DNA of 64,000 nucleotides from an uncultured Desulfobacteraceae bacterium (GTDB lineage Bacteria > Desulfobacterota > Desulfobacteria > Desulfobacterales > UBA2174), in the NCBI GenBank assembly GCA_937982505.1, contig CALJLV010000066.1, positions 4,819 through 68,818 of the forward strand, read 5' to 3'. Numbering within the stretch: the first letter of the stretch is position 1; every line of letters begins with the position of its first letter. Shown one piece after another: positions 1 through 64,000 of this stretch. A model generated the notes under the pieces. The model worked only from the letters and a program-made list of their open reading frames with translations. It did not search any database and was not told the origin of the DNA. The translations under genes were made by a program, and so were the position numbers.

Positions 1-171
1 CGGCGCGGCCGGAACGGTCTATCGCTTTTAGACCCGGATTTTTTCCAGGACACGGACCGGCGCTTGGTGCTATGCTGATCTTATCCGGCCCTCACCGGGC
101 CATGGCGTGTCGCTCGGCGCGCCATTTCTTTTTTGGAAAGGCCCCATGCCGGGCCGGAAAGGAAACGACCC

Positions 172-996
172 ATGGATCTTGCCCAACTCGAAGCGACCCC
201 GTCCTGGGAATGGCCCGAGGACGCCCGAAACCGGATTCTGGCGACCCTCCAGGACGCGGCCAGCGACACCGAGACACGCATGCTGGCCGCCTACCTGGCC
301 GGCGACGCCGCCGTGGTGGACGACGAAATGGCCGGGGCTCTGCTGAACGCCGTGGCCGACCCGAAGGCCGCCGAGCTGCTCCGGGCCCAGGCGGCCATCG
401 CCCTGGGGCCCGCTCTGGAACACGCCGACATCATGGGCTTTGACGATGAGGAAGAGATTCTCATCAGCGAAGATCGCTTCGAAGCCATCCAGAAGCGGCT
501 CAAGTCCGTTTTCGATGACCCGCAAACCCCCAAGGAGGTCCGCCGGCGGGTGCTGGAAGCATCGGTGCGCGCCCCCATGGGCTGGCACGCCCAGGCCGTT
601 CGCCAGGCCTTTGCCTCCCAGGACGACCAGTGGCGCCTCACCGCGGTCTTTGGGATGCAGTACATCGAAGGCTTCGAGACCGAGATCCTCGCCTGCCTCG
701 ACGATCCGGATCCGGAGATTCACCTGGAGGCCGTCACCGCAGCCGGCAGCTGGGAGCTGGAGGCCGCCTGGGATCACGTGGCGGCCCTGGTGCGCGGCGC
801 TCAGACGGCCAAGGACCTGCGCCTGGCCGCCATCGAGGCGGCCGTCACGATCCGGCCCGAGCAGGTGCAAGCCCTCTTTGACGGCCTGCTGGGCCACGAG
901 GATGAAGAGATCGTCGAAGCGGTCCGGGAGGCGCTGGCCATGGCCGAAGCGATTCTGGAAGGCGATGACGACGATCCGGACGAAGACCAGGACTGA
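172..996 (+). CDS. Hypothetical acidic protein with HEAT/armadillo-like helical repeats
   Basis: ORF 133..996. The internal ATG at 172 is preceded by GGAAAGGAAAC (RBS-like). Repeated helical segments resemble HEAT repeats (LDDPDPEIHLEAVTAAG, HEDEEIVEAVREALAMA). The tail is Asp/Glu-rich. No specific family recognised. Confidence 0.6.
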   Translation: MDLAQLEATPSWEWPEDARNRILATLQDAASDTETRMLAAYLAGDAAVVDDEMAGALLNAVADPKAAELLRAQAAIALGPALEHADIMGFDDEEEILISEDRFEAIQKRLKSVFDDPQTPKEVRRRVLEASVRAPMGWHAQAVRQAFASQDDQWRLTAVFGMQYIEGFETEILACLDDPDPEIHLEAVTAAGSWELEAAWDHVAALVRGAQTAKDLRLAAIEAAVTIRPEQVQALFDGLLGHEDEEIVEAVREALAMAEAILEGDDDDPDEDQD

Positions 997-1068
997 CCCT
1001 GCCTGCGGTCGCCGGCCATCGCTCCGGTTTCTTCCTGAAAACCGAGAAAGGCGGCGAAGCCTGCGGCG

Positions 1069-2670
1069 TTACGCTTTGGACCGCCCTGCCGGAAGGCTTT
1101 TGACGATCTGGGCCACGCGCCGGGCCACGTTCTGCCCGTCGATGGCCGCCGAGACAATCCCTCCGGCATACCCGGCCCCCTCCCCGCACGGATAGAGGCC
1201 GTCGAGCCCCGGCGCCATGAGGGTGGCCGGATCGCGCACGATGCGCACCGGAGCGCTGGTGCGCGATTCCACCGCCAGCACCAGGGCCGAGGCGGTCAGG
1301 AACCCCTTGCAACGCTGGCCGAAAAGAGTGAAGGCCGCCTGGAGGCGCCGGGCGACCCCTTCGGGCAGAAGGGCGTGCACCGGGGCGGCGACGCATCCGG
1401 GCCGGTAGGAGCTGGGCGGCAGCGAGGCGGAAAGCCGTCCGGCCACGAAGTCGGTCATGCGCTGGGCCGGGGCCCGCAGCCCCCCGCCGGCGGCGGAAAA
1501 GACGGCCCGCTCCACCGCTTCCTGAAAATGCAGCGCGGCCAGTGGATCGTCGGCCCTCAGGCCGGGAATATCCGCCAGACGGATTTCCACCACCAGGCCG
1601 GCATTGGCCAGGGGGGCGCCCCGGCCGGCCATGCTCATCCCGTTGATCACCAGCTCCCCCGGAGCCGTGCTGGCCGGAATCACATGCCCGCCGGGACACA
1701 TGCAGAAGGAAAAGACCCCGCGCCCCGCGATCTGGGCCGCCAGGCGGTAGGTGGCGGGAGGCAGTTGGGGCGGGCGGGCGGCCAGGCGGTACTGAATCCG
1801 GTCGATGAGCGCCTGGGGATGCTCCAGGCGCACCCCCAGGGCAAAGGGCTTGGCCTCCAGGCGTGCCCCGTGCCGCCCCAGCATCGTGTAGACGTCCCGG
1901 GCCGAGTGGCCCGCGGCCAGGATCACGGCGGCCGCCGGCCACTCCCGGCCGTCGGCCGTCACCACCGCCCGGACCCGATCCCGACGGCACACCAGATCCA
2001 CCACCTGCCGGCCGAAATGCACGTCTCCGCCGGCCTCCAGGATGGTGCGGCGCAGGCGCGTCACGATGCGCGGCAAGCGGTTGGAGCCGATATGGGGGTG
2101 GGCGTCCACCAGGATGTCCGGGTGAGCGCCGTGGGCCACCAGACAGGCCAGCACCCGCCCCACGTCCCCGCGCTTGGTGGAGCGGGTGTAGAGCTTGCCG
2201 TCCGAATAGGCCCCGGCCCCGCCCTCGCCGAAACAGTAGTTGGAATCCGGCGCCACCCGCCCCTCCCGGTGCAGCCGGGCGATGTCATAGCGCCGGGCCT
2301 TGACGTCCAGGCCCCGCTCCAGGACCACGGGGCGCACCCCCTGGGCCAGCAGCTCCAGGGCCGCGAAATACCCAGCCGGACCGGCGCCCACGATCACCAC
2401 CGGCGGCCCGTGCCGCCTGGGCGCGGCCAGGGGCGGCGGCAGAAAAGACGGGGCCGCCGGATCGGACGCCCCCAGGCCCACCACCAGTTCGTAGCAGGGC
2501 GGGCTGGACCGAGCATCGATGCTGCGGCGCAGCACGCGAAAGGGGGGCGGATCGCTCCCGGCCTCCAGGCCCAGGGCAAGAGCCAGGCGCCGGGCAAGAT
2601 CGGTTCGGTCCTGAATCCGGTCCGCGGGGATGCGCAAGGTAATGCGGTCAGGTGGGGATTTGATCTGCAT
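1069..2670 (-). CDS. FAD-dependent oxidoreductase (COG2509-type uncharacterised NAD(FAD)-utilising dehydrogenase)
   Basis: 533-aa ORF. Dinucleotide-binding motif VVIVGAGPAGYFAALEL. The blocks FGEGGAGAYSDGKLYTR and CMCPGGHV are typical of this family. Confidence 0.8.
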   Translation of the reverse strand: MQIKSPPDRITLRIPADRIQDRTDLARRLALALGLEAGSDPPPFRVLRRSIDARSSPPCYELVVGLGASDPAAPSFLPPPLAAPRRHGPPVVIVGAGPAGYFAALELLAQGVRPVVLERGLDVKARRYDIARLHREGRVAPDSNYCFGEGGAGAYSDGKLYTRSTKRGDVGRVLACLVAHGAHPDILVDAHPHIGSNRLPRIVTRLRRTILEAGGDVHFGRQVVDLVCRRDRVRAVVTADGREWPAAAVILAAGHSARDVYTMLGRHGARLEAKPFALGVRLEHPQALIDRIQYRLAARPPQLPPATYRLAAQIAGRGVFSFCMCPGGHVIPASTAPGELVINGMSMAGRGAPLANAGLVVEIRLADIPGLRADDPLAALHFQEAVERAVFSAAGGGLRAPAQRMTDFVAGRLSASLPPSSYRPGCVAAPVHALLPEGVARRLQAAFTLFGQRCKGFLTASALVLAVESRTSAPVRIVRDPATLMAPGLDGLYPCGEGAGYAGGIVSAAIDGQNVARRVAQIVKSLPAGRSKA

Positions 2671-2784
2671 AACAGGGCTTTACAGAAATCTTTAGGTGGT
2701 ATAAGGACGCGCCCACGCCGGGCGCCCCAGCGGTCCCGGATGCGTCTGGTCGCCAATCCTTCCCGTCAAGAGGTGGAAACGGTC

Positions 2785-3108
2785 ATGGATGTCTTGTCTG
2801 GATCTCAACGCAAGTATCTGCGCGGGCTGGCCCATGCCCTGCGGCCGGTGATCCTCATCGGCCAGCAGGGGCTCAGCGATGCCCTGGTGGCCTCCATGGA
2901 GGCCAATCTGAGGCGCCATGAGCTGATCAAGGTTCATTTCAACGAGTTCAAGGAAAAGCCGGTGAAACAGGAGCTGAGCCAGACCCTGGCCCGGCGCACC
3001 GGCGCCCACCTGGTGGGGCTGATCGGCCACACGGCCATATTCTACCGCCCCCATCCCCAGGAAGAGAAGCGCCTCATCCGCCTTCCCCCCCGGGCCACAG
3101 CCGCCTGA
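2785..3108 (+). CDS. yhbY: YhbY-like CRM-domain RNA-binding protein (ribosome assembly)
   Basis: Only the last 107 aa of ORF 1375..3108, starting at the ATG at 2785. LSGSQRKYLRGLAHALRPVILIGQQGLSDALV...ELIKV matches the CRS1/YhbY pattern. The upstream part of the ORF is antisense to the flavoprotein gene. Confidence 0.8.
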   Translation: MDVLSGSQRKYLRGLAHALRPVILIGQQGLSDALVASMEANLRRHELIKVHFNEFKEKPVKQELSQTLARRTGAHLVGLIGHTAIFYRPHPQEEKRLIRLPPRATAA

Positions 3109-3163
3109 CCGATCCCCCACGGCACCGCTCGCCGCGGCGCGGCGCCCGGATGACGCGGCCCGT

Positions 3164-4114
3164 TCAATGCCGGGCGGACGCCTGAGGGCCGGACGAAGCG
3201 GTCCGGCCCCGGCCGGCGGCCACGGCATCGGCCGAATAGAGGGCCAGGCCGGCCCAGATCAGGACGAAGGTCAGCCAGCGCATCGTCCCCACCGGCTCCT
3301 GGTAGCGCCAGACGGCCAGCAGGAACATGCAGCTGGGGGCGATATACTGGAGCAGGCCGATGGTGGCCAGATGCAGCCGCCGGGCCCCGAGGTTGAAGAG
3401 CAGCAGCGGCAGGGCGGTGACCATGGCGCTGCCGCACAGCAGCAGGTCGATTTGCCGGCCGGCGTGCAGGAAAGTGCCCCGGCCGATCGCCTCCAGATAG
3501 ATCAGGACGGCCAGCGAGGGAACGGCCAGAAGAAGGGTCTCCACCGTCAGCCCCACCAAGGCCCCCACCGCGGCCATCTTGCGCGCCAGCCCGTAAATCC
3601 CGAAACTCAAGGCCAGGGCCAGGGAAATCCAGGGAACGCGGCCGTACTGGGCCGTCTGGATCGCCACCCCCAGGGCGGCCAGAGCCACGGCCCAGCGCTG
3701 CATGCGGCGCAGCCGCTCCCCGAGAAAGGCGACCCCCAGCAGCACGTTGATCAGGGGATTGATGTAATAGCCCAGGCTGGCTTCCAGCACATGTCCGCTG
3801 TTCACAGCCCAGATATAGATCAGCCAGTTGGCGGCCACCAGCAGGGAGGTGGCCCCCAGCAGGGCCAGGGTGCGCGGCTGCGCCAGGGCCTGCCGGAAGT
3901 CGCCCCCGCGGCCGGAAAGCATCACCAGGGGCAGCAGGACGGCCAGGGACCAGACAATGCGGTGGAGGATGATCTCCCCGGGCGCCACCGAGGCGATGAG
4001 TTTCCAGTAGAGGGGACTCAGCCCCCAGATGATAAAGGCAACCGCCGCACACCCCAGGCCCGCTGCGTCCGGGGTGGTGGAGAACGATTCGAATTTTAAA
4101 GAAAAAGTCGGCAT
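3164..4114 (-). CDS. rarD: EamA/RarD-family (DMT superfamily) transporter
   Basis: 316 aa and about 10 predicted TM helices. The N-terminus (IIWGLSPLYWK) and the GYYINPL block are typical of RarD. Confidence 0.8.
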   Translation of the reverse strand: MPTFSLKFESFSTTPDAAGLGCAAVAFIIWGLSPLYWKLIASVAPGEIILHRIVWSLAVLLPLVMLSGRGGDFRQALAQPRTLALLGATSLLVAANWLIYIWAVNSGHVLEASLGYYINPLINVLLGVAFLGERLRRMQRWAVALAALGVAIQTAQYGRVPWISLALALSFGIYGLARKMAAVGALVGLTVETLLLAVPSLAVLIYLEAIGRGTFLHAGRQIDLLLCGSAMVTALPLLLFNLGARRLHLATIGLLQYIAPSCMFLLAVWRYQEPVGTMRWLTFVLIWAGLALYSADAVAAGRGRTASSGPQASARH

Positions 4115-4284
4115 GGCGGGCTGGCGTCGGCCGGTCCTCCGGGCGCGGCGCTGAGCGGTTTGCCGCCGGCACCTCGCCCCGATCCTCCGGGGAAGATCCC
4201 CATGATGTTTAATTAAATCGGCCGCTTGCCTCTCAATCCACCTGGAGCGCCAGGCCGCGGCGGAGTCAGGATATCAAGAATTTC

Positions 4285-4313
4285 TTGACAAAAGAAAGAC
4301 TTACCAGTTAAAA
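4285..4313 (+). promoter_or_regulatory. Sigma-70-like promoter candidate upstream of ihfA
   Basis: TTGACA (4285-4290), a 17-nt spacer, then TTAAAA (4308-4313). It lies about 95 nt upstream of the ATG at 4409, in a locally AT-rich stretch. Confidence 0.4.
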
Positions 4314-4408
4314 AGACCTCGTTTACGTCCAACGCGGCGGCCGGCGCCACCCCGCCGTATCCCAGGGCCTACCGGCATTGACCTTATGGCAACAGGAGTA
4401 GCACACCG

Positions 4409-4696
4409 ATGACGCTCACCAAGGCAGACATCGTCGACGCCCTTCCGGACCAGCTCGGCCTGCCCCGCAACCGTTGCGCCGAGATCGTGGAAACCCTGCT
4501 CGAAATCATGAAGCGCACCATGGAAAACGGTGAAGACATTCTCATCAGCGGATTCGGGAAGTTCTGCGTCAATGAAAAAAAGGCCCGCAAAGGACGCAAC
4601 CCGGCCACCGGAGAACCCATGATGCTCTCCCAGCGGCGGGTCGTGGTGTTTCGCTGTTCCAATATCCTGCGCGAAAAGGTCAACGGGAAACGCTAG
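4409..4696 (+). CDS. ihfA: Integration host factor alpha-like DNA-bending protein (HU/IHF family)
   Basis: 95 aa. MTLTKADIV..., GFGKF, and RKGRNPATGEPMMLSQRRVVVF closely parallel the IHF-alpha arm region. An AGGAG RBS sits upstream. Confidence 0.75.
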   Translation: MTLTKADIVDALPDQLGLPRNRCAEIVETLLEIMKRTMENGEDILISGFGKFCVNEKKARKGRNPATGEPMMLSQRRVVVFRCSNILREKVNGKR

Positions 4697-4725
4697 GGGT
4701 TGCGTTTTCCGCGGCAGCTCACCCG

Positions 4726-4775
4726 CGCGTTTTCAGGGGCCCGGCCAAAGGTTCTGAAAACGCGTTTTGTTTTTT
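4726..4775 (+). terminator. Rho-independent terminator after ihfA
   Basis: Perfect 11-bp stem: CGCGTTTTCAG (4726-4736) pairs with CTGAAAACGCG (4754-4764). The loop is 17 nt and is followed by TTTTGTTTTTT. Confidence 0.75.
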
Positions 4776-4831
4776 AAAGTCGATCTGCCGTGTCCAGAAC
4801 CGATGTCCTGGCAGGCGATCGGGGGCCGATC

Positions 4832-5374
4832 ATGAGCTTCTCAGAAAATCATCCGGTGGTGCAGCAGATGCTCGCGGAGCTGCACCGGCACACCGGCGGC
4901 GATCCGTCGGGCAAAGTCTCCATGTACGACCTCGGCCAGGCCCTGGGCATCGACCGGGAAGAGGCCCAGGAGGCCGGCCAGGCCCTCCTCGGTGCCGGCC
5001 TGGCGACCATCGTCTCCCTTTCGGGAAGCATCCGCATCACCGCCGAGGGGATGGCCCGGGTCTCTGCCGGGGGTGAAGCGGCGAACGAAACGGACGGGGT
5101 ACGCCTGGGCGCGGAACCGGTCCTCTCCGCCGCGCTGCGCCAGGCCCTGGAGAACGCCACCGCCCGGCTCAAGGGTCAGATCGGCCAGCGCGGATGGGCC
5201 TTCGATCCGCTCAGCGAAATCATGGCGGACCTCAAAACCCTCGATGCCCAGCTCCAGTCGCCGCGGCCCAAGACGGCCATTGTCCGGGCCTGCCTGCAGT
5301 CCATCACCGCCCTCCTGGAACGCACCGGGGCCACTGATCTCAAGGCGCCGGTGGCGGCCCTGATGGGCAAGTAG
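4832..5374 (+). CDS. Hypothetical protein (possible winged-helix N-terminus)
   Basis: ORF 4790..5374 (GTG start); the ATG at 4832 is preferred. Composition looks coding and no conflicting gene overlaps it. No family recognised. Confidence 0.45.
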   Translation: MSFSENHPVVQQMLAELHRHTGGDPSGKVSMYDLGQALGIDREEAQEAGQALLGAGLATIVSLSGSIRITAEGMARVSAGGEAANETDGVRLGAEPVLSAALRQALENATARLKGQIGQRGWAFDPLSEIMADLKTLDAQLQSPRPKTAIVRACLQSITALLERTGATDLKAPVAALMGK

Positions 5375-5407
5375 TCTCCCCGGGCAGACCCGCCGCCGCA
5401 CCGCACC

Positions 5408-5695
5408 TCAGGCCAGGCTGCGAAAGGCCGCCGCCAGGGTCCAGATCCCGGCGGCCAGAAAAAAAGCCCCGGCGGCCAACTTGATGGCCACCGGGGGAAT
5501 CATCCTTCCGAGCGCATCGCCGAAAAGCACCGCCAGCAGGGCGCTGAGGACCAGGGCAGCCGCCGAGCCGAGAAACACGGACCAGCGGGACCCTTCGCAG
5601 TCGGCCGAAAGGCAGAAGGTCGCCACCTGGGTCTTGTCGCCCAGCTCCGCCAGGAACACCATTCCGAAGGTCGTCAGCAGGATTTTCAGATCCAT
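5408..5695 (-). CDS. UPF0016 (GDT1/TMEM165) family membrane protein, single-repeat form
   Basis: The E-x-G-D-K-T signature is present (LAELGDKTQ) and there are 3 hydrophobic helices. The ATG at 5695 lies 1 nt after the tkt stop codon. Confidence 0.75.
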   Translation of the reverse strand: MDLKILLTTFGMVFLAELGDKTQVATFCLSADCEGSRWSVFLGSAAALVLSALLAVLFGDALGRMIPPVAIKLAAGAFFLAAGIWTLAAAFRSLA

Positions 5696-5696
5696 T

Positions 5697-7715
5697 TCAG
5701 CGTCCCAGCAGCGCCAGGGCATGCTGCACCACGTTGTCCACCGTGAACCCGAACCTGGCCAGAACGGTTCCGCCGGGGGCCGAGGCGCCGAAGCGGTCGA
5801 TGCCGATCACCGCTCCGTGTTGGCCCACGTAGCGCTCCCACCCCATGGACAGGCCGGCCTCGATGGCCAGGCGCGCCGTCACCGCGGGCGGCAGGACGCA
5901 GCGCCGGTAATCGGCCCCGGCCTTTTCGAAGAGCTCCCAGCTGGGCAGGTTGACCACCCTGGCGGCGATGTCCCGGCCGGCCAGCGCTTCGCGGGCCGCC
6001 AGGGCCAGATGGACCTCGGCCCCGGTGGCGATGAGGATCAGATCCGGCTCACCCGGCGTATCGGCCAGAATGTAGCCGCCCTGGCGCAGATTTCCCCGGA
6101 CGGCGTCCGGATCGAGAACCGGCAGCTTCTGGCGGCTGAGCACCAGGGCCGTGGGACCGTCGCCGCGGCGGATGGCGGCGCGCCAGGCCTCGGCGGTTTC
6201 GTTGGCGTCGGCCGGGCGGATGACCGTGAGGTTGGGAATGGCCCGCAGGGCCGCCAGGTGCTCCACCGGCTGGTGGGTGGGACCGTCCTCGCCCACCGCT
6301 ACGCTGTCGTGGGTCAAAACGTAGATCACCGGCAGCTTCATCAGGCTGGCCATGCGGATGGCCGGGCGCATGTAGTCGGCAAAGACCAGGAAGGTGCCGC
6401 CGTAGGGGCGGATCCCGTTGTGCAGGTAAAGGCCGTTGAGAATGGCCCCCATGGCGTGTTCGCGCACCCCGAAGCGGATGTTGCGTCCCCGGTGGGTCTC
6501 TTTTTGAAATTCGGCTTCACCGTTGAGAAAGGTCTTGTTGGACGGGGCCAGATCGGCCGAGCCGCCCATGAGCGTGGGCAAACGCCGGGCGATGGCGTTG
6601 AGGACCGTACCGGAGGCCGATCGGGTGGCCAGCGGACCCTGGGCCGGAGCGAAGGTGGGCACCTCGGCGTCCCAGTCGGCCGGCAAATGGCCGCTCATGG
6701 CGTTGACCCATTGGTCGGCCAGATCGGGATGGGCCCGGCGGTAGGCATCGAAGCCCTCAAGCCAGTCGGATTCGGCCGCAGCGCCTTTCTCCTGAACCAC
6801 CCCAAAGTGGGACCGCACCGCATCCGAAACGCAGAAGGTCTGGTCCGGCCGGCATCCGAGACAGGTCTTGGCCAGGCAGACCTCCTCGGGCCCCAGGGGC
6901 GCGCCGTGGGCGTCGGCCGTGTCCTGCTTGTTGGGGCTGCCGTAGGCGATGACGGTGCGCACCATCACCAGGGAAGGCCGCCGGGTTTCGCTGCGGGCGG
7001 CCTCCAGGGCCGCGCTCAGCGCCTCCAGGTCGTTGCCGTCGGCCACCTTCACCACATGCCATCCATAGGCCTCGAAGCGCTGGCCCACGTCTTCGGTGAA
7101 GGCGATGTCGGTGCGCCCTTCGATGGAGATCCGATTGTCGTCGTAGATACAGATCAGCCGCCCCAGACCCAGGTGCCCGGCCAGGGAAGCGGCCTCGGCG
7201 GCCACCCCCTCCATCAGGTCCCCGTCGCCGCAGACCACCCAGGTGCGATGATCCACGATGGCGTGGCCGGGGCGGTTGAAACGCGCCGCCAGGTGGCGTT
7301 CGGCCATGGCCATGCCCACCGCGTTGGCCAATCCCTGACCCAGCGGTCCGGTGGTGGTTTCCACCCCGGGCGTATGGCCGAACTCGGGGTGTCCGGGGGT
7401 CCGGCTCTCCCACTGCCGAAAATTTTTCAGATCCTCCAGGCTTAAATCGTATCCGGTCAGGTGGAGCAGGCTGTAGAGGAGCATCGACGCGTGGCCCCCC
7501 GAAAGCACGAAACGATCCCGGTCGAGCCAGTCGGGGTTGCGCGGGTTGTGCTTGAGAAACCGGGTCCACAGCGCATAGCCGACGGGAGCCAGTCCCATGG
7601 GGGCGCCCGGGTGGCCGGACTTGGCCTTCTCGATGGCATCCATGGACAGGGTGCGGATGGTGTTGATCGCCTGGGTCTCGATGGCCGGCCCATCGGCGGC
7701 GGGTGTGGGGGGCAT
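5697..7715 (-). CDS. tkt: Transketolase
   Basis: Hallmark transketolase blocks: [38 protein letters not shown]. The start at 7715 is preceded by GGAAAGGAGAG. The longer ORF reaching 7934 adds a non-homologous Cys/Arg-rich leader. Confidence 0.9.
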
Positions 7716-7958
7716 GGGGCTCTCCTTTCCAGGGGTGACGCGAGCGGCCGGGCATCGCTGCCGGCGGCATCCTTCACCGATCAGCCGTTGGATCAAATCA
7801 CGATGCGGCACGTGCGGCCGACAGGGTGTCGAGCGGCTTGATACAATGCTTTGAAAGGGGATGCAAGCCCCCCGATAAAGCCTCCAAAGGCCCTGGCAAC
7901 GGCACACGGCGAGGCTGTCCGGAGGAATTTTCATCTGACGGCCTGCCCCGCTGACCCG

Positions 7959-8828
7959 CTAAAGGGCCCTGAGAAACTCCGGCTTGAGGGCCACGCGTCC
8001 GGCCAGGGCCGCATCGATGAGGGCCAGGGTGCGCTCCCGGTCCTCGGGCAGGCGGGCCCGGATGGGCAGGTAGTTCGAAGCGTGGTTGGCGTGAAACAGG
8101 CCTCCGGAAAGCCGGGTATGATCGATCATGGTGCGCAGCTCGGCCAGCAGGCCCATGGGGTCGGGCAGGCGAAAGCGGCCCTGGCGGTGGTCCTCGTAAA
8201 GCGGGGTGCCGGGAATCAGCATCAGGCTCAGGGCGCCCACGTACTCGGGATCGATGGCCGACAGGACCCTGCCGGTGGCCTCGGCGTGAATCGCTGACCG
8301 TTCGACACCCGCCAGGCCGAGCAGAACGGTGACGGAAAGCCTGATCCCCGCGGCCCTGGCCTTGCGGCCCATGAGGATCATCCGCTGGCTGTCGGCGCCC
8401 TTGCACACCGCCTGCAGGGTCGGATCGTCGCCGGACTCCAGGCCCATGTAGGCGATGCCCAGCCCGAGGCTTCTCAGTTCTGCCAGTTGCGCATCGGACT
8501 TCATGGCCAGGCCCTTGGTGTTGGCGTAGACCCCCACCCGCTCGACCCAGGGCAGCTGGCGGCGGATGGCCTCTAGGATGGCCACCAGGCGCCGCTGGGG
8601 CACGATCAAGGCGTCGCCGTCGCACAGAAAGACGCGCCGCTGGCGCCGGGCGTAGCGGGCCGCAAAGGCGATGTCGGCCATGATCGTCTCGTCGGGCTTG
8701 ATCTTGAAGCGTTCGCCCTTGTAGGCGCCGCAAAAGGTGCACTTGTTGTGGCTGCATCCCACCGTGACCTGGAGCAGAATGCTGTCGGCTTCGCTGGGCG
8801 GCCGGATGATGTGGCCTTCGTAATGCAT
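7959..8828 (-). CDS. Radical SAM protein
   Basis: 289 aa with the CxxxCxxC cluster motif in VGCSHNKCTFCGAY. It shows TIM-barrel-like alternating blocks. The subfamily was not identified. Confidence 0.85.
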   Translation of the reverse strand: MHYEGHIIRPPSEADSILLQVTVGCSHNKCTFCGAYKGERFKIKPDETIMADIAFAARYARRQRRVFLCDGDALIVPQRRLVAILEAIRRQLPWVERVGVYANTKGLAMKSDAQLAELRSLGLGIAYMGLESGDDPTLQAVCKGADSQRMILMGRKARAAGIRLSVTVLLGLAGVERSAIHAEATGRVLSAIDPEYVGALSLMLIPGTPLYEDHRQGRFRLPDPMGLLAELRTMIDHTRLSGGLFHANHASNYLPIRARLPEDRERTLALIDAALAGRVALKPEFLRAL

Positions 8829-9009
8829 TGAATCTCTCCCTCATCGGCGTTAAAGAAGATGCCCATCATACCTGAAATCGACCAGCGGGGGTACCCCTGA
8901 TCGGGTCTCGGTTGAGGCCGGACGGCGGCCCGCGACCCTTACGGTTGTTCTTCCGGCGCCAGGCCGAATCCTTTTTGGCCCGTGCGCCCAGCGCGCGAGC
9001 GGCGGTTGC

Positions 9010-10956
9010 ATGTGGATGCGGTTCTTCGTTTGGATGCTTCTGGGAGCGCTGGGGGCTGTTCCCGCGGTTCCCTGGAACCCCGCCGGCCTGTGGCCGCAGG
9101 TGTCCGTGGCGGCGGCCGGCAGTCTTGGGGAAGATCCACGGGACCATCGCGGGCGGCTCCTGTACAGACCCGGTGAGCTGCTGGTGACCTTCGTGCCGGA
9201 GGCCACCGAGACCCAGATGGCCGCCTTGCATCGCAGGGCCGGGGCCACCGTGGCCGGGCGCGGGCATCGAAACCGGCTGCACCGGGTGCACTGGGGCTCC
9301 TCCAGGGCCGCCCTGGCCGCCATGTCGCGTTACCGGGCCTCGGCCGCGGTGGCCCATGTGGAGCGACACGCCCGGCGCTATCCCCAGCGCGTCCCCGACG
9401 ACCCCCTCTACGGCCAGCAGTGGGGGCTGGATCGCATCAAGGCCCCGGCGGCCTGGGAATTCGGCACCGGCGGCGCGGAGCCGATCATCGCCGTCATCGA
9501 CTCGGGCGCCGACTACCGTCATCCCGACCTGGCGGGCAACATCTGGGTCAACCCGGCCGAACGCCACGGAACGGCCGGCGTCGACGACGACGGCAACGGC
9601 TTCGCGGACGACCTGGTGGGGTGGGATTTCGCCGGCGCCTCCGGCCAGAAAGGCGACCCCGATCCCAGCGACGGGGCCGCCAGCGGCCACGGCACCCATG
9701 TGGCCGGGATCATCGCCGCGACCGGCGACAACGCCGAAGGCATCGCCGGGGTTTGCTGGACGGCGCGCCTCATGCCCCTCAAGGTCAAGGCCGACAACGA
9801 CGACGATTACGACACCTTTCACATCATCGCGGCGCTGGATTACGCCCGGGATCAGGGCGCCCGCATCGTCAACTGCAGCTTCGGCGGGCCCACCTACTCC
9901 GAATCCGAATATCAGGCCATCCAGCGCCTGGGCGATCAGGGGGCCCTGGTGGTCTGCGCCGCCGGCAACGGCGGCGTCAATCTCGATCACGGCCAGCCCC
10001 TCTATCCGGCCAGCTACGATCTGGCCTGCATCATCACCGTGGCCGCCGCCACCCGCGGCGACGGGCTGGCCGCCTTTTCCAGCTGGGGGCCGTCGTCGGT
10101 GGACGTGATGGCCCCGGGCGAAGCGATCCGCTCCACCGTGCCGTCGGCCACCGAAGCGACGGTCGTGGCCGGCGAAACCCGGCACCCGGCCATCGGTCTA
10201 CTCTACGCCGCCCTGACCGGCCGGGACGGGGTGGCCGGTCCCCTGGCGGTTTGCGGCGAGGGGTACCCGGATCAGTTTCCCGCCGGCCAGACCGGCTACG
10301 TGGCGCTGGTCTGGCGCAGCGATGCGGCGGTCGAATTCGGGTTCGCCCAGAAAACGGCCAACGCCCGGGCCGCGGGAGCGGCGGCCGTGATCATCGCCAA
10401 CAACCGGGTCGACAACCTGGATCAGGAAGGCGGCACGCTGGGGGCCCCTGACGACTGGCCGCCGGCGGTCACCGTGACCCGGTCGGCGGGCGAAGCCCTG
10501 GTCCTCCAGGCGGGGCAAAACGTGGCCGTCGTTCATCGTCTGGTGGAGAACCACCCGGCGTACGCCTACAGCCAGGGCACCTCCATGGCCGTCCCGCATG
10601 TCAGCGGGCTGGCCGGGTTGATCTGGGCGCGCGACGGATCGCTGTCCGCCGGCCAGGTCAAAGCGGTGATTCTGGACGGGGTGGACCCCATTGCCGCCGT
10701 TTCCGGCAAGCTGGTTTCCGGCGGCCGGATCAACGCCCAACAGGCGCTGTGCATTGCCGCGGGCGTCAGCGGCGATCTGAACTGCGACGGCCGCACGGGA
10801 CTGGCCGACGCCATCCTGGCCGGCCGGCAACTGGCCGGCGGCCATCCCTTCGCCTGCCGGCCCTGTCTGGCGGCGGGGACGGACCCGGTACCCGACGGGT
10901 TGGTGTCGCCGGCGGATGTGGCGGCCATCCTGCAGCAGGTGGCCGGGCTGCGATAA
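9010..10956 (+). CDS. Secreted subtilisin-like S8 serine protease with a PA-domain insert and a dockerin-like C-terminus
   Basis: Has a signal peptide. The catalytic triad blocks are VIDSGADYRHPDL (Asp), HGTHVAGIIAA (His) and GTSMAVPHVSG (Ser). There is a PA-like insert (YVALVWRS...AAAVIIANN). The tail reads GDLNCDGRTGLADAIL ... DGLVSPADVAAIL. Confidence 0.9.
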   Translation: MWMRFFVWMLLGALGAVPAVPWNPAGLWPQVSVAAAGSLGEDPRDHRGRLLYRPGELLVTFVPEATETQMAALHRRAGATVAGRGHRNRLHRVHWGSSRAALAAMSRYRASAAVAHVERHARRYPQRVPDDPLYGQQWGLDRIKAPAAWEFGTGGAEPIIAVIDSGADYRHPDLAGNIWVNPAERHGTAGVDDDGNGFADDLVGWDFAGASGQKGDPDPSDGAASGHGTHVAGIIAATGDNAEGIAGVCWTARLMPLKVKADNDDDYDTFHIIAALDYARDQGARIVNCSFGGPTYSESEYQAIQRLGDQGALVVCAAGNGGVNLDHGQPLYPASYDLACIITVAAATRGDGLAAFSSWGPSSVDVMAPGEAIRSTVPSATEATVVAGETRHPAIGLLYAALTGRDGVAGPLAVCGEGYPDQFPAGQTGYVALVWRSDAAVEFGFAQKTANARAAGAAAVIIANNRVDNLDQEGGTLGAPDDWPPAVTVTRSAGEALVLQAGQNVAVVHRLVENHPAYAYSQGTSMAVPHVSGLAGLIWARDGSLSAGQVKAVILDGVDPIAAVSGKLVSGGRINAQQALCIAAGVSGDLNCDGRTGLADAILAGRQLAGGHPFACRPCLAAGTDPVPDGLVSPADVAAILQQVAGLR

Positions 10957-11070
10957 GCTCATCGAAGGGGAAGGCGAAGCGGTTGGATGGTCCTTGTCCG
11001 GACATTGCCGGTGAGAAACACGAACGGATTTCAAGTTGGCGAGGGGCCTTGGGAAGGCACTTTCCCCGGC

Positions 11071-11099
11071 TTGACACGAAGATCGATTTTTTGTTAATT
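11071..11099 (+). promoter_or_regulatory. Sigma-70-like promoter candidate for the OMP/FecR/giant-protein operon
   Basis: TTGACA (11071-11076), a 17-nt spacer, then TTAATT (11094-11099). The -10 is flanked by a 7-bp inverted repeat, ATCGATT (11083-89) and AATCGAT (11101-07). Confidence 0.35.
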
Positions 11100-11349
11100 G
11101 AATCGATAACTTCCGTTAAGCCCAAAACGGCTCCTGCCTCCAGACAGCTTGAAATGCAGCCATGTGGCGCCGTCCCGTGCCGCCTTCCCGGGGCGCATGG
11201 CCGCCGGACTCTCTGAGACAAGCGGACCGGAGGCCTTGCCAGGCCTGCTTTTCGGCAACGCCGCACGGTCTTCGCGGCCGGAACCATCGCCCATGGGACA
11301 TGACACGCCGGCCACCCACCTCAATCACCGTCCGCCGAAGGGACCCCCC

Positions 11350-12846
11350 ATGTTGTGCGCGCTTCGATCATTAGGACTCGCGGTGTTGTTCGCCACCCTC
11401 TGTCCCCTCTCCTGGGCCGGGACGGATGGCGGCCGGGCCCACTACGACGCCGGCGTCTTCGCCCATGCAGAGGGCGACTTCGCCAGCGCGGAGGCCCATT
11501 TCCAAAAAGCCCTGTCCTTCGCGCCGCGAAATCCCTACTACCACCACTACCTGGGCAAAACCTATCTGGACACGGCGCGCCTGGCCGAAGCGGCCGGCCC
11601 CCTGGAGGAGGCCTGGCGCATCGATCCGGGCATCTCCGGGCTGCGCCATGACCTGGCCACCCTCTGTTTCCGGACCGGCCGCTTCAGGGACGCCATCGGC
11701 CACTACGAGGCGATCCTCGCCGACGACCCCTCGGCGGTTCTGGCCCGCTATTACCTGGGGATCAGCTATCTGCGCGACGGACAATACGCCAGCGCCCTGG
11801 ATCATCTGCGCAGGGCCGCCGAACAGAGTCCCACGATCCGCGACAACGGCGATTACCACGCCGGAATTTGCTACCAGGAACTGGGGCGATGGGAAAAGGC
11901 GGTCGAGAAGTTCACCCATGTCCGGGACCACGCGGCTTCGGCCAGTCTGCGCGAGAGTGCCCAGCGCCGCCTGACGGTCCTGGAACGGCAAAAGGCCAAG
12001 CCGTACCGCCTGTATCTGCAGACCGGCTACATGAGCGACAGCAACGTCCTGCTGGAAGCCGTGGGGCAGGACCTGCCGTCCCGGAAGAAAGACGGCGCCC
12101 TGCTGGGGTATGTGGCCGGCCGCTGGGATCTGTTCACGGCCGACACCTGGACCCTCGGCGCCGGCTACAGTCATTACCATCTCGACTACCAGCGCCAGGA
12201 CGACTTCGATCTGAGCGCCAGTCTGCCCCAGATCTACCTGCGCAAACGGTTCGAACCGCTGGCCGTCTGCCTGACCTACACACCGCACTACTACTGGCTG
12301 GGAGGTGACGACTACCTCATGAAACACGAAATCCGGCCGGATCTGGTCTGGCGCCTCACCCCTCGGCTCAGCGCGCGCCTGGCCTATGCCTACGAAGTGA
12401 AGAAGTATTTCCAGACCACCGATCTTTCCGGTCACGCCCACAGGTTCGACGTGGATCTGTCATGGACCCTCGGCCAAGGACTCGAATTGCACGGCGGCGG
12501 CGGCCACGAGGTCAACAGTGCCGATGTGCCGGCCCAGGACTACGACCGCACCCAATTGCGCCTGGGGGCCGTGGCGTCCCTGCCCTGGGCCCTGCGGCTG
12601 CACGTGATGGGCAAGTACACGATCAAGGACTACGCCAGCCCCAATCCCGCCCTGGGTGATCTCGTGCGGGAGGAGCAAACCCTGGAGGGGCTGGCCAACC
12701 TGTCGCGCCGCCTCTTGTGGGACTGGCTGCGCATCGCGGCCGAATACCGCTTCACCCGCAATGACGCCAACATCCGCTTCAACAAGGTCGACATCTTCGA
12801 TTACGACCGCCATCAGGCGACCCTGTCCCTGACGGCCAGTTTCTGA
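11350..12846 (+). CDS. Outer-membrane protein with N-terminal TPR repeats and a C-terminal beta-barrel (Slam/DUF560-like architecture)
   Basis: The ATG at 11350 gives a signal peptide (MLCALRSLGLAVLFATLCPLSWA). About 5 TPR-like units follow. The C-terminal half has alternating hydrophobic strands and ends in ...LSLTASF, a terminal Phe typical of OMPs. Confidence 0.75.
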   Translation: MLCALRSLGLAVLFATLCPLSWAGTDGGRAHYDAGVFAHAEGDFASAEAHFQKALSFAPRNPYYHHYLGKTYLDTARLAEAAGPLEEAWRIDPGISGLRHDLATLCFRTGRFRDAIGHYEAILADDPSAVLARYYLGISYLRDGQYASALDHLRRAAEQSPTIRDNGDYHAGICYQELGRWEKAVEKFTHVRDHAASASLRESAQRRLTVLERQKAKPYRLYLQTGYMSDSNVLLEAVGQDLPSRKKDGALLGYVAGRWDLFTADTWTLGAGYSHYHLDYQRQDDFDLSASLPQIYLRKRFEPLAVCLTYTPHYYWLGGDDYLMKHEIRPDLVWRLTPRLSARLAYAYEVKKYFQTTDLSGHAHRFDVDLSWTLGQGLELHGGGGHEVNSADVPAQDYDRTQLRLGAVASLPWALRLHVMGKYTIKDYASPNPALGDLVREEQTLEGLANLSRRLLWDWLRIAAEYRFTRNDANIRFNKVDIFDYDRHQATLSLTASF

Positions 12847-12877
12847 AAGGCCGCCGGACAAAGGCGAGGAAAGGCAT

Positions 12878-13924
12878 ATGCGAACACTTCTCATGATGCT
12901 TGCGGCGGTCATGGCGCTGTGCAACGGCTTGGCGAACACCGCAGGCGCCCAGGAACTGATCTCTCCGGATATGCCCATCGAGGAGACCTACCGCCAGGGG
13001 ATCGGAACTCCGGTGGGCAAAGTCGTCAGGGCCCTCGGGCAGGTGGTCGTCATCCACCGGGGCGAGGCGGTGGGCTGCCGGGCCAAAGAAGGGCTGGATC
13101 TGTACGAAGCCGACACGGTGGTCTGCCTGGAGGAAAGCCAGGCCGTCCTGGAAATGGCCGACGGCAGCCGCCTGAGCCTGGCCGCCGCCACCCGCCTGAA
13201 GCTCACCCGCAGCGTTTTCAGCGCCCGGGAAAAGGACCGCTCCGCCTTTTTCCACCAGATCATCGGCAAGACCCGCTTCGTGATCACCAAGATGGCCGAC
13301 TTCAAGCGCTCCGAGGTGCGGGTGATGACCCCCACCGCCATCGTGGGCGTACGCGGCTCCGATTTTGTCATCATGGCCACGGAAGCCGCCACCCGGGTCA
13401 CCACCCTGGACGACACGCTGCTGGAGGTGTTCAACAAGCTGCTGCCCGAGCAGCCGCCGGTGATGCTGGCGGCCTTCCAGCAGTCGCTGGTGGAAGGCGC
13501 CGCCCCGCCCTCGCCGCCGCTGGACATCACCCCCGAGCAGGCCGCCGAGATCGTCCGGGACGTGCCCGCCGATCCCCAGAATCTCGCGCCTGAAAAGGAG
13601 GCGGCGCCGGCCGCCGCCGGCGCGACGGAACCGGCTGCCGCGACGCTGGAAACGACCGCCGCGGGAGCCTCTTTGACCGGGACGCCGGCCGCCACGACCG
13701 CCTGCCCGCCGATGCGGGTCGAAGACGCGGCCCTGGTCCCGCCCGAAACGCCGGACAGGGAAATCCCGCCGGCACCGGAAACACCGTACGTCGAAAGACT
13801 GGATACCCTTCAGCGCGAAGAGATCACCCGTATCCAGGAAACACAGGACAACAGCCTCAAGAACCTCCAGGAGGAAAATCTGGCTGTCCAGCAGATGCCG
13901 GATTTCCCCAAACCGCCCCGGTAG
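12878..13924 (+). CDS. Secreted FecR-domain protein with a Pro/Ala-rich C-terminal half
   Basis: Has a signal peptide. The FecR-like blocks are VGKVVRALGQVVVIHRG..., LYEADTVVCLEES.AVLEMADGSRLSL and TAIVGVRGSDFVI. An RBS (GAGGAAAGG) sits upstream. Confidence 0.8.
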   Translation: MRTLLMMLAAVMALCNGLANTAGAQELISPDMPIEETYRQGIGTPVGKVVRALGQVVVIHRGEAVGCRAKEGLDLYEADTVVCLEESQAVLEMADGSRLSLAAATRLKLTRSVFSAREKDRSAFFHQIIGKTRFVITKMADFKRSEVRVMTPTAIVGVRGSDFVIMATEAATRVTTLDDTLLEVFNKLLPEQPPVMLAAFQQSLVEGAAPPSPPLDITPEQAAEIVRDVPADPQNLAPEKEAAPAAAGATEPAAATLETTAAGASLTGTPAATTACPPMRVEDAALVPPETPDREIPPAPETPYVERLDTLQREEITRIQETQDNSLKNLQEENLAVQQMPDFPKPPR

Positions 13925-14016
13925 CCCGGACGCTTCCCCGATGGCGGTGACCGTTGGACGCCTGAATCCGGCGCACTGGATGTCAGGCAACATCCATCTA
14001 CCCAGGGAGTCTTTCC

Positions 14017-17000
14017 ATGACACGCCAGCCGTATTGCCCGCGCCAAGGCTTGAACCTTTCCCTCCGGATCCTGTCGGTGTTGCTCGCTTTGATCGCGCCC
14101 CTCTTTTTGGGGGAGAACCTCCTGGCAATGGGCGAGGCGATGACCATCAGCGGTTCGGTCATGCACCGCATCGATTCGGGTGGAAACGATTACGGAATTC
14201 TTGACATAACGATAGTCGATTTCAGCGGCACCCTGCCGGACGATATCAGCGCCATCACCGTCACCTATGACAATGGAACCAGTGGTCCCGTCGATCTCGG
14301 CCTGACCAAGGACGACTTTACCTTCGATCCACAGTTCAACCAGTTTTACCTCGCTGCGCCGGGGGTTCCCGGGTTGGGCACCTACACCTTCACCGTGACC
14401 GCCGGGGAGACCGAAGCCGTCGACGCCGATACCCAGACCGTCATCCGCGACATTCCGGCGCCTTACCCTGGAAGCCTCTATCCCCTGGCCAACAGCACCG
14501 TCTACCGGCCCGATGCGACGTTCTCATGGGAGCCGCTGACCGGTTACACCGAAACACCGCTCTACTACCGCTTCGAAGTCTGCAACGACAACGCCGGATC
14601 GGTGGGAACACGGGTTTTCGCGTCGGGGCGCATCCGGGACATGTACCATTACACCCTGAACGATCCGGTCTTGACCCCGGGCGCCACCTACTGGTGGCGG
14701 GTGCGCGTCACCGATGCCGACGCTTACAAGACCACCGAGAACCGCCACGACACCCAATGGCGCCAATTCACCATGGCCGCGTCCTTTCCCACCTATGCGA
14801 GGCCACCGTTCATCAGCGACGACACCCTGGGGGCGATTACCTATTCGCGACCGGGTAAAGATCCCGTGCTCTACTTCTGGGTCAAGGTCGTCGACCACCA
14901 GGGGATCCCCGAAGGCGGCACCTCCCACCAGGTCAAGGCGGCCTTTCCGGCCGGATCGCCGGCGGCCGGTGCGGAAGTCATGCTGCGTTTTTACCAGGGC
15001 CTGGACTGGGACGCCGGCCTGAACCGCTACCGGGCGGCCTACTACGAGAGCGACTTTATCCACACCGGCGGCGCGGACATCGCCGGTTTTGCAGGGAATT
15101 ACGTGTTCACCGTCACCGATGCCAGCGGCAACGCCTCGAGTTTTACCGACACGCTGACCGTCAGCCCTGTCGAACCGGTGGTGCAGGCCTCGATTCAAAT
15201 AGACGGCCTGCCGGCCAGCGCCGCCCCCACCGTCTCCACCACCCCCACCGTCACCTGGGCGGCCTCGACCAGCCCCAATGTCAGCCATTACCGGGTCCGC
15301 ATTTACCAGAACGACGCCGCGACGGTGGTCTGGAACGGCATCGTCGGAGATCAGACCTGCACGGTGCCCCCAGGGGTGCTGGCGCCCAACGGCACCTACC
15401 GTTTCCGGCTGGAAGCCCGCGACGGCCACCAGAACCTGGAGATGGACAACTGGGCCCGCACCCCGGCCAATGCGGAGGATTACTTCGTCTTTTACACCGG
15501 TCCGGCCAGCGCGGCGGCCCCGTTCATCGACCTGGACAAGCACGGCGTCTTCACCAGCAATCAGGATGTCAAGGGCACGACGCTCGCTTTTTGGGTCAAC
15601 GTGCACGACGCCCGGGGAGTGCCGGGCAACATCAAGTCGGTCACGGTCCGCTGGAACGACGGGACGCAAAAGGAGGCGCGCCTCTACCACGACCCGGAAC
15701 GGGGCGGCAATGCCACCAGCGGCATTTACTGGTGCGAGACCTTTCATCCACCGGCGGCGGCCACCTACACCTTCACCGCGGAGGACTGGGACGGCAACAG
15801 CGGCAGCGCGACGGATACCTTGACGGTCGACCCCATCGGATATCCGGCGGCCGCCTCTCTTTCACCCAACCCGGCGATGAATGTGCCGCTGGGGACCACC
15901 GCCGTGAACTTCACCTGGGACGCGGTGGCCGGGGCGGCCTTATACCAGCTTCAGATCATCGACAAGGACTGGAACCGCTACAACTTCTTCACGACCGACA
16001 ACGCTTTTTCCCTGGCCGAAGGGCTTCTTCAGGACAACGCCTATTACCGGTACCGCGTCCTCACGCAGCGCGAATTCTTCGAACAGGACGTCGACAACCT
16101 CTCCGAGAGCCCCTTCGACGGCAACGGCTACCCCGGTTTCACGACCAGCGCCCGGTCCGGCAGCGCAGCGCCGACCATCGCGATGGATGACGGGGTGACG
16201 GTTTCCCGCCTGGAAATCGCCTCCCTTGGCGGCACGGTATACATCCTCGAACTGGACGTCGCGGTGACAGACCCGGACGGGGTGCCGGAAAACATCCAGA
16301 CCGTGACCGTGACCTATCCGGACGGCACGACGGTGAGAGACTTGAAGCTGGACGACGTGCGCGGGGCCAATCAGGGCGATTACGAGGCCCCGATTGTCTT
16401 CTACTCGAATCCAGCCGAGATCCAGCAGGGCGTCTACACCTTCACGGTCACCGATTTCGACGGCCGCACGGCCACGGTCAGCGACACGCTGGTCGTCGAT
16501 CCGCTGCCGGCGGTCACCGCCCTCTGGCCCCAGCCCAACAGCACGGTCTCCGCCGGCGGGCTGATCATCGACTGGACCGATGTGCCCGGCGCCGTGGCTT
16601 ATATCGTTGAGATCATGAAAGATTATGATGATCATCACCGAAGTCCTCGGCTGGCCCAAAGCTTCTACCAAGTGCCGGCCGGCGTGCTGGCCGACCGAAA
16701 CACCTACAGCTACCGGGTCTCTGCCGTGCGAGAAAATCCCGAGACCGAAGATGTCGACAACGTCTCCCATACCCATACCGGGCTGGACAGCCAGGACCCC
16801 CACTTCACCGCCCTGGCCTCCGTCGTGGACAACGACGGCGACGGGATGGACGACCACTGGGAGACCGGGTGGTTCGGCGACACGACCACCGCCGGCGTCG
16901 CCACCGATTTCGATGGGGATGGTCTTTCGGATTTCGATGAATATGGCCACAGCACAAATCCGAAGGTCTCCGACACCGACGGCGACGGCCTTACCGACAG

Positions 17001-20000
17001 TCAAGAGGTCAATACGCACGGCACCAATCCCCTCACGGCGGATACAGACGCCGATGGAATGACGGACGCTTACGAAATCGCCAGCGGCCTCGATCCGCTG
17101 GCGGATGACGGCGGCGGCGATCCGGATGGCGACGGGCTGAGCAACCGGGAAGAATACACGGCGGGCACCGATCCCAACCGGGCCGACACGGACAGTGATC
17201 TGATGCGCGACGGCTATGAGGTCGCCCACGGACTGGATCCGCTGACCGACGACGGGGAGGCGGACCTGGACGGCGACGGGGTGCCCAACGTGTCGGAATT
17301 TATTTTCGGCACGGCGGCCGACAACCCCGATACGGACGGGGACGGATACGGCGACGGCGAGGAGATGGATGCCGGCAGCGATCCGCTGGCCGCCTTGGAA
17401 ACGCCCGAGCGCCTGGCCCTGGTCGCGCTGTACAACGCCGCGGGCGGGGCCGGCTGGACCAACGCTACCGGCTGGATGGGCGCTGCGGGCACCGAGTGCA
17501 CCTGGTACGGCGTCACCTGCGACGACAACGGCCGCGTCATCGAACTGCAACTTTCCGGAAACCTTCTTATCGGCGTTATCCCACCGGAGCTGAGCCACCT
17601 GAAATACCTGGTGGAATTGAACCTCAACACTAACCAGCTCAGCGGTTCGATCCCCGCGGAGCTGGGAAATCTAGTGAATCTGGCGAAATTGAACCTTTCT
17701 CATAACCAGTTGACGGGGGCGATTCCCGCGGCCCTGGGCAACCTGACGAACCTGCAACTGCTGTCCGTTTGGGCCAACCAGCTGAGCGGATCGATTCCTA
17801 CGGCCCTGGGCAGCCTGTCAAACCTGATAGAACTGGATCTTTCCGCCAACCAGCTTGAGGGATCGATACCCGCGGAGTTGGGCAACCTGGAAAACCTCGT
17901 ATTTCTATTTGTTAACCAAAACCGCCTTGAGGGGCCGATTCCCGCAGCGCTGGGCAACCTGGCAAATCTTGAATATCTTTACATCAACGACAACCGGTTG
18001 GCCGGTCCGGTGCCGGCGGAAATCTCCAACCTGACAGCCCTCCTCGACAACGGGAGCGATTTTCGCAACAACGCGCTCTTCACCTACGACGAGACCGTCC
18101 GCACCTTCATGAACGCCAAGCAGATCGACGGGGACTGGGAAAGCTCCCAGACCCTTCCGGCGGACCTGGATTCGGACGGCGACGGGATCCCGGACACCTA
18201 CGAGACGGCCCACGGGCTGGACCCGCTGGCCGACGACGGCGACGGGGACTTGGACGGCGACGGCCTGACCAACCTGGCCGAGTATCAGGCCGGCACGGCG
18301 GCCGACAACCCCGACACGGACGGCGACGGCTATACGGACAAGGAAGAAATCACGGCCGGGAGCGATCCGCTGGCCGCCTTGGAAACGCCCGAGCGCCTGG
18401 CCTTGATCGCGCTGTACAACGCCGCGGGCGGGGCCGGCTGGACGGACAACACAGGCTGGCTGGGCGAGCCGGGATCCGAGTGCGACTGGTACGGGATCGA
18501 ATGCGACGACAACGGCCATGTGGTGGCGCTGCGTCTGGCGGAAAACCACCTGGTCGGTTCGCTGCCGGCGGCCATGGGCAACCTGAAGTTCCTGCATTCG
18601 TTGTATTTATATACCAACCAGCTCAGCGGCCCGCTGCCGGCGGAGCTGGGCGGCCTGGCCAATCTGTCGATCCTCCACCTGCACGACAACCAGTTTTCCG
18701 GAGCCCTCCCGGGGCAAATCGGCAACCTGGTCAATCTTTCTTGGATGTCGCTGTCCGCCAACCAGTTCAGCGGGGCCGTCCCGGTCGAGCTGGGCAACCT
18801 GGCAAACCTCTACCACCTGGATCTTTCCGACAACCGGTTCACGGGTCCCATCCCCGCAACGATAGGCCGTCTGTCCCGGCTGGAATCGTTCTACGCGGCA
18901 TCCGGCGGCCTCAGCGGGGCCATCCCCGACGAACTGGGCAACCTGGCCCGGCTCAAGACCCTGCACCTGCCGGGCAACCAGCTTTCCGGGTCGATCCCGG
19001 CAGCCGTGGGCGATCTGACCGACCTCACCTGGCTTTCACTTTCCACCAACCCGCTCAGCGGCCAGATCCCCCCGGAACTGGGCAATCTGGCGAATCTTGA
19101 ATACCTCTACCTGGACAACAACCAGCTCAGCGGCTCGATCCCCGCGACCCTGGGGAATCTCGCGGCGCTGGTGGATCTGGACCTGACCTACAACCAGCTC
19201 ACAGGCGGCATCCCGGCGGAGCTGGGCGGCCTGACCCGTCTGCGGCGCCTGGAGTTGAAGGCCAACCAGCTCGGCGGCGACATCCCCGGGGAGCTGGGGA
19301 ATCTGGCCAATTTGGAGGACCTGGACCTGGCCTACAATCAGCTTGCCGGGGACATTCCTTCATCGCTGGGCGTCCTGACGAACCTCACCGGCCTGTATCT
19401 GGACAACAACCAGCTCACCGGAGGCATCCCGGCGGATCTGGGTTTCCTGACGAATCTGACCACCCTCAATCTGCACGCCAACCAACTCAGCGGCCCCATT
19501 CCCGCCGAATTGGGCAACCTGGCGGGTCTGCAATTTCTGCACATCAACGACAACCGGCTCGGCGGCCCGGTGCCCGAACAGATCAAGCATCTGGTGTCCC
19601 TGGTGGACAATCAGAGCGATTTTCGCAACAACGCCCTCTACACCGAGGATGACACGGTCCGCGCCTTCCTCAACGCCAAGCAGACGGGGGGCGACTGGGA
19701 GAGCAGCCAGGCGCCGCCGATCACCGTATCGCTTTCCGCCCCGGCTTGGGTCGACGAAGGCGGCCAGATCCCCTACACGGCCACGCTGGACGCGCCGGCT
19801 CTGGGGGACATGACGGTCACCCTCTCCAACGGCCTGATCCTCATCATTCCCGCCGGCACCCTCAGCGGCGGCCAGACGGTGGACGCGCCCGGCGACGATC
19901 CCTACCTCGACAGCGAAGATGTGGCGGTCAACATCAACGACGCCACCGCGGGCGACTTCGAACGGATCCTCGTCGACCCGACCCCTGCGGTGACCCGGAT

Positions 20001-23000
20001 TACGGACACGGTCGATGCGACGACGGTAACCCTCGCGGCCACGGCATCGGTTCCCGAGGGCGGCCAGATCACCTACACGGCGACGGTGACCCGCACAGCC
20101 CAGACCGATGTGACGGTCAACCTGTCCAACGGGGAAGCGATCGTCATCGCCGGCGGTTCGATCACCGGCACGGTGGCCGTCACCGCTCCAGCGCTGTCCG
20201 GCGAGGTTTCGGCTTTCATCAGCAGCGCCACCGGGGGCAATTTCGAACGGCTCGACCTCGATGCGACGCCGGCGGTCACCCAGGTTTCCGGAATCCTCGA
20301 TACCGACGGCGACGGGATGCCGGACGCCTACGAAACCGACAACGGGCTCGATCCCCAGGTCGATGACGGCGGATCGGATGCGGACGGCGACGGACTTTCC
20401 AACCTGGCCGAGTACAACGCCGGCACCAATCCCCAGGCTGCCGACACGGACAGCGACGGGATGCCGGACAGTTACGAAACCGCCCACGGCCTAAACCCGC
20501 TGGTCGACGACGGCGCCGCCGACCCGGACGGCGACGGCCTGACCAACCTGGCCGAATATCAGGCCGGCACGGCGGCCGACGACCCCGACACGGACGGCGA
20601 CGACTATAGCGACAGTGAGGAAATCACGGCCGGCAGCGATCCGCTGGACGACGCAGAGACCCCCGAACGCCTGGCGCTGGTCGCGCTGTACAACGCCGCG
20701 GGCGGGGCCGGGTGGATGAACCGCAGCGGCTGGCTGGGCGAACCGGGCAGCGAATGCTCATGGTACGGCGTCACCTGCGACGAGGCCGATCACGCCACGC
20801 AACTGGTCTTATCCGGGAACAATCTCAATGGCGATCTACCGCCACGCCTGGGCAGCCTGAAGTACCTGCGGCGCCTGGATCTGAGCAACAACAGCCTTGC
20901 CGGCGGCATCCCGGGGGCGCTGGGGAACCTGACGCGCCTGGAACGGCTGAAGTTGACCGGAAACCGGTTGTCCGGCGCCATTCCGGCAGAACTGGGCAAT
21001 CTGGTTCATCTGGTGGATCTGTATCTCGACGGCAACCAGTTCAACGGCACCATCCCCCAAGCCCTGGCCGGCCTGACGGCTCTGCGCTTCCTGCACCTTG
21101 ACGGCAACCAGCTCGCTGGCGCCATTCCGTCGGACCTGGGCAGCTTGCCCGACTTGCGCAGTTTGGAACTGAGCGGGAACCAGCTGTCCGGGTCCATCCC
21201 GCCGGAACTGGGCAGCCTGTCCAATCTCTTCGCCCTGCACCTCTCCAGCAACCAGCTCAGCGGGAACATCCCGGTTCAACTGGGGAACCTGAGCAACCTG
21301 CAGGAGCTGTGGCTGTCGTCCAACCAGCTTGGCGGTCCGATCCCCGCGGAATTGGGAAATCTGACCAAGCTGTCGGCGCTGCACCTCTCCGCCAACCAGT
21401 TCGACGGATCCATCCCGGCCGCGCTGGGCGGGCTTTCCCTGCTGCGGCGGCTCTACCTGGACGACAACCAGTTCAGCGCAACCCTTCCCCCGGAGCTGGG
21501 GGACCTGACCAGCCTGCAGTATCTGCGAATCAACGACAACCGTCTCGGCGGCCCGGTGCCGCCGGAGATCACCCGCCTGACAGCCCTGATCGACAACCAG
21601 AGCGACTTCCGCAACAACCGCCTGTACACCGACGACAATGCCGTGCGCGGCTTCATGAACGCCAAGCAGATCGATGGGGATTGGGAAAGCACCCAGACCG
21701 GCCCCATCACCGTGGCACTGGCGGCCGGCGATACGGTCGCCGAAGGCGGGCAGATCACCTACACGGCCACCGCCAGCCAAGCCCCCCAGGGCGACATCAC
21801 TGTGGCGCTCTCCAACGGGGGGGCCATCCTTATCCCGGCGGGCGAGACCAGCGGCCATGTCCTCCTGGAGGCCCCCGGGGATGACCCCTACCGCGACGCC
21901 GCAGACATCTCGGTCCACATCACGGATGTCGCCGGCGACAGTCAAGACACGCTATGGATCGATCCGGCCCCGGCGGTCACCCGGATCGTGGACACCATCG
22001 ACACCACCACGGTGGGCCTGAGCACCGCCGACGTGGACGAAAACGCCGCGGGCGTCACCTTCACGGCCACCTTGAACCATCCGGGCCAGACCGACGTCAC
22101 CGTCACCACCACCCTGGGCGACATCCTGATCCCGGCCAGCCAGACCGAGGGAACGCTTTTCATCAACACTCAGGATCCGGATGTCTACGTCGATCCGGGC
22201 AGCCTCACGGCCTCGGTCAGCGGCGTGAGCGGCGGCAATTTCGAGGCCGTCGACTTCAGCGCCGCTTCAGCCACGGCCCGGATCGCCGACACGGTCGACG
22301 TGACCACCGTGCGCCTCAGCGCCCCGGCATCGGTGCCCCGGCAGGGCCGCATCACCTACACGGCCACCCTGGACAACCCGGCCCGCACCGCTTTGACGGT
22401 CGACCTGTCCAACGGACAGACCATCCCCATCGCCGCCGGCGCCGAGAGCGGCAGCGTCACGGTGGATGCCCCCGACCAGGAGGGCGCGGTTCAGGCCCGG
22501 ATCACCGGCACCGGGCCCCACGACTTCGAACGGCTCGACATCGACCCGACCCCCGCCGTCACCCAGGTCTCCGGGATCCTGGACACCGACGGCGACGGGA
22601 TGCCGGACAGTTACGAAACCGCCCACGGCCTGGACCCCTTCGTCGACGACGGCGCCGCCGACCCGGACGGCGACGGCCTGACCAGCCTGGCCGAATATCA
22701 GGCCGGGACAGACCCCCGGATTTCCGACACGGACGCAGACGGGTTGCCTGACGGCGAGGAAGTCCACACCCACGGCACCGATCCGCTGCGGGCGGACACC
22801 GACGGCGACAACCTTTCGGATGGAGACGAAGTCGCCCAGGGAACCGACCCCAACAATGCCCACGACTACCCTCTGACCCCGGGGACCTACCACGTGGACA
22901 GCGACCTCCCGGGCGCCGCGGACGACAGCCGGCACGGCAGATCGGCTGCCGCGCCCTGGAAGACGCTGCACTACGCCGTCGACCGGATCAACAGCGGTCC

Positions 23001-25212
23001 CGCCGGCAGCTACATCCTCCATGTGGGGTCGGGTACGTACAGCCTGGCCGCCGGCGAAGCGGACCGCGAGTTGCGGATCACCCAGGCCCAGATCGCCATC
23101 CTCGGCGAAACCGGCGGCGCCCCGATCCTCGACGGCACCGGCGCCGAGGCCTGGCTTCAGGGCATCTGGGCCATCGCCCCCGCGGTGACCATCGAAAACC
23201 TGGAGGTCACCGGATTCGAGCAGAGCGGCATCCAGGTGGAATCCGCCCTCACGGGAGCCGTGCGGTATTGCAGGGTCTACGGCCCCGCCGGGCCCAACGC
23301 CTGCGGCATCCTCCTGGATCGCGCAGGTGGCGGTGTGGTGGCGGCGGACAATCGGGTCCAAGGGGTGTTCGGCGGCATGGAGGTGGCCGACGGCAGCCCG
23401 GTGTTGACCCGCAACATCCTGGCCGACAACGATATCGGGCTAACCGTTTCATCCTGGGGCCTGCCGGCCGCGCCGACCGTCATGAACACGGTCATCACCG
23501 GCACCGCTGCCTCCGCCATGGGTATTTTCATCCAGGCCGACAACGGCGGAACCGCCTCGCCCCTGATCTACCACAATACCCTTTACGGCAGCGCCGGAAC
23601 CGGACCGGCCATCAGCATCCATCTGCGCTCCGGCGGACTCGATGCCGCGCCGGTGATCCGCTTCAACGCCATCACCGGCTGGGACATCGGAATTGAAAAC
23701 CGCCTCGACCAGCCCGGCACGCCGGTCCTCGACCACAACCTGGTCTGGAACAACCTCATCGCCTACGAAAACACCGCGGCCGGCCCCAACGACATCCACT
23801 ACGATCCGGTCTACGCCGATCCGGCCGCCGGAGACTTCGACCTGGCCGATGGATCCCCGGCCATCGACGCCATTCCGCTCAATGCCGGAGATCCGGTCGG
23901 CGAGGACCACCTGGGCCGGATCCGACCCATCCACACCGGCTTTGACATGGGGGCCTACGAATCGACCGGAACGGCCAACCGGGCGCCGGATCCGCCCGCG
24001 GCGGTAACGCCGGCCGGCGGCGCGCGCATCGACACCCCGGCCGTCACACTGACGGCCACCGTTTTCCACGATCCGGACGGCGACGCCCAAACGGCCAGCC
24101 ACTGGCGGGTGCGGCGGGCCGACGGAAGTTACGGCATGGCCGGCCTGGATCCGTCCTTCACGCTGACGGCCACTTCCGACCCCCTGGACCGCCATCCCGT
24201 ATCCGGCCTGGTGGAAGGCATGCGCTACCTCTGGCGGGTGGGCTACCAGGACGCGGCAGGCAAAATCGCCTGGTCACCGGAGAACTTCTTTACCGTGGGG
24301 ACCCCGGCGGCCGACACGGCGGTGGTGGTCAGCCCCGGCACCCAGGCGTCGGCCTTCCGCATGTTTTCCTTTCCCACCTGGACCACCGCGGCCGACGCCG
24401 CCACGGCCCTGGGAATCGTCTACGACCCGGCCCAGCACCGCATCGGCACCTACGATCCACTGATCGGCGCCTACCGGGAGGTCGGAGAGGGGTTGGGGCT
24501 CGAGCCGGGGCGCGCCTATTGGTTCCTGTGCCGCAACGGCCTGGCGCCCGTGGTCCAAGGGGTCCCGGTGACCTTGGCCGAGCCGGTGGAAATCAGCCTC
24601 CGCTACAACCCGGGGTCCGGCAACGGCTGGAACATGATCGCTCCCCCCAATGAAAGCCACTACAGCTGGTCCGATGTCTGGGTGGTGGAACGCGATGCCG
24701 ACGGCAACGCCATCAACGGCACCCCGGTGAGGGTCTCGGCCCTGGTCCCCGACAACCCGTGGATCGACGTGCGCCTGTGGCGCTGGGAAAACGGGGCCTA
24801 CGCCGCCGATGCCAACCGGTTGACCCATCACGACGGATTCTGGGTGCTGGCGAAAAAGGAAAACGTCCACCTGCGCTTCGATCCCGCCGACCAGATCACC
24901 CGGCGGCCATTGCCCGCCCTGATCCTGGGCGAGGCGGTCCGCCACCTCCAGCGCTGGCCGGCAAGCGGCCTCATGGCCACCGCGCCGGCCCATGCGGTGG
25001 AACTCGACGCCCCGCCGGCGCCCATGAGCGCCCTGGCTGGCGGCGGATACAGCGCCTCCGGCGCTGGGGGTGGCGGGTGCTTTATCGCCGCGGCGGCAGG
25101 CGAAAACCGGTTCACCGCCGGCCGCCTGACGGCGGGGGCCTTGATGGCGGCCCTTCTACTGCTGGCGGCGCGCCTTGCCGCCCGGCGGCGCGGCGGCGGC
25201 CGCCGGCCATGA
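14017..25212 (+). CDS. Giant (3731 aa) mosaic cell-surface protein. Order: signal peptide, 4x alternating beta-sandwich pairs, TSP3-type Ca-binding repeats, 3 plant-type LRR modules, Ig-like repeats, right-handed beta-helix, Cys-containing C-terminal sorting-signal-like tail
   Basis: A single uninterrupted ORF. About 20 DxDxDG-type motifs (for example DTDGDGLTD). About 33 LRR units of 24 residues. A beta-helix region (NRVQG.., NILADN.., NTVITG.., HNTLYG.., FNAITG.., HNLVWNN). The C-terminus is GGGGCFIAAAAG...LMAALLLLAARLAARRRGGGRRP. Confidence 0.9.
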   Translation: MTRQPYCPRQGLNLSLRILSVLLALIAPLFLGENLLAMGEAMTISGSVMHRIDSGGNDYGILDITIVDFSGTLPDDISAITVTYDNGTSGPVDLGLTKDDFTFDPQFNQFYLAAPGVPGLGTYTFTVTAGETEAVDADTQTVIRDIPAPYPGSLYPLANSTVYRPDATFSWEPLTGYTETPLYYRFEVCNDNAGSVGTRVFASGRIRDMYHYTLNDPVLTPGATYWWRVRVTDADAYKTTENRHDTQWRQFTMAASFPTYARPPFISDDTLGAITYSRPGKDPVLYFWVKVVDHQGIPEGGTSHQVKAAFPAGSPAAGAEVMLRFYQGLDWDAGLNRYRAAYYESDFIHTGGADIAGFAGNYVFTVTDASGNASSFTDTLTVSPVEPVVQASIQIDGLPASAAPTVSTTPTVTWAASTSPNVSHYRVRIYQNDAATVVWNGIVGDQTCTVPPGVLAPNGTYRFRLEARDGHQNLEMDNWARTPANAEDYFVFYTGPASAAAPFIDLDKHGVFTSNQDVKGTTLAFWVNVHDARGVPGNIKSVTVRWNDGTQKEARLYHDPERGGNATSGIYWCETFHPPAAATYTFTAEDWDGNSGSATDTLTVDPIGYPAAASLSPNPAMNVPLGTTAVNFTWDAVAGAALYQLQIIDKDWNRYNFFTTDNAFSLAEGLLQDNAYYRYRVLTQREFFEQDVDNLSESPFDGNGYPGFTTSARSGSAAPTIAMDDGVTVSRLEIASLGGTVYILELDVAVTDPDGVPENIQTVTVTYPDGTTVRDLKLDDVRGANQGDYEAPIVFYSNPAEIQQGVYTFTVTDFDGRTATVSDTLVVDPLPAVTALWPQPNSTVSAGGLIIDWTDVPGAVAYIVEIMKDYDDHHRSPRLAQSFYQVPAGVLADRNTYSYRVSAVRENPETEDVDNVSHTHTGLDSQDPHFTALASVVDNDGDGMDDHWETGWFGDTTTAGVATDFDGDGLSDFDEYGHSTNPKVSDTDGDGLTDSQEVNTHGTNPLTADTDADGMTDAYEIASGLDPLADDGGGDPDGDGLSNREEYTAGTDPNRADTDSDLMRDGYEVAHGLDPLTDDGEADLDGDGVPNVSEFIFGTAADNPDTDGDGYGDGEEMDAGSDPLAALETPERLALVALYNAAGGAGWTNATGWMGAAGTECTWYGVTCDDNGRVIELQLSGNLLIGVIPPELSHLKYLVELNLNTNQLSGSIPAELGNLVNLAKLNLSHNQLTGAIPAALGNLTNLQLLSVWANQLSGSIPTALGSLSNLIELDLSANQLEGSIPAELGNLENLVFLFVNQNRLEGPIPAALGNLANLEYLYINDNRLAGPVPAEISNLTALLDNGSDFRNNALFTYDETVRTFMNAKQIDGDWESSQTLPADLDSDGDGIPDTYETAHGLDPLADDGDGDLDGDGLTNLAEYQAGTAADNPDTDGDGYTDKEEITAGSDPLAALETPERLALIALYNAAGGAGWTDNTGWLGEPGSECDWYGIECDDNGHVVALRLAENHLVGSLPAAMGNLKFLHSLYLYTNQLSGPLPAELGGLANLSILHLHDNQFSGALPGQIGNLVNLSWMSLSANQFSGAVPVELGNLANLYHLDLSDNRFTGPIPATIGRLSRLESFYAASGGLSGAIPDELGNLARLKTLHLPGNQLSGSIPAAVGDLTDLTWLSLSTNPLSGQIPPELGNLANLEYLYLDNNQLSGSIPATLGNLAALVDLDLTYNQLTGGIPAELGGLTRLRRLELKANQLGGDIPGELGNLANLEDLDLAYNQLAGDIPSSLGVLTNLTGLYLDNNQLTGGIPADLGFLTNLTTLNLHANQLSGPIPAELGNLAGLQFLHINDNRLGGPVPEQIKHLVSLVDNQSDFRNNALYTEDDTVRAFLNAKQTGGDWESSQAPPITVSLSAPAWVDEGGQIPYTATLDAPALGDMTVTLSNGLILIIPAGTLSGGQTVDAPGDDPYLDSEDVAVNINDATAGDFERILVDPTPAVTRITDTVDATTVTLAATASVPEGGQITYTATVTRTAQTDVTVNLSNGEAIVIAGGSITGTVAVTAPALSGEVSAFISSATGGNFERLDLDATPAVTQVSGILDTDGDGMPDAYETDNGLDPQVDDGGSDADGDGLSNLAEYNAGTNPQAADTDSDGMPDSYETAHGLNPLVDDGAADPDGDGLTNLAEYQAGTAADDPDTDGDDYSDSEEITAGSDPLDDAETPERLALVALYNAAGGAGWMNRSGWLGEPGSECSWYGVTCDEADHATQLVLSGNNLNGDLPPRLGSLKYLRRLDLSNNSLAGGIPGALGNLTRLERLKLTGNRLSGAIPAELGNLVHLVDLYLDGNQFNGTIPQALAGLTALRFLHLDGNQLAGAIPSDLGSLPDLRSLELSGNQLSGSIPPELGSLSNLFALHLSSNQLSGNIPVQLGNLSNLQELWLSSNQLGGPIPAELGNLTKLSALHLSANQFDGSIPAALGGLSLLRRLYLDDNQFSATLPPELGDLTSLQYLRINDNRLGGPVPPEITRLTALIDNQSDFRNNRLYTDDNAVRGFMNAKQIDGDWESTQTGPITVALAAGDTVAEGGQITYTATASQAPQGDITVALSNGGAILIPAGETSGHVLLEAPGDDPYRDAADISVHITDVAGDSQDTLWIDPAPAVTRIVDTIDTTTVGLSTADVDENAAGVTFTATLNHPGQTDVTVTTTLGDILIPASQTEGTLFINTQDPDVYVDPGSLTASVSGVSGGNFEAVDFSAASATARIADTVDVTTVRLSAPASVPRQGRITYTATLDNPARTALTVDLSNGQTIPIAAGAESGSVTVDAPDQEGAVQARITGTGPHDFERLDIDPTPAVTQVSGILDTDGDGMPDSYETAHGLDPFVDDGAADPDGDGLTSLAEYQAGTDPRISDTDADGLPDGEEVHTHGTDPLRADTDGDNLSDGDEVAQGTDPNNAHDYPLTPGTYHVDSDLPGAADDSRHGRSAAAPWKTLHYAVDRINSGPAGSYILHVGSGTYSLAAGEADRELRITQAQIAILGETGGAPILDGTGAEAWLQGIWAIAPAVTIENLEVTGFEQSGIQVESALTGAVRYCRVYGPAGPNACGILLDRAGGGVVAADNRVQGVFGGMEVADGSPVLTRNILADNDIGLTVSSWGLPAAPTVMNTVITGTAASAMGIFIQADNGGTASPLIYHNTLYGSAGTGPAISIHLRSGGLDAAPVIRFNAITGWDIGIENRLDQPGTPVLDHNLVWNNLIAYENTAAGPNDIHYDPVYADPAAGDFDLADGSPAIDAIPLNAGDPVGEDHLGRIRPIHTGFDMGAYESTGTANRAPDPPAAVTPAGGARIDTPAVTLTATVFHDPDGDAQTASHWRVRRADGSYGMAGLDPSFTLTATSDPLDRHPVSGLVEGMRYLWRVGYQDAAGKIAWSPENFFTVGTPAADTAVVVSPGTQASAFRMFSFPTWTTAADAATALGIVYDPAQHRIGTYDPLIGAYREVGEGLGLEPGRAYWFLCRNGLAPVVQGVPVTLAEPVEISLRYNPGSGNGWNMIAPPNESHYSWSDVWVVERDADGNAINGTPVRVSALVPDNPWIDVRLWRWENGAYAADANRLTHHDGFWVLAKKENVHLRFDPADQITRRPLPALILGEAVRHLQRWPASGLMATAPAHAVELDAPPAPMSALAGGGYSASGAGGGGCFIAAAAGENRFTAGRLTAGALMAALLLLAARLAARRRGGGRRP
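17398..18153 (+). repeat. LRR module 1 inside the giant gene: LRRNT-like cap, about 7 units of 24 aa (72-bp DNA period), conserved C-cap
   Basis: The cap reads ETPERLALVALYNAAGGAGWTNATGW..ECTWYGVTCDDNGRVIELQL. Units such as LSGSIPAELGNLVNLAKLNLSHNQ follow. It ends ...FRNNALFTYDETVRTFMNAKQIDGDWESSQT. Confidence 0.85.
18382..19710 (+). repeat. LRR module 2 inside the giant gene: cap, about 15 units of 24 aa, C-cap
   Basis: Same organisation as module 1: ETPERLALIALYNAAGGAGW..ECDWYGIECDDNGHVVALRL ... FRNNALYTEDDTVRAFLNAKQTGGDWESSQ. Confidence 0.85.
20656..21699 (+). repeat. LRR module 3 inside the giant gene: cap, about 11 units of 24 aa, C-cap
   Basis: ETPERLALVALYNAAGGAGW..ECSWYGVTCDEADHATQLVL ... 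FRNNRLYTDDNAVRGFMNAKQIDGDWESTQT. Confidence 0.85.
25039..25209 (+). other. C-terminal tripartite sorting-signal-like segment of the giant protein
   Basis: The segment has three parts. First a Gly/Ser-rich stretch with a Cys (GGGYSASGAGGGGCFIAAAAG; Cys codon at 25078-25080). Then a hydrophobic helix (LTAGALMAALLLLAARLAA). Then a basic tail (RRRGGGRRP) ending the protein. Confidence 0.6.
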
Positions 25213-26702
25213 CCCTGCGCGCCGCGGGAAGCGCAATCCCGCTCGGCCTCGGCTTGGCGGCATCCCAGCTGGCGGCCACGGTGCTGGTCCACCAGGCCAA
25301 CCTGGACCTGCAGCAGGAAATGGCGGCCGTCCTGGCCGCGGGATATCTCCCCGTCCCTTCCCCGGCGGTGATGGACCAGCTGTCGCGGTGGTCCCATGCC
25401 CTGCTGGGGGGCGTCTTTTTCACCCTGACGGGCGGCAGCCTGACGGTGCTGGGGGCCGCGGCCAGCCTGAAACTGGCCCGGCATCTCGCATGGCCGACCG
25501 CCGGGCAGGTCGGCCTGCTGCTCTTTTTGGCCCTGTTGCTGACCGCCTTTCTCAACCACAGAGGCATCAGCCCGGGGCCGACCCTCTACGTATGGAGCAT
25601 CCTGGCGGCCGTGGCCGTCGGCGCCCGGGTGGCGGCAAAGGCGCCGGGAGCCCCGGGAACCCCCCGCAGCCGCATCTGGCCGGTGGCCGGTCCGCTGATG
25701 CTCCTGGCGGCGGTCTGGCTCGGCCGTCTGGACGGGGATCTGTTCGTGGACATCCGGGATCGGCTCCTCCTGTCCAACCCCCTGGGCGCTGGAATCGCCG
25801 AGTTTTACTATGACTACAACCTGCTGGCCGTCCAGGCGATGGCGCCGATGCGCCACCGGACCGTGATCGGCGTCGACCTGGGACCGATGCGCGACGAGCC
25901 GCGGACCCGTCGCCTGGCGGATGTCCTGCGGCGCGTCGACCTGCTGAACGTGGCAGGCCGGGCCGGGGCCAGTATCGTTGTGCGGCCGGAAGGGGAATTG
26001 CTGCGCTGGCAGGATCCGTCCGGCCGCGGCCTGACGGTGGGCCGGGCGGAGGTGCTGGAACGCCCCGGGGCAGTGCTGGAGCGGTTTTCAAGGCAGGTCG
26101 ACACCCGGGAGCCCTTTCGCCTCCTGACCCTGGCGGGGATCCTTCTGGGCTTTCCCATTCTTCTCTATCTGCTGGTCTTCGGGGGGGTTGAGGCCGCAAC
26201 GGCCCTTTTCCTGGGGCCGCGGGCGGTCTGGGCCGCAGCGGCGGTCTGCCTGGCCCTGGGCGGGGCCCTGTTTTACCCGGTCGCCACGGCTCCCGGAGCC
26301 GGCTGCGGCCGGGACACCGACCCGCTTCTGTGGTCCCAGGGCGGTTCGGCGGCAAGAGTCTCTCTCCTGCGCCAGGCCGCACGCCAGGGCACTGATCCGC
26401 TGGCCTATCCCCGGGCCGGCGAACTGGCGCACAGTCCGCGGCTGGTGGAGCGCTACTGGTTTGCCAGGGCCCTGGGCGGCGCCCGCTCGCCGCGGGCATT
26501 CGCTCTGGCGGCCGAAATGACGGGCGATGAAAGCCCCATGGTGACCTGCCAGGCCTGCTTTGCGCTGGGGGAGATGGGACGGGTGGAGGCCATCCCCCTG
26601 CTGCTGGCGTTTATGCGACACGGAAACCACTGGTATACCCAGCGCTACGCCTACGATGCCTTGAGAAAGCTCGGATGGAGCCAACCCGCATCCTCCCGCT
26701 GA
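25209..26702 (+). CDS. Polytopic membrane protein with a C-terminal HEAT-like repeat region (unknown function)
   Basis: The ATG at 25209 overlaps the giant-gene stop (ATGA). There are several hydrophobic helices and a soluble middle region. C-terminal helical repeats read ...CQACFALGEMGRVEAIPLLLAFM.... No family recognised. Confidence 0.65.
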   Translation: MTLRAAGSAIPLGLGLAASQLAATVLVHQANLDLQQEMAAVLAAGYLPVPSPAVMDQLSRWSHALLGGVFFTLTGGSLTVLGAAASLKLARHLAWPTAGQVGLLLFLALLLTAFLNHRGISPGPTLYVWSILAAVAVGARVAAKAPGAPGTPRSRIWPVAGPLMLLAAVWLGRLDGDLFVDIRDRLLLSNPLGAGIAEFYYDYNLLAVQAMAPMRHRTVIGVDLGPMRDEPRTRRLADVLRRVDLLNVAGRAGASIVVRPEGELLRWQDPSGRGLTVGRAEVLERPGAVLERFSRQVDTREPFRLLTLAGILLGFPILLYLLVFGGVEAATALFLGPRAVWAAAAVCLALGGALFYPVATAPGAGCGRDTDPLLWSQGGSAARVSLLRQAARQGTDPLAYPRAGELAHSPRLVERYWFARALGGARSPRAFALAAEMTGDESPMVTCQACFALGEMGRVEAIPLLLAFMRHGNHWYTQRYAYDALRKLGWSQPASSR

Positions 26703-27322
26703 AAACGGCCCTCCTCCCGCTGCTGCTGGTGATCCTGGCCGAGGTGGCGGCTACGCCGCTGCTGCCCGAGGCCCCCGCGGGGCGCATGGCCGCCTTGGGC
26801 GGCCTGCGCATTCTGGAGGCCCTGGGGATGCTGCGCTGGGTCCACCGCTCCAGAGCCGGGCTGGCGGCCATCGGCCTCCAGCCCGGATCCATCGTCCCGG
26901 GGTTGAGGGTCGGCTCTCTGGGGGCGCTGATCTTCGGCCTGGCGGCATTTGGGAGCGGCTGGATCGCCCATTCCGTTTTCGGCCTCGAGGCAATGGCCCT
27001 CATCCGGGTCCACCTGCCGGCAGCGCCGGCCCTGGCAGGCATCTACTTCATGGTGGCGGGCGTGATCGGCCCCATCACCGAGGAGATCTTCTTTCGCGGG
27101 CTTCTCTACGGCGCGCTGCGGCGCTGGGGAACAGGCATCGCCGTGGGGGGTTCCACGGCCGTTTTTGTCCTGGCCCATGCGGGGCCCGGGTTTCCGCTGA
27201 CCCAGGCCATCGGGGGGCTCGTGTTTGCCCTGGCCCGGGAAAAGAGCCGCACCCTCACCGCCCCCATGACGATTCATGTCCTGGGGAACCTGGCGATCTA
27301 CGCGTTGTCACTGGCGGGCTGA
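26675..27322 (+). CDS. CPBP-family (CAAX-protease-like, Abi) intramembrane glutamic endopeptidase
   Basis: 215 aa and multi-TM. All three CPBP motifs are intact: ITEEIFFRG (EExxxR), FVLAHAG (FxxxH) and HVLGN (HxxxN). It overlaps the upstream gene by 28 nt. Confidence 0.8.
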   Translation: MEPTRILPLKTALLPLLLVILAEVAATPLLPEAPAGRMAALGGLRILEALGMLRWVHRSRAGLAAIGLQPGSIVPGLRVGSLGALIFGLAAFGSGWIAHSVFGLEAMALIRVHLPAAPALAGIYFMVAGVIGPITEEIFFRGLLYGALRRWGTGIAVGGSTAVFVLAHAGPGFPLTQAIGGLVFALAREKSRTLTAPMTIHVLGNLAIYALSLAG

Positions 27323-28846
27323 CCCGCCGGCAGCCCAAGGCACTCCCCCCAGGGGCTCAATCCCCTCTTCGCCTTCCTCCAGTCCCACGATGTATTTTTT
27401 GACGGTGCGCCGATCGAGGCTGGTGCGCCGGGCCACCTCCTCGAAGGTGCCGTGGCGTCGGTAAAGCAGTGTGCAGTAGCCGGCCACAAGGTCCTGGCTG
27501 GTGATGGTCCCCTGGGTGATGCCTTCGGCCAGGCGCCGCTCCAGATCGGCCGCCGGAGGCAGGTCCCCGGCATAGCTGGAGCGCAGCAGGACCCGCCGCA
27601 CGCACTGCTCCAGTTCGCGCACGTTTCCCGGCCAGGCATAGTCCAGGCCCAGTTCGCGCTCGGCCGTCTCGCGCACCAGCGCCGCCAGCTCCGGCGAAGG
27701 CCGGCTCAGCATCCGCTCCAGGGTGAAGGCGATCAGGTCGTCCAGTTCTCCGGGATCCTCGGCGACGCGCTGGCGCAGGGGAGGCACGGTGATGGTGTCC
27801 GAGCACAGGCGGTAATAAAAGTCGTCCCGGAACAGACCGCGATGGCGCAGTTCAGCCATGGGACGATTGGTGGCGGCGATCACCCGGCCCTGGAAGCGGC
27901 TCGGTTCGTGGCTCCCCACCGGCGTGAAGATCCTTTCCTGAAGGACCTGGAGCAGCTTGATCTGGATGTGGGCCGGCACCTCGCCGATTTCGTCCAGCAG
28001 GATGGCCCCGTTGGGACTGCAGCGGTCCAGGACCCCGCTGTAGTGTTTCACCGCGCCGGTGAAGGATCCCTTCTTGTGGCCGAACAGCTCGGATTCGATG
28101 AGGGTCTCGGGAAACTGGGAAAGATTGAGGGACACGAAGCTGCGGGTGAAGCTCTCCTCGAAGCAGCGCTTCTTCTCGTTGAAGGGGATGAACCCCGAGC
28201 GGCCGATGGCCATGGCGGCCGCCCCTTTGCCGGTGCCGGTCTCGCCCAGCAGGAGGGTGGAGAAATCCTCCATGCGGTTCCACAGGTAGCGGTCGTAGAC
28301 ATCCAGGTTGTGGGTGAAGACGTTTTCCCACAACTGGCGCCGCAGCCGCTGCATGGCCGGGCTGCGCCCCACCAGGTGGCGGAAGATGAAAAAATAGGCC
28401 CGCCGCAACTGATAGCTCAGGGCGAAGTAGCGGCGGGTGTCAGCCTCCGAAAAGCCGCGCCGGGCCATCAGACGATAGGCTTCGGGGGCAAAGGGGACCT
28501 TGGCGGGCGTCTCTCCGGCCTGGATCTGGTCGATGATCAACTGGTCGAATTTCTTGCGCAGTCCGTAAAAGAACTCGAAGAGAAAGGCCGCCCGCACCAG
28601 ACGCCGGTCCTCGCCTTCATAACGGCTTTCGTCGGCCCGGTTCTCGGCCTCCAGCACCGCGATGCGCCGCGCCACGGCCTCGGTGGCCGCGGCGGTGCGC
28701 TCGACCCGGGTGGCGTCGGGGTAGAGGCCGGCGATCTTCAGTTCGATCTCCTCGCGTTCCCGGCCGAAGGGATTGGCCACCCCGGCCTGGTAGACCAGCT
28801 GGAAAAAGTCGCGCTCCGCGCCGGTGAGTTTCGGCTGCCGTTCCAT
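27308..28846 (-). CDS. Sigma-54-dependent transcriptional activator (bacterial enhancer-binding protein) with an unrecognised N-terminal domain
   Basis: The AAA+ core has Walker A (GETGTGKG), a GAFTGA-type loop (GSFTGA) and Walker B (ILLDEIGE). The C-terminal HTH is FEEVARRTSLDRRTVKKYI. Start chosen at the ATG at 28846 (MERQPKLTG...). Confidence 0.85.
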   Translation of the reverse strand: MERQPKLTGAERDFFQLVYQAGVANPFGREREEIELKIAGLYPDATRVERTAAATEAVARRIAVLEAENRADESRYEGEDRRLVRAAFLFEFFYGLRKKFDQLIIDQIQAGETPAKVPFAPEAYRLMARRGFSEADTRRYFALSYQLRRAYFFIFRHLVGRSPAMQRLRRQLWENVFTHNLDVYDRYLWNRMEDFSTLLLGETGTGKGAAAMAIGRSGFIPFNEKKRCFEESFTRSFVSLNLSQFPETLIESELFGHKKGSFTGAVKHYSGVLDRCSPNGAILLDEIGEVPAHIQIKLLQVLQERIFTPVGSHEPSRFQGRVIAATNRPMAELRHRGLFRDDFYYRLCSDTITVPPLRQRVAEDPGELDDLIAFTLERMLSRPSPELAALVRETAERELGLDYAWPGNVRELEQCVRRVLLRSSYAGDLPPAADLERRLAEGITQGTITSQDLVAGYCTLLYRRHGTFEEVARRTSLDRRTVKKYIVGLEEGEEGIEPLGGVPWAAGGSARQ

Positions 28847-28971
28847 GCACCCGATGTAACCCAAGTGTGCATCCAATGTCCAATTCGATTTGGGCGGGGG
28901 TGGGTTGGGGTGGTGTCGCGGTAAAAATATTGTTCTTTGACGGCGATGGGTTGGAAGCGCTGAGGGGTAAC

Positions 28972-28986
28972 TGGCACAAAGGTTGA
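28972..28986 (+). promoter_or_regulatory. Sigma-54 (-24/-12) promoter candidate facing the megasynthase gene
   Basis: TGGCAC-aaagg-TTGA, against the consensus TGGCAC-N5-TTGC. That is one mismatch in the -12 element. It lies about 140 nt upstream of the ATG at 29129 and is divergent from the sigma-54 activator gene. Confidence 0.45.
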
Positions 28987-29006
28987 ATGGTTTTGGGCCG
29001 TTCATC

Positions 29007-29060
29007 GGTCCAATAGGTCCTATACGACTTATAGGTCTTATTGGTCGTATAAGACTTATA
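29007..29060. repeat. Six tandem 9-bp repeats (consensus GGTCYTATA) in an AT-rich island
   Basis: Read directly: GGTCCAATA GGTCCTATA CGACTTATA GGTCTTATT GGTCGTATA AGACTTATA. They lie between the sigma-54-like promoter and the megasynthase RBS. Confidence 0.7.
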
Positions 29061-29128
29061 AAAACCTCGATTTTTTGAAAACCCGGCAAAACCTCAACCC
29101 CATCGCCGCAACAGGAGCCGACACGCCC

Positions 29129-32100
29129 ATGTTCATACGCCTTATCCCCGCCAAGTTCCCGCTCATGGTTTACAACCCGCCGGCCGTGTCCGCCGTCGAT
29201 TACCTGTCCGCGGTGCACCGCGCCGGGGCCCTCCCGGTGCTGGACACCGAATTCCTCGATACGGCCAGCGTGTTGGCCGCCGTGGCCGAACTCTCGGGCC
29301 GGCGGGTCGTCTTCGGGATGCGGCTCATGGCCCACCAGCGGGATTTGCTGGCGCGGATGCGCCAAGCGTCACCCAAGGGGCTCGACACCGTCGTGCTGGC
29401 CTATCGCCGCCCCGAGGAGCTGAAGGATCTCGATCTGGCCGCATCGCCCTGGCACCGGTTGATCGAAGTGCGCGACCTGGAGCTGGAGACGCTGCTCCGC
29501 CCTCTTCACCCCCATGGCCTCGTGGTGCGCGGCCACGAAGCCCCGGGCCGGGTGGCAGCGGTGTCGAGCTTCATTCTGATGCAGGCCTACCTGGGGGCCG
29601 GCGGCTGGCCGGTGGTGGTCCATGGCGGGGTGGGGTGGTTTACCGCCGCCGGTCTGTTGGCCGCCGGGGCCAGCGGCCTGGTCCTGGACGACCAGCTCTA
29701 TCTTTGCACCGAGAGCCCCCTGGCGCCCGGCTTCAAGGCGCGCATGGCCCGCCTCGAGGAAAAGGACACCGTGATCGTGGACACCGGCAGCGAGGGGCCC
29801 TGCCGCGTCTTCGCCCAGCTCGGCACCCGGGTGGTCAAGGAGTTGAAAGCCATGGAAGCCGAAGCGGCCGAGAATCCCGAGGCCGCCGCCCGGCTGCAGG
29901 AGGCCTTGATCGCGCAAATCACCCCTCTGGACGACCCGGCCGCGGACCCGGCCCAGAGTCTTTTCCCCCTGGGGCAGGACGCCGTCCTGGCCAAATATTT
30001 CGCCGGCCGGGGCGAGGATCTGCAGCAGGTCATCGAGAACTTTCTGATCGATACCGGCGCCCGCCTGGCCGACATCGACGACCACGACCCCCTGGCGGCC
30101 GACAGCCCTCTGGCCCGCTGCCACGGCACGCGCTATCCCATCGTCCAGGGGCCCATGGCCAACGTGAGCGACAAGGGGGCCTTCGCCCGGGCCGTGCTGG
30201 AAGCCGGGGCCCTGCCGTTTTTGGCCATGGGGAGCCTGCCGCCCCACCTGTCCGAGGCCATGCTGGCCAACGAAACCGAGGGGCTGGCGCGTTTTGGCGC
30301 CGGGCTCATCGGCATCGAGGCCCTGAACCACGGCCTGCCGGAACACTTGGAACAGGTGCGCCGCCACCGGGTCCCCTTCGCCCTCATCGCCGGCGGCGTG
30401 CCGGCCCAGGTGCGGGCCCTGGAGGCCGACGGGATCGCCACCTACCTGCACACCCCGTCGCTAGCCATGCTGGAGAACGCCATCGCCGGCGGGTGTCGCC
30501 GTTTCGTTTTCGAAGGGGCCGAGGCCGGGGGGCACGTGGGACACCTGTCGAGCCTGGTGCTCTGGGAATTGGCCACGGCCCGCCTGTCCGCCCAGACGGA
30601 CGCGGTTCTGGCCGAGCAGACGCTGATCTTCGCCGGCGGCATCGGCACGGCCTTCGGGTCGCATTTCGTCTCCGGGCTGGCCAGCCACCTGTCCCGGCGG
30701 GGGGCCAAGATCGGCATCCAGGTGGGCAGCGCCTACCTGTTTACCGAGGAGATCGTGGCCACCGGCGCCATCACGGCCCTCTACCAGAAAGTAGTGTGCG
30801 ACGAGCGCTGCACCCTGGTGATGGGGCGCACGGTGGGGCTGGCGGCCCGCACCGTGCCCACGCCGTTTTCCCGGCGCATCGTGGCCGAGGAGTACCGCCG
30901 CCTGCGGGAAAAGATGCCCCTGACGGCTCGCAAGGAAGCCTTCGAGCGGGACAACATCGGGGCCCTGCTCATCGGGGCCAAGGCCTTCTGCCCCGATTTC
31001 GAGCGCCTCGGCAAGGCTGCCGGGGAGGCCTGCCTGACCTATTTCGAGGAAGAAGACCAGTACCAGCGGGGCAATTTCATGGTGGGCGAGGCCCTGGCCT
31101 TTGCCGCGGCCCCCTACGCCATCGCCGATCTTCACGCGCGGCTCATGGGAGGCAAGCAGGACCTCGCCGACCGGCTCAACCGGTTGGAGCTGGCCACGGC
31201 CCCCGACGGGCAGCTCAACGACGAGATCGCCGTGGTGGGCATGGGCTGCATCCTGCCCGAGGCCGCCGATCCCGGGTCCCTGTGGCGCCTGATCCTCGAT
31301 CGCCGGGGCGCCATCGGCCCCATGCCCGCCGAGCGCCTCGATCCCGACCTCTACCACGACCCCGACCGTTCGGCTCCCGACAAGTCCTACAGCCGCATCG
31401 CCGGGGTGGTGGACGATTTCGGCTTCGACGGCGACCGCTTCGGCTACACGCCGGAAAAGGCGGCTCGCCTGAGCCGCAGCCAGCAGATGGTGCTCCAGGC
31501 CGCCTACCAGGCCGTGGCCGATGCCGGCCTGCTGGATGCCGAGGACCACCTCTTTCAGGCGCTGAGGGCGCGCACCTCGGTGATCGTGGGCAGCTGCCTG
31601 GGCAACGAACTGAGCAGCGCTCTGCACCTCAAGTACGCCCTGCCGGAAATCCGCGCCCTGCTGGAACAGGTCGACGCTTTCCGGGACTTGTCGCCCGATG
31701 AGCGGCAGGCCCTGGTGGACGCCTTGCGCCAGGGGCTTTCCAACGGCAGCCCCTACGAGCCGGTGCACGGGGTGGCCCTCAACATGGAAGCGGCCCGCAT
31801 CGCCCATCACCTGGGCGCCACCGGCCGCTCCTATGCGGTGGACGCGGCCTGCGCCACCTCCCTGGCGGCCCTGGACTGCGGGGTCAAGGAGCTAGCCACC
31901 GGCCTGTGCGACCTGGCGGTGGTGGGCGGGGTCAACACCAACCTGGCCCCGGAATCCTTCGTGGGGTTTTGCAAGATGGGGGCCCTGTCGGCCACCGGTT
32001 CCTTCCCCTTCGACGAGCGGGCCGACGGTTTCGTCCTGGGTGAGGGAGCGGCGGTGGTGGTGCTCAAGCGCTTTCGCGACGCCCGGCGCGACGGGGACCG

Positions 32101-35100
32101 GATCTACGGCATCATCCGGGCCGTGGGCAGCGGCAGCGACGGCAAGGGCAAGGCCATTGCCGCGCCCAGTGCCAAGGGGCAGGCCATGACCCTCAAACGC
32201 TGCCTGGAGGGGGCCCGGCGGCCGGTGGACCCGGCCGATGTGGGCTTCATCGAGGCCCATGGCACCGGCACCCGCATGGGGGACCTGGTGGAGCTGGAAA
32301 CCCTCAAAAAGGTCTACGGCGGGGAGAAGCCCACCGGGATCAGTTCCATCAAGAGCCAGATCGGCCACCTTCTCGGCGGGGCCGGCATGGCCGGACTGAT
32401 CAAGGCCCTGCTGGCCCTGACCCATCGCACCCTGCCGCCCAACGGCGGTTTCCAACGGCTCGGAGCCAAGCACGACCTGTCCGGCAGCGGGCTGTTCATC
32501 GTGGCGGACGCGGCGCCCTGGGAGGCCCCCGACGGGAAGCCGCGCCTGGCGGCGGTGAGCGCCTACGGGTTCGGCGGGATCAACTATCATCTCGTGGTGG
32601 CCGAGGACAGCGCCGCCGCCCGGCCCCTGCCGCGACGGATCTTCGCCGATCCCGGCTTCGATCCGGATGAAGGGCGCATCGTGGTCTGCGGCCTCGGCAC
32701 GGTACTGCCGGGCGCCGCCGACGTGGACGGTTTCTGGCAAAGGCTTGGCCAGGGGGCGCCCCGGCTGCGGCCCATGCCGGCCGAACGCTTCGACAACCGG
32801 GCCTATGCCGCCGAGCCGGCCGACAGCCCCGCGCACATCCCCATGGTGTCGGCCGGCATCGTGGACGACTATCGCTTCGACCACGCCCGCTTCCGCATCC
32901 CGCCGGCGGCGGCCCGGTTCATCGACCGGGCCCAGCAGTTCGCCCTGGACGCCGCCGGCCAGGCCATTGCCGCCGCGGGGCTCGATCCCCGGCTGGAGAC
33001 GGGCAACCGGGTGGCGGTGATTCTCGGCACCCTGGCGGGTGAAAAGTACGTGGAGAACATCCTGCGCACCCGGATTCCGCTGCTCGAGCGGCTCATCCGC
33101 CAGGCCGACGGGGTCGATCCCCGGGCGGCCGCCGCCATCGCCGCGCAGCTGGCCGAGCGCATGCGCAGCCGGTACCTGCCCAACACCGAGGACACCATCC
33201 CCGGCCTGCTGTCCAACATCGTCAGCGCCCGGGCGAGCAAGCACTTCGGCTTAAACGGGGCCAATTTCACCGTGGACGCCTCCTGCGCCTCGGCCACCGT
33301 GGCGGTGGACCTGGCCATCCGGGGGCTGCAGACCGGCGACTACGAGGCGGCCATCGCCGGCGGGGTGGACTGCAACCTCCTGCCGGGCACGCTTTTGGCC
33401 TTCAAGCGCCTGGGGCTCATCAGCGACGGCGAATGCCGCATCTTCGACCACCAGGCCAAGGGGTACGTGATGAGCGAGGGGGCCGCGGTGCTGGTACTCG
33501 CCACCCTGGGCTACGCCCGGCGCCACGACCTGCCGGTGCTGGCCGAGATCTCGGCCATGGGCTTCGACGCCAGCGCCCCGGCCCATCTCCTCTCGCCGTC
33601 GCCGGAGGCTTACAGCGAGGCCATGCGGCGTTGCTACAACCAGGTGCCGGTGCTCCCGGCCGACGTGGCCCACCTGGACGTCTTCGGCGTGGCCAACCCC
33701 TTCTTCGATGCCCTCGAGGCCCATGCCGCGGCGCAGATCTTTCCCCGCCCGGTGGGCTTCGGCAACGTCAAGACCGAATTCGGCTACTTCAAGGCGGCCA
33801 ACCCGGCGGTGGTCCTGGCCAAACTGGCCCTCATGGCCAGCCGGCGCCGGCTCCTGCCCTTCTTCGGCCACCGGCCCGAGACCACCATCGTGGAAAAGGA
33901 CGCCGTCCTCGTGGCCCGGCGGCAAATCGAGGACATCCCTCCCGGCCGCCCCATCCACCTGGCCGCCAACGTCAACGGCATCGGCGGCAACCACGGCCAC
34001 GTGCTGGTTTCCACCCTGCCGGCCCACCTGGCGCCGGCGACCCAATCGGTAGCCCATCCACCGGATTCCGTCGCCGTCGGCGCCTGGCAGCCGGTGGAAA
34101 ACGGCCTGGCGATCCTGTTCTCCGGCCAGGGGGCCCAGTACCCGGGCATGATGGCGGACATCTACCGCGCTCGCCCCGAGGTGCGCGCCGCGATGGACCG
34201 GGGCGAGACGATCTTTGCCGCCCGCCGCGGCCGCTCGCTGCTGGAGATGATGTTCGATCCCCGGGGGGCCGAGGCGCTGAACCGCACCGAGACCACCCAG
34301 CCGGCGGTGTTTCTGGCCGGGGCGGCCCTCTGGGACCTGCTGGCCGCCCGGGGCCTGCGGCCGGATTATCTGGTGGGCCACAGCCTCGGGGAGATCACCG
34401 CCTTGTACGCCGCCGGGGCGCTGGCCTTCGAGGATGCCATGGCCCTGGTGATCGAGCGGGGACGGCTGATGCAGCTGGCCGCCGAACGCCACCCGGGAAA
34501 GATCATGGTGGTGTTCGAGGACGCCGCGCAGGTGGCGGAACGGATCCGGGCGGCCGGGGTGGCGGATGTCCGGGTGACCAACAAGAACAGCCGGCGCCAG
34601 ACGGCGGTCTGCGGGCCGAGGGAGGCCATGGAGGCTTTCGGCCGTTATCTGAAGACCCAGGGGGTGGTGGGCAAGGTCCTGCCCCTTTCCGGGGCCTTCC
34701 ATACCCCGCTGATGGCCGAGGCGGCCACGGGCCTGGAGCAGTTTCTGGCGGGGATCGCGCTGCGCCCCCAGGGGCTGGCGCGGGTGGTGGCCAACGCGAC
34801 CGGGACACCGTACCCCGAAGATCCGGCCGCGGCCAAGACCCTGCTGGTGCGCCAGATCGTCTCGCCGGTGGAATTCGTGGCGTCCGTCGAAGGCCTGCAC
34901 CGGGCCGGTTGCCGCGCCTTGGTGGAAGTCGGGCCGGGCCGCCTGCTGGCGAACCTGGTCAAGGACATCCCCCTGGAGGCGGTGGATTCCTGGCCGCTCA
35001 TCGACCCGAAGGCCGGCGCCGCGGCGAGCCTGGCGAAGGCCTTGGAGCGCCTGGCCAGGGAGGACCGCATCCGCCCCCTGCCCGCGGCCGCCGCGCCGGC

Positions 35101-38100
35101 GCCGGCCGCGGCGCCGTTGGAGACCCCGCCGGCGCCCGTGGGCGAAGGGGATCCCGGCTTCCAGGCCTTTCTGGCCCAAAATTCGGACCGGGTGCGGCTG
35201 CTGCTGGAGGCCGAGTATGAACGTCATCGGCGGGAGCAGGCCCTCACCGATCTGGAGCGCTTCGGCTTCTGCGGCCAGCCCATCGTCATCGCCGGGGCCT
35301 CGGTGGGCCTTCCGGGCACGGGCAACAAGGTCTTCAACGACAACAACTTCGACAAGCTGCTGGCCGGCCGCAACTTCATCGAACCGCTGACCCGGGACGA
35401 AAAGGAGCGCATCCTGGACATGAACATCACCCGGGTCTTCAAGGAGGCCGACGGGTCGGCGCGCCTGGTGAACATCACGCGCATCGAGGAGGTGATCCAG
35501 CTCGCCGGCAAGCTGGGCTACTTCAACCTCAAGAGCGAGTACGGCATCGAGGCCGACTACGACATCACCATCGCCCTGTCGATCGCCGCCGGCATCGAGG
35601 CCCTCCACGACGCCCGCATCCCGCTGGTGCAGCAGTTCCGCGACACCTCCTCGGGAGCCCAGATCCCCGACGGCTACGGGCTTCCGGCCGAGATGCAGGG
35701 CACCACCGGGGTGATCCTCACCAGCCTCTTTCCCGGCTTCGAGACCCTCATCGACCAGATGAACAACTATTACTACAACAAGTTCTACGTCAAACCGTAC
35801 AAGGACCTGGAGAAGATCTACTACCACCTCATGGAGAGCGTGCGCGACGAGGAGATCAAGGAGCAGATCACCGACTGGTTCTTCAAGATCAAGGAGCGGC
35901 GCAAGCGCTACGGCAACTACAAGTTCAACCGCAACCTGCTCTTCGACGTGGTCCCCCTGGGATCGGCCCACTTCGCCCAGCTGATCCGGGCCAAGGGGCC
36001 CAACATGCAGATGAGCGGGGCCTGCGCCTCCACCACCCAGGCCATCGGCGTGGCCGAGGACTGGATCCGCACCGGCCGCTGCGAGCGGGTGGTCATCATC
36101 GGCGGCGAGGCGGCCACCAGCCCGGTGCAAAGCCCCTGGATCGCCTCGGGTTTCCTCGCCATGGGGGCGGCCACGGTGAAGAACGTGGTGGAGGAGGCGG
36201 CCAAGCCTTTCGACGCCGAAAGAAACGGGACCATCCTGGGCAGCGGGGCGGTGGGCCTGGTGGTGGAGCGGGCCGACACGGTGGCGGCCCGGGGCCTGGC
36301 CGGCCAGGCCGAGATCCTGGGCACCCGCATCGGCAACAGCGCCTACCACGGCACGCGCATCGACGTGGCCCATGTGGCCGGCGAGATGCAGCGTTTCGTG
36401 GCGGATGTCGAGCGGCGCCACGGCCTGCGCCCGGCCGACTACGCCCCGCAAATGGTGTTCATGAGCCACGAGACCTTCACCCCGGCCCGGGGCGGCAGCG
36501 CCGAGGCCGAGGTCGAGGCCCTGCGCCGGACCTTCCCGGACGATTACCGGCAGATCGTCATCACCAACACCAAGGGCTTCACCGGCCACACTCTGGGGGC
36601 GGCCATCGAGGATGCCGTCCTGGTCAAGGCCCTGCAGCAGCGCCGGGTGCCGCCCATCGCCAACCTGAACCGGGTGCCCGAGGCCTTCGCCGACCTGAAG
36701 TTTTCCACCGGCCAGACCGGCGACTTCCAATACGGACTGCATTTTTCCGCCGGCTTCGGCTCCCACTTCGCCTTCCTGATGCTGCGGCGCATCGAGGAGA
36801 AGGCCGCCGCCGGCAACCCGGTCTACACTCGGTGGCTGCGACGGGTCACCGGGCTGCCAGACCCGGTGCCGGTGGTCTCCAACCACACCCTGGTGGTGGA
36901 AGGCGGGCCGCCGCCGCCCGCCCGCCCGCGGCCGGCGGCCGAAGCGGCCCCGGCGAAGGCGGAACCGGCGCCTGCGGCGCCATCCAGGGCCGCCGCAGCG
37001 CAAGCCCCGCCCACTGCGCCGGAGGCCGGCCAGGACGTGGTGGCGGCGGTGCAGCGGATCATCGCCGAGCAGACCGGATATACGGTGGACATGCTGGATG
37101 CCGGCCTGGACCTGGAGGCGGACCTGGGCATCGACACGGTCAAGCAGGTGGAGACCTTCGGCCGCATCAGCCGGCACTTCGAGCTGGCGGTGCCCGAAGA
37201 CCTGCGCCTAGCCGAGTTGAACACCATCGACAAGATCGCCGGCTACATCCGGTTGCAGCTGGGCGGTGCCGCGGCGGTGCCGGCTGAAGGGGAGACGGCC
37301 GTCGCGGTGGCTGCCGAGGATGCCGTGCAAAGTGAAGCGGCGCCGGTCGATGGCGGCACCCCGGCGGTTTTGCGCTTCGAACCCCGGGTGACAGTACTGG
37401 AAGATCTCCCGCCGACGGTGGCGGGAGCCCTCGCCGATCGCAAGCTGCTGGTCACCTGCGACCGTCATGGCCTCTGGCAGCGGGTGGCGACCCGGCTGGG
37501 GCAGGCCGGCGCCCGCCTCGTGACCCTGGGGCAGGGGGGAGCCCTCGATTACGGCTGCGATTTTCTCGATGCGGCGGAAACCGCCGCGGTCGTCGACCGG
37601 GCGCTGGCGGATCATCCCGACCTCAACGGGTTGGTGCACCTCATGCCGGTGGACGCCTTCCTGGACGGCGGCAGCGGGGAGAGCGCGGCGGAAATCGCCG
37701 TGGCGGTCAAGTCGTTCTTTGCCGCCCTCCAGGTGCTCCAGCCGCGCCTGGTCGAAGACGGCCTGGTGGCCGCGGTGAGCTTCAACTCGGTGGTCTTCGC
37801 CTATGGGCGGGAGGACCGAGCGGTCTATCCGGCCTTTGCCGGCATGGCCGGTCTGCTCAAGACGGTGGCCCGGGAGATTCCCACGGCGCGGGTCAAGGTG
37901 GTGGACCTGGCGGCCGATGATGCGGCGGCGATCCTGGACCAAGCGGCCGAGGCCCTGGCGGTCGAAATGGGCGCTTCGGATCGGCGCGTGGAGGTCGGCT
38001 ACTCGAACGGCCGGCGCTTCGGTCTCTGCCTGCTGCCGGCGGCGCCGGCCGGCGACGGCGCGCTCATCGCCGACGGCGACACGCTGCTGGTCACCGGCGG

Positions 38101-39835
38101 GGCCCGGGGGATCGCCTGCGCCATTCTCCAGCGCCTGGCGGAGCGCTGGCGCGGCGAACTGTCGATTTTCGGGCGCAGCGAGATCGGGCCGGAAGATCCG
38201 GAGCTGGCGGCGGCCGGGGACGAGGCGGCGATGATTTCCATCCTGCGCCGGCGCCATCCGGAGGCCAAGCCGGTGGACCTCAGGCGCCTGGCGGCCATGG
38301 GGCTGGCGGCCCGGCAGTCCCGGGACAACCTGGAGAAACTGCGCCAGGCCGGGGTCCGGGTGCGCTACCGGACCGTGGACGTCACCGACGCCGAAGCGGT
38401 GGCCAAGGCCCTGGAGGACGAGCCGAAGATCGACGTCCTGATCCATGCCGCCGGCCTGGAGGAGAGCCAGCCGCTGGCCAAAAAGAGCTTGTCTCAATTT
38501 ACCCGGGTTTTCGACACCAAGGCGGCCGGGATGAAGCATTTGCTCCAGGCGCTGGAGAATCACCGCCTGCGCAGCGTCATCGGTTTTTCCTCGGTCACCG
38601 CTCGCCTGGGCAACGCCGGCCAGGCCGACTACACCGCGGCCAACGACATGCTGGGGCGCATGCTCCAGCGTTTTCAGCAACATCACCCGGAAACCGTCTG
38701 CAAGGCCCTGGCCTGGACCGCCTGGGACGGCGCCGGCATGGCCGCCCGCGAAACGGTGCGCCGGGTGCTCTCCGAGCGAGGGCTGACGTTTCTGCCCCTG
38801 GCCCGGGGGGTGGCCTTCTTCATCGACGAGCTGGCGGACGCGACAGCGCCCGAAGCGGTCTTCACCGGCCTGGACCGGACCATGGACCCCGACGGCCTGC
38901 TGGACGGGCCGGCGCCCTTCATCGACCGCCAGGTGAGACGGACCGCCCGGGAAGCGGTCTTCCAGCGCACCCTGGAGTTGAATCGTGACCGCTTCCTGGA
39001 CGATCACACCCGGGCCGGGGTGCCGATTTTTCTCGGGGCCACGGGCATCGAGGCCATGGCCGAGGCAGCGGTGCTGCACGACGGCCGGGGCCGGGTGGCG
39101 GTGGCGCTGAGCGATTTTCACATCCCTTACGGGATCAAGCTGCTCAAGGGGCGGCCCAAACCCATCGAGATCAGCGCCTGCCAAGATGGGGACAATGCTT
39201 ACCGCTGCGCCATCGATTCCTACTTCGTGGATCCTACCGGCCGCCGCACGGGGGAGGCCAAGCGGCACTTCGAGGGCCGTTTCGAGCTGGCCGAGCGCTG
39301 GCCCCGGGCGCCGCGGGTCCAATGGCCCGATCTGCCACGGCCGGCGGCCCCCGAGGACGTCCAGGCCCTGCTCTACCATCCCCGGCGTCTGTTCATGGAC
39401 GGGCTCTTTCGCACCGTCACCGCCGCGGACGGCTTCGACGGCCAGCGCCTGCTGGTGCGCATCGCCCACCCCGGGCCGCGCGAGTTTTTCGCCGGCGTGA
39501 GCGCGCCGCGCTTCGCCACCGACGTTCAGCTCATCGACGCCATGTTCCAGACCGGCGGCATGCTCGAGGTGCTCACCAGCGGGGACATCGTGCTGCCGTA
39601 CAACATCGGCCGCCTGCGCTGGTACGGCCCCCCCCGGCGCGGCGTGACCTATCGCTGCCTCACCGAGCGGATCGGCAGCGGGGAAAAAACGATCACCTAC
39701 CGGCTGACCCTGGCCGGTGAAGACGATCGGGCCGTGGTGGCGATCGAGGGCTTCGAGATGGTCAAGGTGGACCGACTGCGGCCCGAGGACCGCATCGCCG
39801 AGCGGCTGGTGGGGGATTTACTCAAGGCATCCTGA
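29129..39835 (+). CDS. Single-polypeptide PUFA-synthase/type I PKS-like megasynthase. Domain order: ER-like (degenerate) - ER (NMO/PfaD-like) - KS - KS-like (His-less) - AT - KS - ACP - KR - DH
   Basis: ATG at 29129 with an AGGAG RBS. ER: YPIVQGPMANVS and GAEAGGH. KS1: DAACATS, EAHGTGT, IGHLLGGAG. KS-like: DASCAS without the two His. AT: GHSLGE, AFHTP. KS3: GACAST, SHETFTP, FTGHTLGAA. ACP: DLGIDTVKQVE. KR: VTGGARGIA ... YTAAN. DH: LDDHTRAGVPIFLGATG and DAMFQTGG. Confidence 0.9.
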   Translation: MFIRLIPAKFPLMVYNPPAVSAVDYLSAVHRAGALPVLDTEFLDTASVLAAVAELSGRRVVFGMRLMAHQRDLLARMRQASPKGLDTVVLAYRRPEELKDLDLAASPWHRLIEVRDLELETLLRPLHPHGLVVRGHEAPGRVAAVSSFILMQAYLGAGGWPVVVHGGVGWFTAAGLLAAGASGLVLDDQLYLCTESPLAPGFKARMARLEEKDTVIVDTGSEGPCRVFAQLGTRVVKELKAMEAEAAENPEAAARLQEALIAQITPLDDPAADPAQSLFPLGQDAVLAKYFAGRGEDLQQVIENFLIDTGARLADIDDHDPLAADSPLARCHGTRYPIVQGPMANVSDKGAFARAVLEAGALPFLAMGSLPPHLSEAMLANETEGLARFGAGLIGIEALNHGLPEHLEQVRRHRVPFALIAGGVPAQVRALEADGIATYLHTPSLAMLENAIAGGCRRFVFEGAEAGGHVGHLSSLVLWELATARLSAQTDAVLAEQTLIFAGGIGTAFGSHFVSGLASHLSRRGAKIGIQVGSAYLFTEEIVATGAITALYQKVVCDERCTLVMGRTVGLAARTVPTPFSRRIVAEEYRRLREKMPLTARKEAFERDNIGALLIGAKAFCPDFERLGKAAGEACLTYFEEEDQYQRGNFMVGEALAFAAAPYAIADLHARLMGGKQDLADRLNRLELATAPDGQLNDEIAVVGMGCILPEAADPGSLWRLILDRRGAIGPMPAERLDPDLYHDPDRSAPDKSYSRIAGVVDDFGFDGDRFGYTPEKAARLSRSQQMVLQAAYQAVADAGLLDAEDHLFQALRARTSVIVGSCLGNELSSALHLKYALPEIRALLEQVDAFRDLSPDERQALVDALRQGLSNGSPYEPVHGVALNMEAARIAHHLGATGRSYAVDAACATSLAALDCGVKELATGLCDLAVVGGVNTNLAPESFVGFCKMGALSATGSFPFDERADGFVLGEGAAVVVLKRFRDARRDGDRIYGIIRAVGSGSDGKGKAIAAPSAKGQAMTLKRCLEGARRPVDPADVGFIEAHGTGTRMGDLVELETLKKVYGGEKPTGISSIKSQIGHLLGGAGMAGLIKALLALTHRTLPPNGGFQRLGAKHDLSGSGLFIVADAAPWEAPDGKPRLAAVSAYGFGGINYHLVVAEDSAAARPLPRRIFADPGFDPDEGRIVVCGLGTVLPGAADVDGFWQRLGQGAPRLRPMPAERFDNRAYAAEPADSPAHIPMVSAGIVDDYRFDHARFRIPPAAARFIDRAQQFALDAAGQAIAAAGLDPRLETGNRVAVILGTLAGEKYVENILRTRIPLLERLIRQADGVDPRAAAAIAAQLAERMRSRYLPNTEDTIPGLLSNIVSARASKHFGLNGANFTVDASCASATVAVDLAIRGLQTGDYEAAIAGGVDCNLLPGTLLAFKRLGLISDGECRIFDHQAKGYVMSEGAAVLVLATLGYARRHDLPVLAEISAMGFDASAPAHLLSPSPEAYSEAMRRCYNQVPVLPADVAHLDVFGVANPFFDALEAHAAAQIFPRPVGFGNVKTEFGYFKAANPAVVLAKLALMASRRRLLPFFGHRPETTIVEKDAVLVARRQIEDIPPGRPIHLAANVNGIGGNHGHVLVSTLPAHLAPATQSVAHPPDSVAVGAWQPVENGLAILFSGQGAQYPGMMADIYRARPEVRAAMDRGETIFAARRGRSLLEMMFDPRGAEALNRTETTQPAVFLAGAALWDLLAARGLRPDYLVGHSLGEITALYAAGALAFEDAMALVIERGRLMQLAAERHPGKIMVVFEDAAQVAERIRAAGVADVRVTNKNSRRQTAVCGPREAMEAFGRYLKTQGVVGKVLPLSGAFHTPLMAEAATGLEQFLAGIALRPQGLARVVANATGTPYPEDPAAAKTLLVRQIVSPVEFVASVEGLHRAGCRALVEVGPGRLLANLVKDIPLEAVDSWPLIDPKAGAAASLAKALERLAREDRIRPLPAAAAPAPAAAPLETPPAPVGEGDPGFQAFLAQNSDRVRLLLEAEYERHRREQALTDLERFGFCGQPIVIAGASVGLPGTGNKVFNDNNFDKLLAGRNFIEPLTRDEKERILDMNITRVFKEADGSARLVNITRIEEVIQLAGKLGYFNLKSEYGIEADYDITIALSIAAGIEALHDARIPLVQQFRDTSSGAQIPDGYGLPAEMQGTTGVILTSLFPGFETLIDQMNNYYYNKFYVKPYKDLEKIYYHLMESVRDEEIKEQITDWFFKIKERRKRYGNYKFNRNLLFDVVPLGSAHFAQLIRAKGPNMQMSGACASTTQAIGVAEDWIRTGRCERVVIIGGEAATSPVQSPWIASGFLAMGAATVKNVVEEAAKPFDAERNGTILGSGAVGLVVERADTVAARGLAGQAEILGTRIGNSAYHGTRIDVAHVAGEMQRFVADVERRHGLRPADYAPQMVFMSHETFTPARGGSAEAEVEALRRTFPDDYRQIVITNTKGFTGHTLGAAIEDAVLVKALQQRRVPPIANLNRVPEAFADLKFSTGQTGDFQYGLHFSAGFGSHFAFLMLRRIEEKAAAGNPVYTRWLRRVTGLPDPVPVVSNHTLVVEGGPPPPARPRPAAEAAPAKAEPAPAAPSRAAAAQAPPTAPEAGQDVVAAVQRIIAEQTGYTVDMLDAGLDLEADLGIDTVKQVETFGRISRHFELAVPEDLRLAELNTIDKIAGYIRLQLGGAAAVPAEGETAVAVAAEDAVQSEAAPVDGGTPAVLRFEPRVTVLEDLPPTVAGALADRKLLVTCDRHGLWQRVATRLGQAGARLVTLGQGGALDYGCDFLDAAETAAVVDRALADHPDLNGLVHLMPVDAFLDGGSGESAAEIAVAVKSFFAALQVLQPRLVEDGLVAAVSFNSVVFAYGREDRAVYPAFAGMAGLLKTVAREIPTARVKVVDLAADDAAAILDQAAEALAVEMGASDRRVEVGYSNGRRFGLCLLPAAPAGDGALIADGDTLLVTGGARGIACAILQRLAERWRGELSIFGRSEIGPEDPELAAAGDEAAMISILRRRHPEAKPVDLRRLAAMGLAARQSRDNLEKLRQAGVRVRYRTVDVTDAEAVAKALEDEPKIDVLIHAAGLEESQPLAKKSLSQFTRVFDTKAAGMKHLLQALENHRLRSVIGFSSVTARLGNAGQADYTAANDMLGRMLQRFQQHHPETVCKALAWTAWDGAGMAARETVRRVLSERGLTFLPLARGVAFFIDELADATAPEAVFTGLDRTMDPDGLLDGPAPFIDRQVRRTAREAVFQRTLELNRDRFLDDHTRAGVPIFLGATGIEAMAEAAVLHDGRGRVAVALSDFHIPYGIKLLKGRPKPIEISACQDGDNAYRCAIDSYFVDPTGRRTGEAKRHFEGRFELAERWPRAPRVQWPDLPRPAAPEDVQALLYHPRRLFMDGLFRTVTAADGFDGQRLLVRIAHPGPREFFAGVSAPRFATDVQLIDAMFQTGGMLEVLTSGDIVLPYNIGRLRWYGPPRRGVTYRCLTERIGSGEKTITYRLTLAGEDDRAVVAIEGFEMVKVDRLRPEDRIAERLVGDLLKAS

Positions 39836-39868
39836 AGATGATCGAACATCTATCCACAGTCGGCCGGA

Positions 39869-39896
39869 TTGTCAAAACCGCGATGATGGGATAATT
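39869..39896 (+). promoter_or_regulatory. Sigma-70-like promoter candidate upstream of the TAXI/histidine kinase pair
   Basis: TTGTCA (39869-74), a 16-nt spacer, then ATAATT (39891-96). Confidence 0.35.
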
Positions 39897-39987
39897 GGAT
39901 GGACGCAACAATCGCGATGACCGTGATGCGCCAGACGCCATTGCCGGTTTTGGATCCAGGGCCTGGCGGGCGGCGGGAGAAACCGAG

Positions 39988-41088
39988 ATGGATGCGATGC
40001 GCAACGATGATGCGGCCGAAGCCACCTCCCGTGGCGCTATCAGCCCCCGGCACCGCCCGACGGCCGTTTGCCGGACGCTCGCGGCCATCGAAAAGCGGCT
40101 GCACCCGGCCCTGCTGGCAGCGCTGTTTCTGCTTTTCACGGCCGCCGACGCCCAGGCCAACCCGCCGCTGCGGCTGTTTCGCATCGGCACGGGCGGCGCC
40201 ACCGGCGTCTATTATCCCGTGGGCAAGCTCATTGCCTTGGGCTTGACTGGAGACCAGGCCGCCGGCGGGGCCCATTTTGAAGAGAATCGCGGAATTCCCG
40301 GATACATCGGGGTGGCGCAACACTCGGCCGGCTCTGTGGAAAACGTGCGCGCCGTTATCCGGGGCGACATCGAGGCCGGACTGGTCCAGGCCGACGTGGC
40401 GGCGATGGCCAGCAGGGGCGAGCAGCACTTCCGCCTTGAACCCGCCCCATCCCTGCGCGCCATTGCCAGCCTCTATCCGGAAAAGCTGCAAATCGTCACC
40501 CGCGCCGACGCCGCCATCGGCCGCATCCAGGATTTCAAGGGAAAGCGCATCTCCATCGATGAGCCCGGGTCCGGCACCCTGGCGGTGATGCAGATCGTTT
40601 TGGCCGCCCACGGACTGCACGAGACCGATTTTTCGGCGGTCTACCTCAAGCCCGTCTTCACGCTCGAGAAAATGATCCGCGGCGACTTGGACGGGTTTAC
40701 CATGATGGCCGGCGTTCCCATGGCGGCAGTGTCCCAGCTGGCCCCGGTCGAGCTGTTCATGGTGCCCGTCGACCCGGAAGCGGCCGCGCGGATCCACGCC
40801 CAAACCGCCTATCTGGTTCCCGGCACCATCCCGAAGGGGGTTTACCCGGGCGTTGGCGACACACCGACCCTTGAAGTCTATGCCCTGATGGTGGTCGCCG
40901 CATCCTGCGACCCGGAGCTGGTGTACCGGGCGACCCGATGTCTGTGGAGCGCGCGCACCGCCAGATTGCTCGAGCAGGGTCACCCCCAGGGGGCGGTCAT
41001 TACCCTGGACAACGCCCTGAAAGGTATTTCGATTCCCCTGCACGAAGGCGCCGAACGCTTTTACCGCGAAAATGGGCGGCTGCCCTAG
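39988..41088 (+). CDS. TAXI-family TRAP-type periplasmic solute-binding protein
   Basis: RIGTGGATGVYYPVGKLIA, plus GKRISIDEPGSGT and EGAERFYRE, are typical of TAXI receptors. The start at 39988 was chosen because the promoter candidate overlaps the longer ORF start at 39895. Confidence 0.75.
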   Translation: MDAMRNDDAAEATSRGAISPRHRPTAVCRTLAAIEKRLHPALLAALFLLFTAADAQANPPLRLFRIGTGGATGVYYPVGKLIALGLTGDQAAGGAHFEENRGIPGYIGVAQHSAGSVENVRAVIRGDIEAGLVQADVAAMASRGEQHFRLEPAPSLRAIASLYPEKLQIVTRADAAIGRIQDFKGKRISIDEPGSGTLAVMQIVLAAHGLHETDFSAVYLKPVFTLEKMIRGDLDGFTMMAGVPMAAVSQLAPVELFMVPVDPEAAARIHAQTAYLVPGTIPKGVYPGVGDTPTLEVYALMVVAASCDPELVYRATRCLWSARTARLLEQGHPQGAVITLDNALKGISIPLHEGAERFYRENGRLP

Positions 41089-41104
41089 AAGCGGCCGAAA
41101 GGCG

Positions 41105-43324
41105 ATGAAACGGTCCGTCCCGCTGCTGCAGTTTTTCCCCTGGATCGGCATGATCCTGGTGGTCGCCGTGGTGGCGGCCACCGGCATTTGGACCAATGTC
41201 GCCCTGCGGTTGCTGGAAAAAGATATTCCCGACAACCTCCTGCAGGAGCTCAACGACCTGTCCATCTCCCTGGGGCATCTTTCCCAGGCGGCGGCGCTGG
41301 CGGAGGTGGCCCGGGTTTCGTCGAACGCCCGCCAACTGGAAAATCTCCGGCGCCAGATCGAAGTGGTCTACGCCAGCGTCCTGAACCTGCGCGAATCCTA
41401 TGTCTTTGACAACATGATCCAGGCATCGGCCTTTCACGCCGCCGTCGCGCCGGCCATCACCGATGTGCAGGGCTGGCTTGCCAAAGGCATTTCGGGATAC
41501 GACCCGGAATCGGAAACCACCGTTGCCATCGTCCATGCGCGCATCGGCGAAGCCGCCACCAAGGCCCGGACCCTGTATCGACAATCCTTTGAAACCGCCC
41601 GGGACATCCTCCATCGGCAGCGCATCCGTCTCGAACATTTCCTGTTCGTCGTCAACCTGATGTTCATCCTCACCATCACGATCACGGTGCTGCTGGTGGC
41701 CCTGATGATCCACCAGCAGCGGTTGCGCCGACGCGAGATGCAGCACCACGAAGCCCTCCGGGAGGCCCGCCAATCGCTTCAGCAGGGCGAGGAACTGCAG
41801 CGCCGGCTGGTGGCGGCCCTGCCCGATGGGGTGATTCGCACCGACCTGGACGGCACGATCCGATTCATCAACGACGTCGCGGTGACCTTGAGCGGCTACC
41901 GGAAATCCGAGCTTCTCGGAAAAAATATGCTGACCTTCATCGCCGAAACGGACCGGCAGCGGGCCGTGGAAAACGCCTTTCTGATGATGGCGCGCCCGCT
42001 GGGTCCCATCGCCTACAGTCTGGTGATGCAAAACGGAATGCCGCGGCGTTTCGAGGTCAACGGCGAAGTGCTGCGCAACCCGGACGGCACCGCTTTCGGC
42101 ATGGTCTATGTCTGCCGGGACATCAGCGACCGGGAACGTCTCATCGAAGAGCGCCGCCAACTTCAGGAACGGCTCCATCGCGCCGAGAAGATGGAAGCTC
42201 TAGGAACTCTGGCGGGCGGTGTGGCCCATGACCTGAACAACGTCCTGGGGGTGCTGGTGGGCTACTCGGAGCTGATGCTGATGGACATCGCCGAAAACGA
42301 TCCGCTGCGCAGGCATGTCACCCACATCCTCGATTCGGGGCAGCGGGGCGCGGCGATCATTCAGGATCTGTTGACCCTGGCCAGACGCGGAGTGGCCGTG
42401 GGAACCGTGGTGGATCTCAACGCCCTGGTGCGCCAAAGCCTCGAAACGCCTGAATTCCGCAAGTTGAAGACCACTTTCCCCCAGGTCGACATCCGCACCG
42501 AACTGGACCCGGAACTGCTCCATATCAAAGGATCACCGGTGCATTTGACCAAGACCGTCCTGAACCTGGTCCTCAACGCCGTGGAAGCCATCGAGGGAAC
42601 CGGACAGGTGACCATCGGCACCGAAAACCGCTATCTGGATCGTCCCGTGGGCGGTTACGACGCCATGAAGGAAGGCGACTACGTGGTGCTCAAGGTCAGC
42701 GACAGCGGCCAGGGCATCGCCGAGAAGGATCTGGCCAAGATCTTCGAGCCCTTCTACACCAAGAAAGTCATGGGGCGCAGCGGCACCGGTCTCGGTCTGG
42801 CCGTGGTCTGGGGAACCGTCAAGGACCATGACGGCGGTGTGGACGTGCAAAGCCGCATCGGCGGCGGGACCACCTTCACCCTCTATTTCCCGGCCACCCG
42901 GGAAACAATCCCCCGGCCTGAAGCACCGATTCCGGCCGAGACTTACGCCGGCAGAAGAGAATCGATCCTCGTGGTGGATGATGTCGTCTCCCAGCGGGAG
43001 CTGGCCCGACAGATGCTGGAAAAAATCGGCTACCGGGTCGAAACCGCTCCCGGCGGGCAGGAGGCGGTGGATCTGCTTGCCGCCGGCCGGAGATTTGACC
43101 TCGTGATGCTGGACATGATCATGGATCCCGGCATCGACGGGCTGGAAACCTACCGGCGCCTCCACGGCCTCCGGCCCGACCAGAAGACCGTCATCGTCAG
43201 CGGTTTTTCCGAAAGCGACCGGGTCAAGGCAGCCCAGGCCCTGGGCGCCGGTCCCTACGTGCGCAAACCCTATCGGCTCGAACGCCTCGCAGCGGTGATC
43301 CGCCAGGTTCTCGACCAGGGTTGA
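41105..43324 (+). CDS. Hybrid sensor histidine kinase (2 TM periplasmic sensor, PAS, HisKA, HATPase, receiver)
   Basis: TM1 is IGMILVVAVVAATGIW and TM2 is LFVVNLMFILTITITVLLVAL. There is a PAS block, an H-box (GVAHDLNNVL) and a G-box (SGTGLGLAVV). The receiver is ILVVDD...DLVMLDMIMDPGIDG...VRKP. Confidence 0.85.
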   Translation: MKRSVPLLQFFPWIGMILVVAVVAATGIWTNVALRLLEKDIPDNLLQELNDLSISLGHLSQAAALAEVARVSSNARQLENLRRQIEVVYASVLNLRESYVFDNMIQASAFHAAVAPAITDVQGWLAKGISGYDPESETTVAIVHARIGEAATKARTLYRQSFETARDILHRQRIRLEHFLFVVNLMFILTITITVLLVALMIHQQRLRRREMQHHEALREARQSLQQGEELQRRLVAALPDGVIRTDLDGTIRFINDVAVTLSGYRKSELLGKNMLTFIAETDRQRAVENAFLMMARPLGPIAYSLVMQNGMPRRFEVNGEVLRNPDGTAFGMVYVCRDISDRERLIEERRQLQERLHRAEKMEALGTLAGGVAHDLNNVLGVLVGYSELMLMDIAENDPLRRHVTHILDSGQRGAAIIQDLLTLARRGVAVGTVVDLNALVRQSLETPEFRKLKTTFPQVDIRTELDPELLHIKGSPVHLTKTVLNLVLNAVEAIEGTGQVTIGTENRYLDRPVGGYDAMKEGDYVVLKVSDSGQGIAEKDLAKIFEPFYTKKVMGRSGTGLGLAVVWGTVKDHDGGVDVQSRIGGGTTFTLYFPATRETIPRPEAPIPAETYAGRRESILVVDDVVSQRELARQMLEKIGYRVETAPGGQEAVDLLAAGRRFDLVMLDMIMDPGIDGLETYRRLHGLRPDQKTVIVSGFSESDRVKAAQALGAGPYVRKPYRLERLAAVIRQVLDQG

Positions 43325-43466
43325 TGGCGACTTTCCCGGACCGGGGCCGCCCGGAAGAAAACGGGGGCGTCCTGGATTGGGACGTTGCCGGACCGCCCCC
43401 CGACCCCACATCGCCTCATTCAGCAAGACAACAGCGCGCCAAGACGTTTCCGGCGCATCCGGGCGG

Positions 43467-44816
43467 CTATCGCCGGGCAGGACCCGCGGGCGCGTCGAAA
43501 CGCCGGTCCTCCCAGTGCATGTAGCCGAGGATGGCGCGGACGACGGCCTGGCGCATCACCCCCGGCGGCCAGGGAAGGGTGCGCCGGTTGACGAAGAACA
43601 CCTCGGTGAGGTCGGTCTTGCGCTGCAGCACCATGTCCGCCAGGGTTTGGCCGTTGAGGTGGGTCAGGCTGACACCGTGGCCCACGCAGCCGAGACTGTA
43701 GACCACGTTCCGGTCGCCGAGGTAGCCCAGGGCCGGCGCCATGTCCAGCGGCACCGACACCGGTCCGCCCCATTCGTGGGTGAAGCGGATGTCTTTCAGG
43801 GCCGGAAAGAGCCGGCGCACGTCTTCTTTCAGACCCGCGAAGGTCGGCGGGTCGAGGTCGCGGTCCATGTCCTCACCCGTGGCGAGGGAGACGTCCCGGC
43901 CGCCCATGAGCAGCCGGTTGTCCGCCGTCAGGCGATAGTAGTGGACCAGGTTGCGCGCGTCCTCGATCCCCTGGCGGTTGCGCCAGCCGATGGCCTCGAA
44001 GTGCGCCTCCGTCAGCGGTTCGGTGAGTACGATATGGGTCCAGACCGGGATCTGCTTGCGCCGCAGGGCGGGAAAGCAGTGCGACCAGGCGTTGGTGGCC
44101 ATGACGAGCCGCTCGGCGCGCACCCGCCCCCCGGGAGTGGAAAGGGTGATGCCCCCCGGATGCCGTTGGATCTCGGCCACCGGGCTGTTTTCGTAGAAAA
44201 CGACCCCCATGCGGACCAAAAGGTCCTTCCAGCTCCAGGCGAGTTTGGCCGGGTTGAGGATCCCGCAGCGCGGCTCCCACCAGGCGCCCAGGTACAGAGG
44301 ACTGCGGACCTCCGCGGCCAACCGGTGGGCATCGATCCACTCGATGCCCTCCAGGCCGAGACGATGGGCCAGCGCGATCTCCTCCTGGATGCGCCGCTTG
44401 TACTTCTCCGAGGTGGCCACCCGCAGAAAGCCGGGGTGCTCGTAGTCGCAGTCGAGACCGAGTTCGGTCACCCGGGCGCGCAGAAGGTCCACGGCCCGTT
44501 CCATGTAGTGGTGGGCCTCCCGGGCCTTCTCTTTGCCGAAGCGCAGGGCGGTGATGCCCAGGGTCAGACCGAAGAGGGTCATGTTGAAGCCGCCGTTTCG
44601 GCCGCTGGCGCCGAAACCGATCACCTGGCCCTCCAGGATGGCGACCCGCAGGCTCGGCTCTGCCCGCTTGAGGTGGTAGGCCGTCGAAAGACCGGTGAAC
44701 CCGCCGCCGATGATGGCCACGTCGACTTCGAGGTCAGCACCCAGGGATGGACCCGGGGTGTAGTCGCGCGTGGTGAGCCAGAAGCTTTTTTCGCGGAAGT
44801 TCTCTTGCTTCATCAT
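43467..44816 (-). CDS. FAD-dependent oxidoreductase (DAO / glycine-D-amino-acid oxidase family)
   Basis: The real start is ATGATG at 44816 (MMKQENF...). GxGxxG is present in [15 protein letters not shown]. The 234-aa upstream extension of the tracked ORF overlaps the neighbouring Fe-S gene out of frame. Confidence 0.8.
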
Positions 44817-44899
44817 CTGCCCGGTTCCTTGTCCTGTTGGTCGGGTAAAACCGCAGCTCGAACGACCTGTTGCCGCCGTCCCGTCGCCCGGCAGCCGGC

Positions 44900-45961
44900 C
44901 TAGATCTTGCCGCGCTCCACGGCGATGTTGAGGTAGGTTTCCATTCCGCTCTTGGGCGGCACGTAGATGGCCTCCTCGGCCTTGCGCTCCAGGCCCATGG
45001 CCTCGGTGGGGCAGGTGGTGACGCACAGACCGCAGCCGATGCAGCGGTCCAGGTCGATGACCGCCACGTCGGCCGGCACCGCGATGGCCTCCATCTGGCA
45101 GCGCTCCACGCAGGTGCCGCAGCCGGTGCACAATGCCTCGTCCACCACGGCGAAGTAATTGCTCTGAACCGCCTCGGCCGGCTTGGGCTGGAGCTTGAGC
45201 GAGCGCAGCACCCCGCAGCAGTCCCCGCAGCACGAGCACATCCCCCCCACCTTCTGGGAGTTGAAGGGCTGCATCACCAGGCCGGCTTCCTGGCTTCGCT
45301 GGGCGACGGTCTTGGCCTCCTCGACCGTGATATAGCGGCCCATGCCGTTTTCCACGTAGTAGTCGGCGTGCGAGCCGAAGACCATGCAGGCCTCCAGGGG
45401 CTTGTCGCAGCCGCGGCCGTTGAGATGGGCCGTCTTGCGGCAGATGCAGTCGGCCACGGCGATGGTCTTCTGGCTTTCCAAAATGTCGAGCACGTCGTCG
45501 TAGGGGGCCACGGGCCACTTGGCCACCAGTTCGCGGTGGACCGGTACGGTGCGCATCACCGGGGTCCGGTTGGCCTGGATGGTGCGCCCGAAGGCGAGCT
45601 GGTAGTACGCCTCCATGTCCCGGGCCGTCTCGGCGTCGATACGCGGCAGCTGGAACTCGAAGATCCCCACCACGTAGGGGACGGCGGCGTACTTGACCGC
45701 GTCGGGCCGCCGCAGCCGGAACAGAAGCCCCTTTCTGGCCATGGCTTCCATCTGCTCGGCCACCTCGTCCCCGGGCCGGTTCAGCCGCCCGGCCACCTGG
45801 GCCGGGGTTTCCAGCATGGGGGTCATCTCCAGGAAAAAGGCGGCCTCCTCCGGAGAAAAGAGGCGCTGCAGGATCCGCATCTCGACCTTCTGTTCAGTCT
45901 CGGGAAAACCGGTGGCCAGGTCGTCCAGGCGCTGGCGCAGTCGCTCGTACACGTCGTTCAT
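44900..45961 (-). CDS. 4Fe-4S dicluster domain protein with an extra Cys-rich region
   Basis: Two ferredoxin motifs ([11 protein letters not shown] and [12 protein letters not shown]) plus [12 protein letters not shown] at 45961 with an AGGAGA RBS. Confidence 0.8.
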
Positions 45962-46079
45962 CGTCTGTCTCCTGTCTGGGGTAAGGGGCCTGTGCCGCAA
46001 GATGGATTATTGGGGTGATGAGGCTGCCTCATCCGTCGTCATCCCGAGCGCCGGCGAGGGACCTGCGCAGGCCAGGGGT

Positions 46080-47132
46080 TCAGATCCGCCCCCCGGCGAT
46101 GACTTCGGCGGCCCGGCGCTCCAGGGCCGCCACGGCGAAGACAAGCATGGCAAAGCGCCGGTCCCGGGTCTGACCGTGAAAGTAGCGATAATAGATCTGC
46201 TGGGCGATCACCGCCAGGCGAAACAGGCCGAAGGCGTAATAGAACACCAGATCGTCGATGCGCCGGCCGTACGCGGCCGCCAGTTCCGCGCGGGTCAGGG
46301 CCCCGGGGATGTGGGTGGGCATGAGACGCAGGGCGTGCATTTCGGCGCTGTCGCCGGCCTCGACCCAGTAGGCCAGACTGTTGCCCAGGTCCATGAGCGG
46401 ATCGCCGATGGTGGCCATCTCCCAGTCCAGGACGCCGATGATGCGCACCGGATCGGCCGGATCGAGGACCACGTTGTCCAGCCGAAAATCGTTGTGCACC
46501 AGGCCCGGCCGGGGGCTGTCGGCCGGCTGGTGACGGGCCAGCCAGGTCATGACGGCCTCGAAGTCCGGGGCGTCGGCGGTGCGCGCGGCCCGGTAACGGC
46601 CGGACCAGCCTTCCACCTGGCGGCGCACATAGCCCGCGGGACGGCCCAGGTCGGCCAGACCGGCGGCGGTGTAGTCGATCCGATGCAGTTCCAGATGGGC
46701 CTCCAGAAAACACCGGCACAGGGCGCGGGCCCGGTCCGGGGTGTAGACCAGGCCGTCGGGCAGCTCCTTTCTCAGGATGATGCCCCGGATGCGCTCCATG
46801 ACGTAAAAAGGGGCCCCGATCACCTCCGGATCCTCGCACAGGGCCAGGGCTTCGGGCACGTAGGGGTAGACCGGCTTCAGGGCCTTGAGGATCCGGTATT
46901 CGCGTCCCATGTCGTGGGCCTTGGCGGCCTTGGTGCCGAAGGGCGGCCGGCGCAGGACCAGTTCCCGGTCGCCCACGGTGACCAGATAGGTCAGGTTGGA
47001 ATAGCCGCCGGGAAACTGGCGCACCGCCACCGGTCCAGCCAGGCCGACGGTCCGGCCGAGATAGGCACCGATCCGGTGGGCGTCCAGGGCCTCGCCCTCG
47101 CGAACGGAGCGGACGGGGTCGATGAGATCCAT
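46080..47132 (-). CDS. Phosphotransferase-family kinase (APH / ACAD10-11 / LvaA-like)
   Basis: The catalytic loop is HNDFRLDNVVLD and the DWE/D motif is VLDWEMATIGDPLMDLG. The N-terminal lobe reads FPGGYSNLTYLV. Confidence 0.8.
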   Translation of the reverse strand: MDLIDPVRSVREGEALDAHRIGAYLGRTVGLAGPVAVRQFPGGYSNLTYLVTVGDRELVLRRPPFGTKAAKAHDMGREYRILKALKPVYPYVPEALALCEDPEVIGAPFYVMERIRGIILRKELPDGLVYTPDRARALCRCFLEAHLELHRIDYTAAGLADLGRPAGYVRRQVEGWSGRYRAARTADAPDFEAVMTWLARHQPADSPRPGLVHNDFRLDNVVLDPADPVRIIGVLDWEMATIGDPLMDLGNSLAYWVEAGDSAEMHALRLMPTHIPGALTRAELAAAYGRRIDDLVFYYAFGLFRLAVIAQQIYYRYFHGQTRDRRFAMLVFAVAALERRAAEVIAGGRI

Positions 47133-47157
47133 CGGTCCTCCTTCTTGGGGGGCGGAC

Positions 47158-47733
47158 TCAGGTCCGCGCCAATAGGATCAGAAAGTTGGGCCCCAGATCA
47201 TCCAGACGGGTCTGGAGAAACCCATGGGGCGCCAGCCAAGCGGCGATTTCCTCTGGCGACTGGAGCTGCGCGACCGGCGGCCCCCAGGGTTGATCTTCCT
47301 TTTTGACGCTGAGCACCGCCAGCCGGCCGTCGCTTTTCAACACCCGGCGCACCTCGCCGAAGATGGCCGCCGCGTCCCGCTTGAGCGCCAGCACGTGCCA
47401 CACCGCAGCCAGCAGGCAGACGTCCACGCTGGCGCCGGCGAGCGGCAGGCCCCGGCGCATGTCGGCCAAAAGGGGGCAGAGGTTGGCGATGCGCCGCAGG
47501 GCCGCCTCGTCGGCCATGGACCGGAGCACCGGAGCCCACTTGTCCAGACCGTAGACCCGCCCCCGGGGGCCCACCCGCAGCGCCGCGGCCAGGGCCCAGT
47601 CCCCGGGACCGCAGCCCAGATCCAGCAGGACATCCTCCGGCCGCAGGCCCAGGGCCGCAAAGACCGGGGCCGGATCCTGCATCCCGAAGCTGCTGGGCCC
47701 GTGGCGCGGCGTCTGTCTCGCATCGGCGGTCAT
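47158..47733 (-). CDS. Class I SAM-dependent methyltransferase
   Basis: Motif I is VLDLGCGPGDWA and the post-I acidic residue is in VYGLD. The ATG at 47733 overlaps the TetR stop (ATGA). Confidence 0.75.
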   Translation of the reverse strand: MTADARQTPRHGPSSFGMQDPAPVFAALGLRPEDVLLDLGCGPGDWALAAALRVGPRGRVYGLDKWAPVLRSMADEAALRRIANLCPLLADMRRGLPLAGASVDVCLLAAVWHVLALKRDAAAIFGEVRRVLKSDGRLAVLSVKKEDQPWGPPVAQLQSPEEIAAWLAPHGFLQTRLDDLGPNFLILLART

Positions 47734-48437
47734 CAGCCGTTTTGTCCTGGGCCGGGCCGGTAGTGTTCGATCTGGTCCAACACCGCCGCGGCGTACTGGT
47801 CCACCGTGATCTTTCGCCCGGCGTGCTTCCAGTGCTTGAGATACCAGTCCTGGAGCATGGCCTTGAGCAGACTGGCGCTCAGGCGGAAATCGCGCGCCGC
47901 GATGGCCCCGGCCTCGGCCGCCTGGCGCAGCAGATCCTCGAAGAGCCGCTCGGTGGCCAGCTCGCCCTCCAAGGTGCGGCGGCGCTCGGCCGGGGGCAGG
48001 CGGCGCGCCTCCATGTAGGCGAAAAAGAACCAGGGCTGCATGGCCTCGCTGAGGTACAGATGGGTGCGCACGGCGCAGCGCAGCCGTTCCAAGGGGTCCG
48101 AAGCCTGGGCCAGACGCTGCTCCAGAATGCGCCGGGTGACGCTGCGGCGCTGGTCCTGGAGCATGGCCAGCAGATCTTCCTTGGCGGGGAAATAGGCGTA
48201 GAGGGCACCCATGCTCATGCCGGTCTCGGCGCTCAGATCGCGCATGGTCATGGCCGCGAACCCCTTCTGGTTGGCGATCCTGAGGGCCGCGGCGAAGATC
48301 CGCTCCAGGTTGCGCACCACGGTGGCTTCCTTCTTGACGCGAAACGCCCCGGGGTGGCGCGCGAAGACCTCGCGGCACAGTTCGGCCTTGGACAGATCCA
48401 CCATTTTTTTGAATTCGCTGTAGCTCATGGCGGCCAT
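47733..48437 (-). CDS. TetR/AcrR-family transcriptional regulator
   Basis: N-terminal HTH: AAALRIANQKGFAAMTMRDLSAETGMSMGALYAYFPAKEDLL. Confidence 0.85.
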   Translation of the reverse strand: MAAMSYSEFKKMVDLSKAELCREVFARHPGAFRVKKEATVVRNLERIFAAALRIANQKGFAAMTMRDLSAETGMSMGALYAYFPAKEDLLAMLQDQRRSVTRRILEQRLAQASDPLERLRCAVRTHLYLSEAMQPWFFFAYMEARRLPPAERRRTLEGELATERLFEDLLRQAAEAGAIAARDFRLSASLLKAMLQDWYLKHWKHAGRKITVDQYAAAVLDQIEHYRPGPGQNG

Positions 48438-48487
48438 TCAACTCCGATCCGTCCGACGGGACGGTCCAACAGACCGCAAAATCCCCG

Positions 48488-49693
48488 TCAGCGCACCCGC
48501 CGCCCCTCGTAGCCCCTGAGGATCTGCCGCGCCGCGGACACCTTGTGGACCTCGTCGGCCCCGTCGTAGATCCGCGCGGCCCGCTCGTGGCGGAAAAAGA
48601 AGGCCAGCACCGTGTCGTCGGTCATCCCCAGCCCGCCGTGGACCTGCAGGGCCCGGTCGACCACCCGCTGCATGGTGTTGGCCACGGTGAACTTGATCAG
48701 CGAGATTTCACGGCGCGCCGCCTTGTTGCCTTCCTCGTCCATCTTCCAGGCCGCGTTGAGCACCATGAGCCGGGCCGCCTCGATCTCGGCGGCCGACTCG
48801 GCGATCCAGGACTGGACGATCTGCTTGTGGGCCAGGGTCTTGCCAGGCCCGATCTGCCGGGTCAGGGCCCGGTGGCACATCAGGTCGAAGGCCCGTCGGC
48901 AGATCCCCAGCCAGCGCATGCAGTGGTGGATGCGTCCGGGCCCCAGGCGTTCCTGGGCGATGACGAACCCGTGTCCCCGGGGGCCCAGCAGGTTCCCGGC
49001 CGGCACGCGGCAGTCCTGGTAGAGGATCTCGGCGTGGCTGAAGTAGTCCTCTCCGCAGTGGCCCATCACCGGGATGTTGCGCACCCGGTTGAACCCCGGC
49101 GCATCGGTGGGCACGATGATCATGCTGGCCTGCAGATAGGGGCTGGCCTCCGGATCGGTCTTGGCCATGACGATGGCCAAGGCGGCCCCGTCGGCGGCGG
49201 TGGTGTACCACTTCTGGCCGTTGATCACCCACTGGTCCCCCTCGAGCACCGCGGTGGTGTCCATGAGCACCGGATTGGACCCGGCCAGGTTGACCTCGGT
49301 CATGGAAAAGCAACTGCGGATTTCGCCGGCCACCAGGGGGCCGAGGTATTTCTCCTTCTGGGCCGCGTTGCCGAACAGATGCAGGATCTCGATGTTGCCC
49401 GCATCCGGCGCGTGGCAGCCGAAGACGAAGTGGCCCAGGGGGCTGCGGCCCAGGGCCTCGGAGACCAGACCGTGCTCCACCAGGCTCAGGCCCATGCCCC
49501 CGTAGGCCTTCGGGTGGTTGGGGGCCCACAGCTCCATCTGCTTGACCAGGCGGCGCTTTTCCGCGATTACGGGCAGCAGGTCGGTAAAGGGCCGGTTGAG
49601 AAATTCGGGCTCCAGGGGGATAAGCTCCTTTTCGACGAACTCGTCGATCATCCCCAGCACGATCTGCATCTTTTCCGAAATGCCGAACTCCAT
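48488..49693 (-). CDS. Acyl-CoA dehydrogenase
   Basis: 401 aa. ACAD blocks CFSMTE, WITNG-like (WVINGQKWYTT) and IYDGADEVH, with the catalytic Glu region near the C-terminus. Confidence 0.9.
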   Translation of the reverse strand: MEFGISEKMQIVLGMIDEFVEKELIPLEPEFLNRPFTDLLPVIAEKRRLVKQMELWAPNHPKAYGGMGLSLVEHGLVSEALGRSPLGHFVFGCHAPDAGNIEILHLFGNAAQKEKYLGPLVAGEIRSCFSMTEVNLAGSNPVLMDTTAVLEGDQWVINGQKWYTTAADGAALAIVMAKTDPEASPYLQASMIIVPTDAPGFNRVRNIPVMGHCGEDYFSHAEILYQDCRVPAGNLLGPRGHGFVIAQERLGPGRIHHCMRWLGICRRAFDLMCHRALTRQIGPGKTLAHKQIVQSWIAESAAEIEAARLMVLNAAWKMDEEGNKAARREISLIKFTVANTMQRVVDRALQVHGGLGMTDDTVLAFFFRHERAARIYDGADEVHKVSAARQILRGYEGRRVR

Positions 49694-49701
49694 GGAATCT
49701 C

Positions 49702-50394
49702 CTAGAACAGGGTTTTGAGGGTCGGATCGGCCTCTGTTTCCAGATGGCCGAGAGCGTTGAAGGATTTCATGGAAAAATGGCCGCCGTTGGTTTCAAGCAC
49801 CGATACCGACGTGTTGTAGATCTGCCAGCCAAGCGCCATGGCCACCGTCGGCGACAGGGACAGGGCCTCCTGAACACTGACGGCGATGGGACCGCCGGAG
49901 GTAAAGACCGCCACCCGGCGGCAGCCGGCGACGCGGGACGCCACCTGGCGCAGTCCGTCGCGTACCCGCCGGCTGAAGCCCGCCACCGTGTGCCCGGGTG
50001 CCTCGTGGTCCGCGAGACTGATCTGCATGGCCCGGCTCATGACCTGGCGGTAGGCCCGCGGATCCCTGTAGCGCCGGGCATAGGCCGCCGCCAGGTCCGG
50101 CTCGGCGGCCAGCAGGGCGCCGACCCGGGCGGCGAGGACCGCCTCGACGTCGATCTCGGCGAAGGCCTCGATGATTTCCGGCGCCCCGGTGTCGTTGGCG
50201 GCATTCAAGGCCCCTTCGGCCGTCTGCACGTGACGCCGCAGGGGGCCGGTGAAGACCGCGTCGAAACGGGTTCCGACGCGCCGCAGAAATTGCCCCAGCA
50301 ACCTGGCCTGGCGATGGCCGAGATCCGAGAGCCGATCGTAGTCGGCCGTGCCGAAGGAGGCCTGGGCATGGCGGATGAGGTGGATTTCGGTCAT
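49702..50394 (-). CDS. Histidine phosphatase (phosphoglycerate mutase-like) family protein
   Basis: The N-terminal RHG-type motif is IHLIRHAQASFG, followed by LSDLGHRQA. Confidence 0.8.
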   Translation of the reverse strand: MTEIHLIRHAQASFGTADYDRLSDLGHRQARLLGQFLRRVGTRFDAVFTGPLRRHVQTAEGALNAANDTGAPEIIEAFAEIDVEAVLAARVGALLAAEPDLAAAYARRYRDPRAYRQVMSRAMQISLADHEAPGHTVAGFSRRVRDGLRQVASRVAGCRRVAVFTSGGPIAVSVQEALSLSPTVAMALGWQIYNTSVSVLETNGGHFSMKSFNALGHLETEADPTLKTLF

Positions 50395-50485
50395 GGATCA
50401 GCCCGTGCAAAAGGATGGCCGCCGTGAGGGTCCAGCTTTGGTACTCAATGCTGCCTGTAGCCTTTGGGGAAAGGGTTTGTCAATC

Positions 50486-50511
50486 AAAAAGCGAGCGAAC
50501 GCTCGCTTTTT
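50486..50511. promoter_or_regulatory. Perfect 26-bp palindrome (candidate operator) in the divergent promoter region
   Basis: AAAAAGCGAGCG-AA-CGCTCGCTTTTT, with 12-bp perfect arms. It abuts the -35 of the etfB promoter candidate. Confidence 0.5.
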
Positions 50512-50512
50512 C

Positions 50513-50541
50513 TTGACAGGTCCGGGCCCTTGACCTATGGT
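50513..50541 (+). promoter_or_regulatory. Sigma-70-like promoter candidate for etfBA
   Basis: TTGACA (50513-18), a 17-nt spacer, then TATGGT (50536-41). Confidence 0.4.
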
Positions 50542-50641
50542 GCCGCCAGCGGTTTTCAGCCCTGCCGGGGGGATCGCTCACGCGCCCGGAGGGTCGGAGA
50601 CCTGGCGAATCTAGGGGATTGGAAGTCGCCATGCGCAGGCC

Positions 50642-51421
50642 ATGAAAATCCTCGTCTGCATTAAACAGATCCTGGCGCCCGAATCCGAGCTGGTCCCCAG
50701 GGCCGACGGCACAGGGGTGAGGCCCACGGGGCCGGCCGAGCGGCGCATCAGCCGCTACGACGCCTGTGCCCTGGAGGCGGCGCTGCAGCTGCGCGAGCGC
50801 GTCGGCGGGCGGATCCGGGTGGTCACGGTGGGACCGTCAGCGGCCGTCGAGGCCCTGCACCGGGCCCTGGGCATGGGCGCCGACGAGGCCATGCACGTCG
50901 TTGCGGCCGACGACGTCGACGACCCCTTCATCGTGGCCGGAGCCCTGGCGCCGGCGGCCGAGGACGACGACCTGGTCCTCGCCGGGGTGATGAGCGAAGA
51001 CCTGATGCAAGGCGCCGTGGGGCCGATCCTGGCCGCCCTGCTGGGACGCCCCTGCGCCACGGCGGCGGTGGTTCTGGAACCGGGGCCGGCGGGTTCGGGC
51101 CTGACGGTGGAAGAGGAGCTGGAACACGGCGAGCGCAGCCTCGTGGCCCTCGCGCTCCCGGCAGTGGTCACCATCCAGAGCGGCCCCTGGACGCCCCGCT
51201 ACCCGTCGCTGTCCGGTCTGCTCAAGGCCCGCCGCCAGGTTGTCCAAACCCTGGAACTGGCCGCCCTGCCCGTCCCCGGTCCGCGACAGCGGATCCTGGG
51301 GCTCGCCGCCCCGCCGCCCATCCGCCGGGGACGGATCCTGACGGGATCCGCCGGCGACAAGGCCACCCAACTGGTCCGTCTTCTGCGACGGCAGGGGTTT
51401 CTACCGCCGGAGGGCCCATGA
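50642..51421 (+). CDS. etfB: Electron transfer flavoprotein beta subunit
   Basis: MKILVCIKQI... and the overall 259-aa EtfB pattern. The stop overlaps the etfA start (ATGA). Confidence 0.85.
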   Translation: MKILVCIKQILAPESELVPRADGTGVRPTGPAERRISRYDACALEAALQLRERVGGRIRVVTVGPSAAVEALHRALGMGADEAMHVVAADDVDDPFIVAGALAPAAEDDDLVLAGVMSEDLMQGAVGPILAALLGRPCATAAVVLEPGPAGSGLTVEEELEHGERSLVALALPAVVTIQSGPWTPRYPSLSGLLKARRQVVQTLELAALPVPGPRQRILGLAAPPPIRRGRILTGSAGDKATQLVRLLRRQGFLPPEGP

Positions 51422-52482
51422 CCACGCCACCGGTCCACCTTGTCCTGGCCAGCCGCGATCAACGCCTGCCGGCGGCTGCCGAAAACCTCGCCGCCTGCGC
51501 CCGGGCCATCGCCGCCCCCGCTGCGGCGCCGATCCGGGCGGTGGTGGCCGGTGCGGATCCTTGGGCCGCGGCCGGAGAAACGGCCCGGCATCTGGGCATG
51601 CCGGTGACGGCTCTGCAAATCGTGGACCTCGCCGATCCCGGGGACGGCGCCGCCGGCCCCGCCCTGGCGGACTTCCTGAATTCGCAGGCGCCGGCCTGGA
51701 TCCTGATGGAAGACACCCCCCTGGGGCGACGCTGGGCCGCCGAACTGGGGGTCCGCTTGGCGGCGGCCTGCATCATCGGGGTGGACGCCGTCAACCGCGA
51801 CGGGGCCGGGGTCGTCTTGACACGGGCCGTCTGGGGGGGCAAGTTCAGAGCCGCCATCCGCGCGGAGGCCGAAAGGACGGTGGCCACTGTGGCCAGCGGC
51901 GCCTTTGTCGACCGGCCGGAGAAAACCGGCGAGGCGGCGGATGTCCGCCTCATCCGCCGCAGGGCCGACCATGGCGGCCGTCGCCACCTCCGGCGCATTG
52001 CGGCGACCGCGGCGGATGCATGCTTGGGTGAGGCCCGGGCCATCGTGGCTGCGGGAAACGGCATCGGCGAAGCCGACCGGCTGGCGCTGGTCCGCGAACT
52101 GGCCCAGCGGCTCACCGGGGCCGCCGTGGCCGGCTCGCGGCCGGTCTGCGACCGGGGCTGGCTCCCCTACAGCCGCCAGGTGGGGATCACCGGCGCCACC
52201 GTGGCCCCGGCGCTGTATATCGCCTGCGGCATCTCCGGAGCAGCCCAGCACGTTGCCGGGATGTCCGGGGCCGAACTGGTGGTGGCCATCAACAAGGACC
52301 CCCGGGCCGCCATCTTCCAGCATGCCGACATCGGGGTGGTGGAGGACCTGGCGACGTTTCTGCCCCTGCTGATCGAGGCCTGCCGGCCCCAAAAAGATTC
52401 GCCGGAAGGCTTCGGCACACCGTCATCCCGGGCGCCGACCCGGGATCCAATTCAGAAGGCTGAAGGTGGCCGGAAAACCTGA
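51418..52482 (+). CDS. etfA: Electron transfer flavoprotein alpha subunit
   Basis: The C-terminal FAD-binding block is SRPVCDRGWLPYSRQVGITGATVAPALYIACGISGAAQHVAGM...VVAINKDP. Confidence 0.85.
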   Translation: MTTPPVHLVLASRDQRLPAAAENLAACARAIAAPAAAPIRAVVAGADPWAAAGETARHLGMPVTALQIVDLADPGDGAAGPALADFLNSQAPAWILMEDTPLGRRWAAELGVRLAAACIIGVDAVNRDGAGVVLTRAVWGGKFRAAIRAEAERTVATVASGAFVDRPEKTGEAADVRLIRRRADHGGRRHLRRIAATAADACLGEARAIVAAGNGIGEADRLALVRELAQRLTGAAVAGSRPVCDRGWLPYSRQVGITGATVAPALYIACGISGAAQHVAGMSGAELVVAINKDPRAAIFQHADIGVVEDLATFLPLLIEACRPQKDSPEGFGTPSSRAPTRDPIQKAEGGRKT

Positions 52483-52512
52483 TGGTCGATACAAGGAGCG
52501 TCGCAAAGAGCA

Positions 52513-53454
52513 ATGCCTGACTTGAAGTGCGAAGACATCCAAAAGGTGCTGGTGGTCGGCGCCGGGACCATGGGCGGCCAGATCGCCTGGCTCCTTGCGG
52601 CCAATGGCCTGAAGGTATCGGTCTACGACGCCTTGGGTGAGGCGCTGGCGGCCCTGCCGGCGCGCCTGGATGCGCTGGCCCGGCGCTTCTGTCGCCGCGG
52701 CCGGCTCTCCGAGGATCAGGCCCGCCAGGCCCTGGCGCGCATCGAGATCACGGCCGACCCGGACCGGGCCGCCGCCGGAGCCGACCTGCTCAGCGAATCG
52801 GTCCCCGAGGATCCGGACCTCAAGGGGCGGGTGCTGGCCGATTTTCACCGCCGCTGCCCGCCCCGCACCATCTTTACCACCAACACCTCCACTTTGCTCC
52901 CTTCCCGGTTCGCCGCCGCCAGCGGCCGGCCCGAGCGCCTGGCGGCCCTGCATTTTCACGACGTGTCCCTGTCGTGCATCGTGGACGTGATGCCCCATGC
53001 GCACACCGACCCGAAAATCGTCGAACTGCTGGCGAACTTCTGCCGGCGCATCGGCCAGGCGCCCATCGTCCTGGCCCGGGAGAGCAGCGGCTATGTCTTC
53101 AACGCCATGCTCACCCGGCTCTTCGACGCCGCCCTGACCCTGGCCGCCAATGGGGTGGCCGCGGTGGAGGACATCGACCGCTCCTGGATGGGGGTCACCT
53201 GGATGCCCGCCGGCCCCTTCGGCATTATGGACAGCATCGGTCTGGCGACCGTCCACCAGATCTGCGCCTACTGGGCCGAGCGCCGCAACGATCCCCAGGC
53301 CCGGACCAACGCCGCTTTCGTAGAGCGCCTGGTGGCCGAAGGCCGCCTGGGGGTCAAGACCGGCCAGGGCTTTTACACCTATCCGGACCCGGCCTTCCGG
53401 CGCCCGGACTTTCTCACCGCCGCCGTTCCATCCGGAAAAGGAGAAACCCCATGA
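52513..53454 (+). CDS. 3-hydroxyacyl-CoA dehydrogenase (NAD-binding)
   Basis: Rossmann motif VLVVGAGTMGGQIA. The ESVPEDPDLK block and the C-terminal HADH domain pattern are present. Confidence 0.85.
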   Translation: MPDLKCEDIQKVLVVGAGTMGGQIAWLLAANGLKVSVYDALGEALAALPARLDALARRFCRRGRLSEDQARQALARIEITADPDRAAAGADLLSESVPEDPDLKGRVLADFHRRCPPRTIFTTNTSTLLPSRFAAASGRPERLAALHFHDVSLSCIVDVMPHAHTDPKIVELLANFCRRIGQAPIVLARESSGYVFNAMLTRLFDAALTLAANGVAAVEDIDRSWMGVTWMPAGPFGIMDSIGLATVHQICAYWAERRNDPQARTNAAFVERLVAEGRLGVKTGQGFYTYPDPAFRRPDFLTAAVPSGKGETP

Positions 53455-54785
53455 CGACCCATCGCGTCGCCATCGTGCGCTACCAGGCGCCGGACGCATC
53501 GGTGCGCCGGGCCGTGGACCTGGCCGGGGGCCTGCCGGCCCTCAAACCCGGCGCCCGGGTCCTGATCAAGCCCAACATCGTTTACTGGACCCGGTCGGTG
53601 CCGTTTCCCAAGTGGGGTATGATCACCACCAGCCGGGTGGTCGAAGACATGGTGACCCTGCTCAAGGCGCGCGGCGTGGACCGCATCACCATCGCCGAGG
53701 GGGTGGTCACCGCCGATCCCAGGGACGCCCAGACCCCGGCCCACGCCTTTGCCACCCTGGGCTACGACATCCTGGCCAGGCGCTACGGGGTCAAGATCCG
53801 CAACGTGATGGAGGGGCGCTTCGCACCGGTGGATCTGGGCGGCGGCGTCACCCTCAAGTTCTGCGCCGAGGCCCTGGAAAGCGACCTGATCGTGGATCTG
53901 CCGGTCTTGAAGGCCCACAACCAGACCATGGTCAGCCTGGGGATCAAGAACCTCAAGGGGCTCATCGACATCCCCTCGCGCAAAAAATGCCATCGCATGG
54001 ACCCCGGCGCGGACCTGCATGCCATGGTGGCCCGCCTGGCCGACGGCCTGCCGCCGGTCTTCACCCTCATCGACGGGATCTACTCCTGCGAGAGGGGGCC
54101 GGCCTTCGACGGCAAGATGCACCGCAGCGACCTGCTCATCGCCTCGCGCGACGTACTCTCCGCCGACCTGGTGGGCGCCCGGGTCCTGGGCCACGAGCCG
54201 GCCGCCGTGCCTCACCTGGCCCACGCGGCCCGCAACCACGGCCGGCCCCTGGATCTTTCCGACGTCCAGGTGGTGGGCGAGCCCATCGCCGCCGTGGCCC
54301 GCTTTCACGCCTACGACTTCGACTACGGCCGGGACGCGGAGGGCAACTGGTTGCCCGTGGCCTTGCTCAAGCAGGGCATCCGCGGCCTGTCCTATCCCAA
54401 GTACGACCTTTCCATGTGCACCTATTGCTCGGGGGTCAACGGGGTGGTGCTCACCGCCATTCGCCATGCCTGGAAGGGGGAGCCCTTCGACGACGTGGAG
54501 ATCCTGACCGGCAAGGCCATGGCGCCCAGCCCGGGAAAGAAGAAGACCATCCTGCTGGGCAAATGCATGTACCAGGCGCACAGGGACAACCCGGCAATCA
54601 ACGAGATGATCGCGGTCAAGGGGTGTCCGCCCAAGCCGGATCAGATCGTTGCGGCCCTGCACCGGGCCGGCATCGGGGTGGACCCGGCCCTGTTCGCCCA
54701 CATGGACCAGTTGGCCGGCTTCTTCATGGCGCGCTACCAGGGCAAGCCGGAGTTCGACGAAGCCTTCTTCCGCGTGGCGGAGTAA
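53451..54785 (+). CDS. DUF362-domain protein with C-terminal Cys motifs
   Basis: ATG at 53451 (ATGA overlap with the HADH stop). VLIKPNIV...TTSRVVEDMV is typical of DUF362. Late Cys residues occur in CTYCSG, GKCMY and GCPPKP. Confidence 0.75.
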   Translation: MTTHRVAIVRYQAPDASVRRAVDLAGGLPALKPGARVLIKPNIVYWTRSVPFPKWGMITTSRVVEDMVTLLKARGVDRITIAEGVVTADPRDAQTPAHAFATLGYDILARRYGVKIRNVMEGRFAPVDLGGGVTLKFCAEALESDLIVDLPVLKAHNQTMVSLGIKNLKGLIDIPSRKKCHRMDPGADLHAMVARLADGLPPVFTLIDGIYSCERGPAFDGKMHRSDLLIASRDVLSADLVGARVLGHEPAAVPHLAHAARNHGRPLDLSDVQVVGEPIAAVARFHAYDFDYGRDAEGNWLPVALLKQGIRGLSYPKYDLSMCTYCSGVNGVVLTAIRHAWKGEPFDDVEILTGKAMAPSPGKKKTILLGKCMYQAHRDNPAINEMIAVKGCPPKPDQIVAALHRAGIGVDPALFAHMDQLAGFFMARYQGKPEFDEAFFRVAE

Positions 54786-54869
54786 ATGTTGGATACACTG
54801 GCGGTTCTCTGCGGGGGACGGCCGCAACCGCTCCCTGGCTTGAGGCGGACCGCTGACAAAGGAGCCTTC

Positions 54870-55886
54870 ATGACCGAGCTGCGCTTCGATCCGAACCTCT
54901 GCCGGGCCTGTGCGACGGTGGACTGTCTGGTGCGCTGCCAGTACCTCGACCTCGACCTGCCCGGGGCCCGGATCGAGAAGGATCTCATCCTGGACGGCCG
55001 GCCAAGCCGGGTCCTGACCGATTGTGTCACCTGCTACGGCTGCGAGGAATACTGCCCCCACGGCAACCACCCCTTCTACCTGATCGTCGAGCGCCAGGAG
55101 CAGCTGGGCATCCAGCCGGCCCCGGCCCCCATCACCCGCCAGCAGCTGATCATGATGGGCGACAAGAACGACGCTCCGCCGGCCCGGGTCCAGGCCCCGG
55201 TGATCCATCTGTGCGCCTTTCCCATGCTGGCCGGCGGCATCGCCGGCCCCCTGTACGAAGACGCTTCGGTAATCGCGGGCAACGACATTTTCTGCAATGT
55301 GATGTGGCTCCACTTCGCCCGCAACTCGGTGATCCGCGAACGGCTGCCGCGGGTCATCGCCCGAATCTGGGAGCGTTATCTGCGCGACAGCGGGGTGGAC
55401 GAGATCGTCTGCTACCACGACGAGTGCTACGCCACCTTCACGCGCATCGCCCCGGCCTTCGGCATCGAGGTCCCTTTCCGCTGCGTGCATCTGTTCGAGT
55501 TTCTCGCCGGTCGCCTGGAGGCTTTGGCCGGCCGGGTCCGGCCCCTGAAGGCCCGGGCCGTCTACCAGCGGCCCTGCTCCAATCGCCTGATTCCGGAAAC
55601 CGACCGCTGGGTGGACGAGATCTTCGCCCGCATCGGGGTCGAGCGGGTGGCGCGCCGCTACGATCGTGGCACCCCCCTGTGCTGCGGCGGGGTGCTCTAT
55701 GCCCACCAGCGCGACGATCTGGGCGACGACGTCCAGCGGCGCAACCTGGACGACATGCAGGCCGCCGGGGCGGCCTTCTGCGTCTTCAACTGCCCGGCCT
55801 GCATGCTGAGCCTGGGCGAGGCGGCGGCCGAGCGGGGCCTTTTTCCCATCTTCATGAGCGATCTGTGCCGGGAGGCGGTCAAATGA
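54870..55886 (+). CDS. Fe-S oxidoreductase with a CCG (cysteine-rich) domain, HdrD/GlcF-like
   Basis: ATG at 54870 with a GGAG RBS. The Fe-S motifs are CRACATVDCLVRC and CVTCYGCEEYCP. The CCG motif is in GTPLCCGG. Confidence 0.75.
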   Translation: MTELRFDPNLCRACATVDCLVRCQYLDLDLPGARIEKDLILDGRPSRVLTDCVTCYGCEEYCPHGNHPFYLIVERQEQLGIQPAPAPITRQQLIMMGDKNDAPPARVQAPVIHLCAFPMLAGGIAGPLYEDASVIAGNDIFCNVMWLHFARNSVIRERLPRVIARIWERYLRDSGVDEIVCYHDECYATFTRIAPAFGIEVPFRCVHLFEFLAGRLEALAGRVRPLKARAVYQRPCSNRLIPETDRWVDEIFARIGVERVARRYDRGTPLCCGGVLYAHQRDDLGDDVQRRNLDDMQAAGAAFCVFNCPACMLSLGEAAAERGLFPIFMSDLCREAVK

Positions 55887-57283
55887 AGGACCATGGGGCG
55901 ATGCAGAGAATCGTGCGGGAGCTGGCCGCCATCGTGGGCGACCGCCATGTCTCGGACGCCGCCGAGGAGCGCTACCTCTACGGCCGGGACATGGGCACCA
56001 TGCCCCCGGCCCCGCCGGACATGGTGGTGCTGCCCGGCACGACCGCCGAGGTCCAGGCCGTGGTGCGCCTGGCCAACCGGGAACGGGTCCCCCTGGTGCC
56101 CATGGGGGCCGGGCTGGTCCTCTCCGGGCTGACCCGGGCCCTGGCCGGCGGGATCGTGGTGGACCTCAAGCGGATGAACCGGGTGGTGGCGGTCAATGAC
56201 GTCAGCCGCTACGCCGTGGTCGAGGCGGGCACGAGCCAGGGCATGCTCCAGGCCTACCTCAAAAAGCATCACCCGACCCTCAAGCATTCGCTGCCCGATG
56301 CTCCGCCCATGGCCACCATCGGCGGCAACGTCCTGATCCACGGCTCCGGGCACATGAGCTGCGCCTACGGGTTTCACTCGGACATGCTCAACGGCCTGGA
56401 GGTGGTCCTGCCCACCGGCGAGGTGGCCCGCATCGGCAGCTGCGCGGTTTCCGACTACTGGTTCGCCCGCGCTCCGTTGCCCGATCTGGCCGGGCTCTTT
56501 CTGGGCTGGGCCGGGACCACCGGGATCGTCACGCGCCTGGCGATCAAGCTTTTCCCCCGCTACCCCTTCAACGACGTGGCGATCTTCGTGGCCGACGATC
56601 CGGCGGTCATCCCGGATGTGCTCGGCCGCCTGACCGCGGTCCAGGTGGCCGAGGACATGACCGCCTGGATGACCCCCAAGCCGGCCTGGGCCGCCGGCCA
56701 CCAGCATGTCAACATCTGCTGGGGCGGCCACAGCCGCGAGGAGCTGATCTGCAAGCGCGACCTGCTGCGCGCGGCGGTGCGCGACTACATCCAGGCCCGC
56801 ACCGCCGGCTTCATGCCCCTGCCCCCGCCGCTCAAAAAGCGCTTCACCCGCCTGCCCGACAGCCAGTTGACCACCTTTGCCGACGTGCGTAAAGGCGGCG
56901 GCTTCGAGTACGTGGGGGCCATCATGCCGGTGGACCTTTTTGCCGCGGCCTACCGCCTGGGCGTCCGGGTGGCCGAGGCCCGGGGCGTGGCCTACTCGCT
57001 GGGCGCGCGCATCATCGGCGCCAACCACTGCATGATGTTCTTTTTCGCCTACGCCTTCAACCGCGCCGACGACGCCGACGTGGCCCGGGCCCAGGGGGCC
57101 CTGGAAGAGACCAACCGGGAGGTCATCGCCCTGGGCGGGATCCCCTGGAAGGCCGAGGCCCCGGCCCAGCAGGCGATCCTGGCGCGCATGGACCCCAGCA
57201 CCCGGGAGCTGATGGCGCGCCTGCGCCGGGCCGTGGATCCCAACGGAATCATGAATCCGGGCAACTGGGAGACGGAACGGTGA
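55883..57283 (+). CDS. FAD-binding oxidoreductase (GlcD / D-lactate dehydrogenase-like, FAD_binding_4)
   Basis: VVLPGTTAEVQAVVRLANRERVPLVPMGAG is the typical PCMH-type FAD domain. The C-terminal block DPNGIMNPG is present. The ATG overlaps the upstream stop. Confidence 0.85.
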   Translation: MKDHGAMQRIVRELAAIVGDRHVSDAAEERYLYGRDMGTMPPAPPDMVVLPGTTAEVQAVVRLANRERVPLVPMGAGLVLSGLTRALAGGIVVDLKRMNRVVAVNDVSRYAVVEAGTSQGMLQAYLKKHHPTLKHSLPDAPPMATIGGNVLIHGSGHMSCAYGFHSDMLNGLEVVLPTGEVARIGSCAVSDYWFARAPLPDLAGLFLGWAGTTGIVTRLAIKLFPRYPFNDVAIFVADDPAVIPDVLGRLTAVQVAEDMTAWMTPKPAWAAGHQHVNICWGGHSREELICKRDLLRAAVRDYIQARTAGFMPLPPPLKKRFTRLPDSQLTTFADVRKGGGFEYVGAIMPVDLFAAAYRLGVRVAEARGVAYSLGARIIGANHCMMFFFAYAFNRADDADVARAQGALEETNREVIALGGIPWKAEAPAQQAILARMDPSTRELMARLRRAVDPNGIMNPGNWETER

Positions 57284-58464
57284 AAGAAGGATTCCCCATG
57301 GACCACGCCGAGATTCTGCACCGCTGTTTCCGCTGCGGCTACTGCAAGCTGCCGGGCAACCACGTGGACCTCAACTGCCCGGCCTACCTCGAATCGCGTT
57401 TCGAGACCTTCTCTCCCGGGGGGCGCATGTGGCTCCTGAGGGCCTGGCGCGACGGGGAGCTGGAGGCCTCGGAAAGATTCCAGCGGATTCTGTTTTCCTG
57501 CGCCACCTGCGCCAACTGCACCGAACAGTGCGTCTTTCCCAAATTCAAGGACCGGCTCCTGGACGTCTTTGCCGCCGGCAAGGCCGCCCTGGTGGAGGCC
57601 GGCAGGGTGCCGCCGGCGGTGCGCGATTATCTCACCGCCGTCTTCGATCACGGCAACCCGTTTAAGCTGCCGCCCAAACGGCGCACCCTCTGGGCCGAGG
57701 GCCTGGATCTGCCGCGCTTCGACGGCCAGGCGTATCTGCTGTGGATCGGCGATGTGGGCGCCGGGGATCCGCGCGGCCGGCAGATGGCCCGCCAGGTGGC
57801 GCGCGTGCTGCAGCGCGCCGGAATCCAGATGGGCATCCTGGGGCCGGACGAGACCAGCGACGGCAACGAGGCCGCCGCCCTGGGAGAAGGCGAACTCTTC
57901 AGCCATCTGGCGCGGCAAAACATCGCCCGCTTCCGGGAACGGGGGGTGCGGCGTATCATCACCCTGTCGCCCCACGGGTTCAACGCCCTTTCGCGCCTGT
58001 ATCCGGCCCACGGGGGCGACTTTGCCGTCTTTCACTACACCCAGATCCTGGCCCGGCACATGGACCGGCTGGCCCCGCCCACAGGCGGCCCTCCGCTGGC
58101 GGTCACCTTCCACGATCCTTGCTATCTGGCCCGCCACAACGGCGAGGTCCAGGCCCCGCGGCGCATCCTGGCCCGCCTGCCCGGAGTGACGCTCCAGGAA
58201 ATGGACCGCAGCGGCAAGAACGCCCTGTGCTGCGGGGGCGGGGGCGGCAACTACTTTACCCACCTGCTCGGCGAAGGGCCCGACAGCGCGGCCCGGGTGC
58301 GGGTACGCGAGGCGACCGCCACCGGGACCGCCGTGATGCTCACGTGCTGTCCCACCTGCCTGGCCATGCTCGAGTCGGCCGCCGTGTCGCAAAACCTGGA
58401 CGGCCGGCTGCGGGTCTGCGACCTCGCCGAGCTGGTGATGGAAAGACTGGACGGGTGCTCCTGA
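57280..58464 (+). CDS. Fe-S oxidoreductase with 4Fe-4S and CCG domains (GlcF/HdrD-like)
   Basis: CFRCGYCK...CP, CATCANCTEQC and the CCG motif NALCCGGGGG. The GTG at 57280 overlaps the upstream stop. The alternative ATG at 57298 has an RBS-like GAAAGAAGGA upstream. Confidence 0.8.
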   Translation: MKEGFPMDHAEILHRCFRCGYCKLPGNHVDLNCPAYLESRFETFSPGGRMWLLRAWRDGELEASERFQRILFSCATCANCTEQCVFPKFKDRLLDVFAAGKAALVEAGRVPPAVRDYLTAVFDHGNPFKLPPKRRTLWAEGLDLPRFDGQAYLLWIGDVGAGDPRGRQMARQVARVLQRAGIQMGILGPDETSDGNEAAALGEGELFSHLARQNIARFRERGVRRIITLSPHGFNALSRLYPAHGGDFAVFHYTQILARHMDRLAPPTGGPPLAVTFHDPCYLARHNGEVQAPRRILARLPGVTLQEMDRSGKNALCCGGGGGNYFTHLLGEGPDSAARVRVREATATGTAVMLTCCPTCLAMLESAAVSQNLDGRLRVCDLAELVMERLDGCS

Positions 58465-58570
58465 GCGCGCCGCCCCTTGACATCGCCGGCAGACCTTACC
58501 CATACTGACCGGTCATCATCGCCCACGGAGCGTGAAGACGACCTCTACCGTCCCAGGAAAGGAGACCCCC

Positions 58571-58981
58571 ATGGCCAAAATGAATGCCCGCATCAAGGAA
58601 CTCTTTGAAAAGGTCCAGGCCGCCGTGTTGTCCACCGCCTCCGCCGACGGGATGCCCAACGCCGTGCCGGTGGGCGCCAAGCGGGTGATCGACGAGGAAA
58701 CCATCCTGATCTCCGACCAGTTTCTCAACAAGACCCGGATCAATCTGGACGCCAACCCGCAGGTGGCCGTTACCTTCTGGGAAGGCCACGAAGGCTACCA
58801 GATCAAGGGCCGGGCAACGGTGGAGACCCACGGGGAGCGTTTCGACGAAACGGCCCTGTGGATCCAGGAGCTGGGCAACAAGGTGGGCTTTCCCCTCAGG
58901 TCCAAGGGCGCCGTGATCATCAAGATCGAAGCGGTCTACGCCGTGGCCCCGGGCCCGGGGGCCGGCCGGCAGCTGGCCTGA
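58571..58981 (+). CDS. Pyridoxamine 5'-phosphate oxidase-family (flavin-binding split barrel) protein
   Basis: ATG at 58571 with a GGAAAGGAGA RBS. AVLSTASADGMPNAVPVG...ISDQFLNKT...VAVTFW is a typical PNPOx-like fold pattern. Confidence 0.75.
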   Translation: MAKMNARIKELFEKVQAAVLSTASADGMPNAVPVGAKRVIDEETILISDQFLNKTRINLDANPQVAVTFWEGHEGYQIKGRATVETHGERFDETALWIQELGNKVGFPLRSKGAVIIKIEAVYAVAPGPGAGRQLA

Positions 58982-58982
58982 A

Positions 58983-60056
58983 ATGCCGCCGGACCTGATC
59001 CTCCGGGCCGGTGAGCGTGCCCGGCAGATCCTGTGCGAGGAAGGGTTGCGCCCCGAACGGGTGCGGGTGGTGGCCGGAGCCGCGGGCGGGCCCAAGTGGC
59101 TGGTGCTCAACGGGCTGGACCGGCTGCTGTTCGGCGGCTGGCTCGCCAGGGCCCGCAGCCCCCTGTTCCTGGTGGGCTCTTCCATCGGGGCCTGGCGTTT
59201 TGCCGCGGCCGCCACCGAAGACCCGGCCGGCGCTGTCGACCGCTTCGAGACCGGCTACATCGGCCAGCGCTACCGCCGCCTTCCGACCCCGGAGGAAATT
59301 TCGGCCGAAAGCCGGCGGATTCAGACGGGTTTTCTCGGTCCCGCCGGGGCCGATCAGGTGCTCTGCCACCCCCGGCTGCGTCTCAATGTCCTGGCGGTGC
59401 GCTGCCGGGGTGCCTGGACCGGCAATGGGCGTTGGCGCCTGGCGCTCTACCTGGCCGGAGCGGCCCTGGCCAACCTGGCGGCGCGGCGTCTGCTGGGGCT
59501 TTTCTTCGAACGGGTCCTCTTTTTCGACCCGCGTGATCGGCCGCCGTTTTTCGAGATGGACGGGTTTCCCCCGCGGCGCATCCCCTTGACGCCGCAAAAC
59601 CTGGTCCCGGCCCTGCTGGCCTCCGGGGCGGTGCCCCTGCTCATGGCCGGGGTCACCGGGATCGCCGGCGCGCCGCAGGGGGTGTACCGCGACGGCGGGC
59701 TCATCGACTATCACGTGGACATCCCCTTCGGGGTCGACCCGGACGAGATCGTTCTTTTCCCCCACTATGCCGGGCGCATCGTGCCCGGGTGGTTCGACAA
59801 GCGCCTGGCCCGGCGCCGGCCGGATCCGGCGCACATGCGAAACGTGGTGCAGATCGCCCCGTCGCCCGCCTTCATTCGGTCCCTGCCCTTTGGAAAGATA
59901 CCGGACCGCCAGGATTTCTACACCTTCAAGGGCCGTGACGCCGAACGCATCGCCTGCTGGCGCGAGGTGGTGCGCCGCAGCCGGCGCCTGGCCGAGGCCT
60001 TTGGCGAACTGGCCGCCGCCGGTCCCCTCGGGGACCGGGTCCGGCCCCTGGAATGA
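58983..60056 (+). CDS. Patatin-like phospholipase family protein (tentative)
   Basis: A GxSxG nucleophile elbow (VGSSIGAW), an Asp-Gly-Gly dyad block (YRDGGLIDYH) and a Gly-rich N-terminal loop (GAAGGPKW). Confidence 0.6.
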   Translation: MPPDLILRAGERARQILCEEGLRPERVRVVAGAAGGPKWLVLNGLDRLLFGGWLARARSPLFLVGSSIGAWRFAAAATEDPAGAVDRFETGYIGQRYRRLPTPEEISAESRRIQTGFLGPAGADQVLCHPRLRLNVLAVRCRGAWTGNGRWRLALYLAGAALANLAARRLLGLFFERVLFFDPRDRPPFFEMDGFPPRRIPLTPQNLVPALLASGAVPLLMAGVTGIAGAPQGVYRDGGLIDYHVDIPFGVDPDEIVLFPHYAGRIVPGWFDKRLARRRPDPAHMRNVVQIAPSPAFIRSLPFGKIPDRQDFYTFKGRDAERIACWREVVRRSRRLAEAFGELAAAGPLGDRVRPLE

Positions 60057-60077
60057 CCGGGGCCGGCACCCGCTGCC

Positions 60078-61892
60078 TTATCCGCCAAAAGCGGCTTCCG
60101 CGATGTCCACCGCCGCCCGGCCGCCGCGGGTGATCGCGGCCATTTTGCCCAGGGTCACGGGAAGCTCGCCCTGGATGAAAAACTCGGCGCTCTTGATCTG
60201 ACCTTCGTAGAAGGCCGCATCCTTGGCGGCGCTGCCCCGGGCCAGGGCTTCCGACGCCACACAGGCCCGCCACAACAGCATCCAGGTCATGATCAGGTCG
60301 CCCATGACCTCGAGAAACGGCACCGAGTGGGCGAAGGCCACTTTGAAGTCCGCCGACATGGCCGTCTGCCCCATGTGCGCGGCGACCTCCCCCAGGCGCC
60401 GGATTGCCGGAGCCACCTCGGCGGCCAAAGCCGCTAGGCGTGGGTCCTTTTCCGCCCGGGACAGGACCTTCTGAATTTCACCGATGAAGGCCATGAAAAC
60501 CGCCCCCTTTTTCATCCCGATCTTGCGGGCCAGCAGGTCCATGGCCTGGATTCCGTCGGTCCCCTCGTAGATGGAGGCGATCTTGCAGTCCCGGGCCTGC
60601 TGCTCCACCGGGTACTCCCGGGTGTAGCCGTAGCCCCCGAAGACCTGGATGGCGCGCACGCAGGTCTCGAAGCCCATCTTGGCGTTGTAGGTCTTGAGAA
60701 TCGGGGTCAGCAGATCGACCAGGTGCTTCCAGAAAGCGGCCTTTTCCGGGTCGGCACAGATCTGGGCCTGCTCCAGGCAGTGGGTCACGTAATAGGCGAA
60801 GCTGCGCATCCCCTCGACATAGGCTTTCATGCCCAGCAGCATGCGCCGCACGTCGGGATGATCGATGATGGGCACCTGGGGGGCGTCTTTTTCCAGCATC
60901 TTTTCCAGGGCCCGGCCCTGGCGCCGCTGGCGCGCATAATCCAGGGCGTAAAGGTAGCAACTGGAGGCGTGGGCCAGGGCCTGAACGCCGACGCCGAGCC
61001 GGGCTTCGTTCATCATGTGGAACATGACCCGCATCCCCTTGTTCTCTTCGCCCAGCAGATACCCCCGGCAGGTCCCCTTGCCGCCCAGGGTCAGCGAACA
61101 GGTGGCGCTGCCGTGAAGCCCCATTTTTTCCTCGATGCCGGTGCAGACCACATCGTTGGGGTCGCCCAGACTGCCGTCATCATTGACCCAGATTTTCGGA
61201 ACGATGAACAGCGAGATGCCGGCCGTGCCGGCCGGGGCCCCTTCGATGCGGGCCAGCACGGGATGGATGATGTTCTCGGTGAGGTCATGCTCCCCGGCGG
61301 TGATGAAGATCTTGTTGCCGCTGAGGCTGTAGGTGCCGTCTTGGTTCTTGCGGGCCGAGGTGACCAGGGCGCCCACGTCGGAGCCGGCCCCGGGTTCGGT
61401 GAGCAGCATGGTGCCGCCCCATTCGGCGGTATAGAGCTTTTTGAGAAATTTGGCCTTGAGGGCGTCACCGCCGAACAGCTCGATCATCTTTCCGGTGCCG
61501 TGCCCCAGCAGGGTATAGCTGGAAAAGGCGAAATTGGTGCCCATGAGATACTCGTTGGCGGCGGTGTTGATCAGGTAGGGCAACCCCTGGCCGCCGACTT
61601 CGGGATCCTCGGAGAGTGCGCACCATTCCCCTTCGCGAAAGAGCTGAAAGGGCTTGCGGTAGCTGTCCGGAGCGCGGACCGTCCCGTTTTCGAAGCGGGC
61701 GCCGCAGCGATCGCCTTCGGCATAGGTGGGCAGGATCTCCTTGAGGGCGAAACGCCGGGCTTCGGTCAACAGCAGGTCGAAGGTTTTCCTGTTGAAATCG
61801 CGATAGCGGGCGTGCTGCGTCACCGCCTCCAGGTCGAACTGTTCATACAGCACAAAATCGATGTCTCTGCGGTCCGCCACGAGTTGCGCCAT
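60078..61892 (-). CDS. Long-form acyl-CoA dehydrogenase (FadE-like, with a C-terminal extension)
   Basis: 604 aa. ACAD middle and C-terminal blocks: MLLTEPGAGSD, KIFITAGEHD and IYEGTDGIQAMDL. An AAAAAAAGGAG RBS sits upstream. Confidence 0.9.
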   Translation of the reverse strand: MAQLVADRRDIDFVLYEQFDLEAVTQHARYRDFNRKTFDLLLTEARRFALKEILPTYAEGDRCGARFENGTVRAPDSYRKPFQLFREGEWCALSEDPEVGGQGLPYLINTAANEYLMGTNFAFSSYTLLGHGTGKMIELFGGDALKAKFLKKLYTAEWGGTMLLTEPGAGSDVGALVTSARKNQDGTYSLSGNKIFITAGEHDLTENIIHPVLARIEGAPAGTAGISLFIVPKIWVNDDGSLGDPNDVVCTGIEEKMGLHGSATCSLTLGGKGTCRGYLLGEENKGMRVMFHMMNEARLGVGVQALAHASSCYLYALDYARQRRQGRALEKMLEKDAPQVPIIDHPDVRRMLLGMKAYVEGMRSFAYYVTHCLEQAQICADPEKAAFWKHLVDLLTPILKTYNAKMGFETCVRAIQVFGGYGYTREYPVEQQARDCKIASIYEGTDGIQAMDLLARKIGMKKGAVFMAFIGEIQKVLSRAEKDPRLAALAAEVAPAIRRLGEVAAHMGQTAMSADFKVAFAHSVPFLEVMGDLIMTWMLLWRACVASEALARGSAAKDAAFYEGQIKSAEFFIQGELPVTLGKMAAITRGGRAAVDIAEAAFGG

Positions 61893-61928
61893 GGTATGGG
61901 GTACTCCTTTTTTTGGACGGATGAGGCG

Positions 61929-61964
61929 CCCCGCGCCGCTGGGGTCGGGTTCAGCGGCGCGGGG
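61929..61964. other. GC-rich intergenic hairpin between two minus-strand genes
   Basis: Perfect 12-bp stem: CCCCGCGCCGCT (61929-40) pairs with AGCGGCGCGGGG (61953-64), with a 12-nt loop. No U-tract follows on the minus strand, so its role as a terminator is uncertain. Confidence 0.4.
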
Positions 61965-62042
61965 TCGATCACAGGGGTTGCAGTCTGTGCCAAACGCCCG
62001 CCCCAGAGACGCCGGGGCGGGACGACGCGCGCATCCCGCCGT

Positions 62043-63650
62043 TCAGGGCATCGCCCGGTGGTAAGGCGGAAAGACCTTCTCCTCGACGGTGGACCCCATC
62101 ATGCGGTCCACCGTCAGGGTGGCGCTCAGGGCGGCGGCATCCACGCCGCAGCCCAGCAGCCGTTTGCCGTACTGATCGCCGGTGAAGTAGAGCCCTTCGA
62201 CCCATGGGGACTTGACATCCACCCGGTCGGTGCCCACGGGCTGGATCCAGGCAAAGGCGTGATCGCAGCACATCCAGAGCATGAATTCCATCTCCGAGGC
62301 CCACCTGTCGGCGCCGAAGGTCTCTTTCCACCAGTTTTCGTTCCAGTCCATCACCCGGGACACCTTGCGGGCGTCGCGCATCTCCTCGTGGGTCAGGGCG
62401 GTGGAAAAGATCCAGCCGTGCTTGCCCGCCGGGGCGCTGCCCGTCTCCGCGGTGAGGTCCGGGCTTGAATTGAAGCCCTCGTTGACGTTGGCCAGGTTCC
62501 ACAGGACCATGTCGACGCAGCCGCTGTAGCCCTCTTCGGCGCTGATGACATCCGGCATGTAGATGAAGCTGCGCTCCTCGATCCCCTTTGCCGCCCAGAC
62601 GTTGGACCTCATGTTGCCCAGGCCCGTGATCATGCCGGCCCCCCAGAACTGCTGCTGGATGCCGTCAACGACTTCTTGGGGGAAATACCTGGGATGGATC
62701 AGGTTCAGCATCTGCTTGGAGGGAACGTTGCAGATGATCTTGTCGGCATAGACCGTCTCGTACCCGCTGCCCGTCTGATAGGTCACCCCCCTGGCCGCAC
62801 CGTCTTCGATGATCACCTCGACCACCGGGCAGCTTCTGAGCACCTGGCCCCCGTTGGCCTTGAGCACCTGCTCCATCAGCAGGGCGAAGGAGATGGTCCC
62901 CGGGTTGGGCACCGAGGCGCAGGAGCCTTCCACCAGGTTCATGCGGATGGGTCCGGCCGTGGCCATGTGCACCAGGACGTCGGGCGCGGGCGTGAGGTTG
63001 AGGTCGGCCTGACCGGTCTGGGACGCGGCGAGCACCTTGATGTAGTCGTAAGCCTCCTGGCTCACGTTTCTCGCCTGGAGCCAGTTCTCGAAAGACATGT
63101 GCCGCGTCTGGCCGATCTCGTCCATCGACAAGGTGACCATGTCCCTCAAGGCCTTCATCGTCGACTTGAACCCCTCCGGGCTCATCCACCGATACGGTTC
63201 GCCCTTGGCGACCTGGTAGGCCCGGTTGCCGTTCTTGTAATCCACGAAGGCGAAACCGACGTTGCAGGGCATCTGCACCGGTTTGCCCAGGTAGTCCATC
63301 AGGCAGCGGATCTTGCCCTTGTTGCCCCAGAACAGCCCATGGCCGACATCCAGGGTGGTGCCGTCGAAGAGGCCCTTCTGGAAGCAGGTCTTCAAATCCG
63401 GCGTGCACCTGGGCGCCCAGGCGCCGATCATGGCCAGATCGCGCCGGAAGCCGTTGGCGTCCCGTTCCAGCCCGTCGATATATACCTTGTCGCCTTTGCC
63501 CACCCAGGAGGCCAGACGACCGCCGATAAACGGAGCCTTCTCGAGTACCAGGACCTTCTGGTTGAAGTCCCGGGCCAGAATGCTGGCGGATCCCAAACCG
63601 GCCACGCCGGAGCCGATGACCACGACATCGTACTTTTGCGACATTTTCAA
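62043..63650 (-). CDS. NAD(P)/FAD-dependent oxidoreductase (phytoene desaturase/CrtI-like amine-oxidase fold)
   Basis: YDVVVIGSGVAGLGSASILA...VLVLEKAPFIGGR is a GxGxxG motif followed by the GG motif. The protein is 535 aa. Confidence 0.8.
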   Translation of the reverse strand: MKMSQKYDVVVIGSGVAGLGSASILARDFNQKVLVLEKAPFIGGRLASWVGKGDKVYIDGLERDANGFRRDLAMIGAWAPRCTPDLKTCFQKGLFDGTTLDVGHGLFWGNKGKIRCLMDYLGKPVQMPCNVGFAFVDYKNGNRAYQVAKGEPYRWMSPEGFKSTMKALRDMVTLSMDEIGQTRHMSFENWLQARNVSQEAYDYIKVLAASQTGQADLNLTPAPDVLVHMATAGPIRMNLVEGSCASVPNPGTISFALLMEQVLKANGGQVLRSCPVVEVIIEDGAARGVTYQTGSGYETVYADKIICNVPSKQMLNLIHPRYFPQEVVDGIQQQFWGAGMITGLGNMRSNVWAAKGIEERSFIYMPDVISAEEGYSGCVDMVLWNLANVNEGFNSSPDLTAETGSAPAGKHGWIFSTALTHEEMRDARKVSRVMDWNENWWKETFGADRWASEMEFMLWMCCDHAFAWIQPVGTDRVDVKSPWVEGLYFTGDQYGKRLLGCGVDAAALSATLTVDRMMGSTVEEKVFPPYHRAMP

Positions 63651-63702
63651 CCTCCTTGAAGGGTTTCATCCGGACGCGCCACAGGTGCGAATCCGATCGC
63701 CA

Positions 63703-64000
63703 TCACCCGGCCAACGCGCGCCGCAGCACCTTGCCGGCGCCGCTTTTGGGCAGGCTGTCCACAAATTCGATTTGACGCGGATACTTGTAGGCCGCCATGT
63801 GGGCCTTGCAAAAGGCGATGATCTCCTCCTCGCTGACCTTTCCTCTGGCATCGGCCGCCAGCACCACGAAGCCCTTGGGTTCCTCGCCCCGGTAGGGATG
63901 GGAAACACCGACGGTCACCGCTTCGACCACAGCCGGGTGCCGCACCAGAACGGCATCGATTTCGGCCAGAAAGACCGAGTAGCCGGACACCTTGATCATC
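63703..64000 (-). CDS. AMP-dependent synthetase/ligase (acyl-CoA synthetase), C-terminal fragment; the gene runs off the window
   Basis: IKVSGYSVFLAEIDAVLVRHPAV...YKYPRQIEFVDSLPKSGAGKVLRR is the conserved ANL-family C-terminal subdomain with the catalytic Lys. Confidence 0.8.
   Translation of the reverse strand, partial: MIKVSGYSVFLAEIDAVLVRHPAVVEAVTVGVSHPYRGEEPKGFVVLAADARGKVSEEEIIAFCKAHMAAYKYPRQIEFVDSLPKSGAGKVLRRALAG

What the first reader, a model, noticed from the sequence alone, without database searches (positions are those of the whole stretch)
29129..39835. All-in-one 3568-aa PUFA-synthase-like megasynthase with tandem N-terminal ER domains and three KS-type domains
In canonical Pfa systems, the enzymatic functions are spread over PfaA-D. 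Here they are fused in one ORF in an unusual order:
- A degenerate NMO/ER-like domain, with GHEAPGRV in place of the EAGGH loop.
- A canonical PfaD-like ER.
- A KS with the Cys-His-His triad.
- A KS-like partner.
- An AT.
- A second complete KS.
- A single ACP.
- A KR with its structural subdomain.
- A PKS-type DH (HxxxGxxxxP and DxxxQ motifs).

No FabA-type DH, thioesterase or PPTase is visible in the flanking genes. The gene faces a sigma-54 activator. The product cannot be predicted from sequence; a secondary lipid, an alkyl chain or a polyene are all possible. The architecture looks like an uncharacterised class of iterative FAS/PKS hybrid.
Basis: partly seen in the sequence, partly recalled or inferred. 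Interest (0 to 1): 0.7.

Follow-up and report, generated by a model that had tools for sequence, protein, structure and literature searches.

The report
Type S lipid megasynthase, threonine-type ACP
This is a real 3568-residue single-protein fatty-acid/polyketide-type factory of a class catalogued in 2011 but never characterised, and its carrier domain, like nearly all carriers of its wider family, has a threonine where the supposedly universal cofactor-bearing serine should be.

Summary
The ORF 29129..39835 (+) is real, uninterrupted and collinear end to end with single-ORF homologues in about 20 Desulfobacterales-type genomes. The domain order is pseudoER-ER-KS-CLF-AT-KS-ACP-KR-DH.

This is not a new class. 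[quoted passage not shown] I found no characterised product in the papers I could search.

- The active ER is closer to FabK than to PfaD.
- The pseudo-ER/ER tandem is general. It also occurs at the Azotobacter ars loci, which encode the characterised synthase ArsA.
- The divergent sigma-54 activator and a sigma-54 promoter are conserved parts of the system.
- Relatives usually carry a PPTase gene directly downstream. This window has none.

New observation: the ACP has Thr2670 at the phosphopantetheine-serine position. In the family that shares the second KS, 395 of 404 ACP motifs have this Thr, encoded by all four ACN codons.

Most likely function: a sigma-54-controlled iterative synthase that makes a saturated long-chain acyl chain and is off-loaded in trans. 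The product itself is inferred, not shown.

The parts
27308..28846 (-). Divergent sigma-54 enhancer-binding activator. The likely start is ATG 28846, giving about 513 aa. It has Walker A GETGTGKG and a GSFTGA loop.
   Evidence: Pfam Sigma54_activat 5e-41. Sequence and start candidates. Homologous divergent activators in 14 of 23 loci, plus L081, L082 and L083.
28972..28987 (+). Sigma-54-type -24/-12 promoter element, TGGCACAAAGGTTGAA, 157 nt upstream of the ATG.
   Evidence: The pattern TGG[CT]A[CT]-N4-6-T[TC]G[CA] occurs upstream of the synthase in the window and in 16 of 22 related loci. My rough estimate of the chance rate is about 0.02 per 400 nt. The element is identical in L081 while the flanking DNA diverges.
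28988..29128 (+). Conserved leader of about 140 nt, with AT-rich repeats of 9-nt period (29004-29060) that can form a long hairpin. An AGGAG ribosome-binding site lies at about 29113.
   Evidence: MFE -34.3 kcal/mol, z -3.1. No Rfam match.
29129..39835 (+). Type S secondary-lipid megasynthase gene, 3568 aa plus stop.
29129..30103 (+). ER1, a FabK-fold pseudo-enoylreductase (aa 1-325). It has GHEAPGR141V in place of EAGGH and no QGPM motif.
   Evidence: Pfam NMO 24.7 bits, below the cut-off. AF2 pLDDT 91.4. Foldseek TM 0.74-0.81 to FabK. The His position is R/W/K/L/F/Q in 77 of 79 loci.
30104..31198 (+). ER2, the active FabK-type FMN enoyl-ACP reductase (aa 326-690), with QGPMANVSD and EAGGH469VG.
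   Evidence: (FabK TIGR03151, 82 bits).
31226..32605 (+). KS1, a PKS/Pfa-type ketosynthase (aa 700-1159) with the Cys905-His-His triad.
   Evidence: PDB 6riw 'ORF10' matches residues 698-1416 as one stretch.
32678..34015 (+). CLF-like KS partner (aa 1184-1629). It retains Cys1386 but lacks both catalytic His.
34106..34957 (+). Malonyl-type acyltransferase (aa 1660-1943) with GHS1752LGE and GAFH.
   Evidence: Pfam 9.5e-41. FabD TIGR00128, 190 bits. Motifs.
35282..36796 (+). KS3, a FabF-related ketosynthase (aa 2052-2556) with a divergent, insert-bearing N-terminal half and the Cys2299-His-His triad.
   Evidence: (the best PDB matches are FabF, over the C-terminal two thirds only).
37034..37264 (+). 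Single ACP (aa 2636-2712) with the motif DLEADLGIDT2670VKQVE. Thr (ACG, 37136-37138) occupies the phosphopantetheine-Ser position.
   Evidence: Pfam PP-binding 27.6-28.8 bits. Motif. PDB ACP alignments place their Ser on this Thr. Family statistics.
37367..38881 (+). Ketoreductase with an N-terminal structural subdomain (aa 2747-3251), with TGGARGI, K3131 and YTAAN.
   Evidence: (PfaA profile positions 1611-2354).
38915..39778 (+). PKS-type double-hotdog dehydratase (aa 3263-3550) with His3293 and D3470xxxQ.
   Evidence: PKS_DH_N and PS-DH. Motif conservation.

Best explanation
The gene encodes a Type S 'secondary lipid synthase'. This is a self-contained, iterative type I FAS/PKS-like enzyme, transcribed from a sigma-54 promoter under the control of the divergently encoded enhancer-binding activator.

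Inferred mechanism:
- The FabD-like AT loads malonyl units onto the single ACP.
- Two condensing systems extend the chain: the FabF-like KS3, and the PKS-type KS1 paired with its His-less CLF-like partner. They probably serve different chain-length ranges, as the two KS systems of Pfa synthases do.
- Every cycle can pass through KR, the PKS-type DH and the FabK-type ER2. There is no FabA-type dehydratase/isomerase. The product is therefore most likely a saturated, long straight acyl chain, by analogy with the C22-C26 chains of ArsA.
- ER1 is a catalytically dead FabK-fold domain. It most likely serves as the obligate dimer partner of ER2 inside one polypeptide, because FabK/PfaD-type ERs work as dimers.
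- With no TE, the acyl chain stays on the ACP until a trans-acting enzyme takes it. A PlsC-type acyltransferase is encoded next to the system in Desulfobacter-type relatives.
- The carrier is unusual. Thr2670 replaces the phosphopantetheine Ser, and I infer that this Thr is what a dedicated PPTase modifies. In this genome that PPTase must be encoded outside the window.

Shown here: the ORF, the domains, the motifs, membership of Type S, conservation of the activator and promoter, the pseudo-ER fold, and the Thr motif statistics.

Inferred: the product, the division of labour between the KS systems, ER1-ER2 pairing as the functional dimer, Thr modification, and the off-loading route.
For: - Architecture and identity with Type S.
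- Catalytic motifs intact and conserved.
- No FabA or TE hits.
- ER2 is FabK-like and ER1 is a FabK-fold without His or motif I.
- The tandem-ER model has pTM 0.92, consistent with one rigid unit. PMC13311796 reports that ER domains act as dimers and proposes the motif III His as catalytic.
- Sigma-54 activator conserved in 14 of 23 loci, and the promoter in 17 of 23 upstream regions.
- PPTase directly downstream, in one case overlapping the stop codon, in L001, L002, L011, L082, L083 and HRM2.
- PlsC-type acyltransferase beside the activator in 9 loci. Biotin carboxylase downstream in L009.
- ArsA, which shares the pseudoER-ER head, makes long saturated acyl chains that stay ACP-bound (PMC4824345, PMC6274091 and PMC13291983).
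- Thr-ACP: all 46 ACP repeats of the window and its single-ORF homologues; 395 Thr against 9 Ser motifs in 140 family representatives; all four ACN codons used; rare natural Ser variants at the same site.
Against: - No member of Type S, or of the wider KS3 family, has a known product in the papers I could search.
- A DH or ER can be skipped in some cycles, as in Pfa, Hgl and zeamine synthases, so hydroxyl, keto or trans-ene groups are possible.
- The window holds no PPTase, acyltransferase or thioesterase, so activation and off-loading are unsupported locally.
- To my knowledge, Ser-to-Thr ACP mutants are not substrates of ordinary PPTases, and no Thr-linked phosphopantetheine has been described. 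The Thr-ACP could therefore work in another way.
- The -12 element of the promoter reads TTGA rather than the consensus TTGC.
- Foldseek reports no query ranges and I could not inspect coordinates, so the ER1-ER2 interface geometry was not compared with the FabK or PfaD dimer.
Confidence: 0.6

Rival explanations
1. It has the same enzymology, but it is the organism's primary (housekeeping) fatty acid synthase feeding membrane phospholipids, not a 'secondary' lipid pathway.
For: - Shulse & Allen noted that D. autotrophicum HRM2 lacks fabA and fabZ, and suggested that Type S is its core FAS.
- In 9 Desulfobacter-type loci the system sits beside a PlsC-type acyltransferase. The conserved upstream block there also holds parA/parB and an ispH-UbiA fusion, in 8 loci.
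- Biotin carboxylase lies downstream in L009.
- The family is nearly universal among the Desulfobacterales genomes hit.
Against: - A dedicated sigma-54 activator and promoter suggest conditional expression.
- ACP number varies from 1 to 5, and the window has a single ACP, which is a low-throughput design.
- The window has none of the housekeeping neighbours.
- I could not test for the presence or absence of FAS II genes in this genome.
Confidence: 0.25
2. It makes a partly reduced product, such as a polyene, a hydroxy or keto lipid, or a PUFA-like chain, through programmed skipping of ER or DH.
For: - Pfa relatives and Hgl- and zeamine-type synthases leave functional groups by skipping steps (literature summarised in PMC13291983).
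- Two distinct KS systems could impose cycle-specific processing.
- The ACP-KR-DH region aligns to PfaA.
Against: - There is no FabA-type DH/isomerase, the domain type that makes cis double bonds in Pfa synthases (its role is from my own knowledge).
- A fully intact ER2 is fused in cis.
- The closest characterised relative by head module, ArsA, makes saturated chains.
Confidence: 0.12
3. The cis ACP is not a carrier at all, because Thr cannot be phosphopantetheinylated. The domain would then be structural or a docking element, and a separate Ser-type ACP would carry the chain. Alternatively, this copy with one ACP and no PPTase neighbour is a decaying gene.
For: - Thr occupies the canonical Ser site.
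- No PPTase lies in the window.
- To my knowledge, ordinary PPTases do not accept Ser-to-Thr ACPs.
Against: - The ACPs occur in 1-6 tandem copies with Ala/Pro-rich linkers, like Pfa carriers.
- The motif is invariant with synonymous codon turnover.
- Natural Ser variants occur at the same position.
- A PPTase gene is adjacent in most relatives.
- No other ACP is encoded at the loci examined.
- The window gene has GC3 0.90, no frameshift, and every catalytic motif intact.
Confidence: 0.08
4. It is an assembly or frameshift artefact that fuses several genes.
For: MAG-derived relatives show breaks of this kind: L012 is split into several ORFs, and L017 contains a run of N.
Against: - The ORF is uninterrupted, with uniform codon bias.
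- It is collinear at 56% identity over 3560 residues with L001.
- The same single-ORF order occurs in 13 complete homologues and in 9 or more full-length representatives.
Confidence: 0.01

Closest known systems
Type S secondary lipid synthase of Desulfobacterium (Desulforapulum) autotrophicum HRM2, YP_002604438 (Shulse & Allen 2011, PMC3098273)
   Same: It has the same single-polypeptide order, ER-KS-CLF-AT-KS-ACPn-KR. The window protein aligns over its whole length with the protein of a D. autotrophicum MAG, L007: 48% identity over residues 1-2711 and 41% over the rest. The ACPs are Thr-type in both.
   Different: The window protein has one ACP. HRM2 is listed with three, and I counted four in L007. 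There is no adjacent PPTase gene here. The 2011 annotation listed one ER and no DH, whereas I find a pseudo-ER plus an ER, and a C-terminal PKS-type DH, in all members. No product is known for either.
ArsA type I fatty acid synthase of Azotobacter vinelandii (Type P; the related Types M and O have ER-KS-MAT-ACPn-KR plus a KS-AT-PPTase gene)
   Same: It shares the N-terminal pseudoER-ER tandem fused to a PKS-type KS (about 35% identity), the KR, the lack of a TE, and iterative use of malonyl-CoA. The ArsA product is a long saturated acyl chain that stays on the ACP and is handed on directly.
   Different: The ArsA order is KS-MAT-ACP-KR with the canonical Ser-type ACP motif LGIDSIKRVEI. It has no CLF-like domain and no FabF-like KS3 in the same protein. 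The ars operon is linked to type III PKS genes, and none is present here.
Type R synthases (catalogued as KS-MAT-'CLF'-ACP3-6-KR plus a PPTase; Koribacter, Solibacter, Elusimicrobium, Roseiflexus)
   Same: They share the AT-KS3-ACP(Thr)n-KR(-DH) module. KS3 identity is 40-45%, the DLG(I/V)DTVKQ(A/V)E motif is the same, and a PPTase is often adjacent.
   Different: Type R proteins have no ER head and no KS-CLF pair. The domain called 'CLF' in Type R is, by homology to KS3 here, a full Cys-His-His ketosynthase.
Canonical PfaABCD PUFA synthase
   Same: The KS-CLF didomain matches PDB 6riw 'ORF10'; I recall this entry as the PfaC KS-CLF of Moritella marina. ACP-KR-DH aligns to PfaA profile positions 1611-2354. 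The ER is an FMN TIM-barrel type.
   Different: There are no FabA-type DH domains. PfaA TIGR02813 scores 748.6, below its 1010 cut-off. The ER is nearer FabK than PfaD. There is one Thr-type ACP instead of 4-6 Ser-type ACPs. All functions sit in one chain, with AT before KS.

Membership tests
Type S secondary lipid synthase (Shulse & Allen 2011) | Single polypeptide with the order ER-KS-CLF-AT-KS-ACPn-KR | tested here: met
   Pfam and NCBIfam domain order. Table S1 entry for YP_002604438. The same order in 20 or more loci.
Type S secondary lipid synthase (Shulse & Allen 2011) | Full-length homology to the D. autotrophicum protein | tested here: met
   L007, a MAG assigned to Desulforapulum autotrophicum, aligns at 48% over residues 1-2711 and 41% over 2641-3561. 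HRM2 itself was not available, so this is a proxy.
Type S secondary lipid synthase (Shulse & Allen 2011) | PPTase gene immediately downstream | tested here: not met
   The downstream gene is an NMT1_3 solute-binding protein. tblastn of the L001 and L002 PPTases against the window gives only chance hits. The PPTase is present in L001, L002, L011, L082, L083 and HRM2.
Canonical Pfa PUFA synthase | FabA-type dehydratase/isomerase domains (PfaC DH2) | tested here: not met
   No FabA or MaoC-type hit in the protein at E <= 0.01, and none in the window ORFs scanned.
Canonical Pfa PUFA synthase | PfaA family HMM (TIGR02813) at or above its curated cut-off | tested here: not met
   748.6 bits against a cut-off of 1010.1.
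Canonical Pfa PUFA synthase | Tandem ACPs with the LGIDS(I/L) phosphopantetheine motif | tested here: not met
   There is one ACP, and its motif is LGIDTVK.
Acyl carrier protein (PP-binding, PF00550) | Domain-level match to the family profile | tested here: met
   27.6-28.8 bits against a cut-off of 20.8. It aligns to solved ACPs.
Acyl carrier protein (PP-binding, PF00550) | Conserved Ser at the start of helix II that carries 4'-phosphopantetheine | tested here: not met
   Thr2670 (codon ACG, 37136-37138) aligns with the Ser of PigH, MupA-type, Aquifex and other ACPs. Whether the Thr is modified cannot be tested with these tools.
FabK/PfaD-type FMN enoyl-ACP reductase | Motif I (QGPM/APMxG) and the motif III xEAGGH catalytic His on a TIM-barrel fold | tested here: met
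   ER2 has QGPMANVSD and EAGGH469VG, invariant in the family. The FabK fold scores TM 0.85-0.87. ER1 has the fold but neither motif, so ER1 fails this test.
Sigma-54-dependent operon | A -24 GG / -12 GC promoter with correct spacing, and an adjacent bEBP with a GAFTGA loop | tested here: inconclusive
   The element is TGGCAC-N5-TTGA. The -24 half is perfect and the -12 half reads GA, not GC. It is conserved in 17 of 23 upstream regions. The activator has an AAA+ sigma-54 interaction domain and a GSFTGA variant loop. No transcription data exist.
ArsA-type (Type P) phenolic-lipid FAS | Linkage to type III PKS genes and the order ER-KS-MAT-ACP-KR | tested here: not met
   The order differs, and no chalcone-synthase-type gene appears among the window ORFs scanned.

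The most novel reading that the evidence does not exclude
The ACPs attached to the FabF-like KS3, in Type S, Type R and related synthases across many bacterial phyla and some Asgard archaeal MAGs, use threonine instead of the supposedly universal serine as the 4'-phosphopantetheine attachment residue. A co-encoded, specialised PPTase would install it. This would be an undescribed post-translational linkage (O-phosphopantetheinyl-threonine) that defines a large, unstudied branch of carrier-protein biochemistry. The window protein, with a single ACP and a single Thr, would be the simplest test substrate.
Probability: 0.4. Interest if true: 0.8.

Novelty: new member of a known kind. Interest (0 to 1): 0.5.

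Why it matters
Type S and Type R synthases are widespread: the KS3-ACP module has 755 cluster representatives at E <= 1e-30. Yet I found no product, physiological role or biochemistry for any of them in the papers searched.

In sulfate reducers they may be the main route to membrane acyl chains, or to a conditionally made lipid under sigma-54 control. Either would affect how lipid biomarkers from anoxic sediments are read.

The pseudoER-ER tandem offers a simple model for how dimer-dependent trans-type ERs were built into a single chain.

The Thr-for-Ser carrier motif, if it is modified, would overturn a textbook invariant of FAS, PKS and NRPS biochemistry. It would also explain why these clusters keep their own PPTase, and it predicts that heterologous expression with standard PPTases such as Sfp may fail.

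Tried and rejected
- A full-length homology search timed out.
- The word-indexed protein database returned only fragments of 1202 aa or less, so architectures had to be read from DNA loci and from the representative library.
- Exact-sequence look-ups of the synthase and of a neighbouring gene found nothing, so the source organism is not identified. The closest public relative is a MAG labelled Desulfobacteraceae bacterium (GCA_036353395.1), with 84% identity over the ER region and the same activator and promoter.
- Rfam has no match in the window.
- Literature searches for a Thr-type ACP found nothing relevant, by keywords and by the motif strings DTVKQ, LGIDT, GIDTVK and LGVDT. Subscription journals were not searched. 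The primary ArsA paper (PMC2242712) is not held, so the ArsA facts come from secondary sources.
- Readings I rejected: a canonical PUFA synthase (no FabA DH, below the PfaA cut-off); a PfaD-like ER (FabK is closer); a fused-gene artefact; a recent ER duplication (ER1 against ER2 gives only 26% identity, E 0.18).
- A strict link between Thr-type ACPs and an adjacent PPTase does not hold. The one Ser-variant locus (L084) lacks an adjacent PPTase, but so does this Thr-type window.
Full report
A stop-free ORF runs from 29075 (TTG) or 29129 (ATG) to 39835 on the + strand. Its GC3 is 0.90 against GC2 0.48. This marks it as the coding frame and sets aside the long antisense ORFs that a 68% G+C sequence throws up. 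The ATG at 29129 follows an AGGAG and gives an N-terminus that matches the homologues' start. Pfam and NCBIfam give this order: NMO/FabK-type ER twice, KS, a KS-like domain, AT, KS, PP-binding, KR, then PKS_DH_N and PS-DH. Every catalytic motif is conserved in 20 aligned homologues.

**It is one gene.** A scan of one genome per species with an alignment of the tandem-ER head returned 80 loci. I mapped the window's nine domains onto them and checked stop-to-stop ORFs. L001-L024 and L070 have the same order in one ORF, ER1-ER2-KS1-CLF-AT-KS3-ACP(1-5)-KR-DH. These are mostly Desulfobacteraceae, Desulfobacula, Desulfobacter, Desulfotignum, Desulforapulum autotrophicum, Desulfoluna and Desulfarculaceae. 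L001 is also 3568 aa with one ACP. It aligns with the window protein at 56% identity over residues 1-3560. An assembly artefact is excluded.

**It is not a new class.** Table S1 of Shulse & Allen 2011 lists D. autotrophicum HRM2 YP_002604438 as 'ER-KS-CLF-AT-KS-ACP3-KR', followed by a PPTase gene. That is their Type S, then known from a single genome. They gave no product. They speculated that it might be the core FAS, because HRM2 lacks fabA and fabZ. I found no later characterisation. A 2026 survey still names only heterocyst glycolipid chains, the Azotobacter phenolic-lipid chains and a few hybrids as known secondary lipids. The window therefore holds a new member of a catalogued but uncharacterised kind.

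**The ER head.**
- ER2 has the FMN motif I (QGPMANVSD) and motif III (EAGGH469), both invariant in the family.
- ER1 has neither. At the His position, 79 loci carry R, W, K, L, F or Q, and only two carry H. The Azotobacter ars loci have W there.
- The AlphaFold model of residues 1-690 is confident (pLDDT 89.3, pTM 0.92). The model of ER1 alone is too (pLDDT 91.4).
- Both find FabK as the best solved match. TM is 0.85-0.87 for the tandem and 0.74-0.81 for ER1. PfaD reaches only about 0.5. NCBIfam agrees, with FabK at 82 bits.
- ER1 and ER2 share only 26% identity (E 0.18), so the duplication is old.
- ER domains of this type act as dimers, and thraustochytrid ERb and ERc form a heterodimer (PMC13311796). 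I therefore infer that ER1 is the built-in, inactive dimer partner of ER2. I could not inspect the interface itself.
- The tandem is not peculiar to this protein. It heads every locus fetched, including the loci that encode the characterised ArsA.

**The condensing and processing domains.**
- KS1 is a PKS-type Cys-His-His ketosynthase. KS1 and its partner match PDB 6riw 'ORF10' as one stretch. I recall that entry as the PfaC KS-CLF didomain.
- The partner keeps the Cys in most members but never has the two His. I cannot explain why the Cys is retained.
- The AT is FabD-like, with GHSLGE and GAFH.
- KS3 is different. Its closest solved relatives are type II FabF enzymes, and only over its C-terminal two thirds. 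Its N-terminal half carries a conserved insert. It has a full triad.
- ACP-KR-DH aligns to PfaA profile positions 1611-2354. The DH has the His and the DxxxQ.
- No FabA-type domain, thioesterase or PPTase appears in the protein or among the ORFs I scanned in the window.

**The unexpected point is the carrier.**
- The single ACP reads DLEADLGIDT2670VKQVE (codon ACG, 37136-37138). Solved ACPs align their phosphopantetheine Ser exactly onto this Thr.
- This is not a sequencing error. All 46 ACP repeats of the window and its single-ORF homologues have it. So do 21 of 22 KS3-ACP fragments from other phyla.
- An exhaustive search with KS3+ACP found 755 cluster representatives at E <= 1e-30. Of the 140 new representatives I examined, 134 carry the Thr motif (395 copies) and 4 carry Ser (9 copies).
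- All four ACN codons are used, and the residue is always followed by V-K-Q. The Pfa/ArsA-type ACPs in the other loci are always S-I-K-R.
- One protein with the Type S architecture (P0220) has DLGIDSIKQVE. Ser and Thr therefore interchange at this position in nature.
- A PPTase gene lies directly downstream in L001, L002, L011, L082, L083 (where it overlaps the stop codon) and HRM2.
- I found no paper describing this motif or a Thr-linked phosphopantetheine. Only open-access text was searched.
- The most economical reading is that the Thr is the attachment site for a dedicated PPTase. That is an inference.

**Regulation and neighbours.**
- A divergent sigma-54 activator is present in 14 of 23 loci, and also in L081, L082 and L083.
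- TGGCACAAAGGTTGAA lies 157 nt upstream of the ATG. A like element occurs upstream of the synthase in 16 of 22 related loci, against roughly 0.02 expected per locus. It is identical in the 84%-identity relative L081, while the flanking DNA diverges.
- The activator has an AAA+ core and a GSFTGA loop.
- In 9 Desulfobacter-type loci a PlsC-type acyltransferase follows the activator. In L009 a biotin carboxylase follows the synthase.
- The window has none of these. Its neighbours are a giant LapA/LRR adhesin-like gene, a CAAX protease, a solute-binding protein, a hybrid kinase and a beta-oxidation cluster.

**Most likely function.** It is an iterative, malonyl-fed synthase whose full KR-DH-ER loop, with no isomerising DH, gives a saturated long acyl chain. 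This parallels ArsA, which shares the head module and makes C22-C26 chains that stay on the ACP. Release would be by a trans-acting acyltransferase or another partner. Expression would be under sigma-54 control. The main rival is the same chemistry serving as the housekeeping FAS. I could not test that without whole genomes. A partly reduced product and a non-carrier role for the Thr-ACP are less likely but not excluded.

**Verdict.** The gene is a new member of a known, uncharacterised kind. The conserved Thr at the carrier's cofactor site is a family-wide feature that deserves an experiment.

Noticed in passing
window 28988-29128 (repeats at 29004-29060): The synthase leader carries about six AT-rich repeats of 9-nt period (ATAGGTCNT-like) that fold into a long hairpin (MFE -34.3 kcal/mol, z -3.1). 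The leader is largely conserved in relative L081, but the window has an extra 22-nt block. There is no Rfam match. It may be a regulatory leader or a protein-binding array.
   Followed up: partly
window 32678-34015 (CLF-like domain, Cys1386): The His-less KS partner retains the active-site Cys (DASCAS) in 18 of 21 aligned proteins (the window and 17 homologues). Classical chain-length factors have lost this Cys. It may hold or transfer the acyl chain.
   Followed up: partly
window 11110-25212: A 3731-aa protein with LapA, LRR, TSP3 and beta-helix repeats looks like an adhesin. It is preceded by a TPR/Slam-like gene and a FecR-like gene, which may form a surface-protein export module.
   Followed up: no
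window 47733-63665: A beta-oxidation-type cluster: TetR, two acyl-CoA dehydrogenases, ETF, 3-hydroxyacyl-CoA dehydrogenase, DUF362 and HdrD-like CCG/Fe-S proteins. This is typical of fatty-acid-oxidising sulfate reducers.
   Followed up: no
L025 (Ca. Heimdallarchaeum aukensis, complete genome) and L040 (Promethearchaeota MAG): Asgard archaeal assemblies carry ER-ER-KS-AT and KS-AT-KS3-ACPn-KR genes. L025 has both a Thr-type and a Ser-type ACP motif. These are bacterial-type fatty-acyl megasynthases in archaea.
   Followed up: no
L006 7326-8213 (-), and equivalents in 8 other Desulfobacter-type loci: A PlsC-family acyltransferase (PF01553) is conserved next to the sigma-54 activator. The conserved upstream block also holds parA/parB and an ispH-UbiA fusion gene, in 8 loci. 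This hints that the product enters glycerolipids.
   Followed up: partly
L084 (P0220) compared with L082 and L083: The one Type S protein found with a Ser-type ACP has no adjacent PPTase, and its sigma-54 activator lies downstream. Thr-type relatives have the PPTase directly downstream, overlapping the stop codon in L083. This is a single case, and the Thr-type window also lacks the PPTase.
   Followed up: partly
L081 1-1762: In the closest relative (84% identity) the activator is followed by a TetR regulator and a MaoC-type hydratase/dehydratase. The window has a CAAX protease there instead.
   Followed up: no
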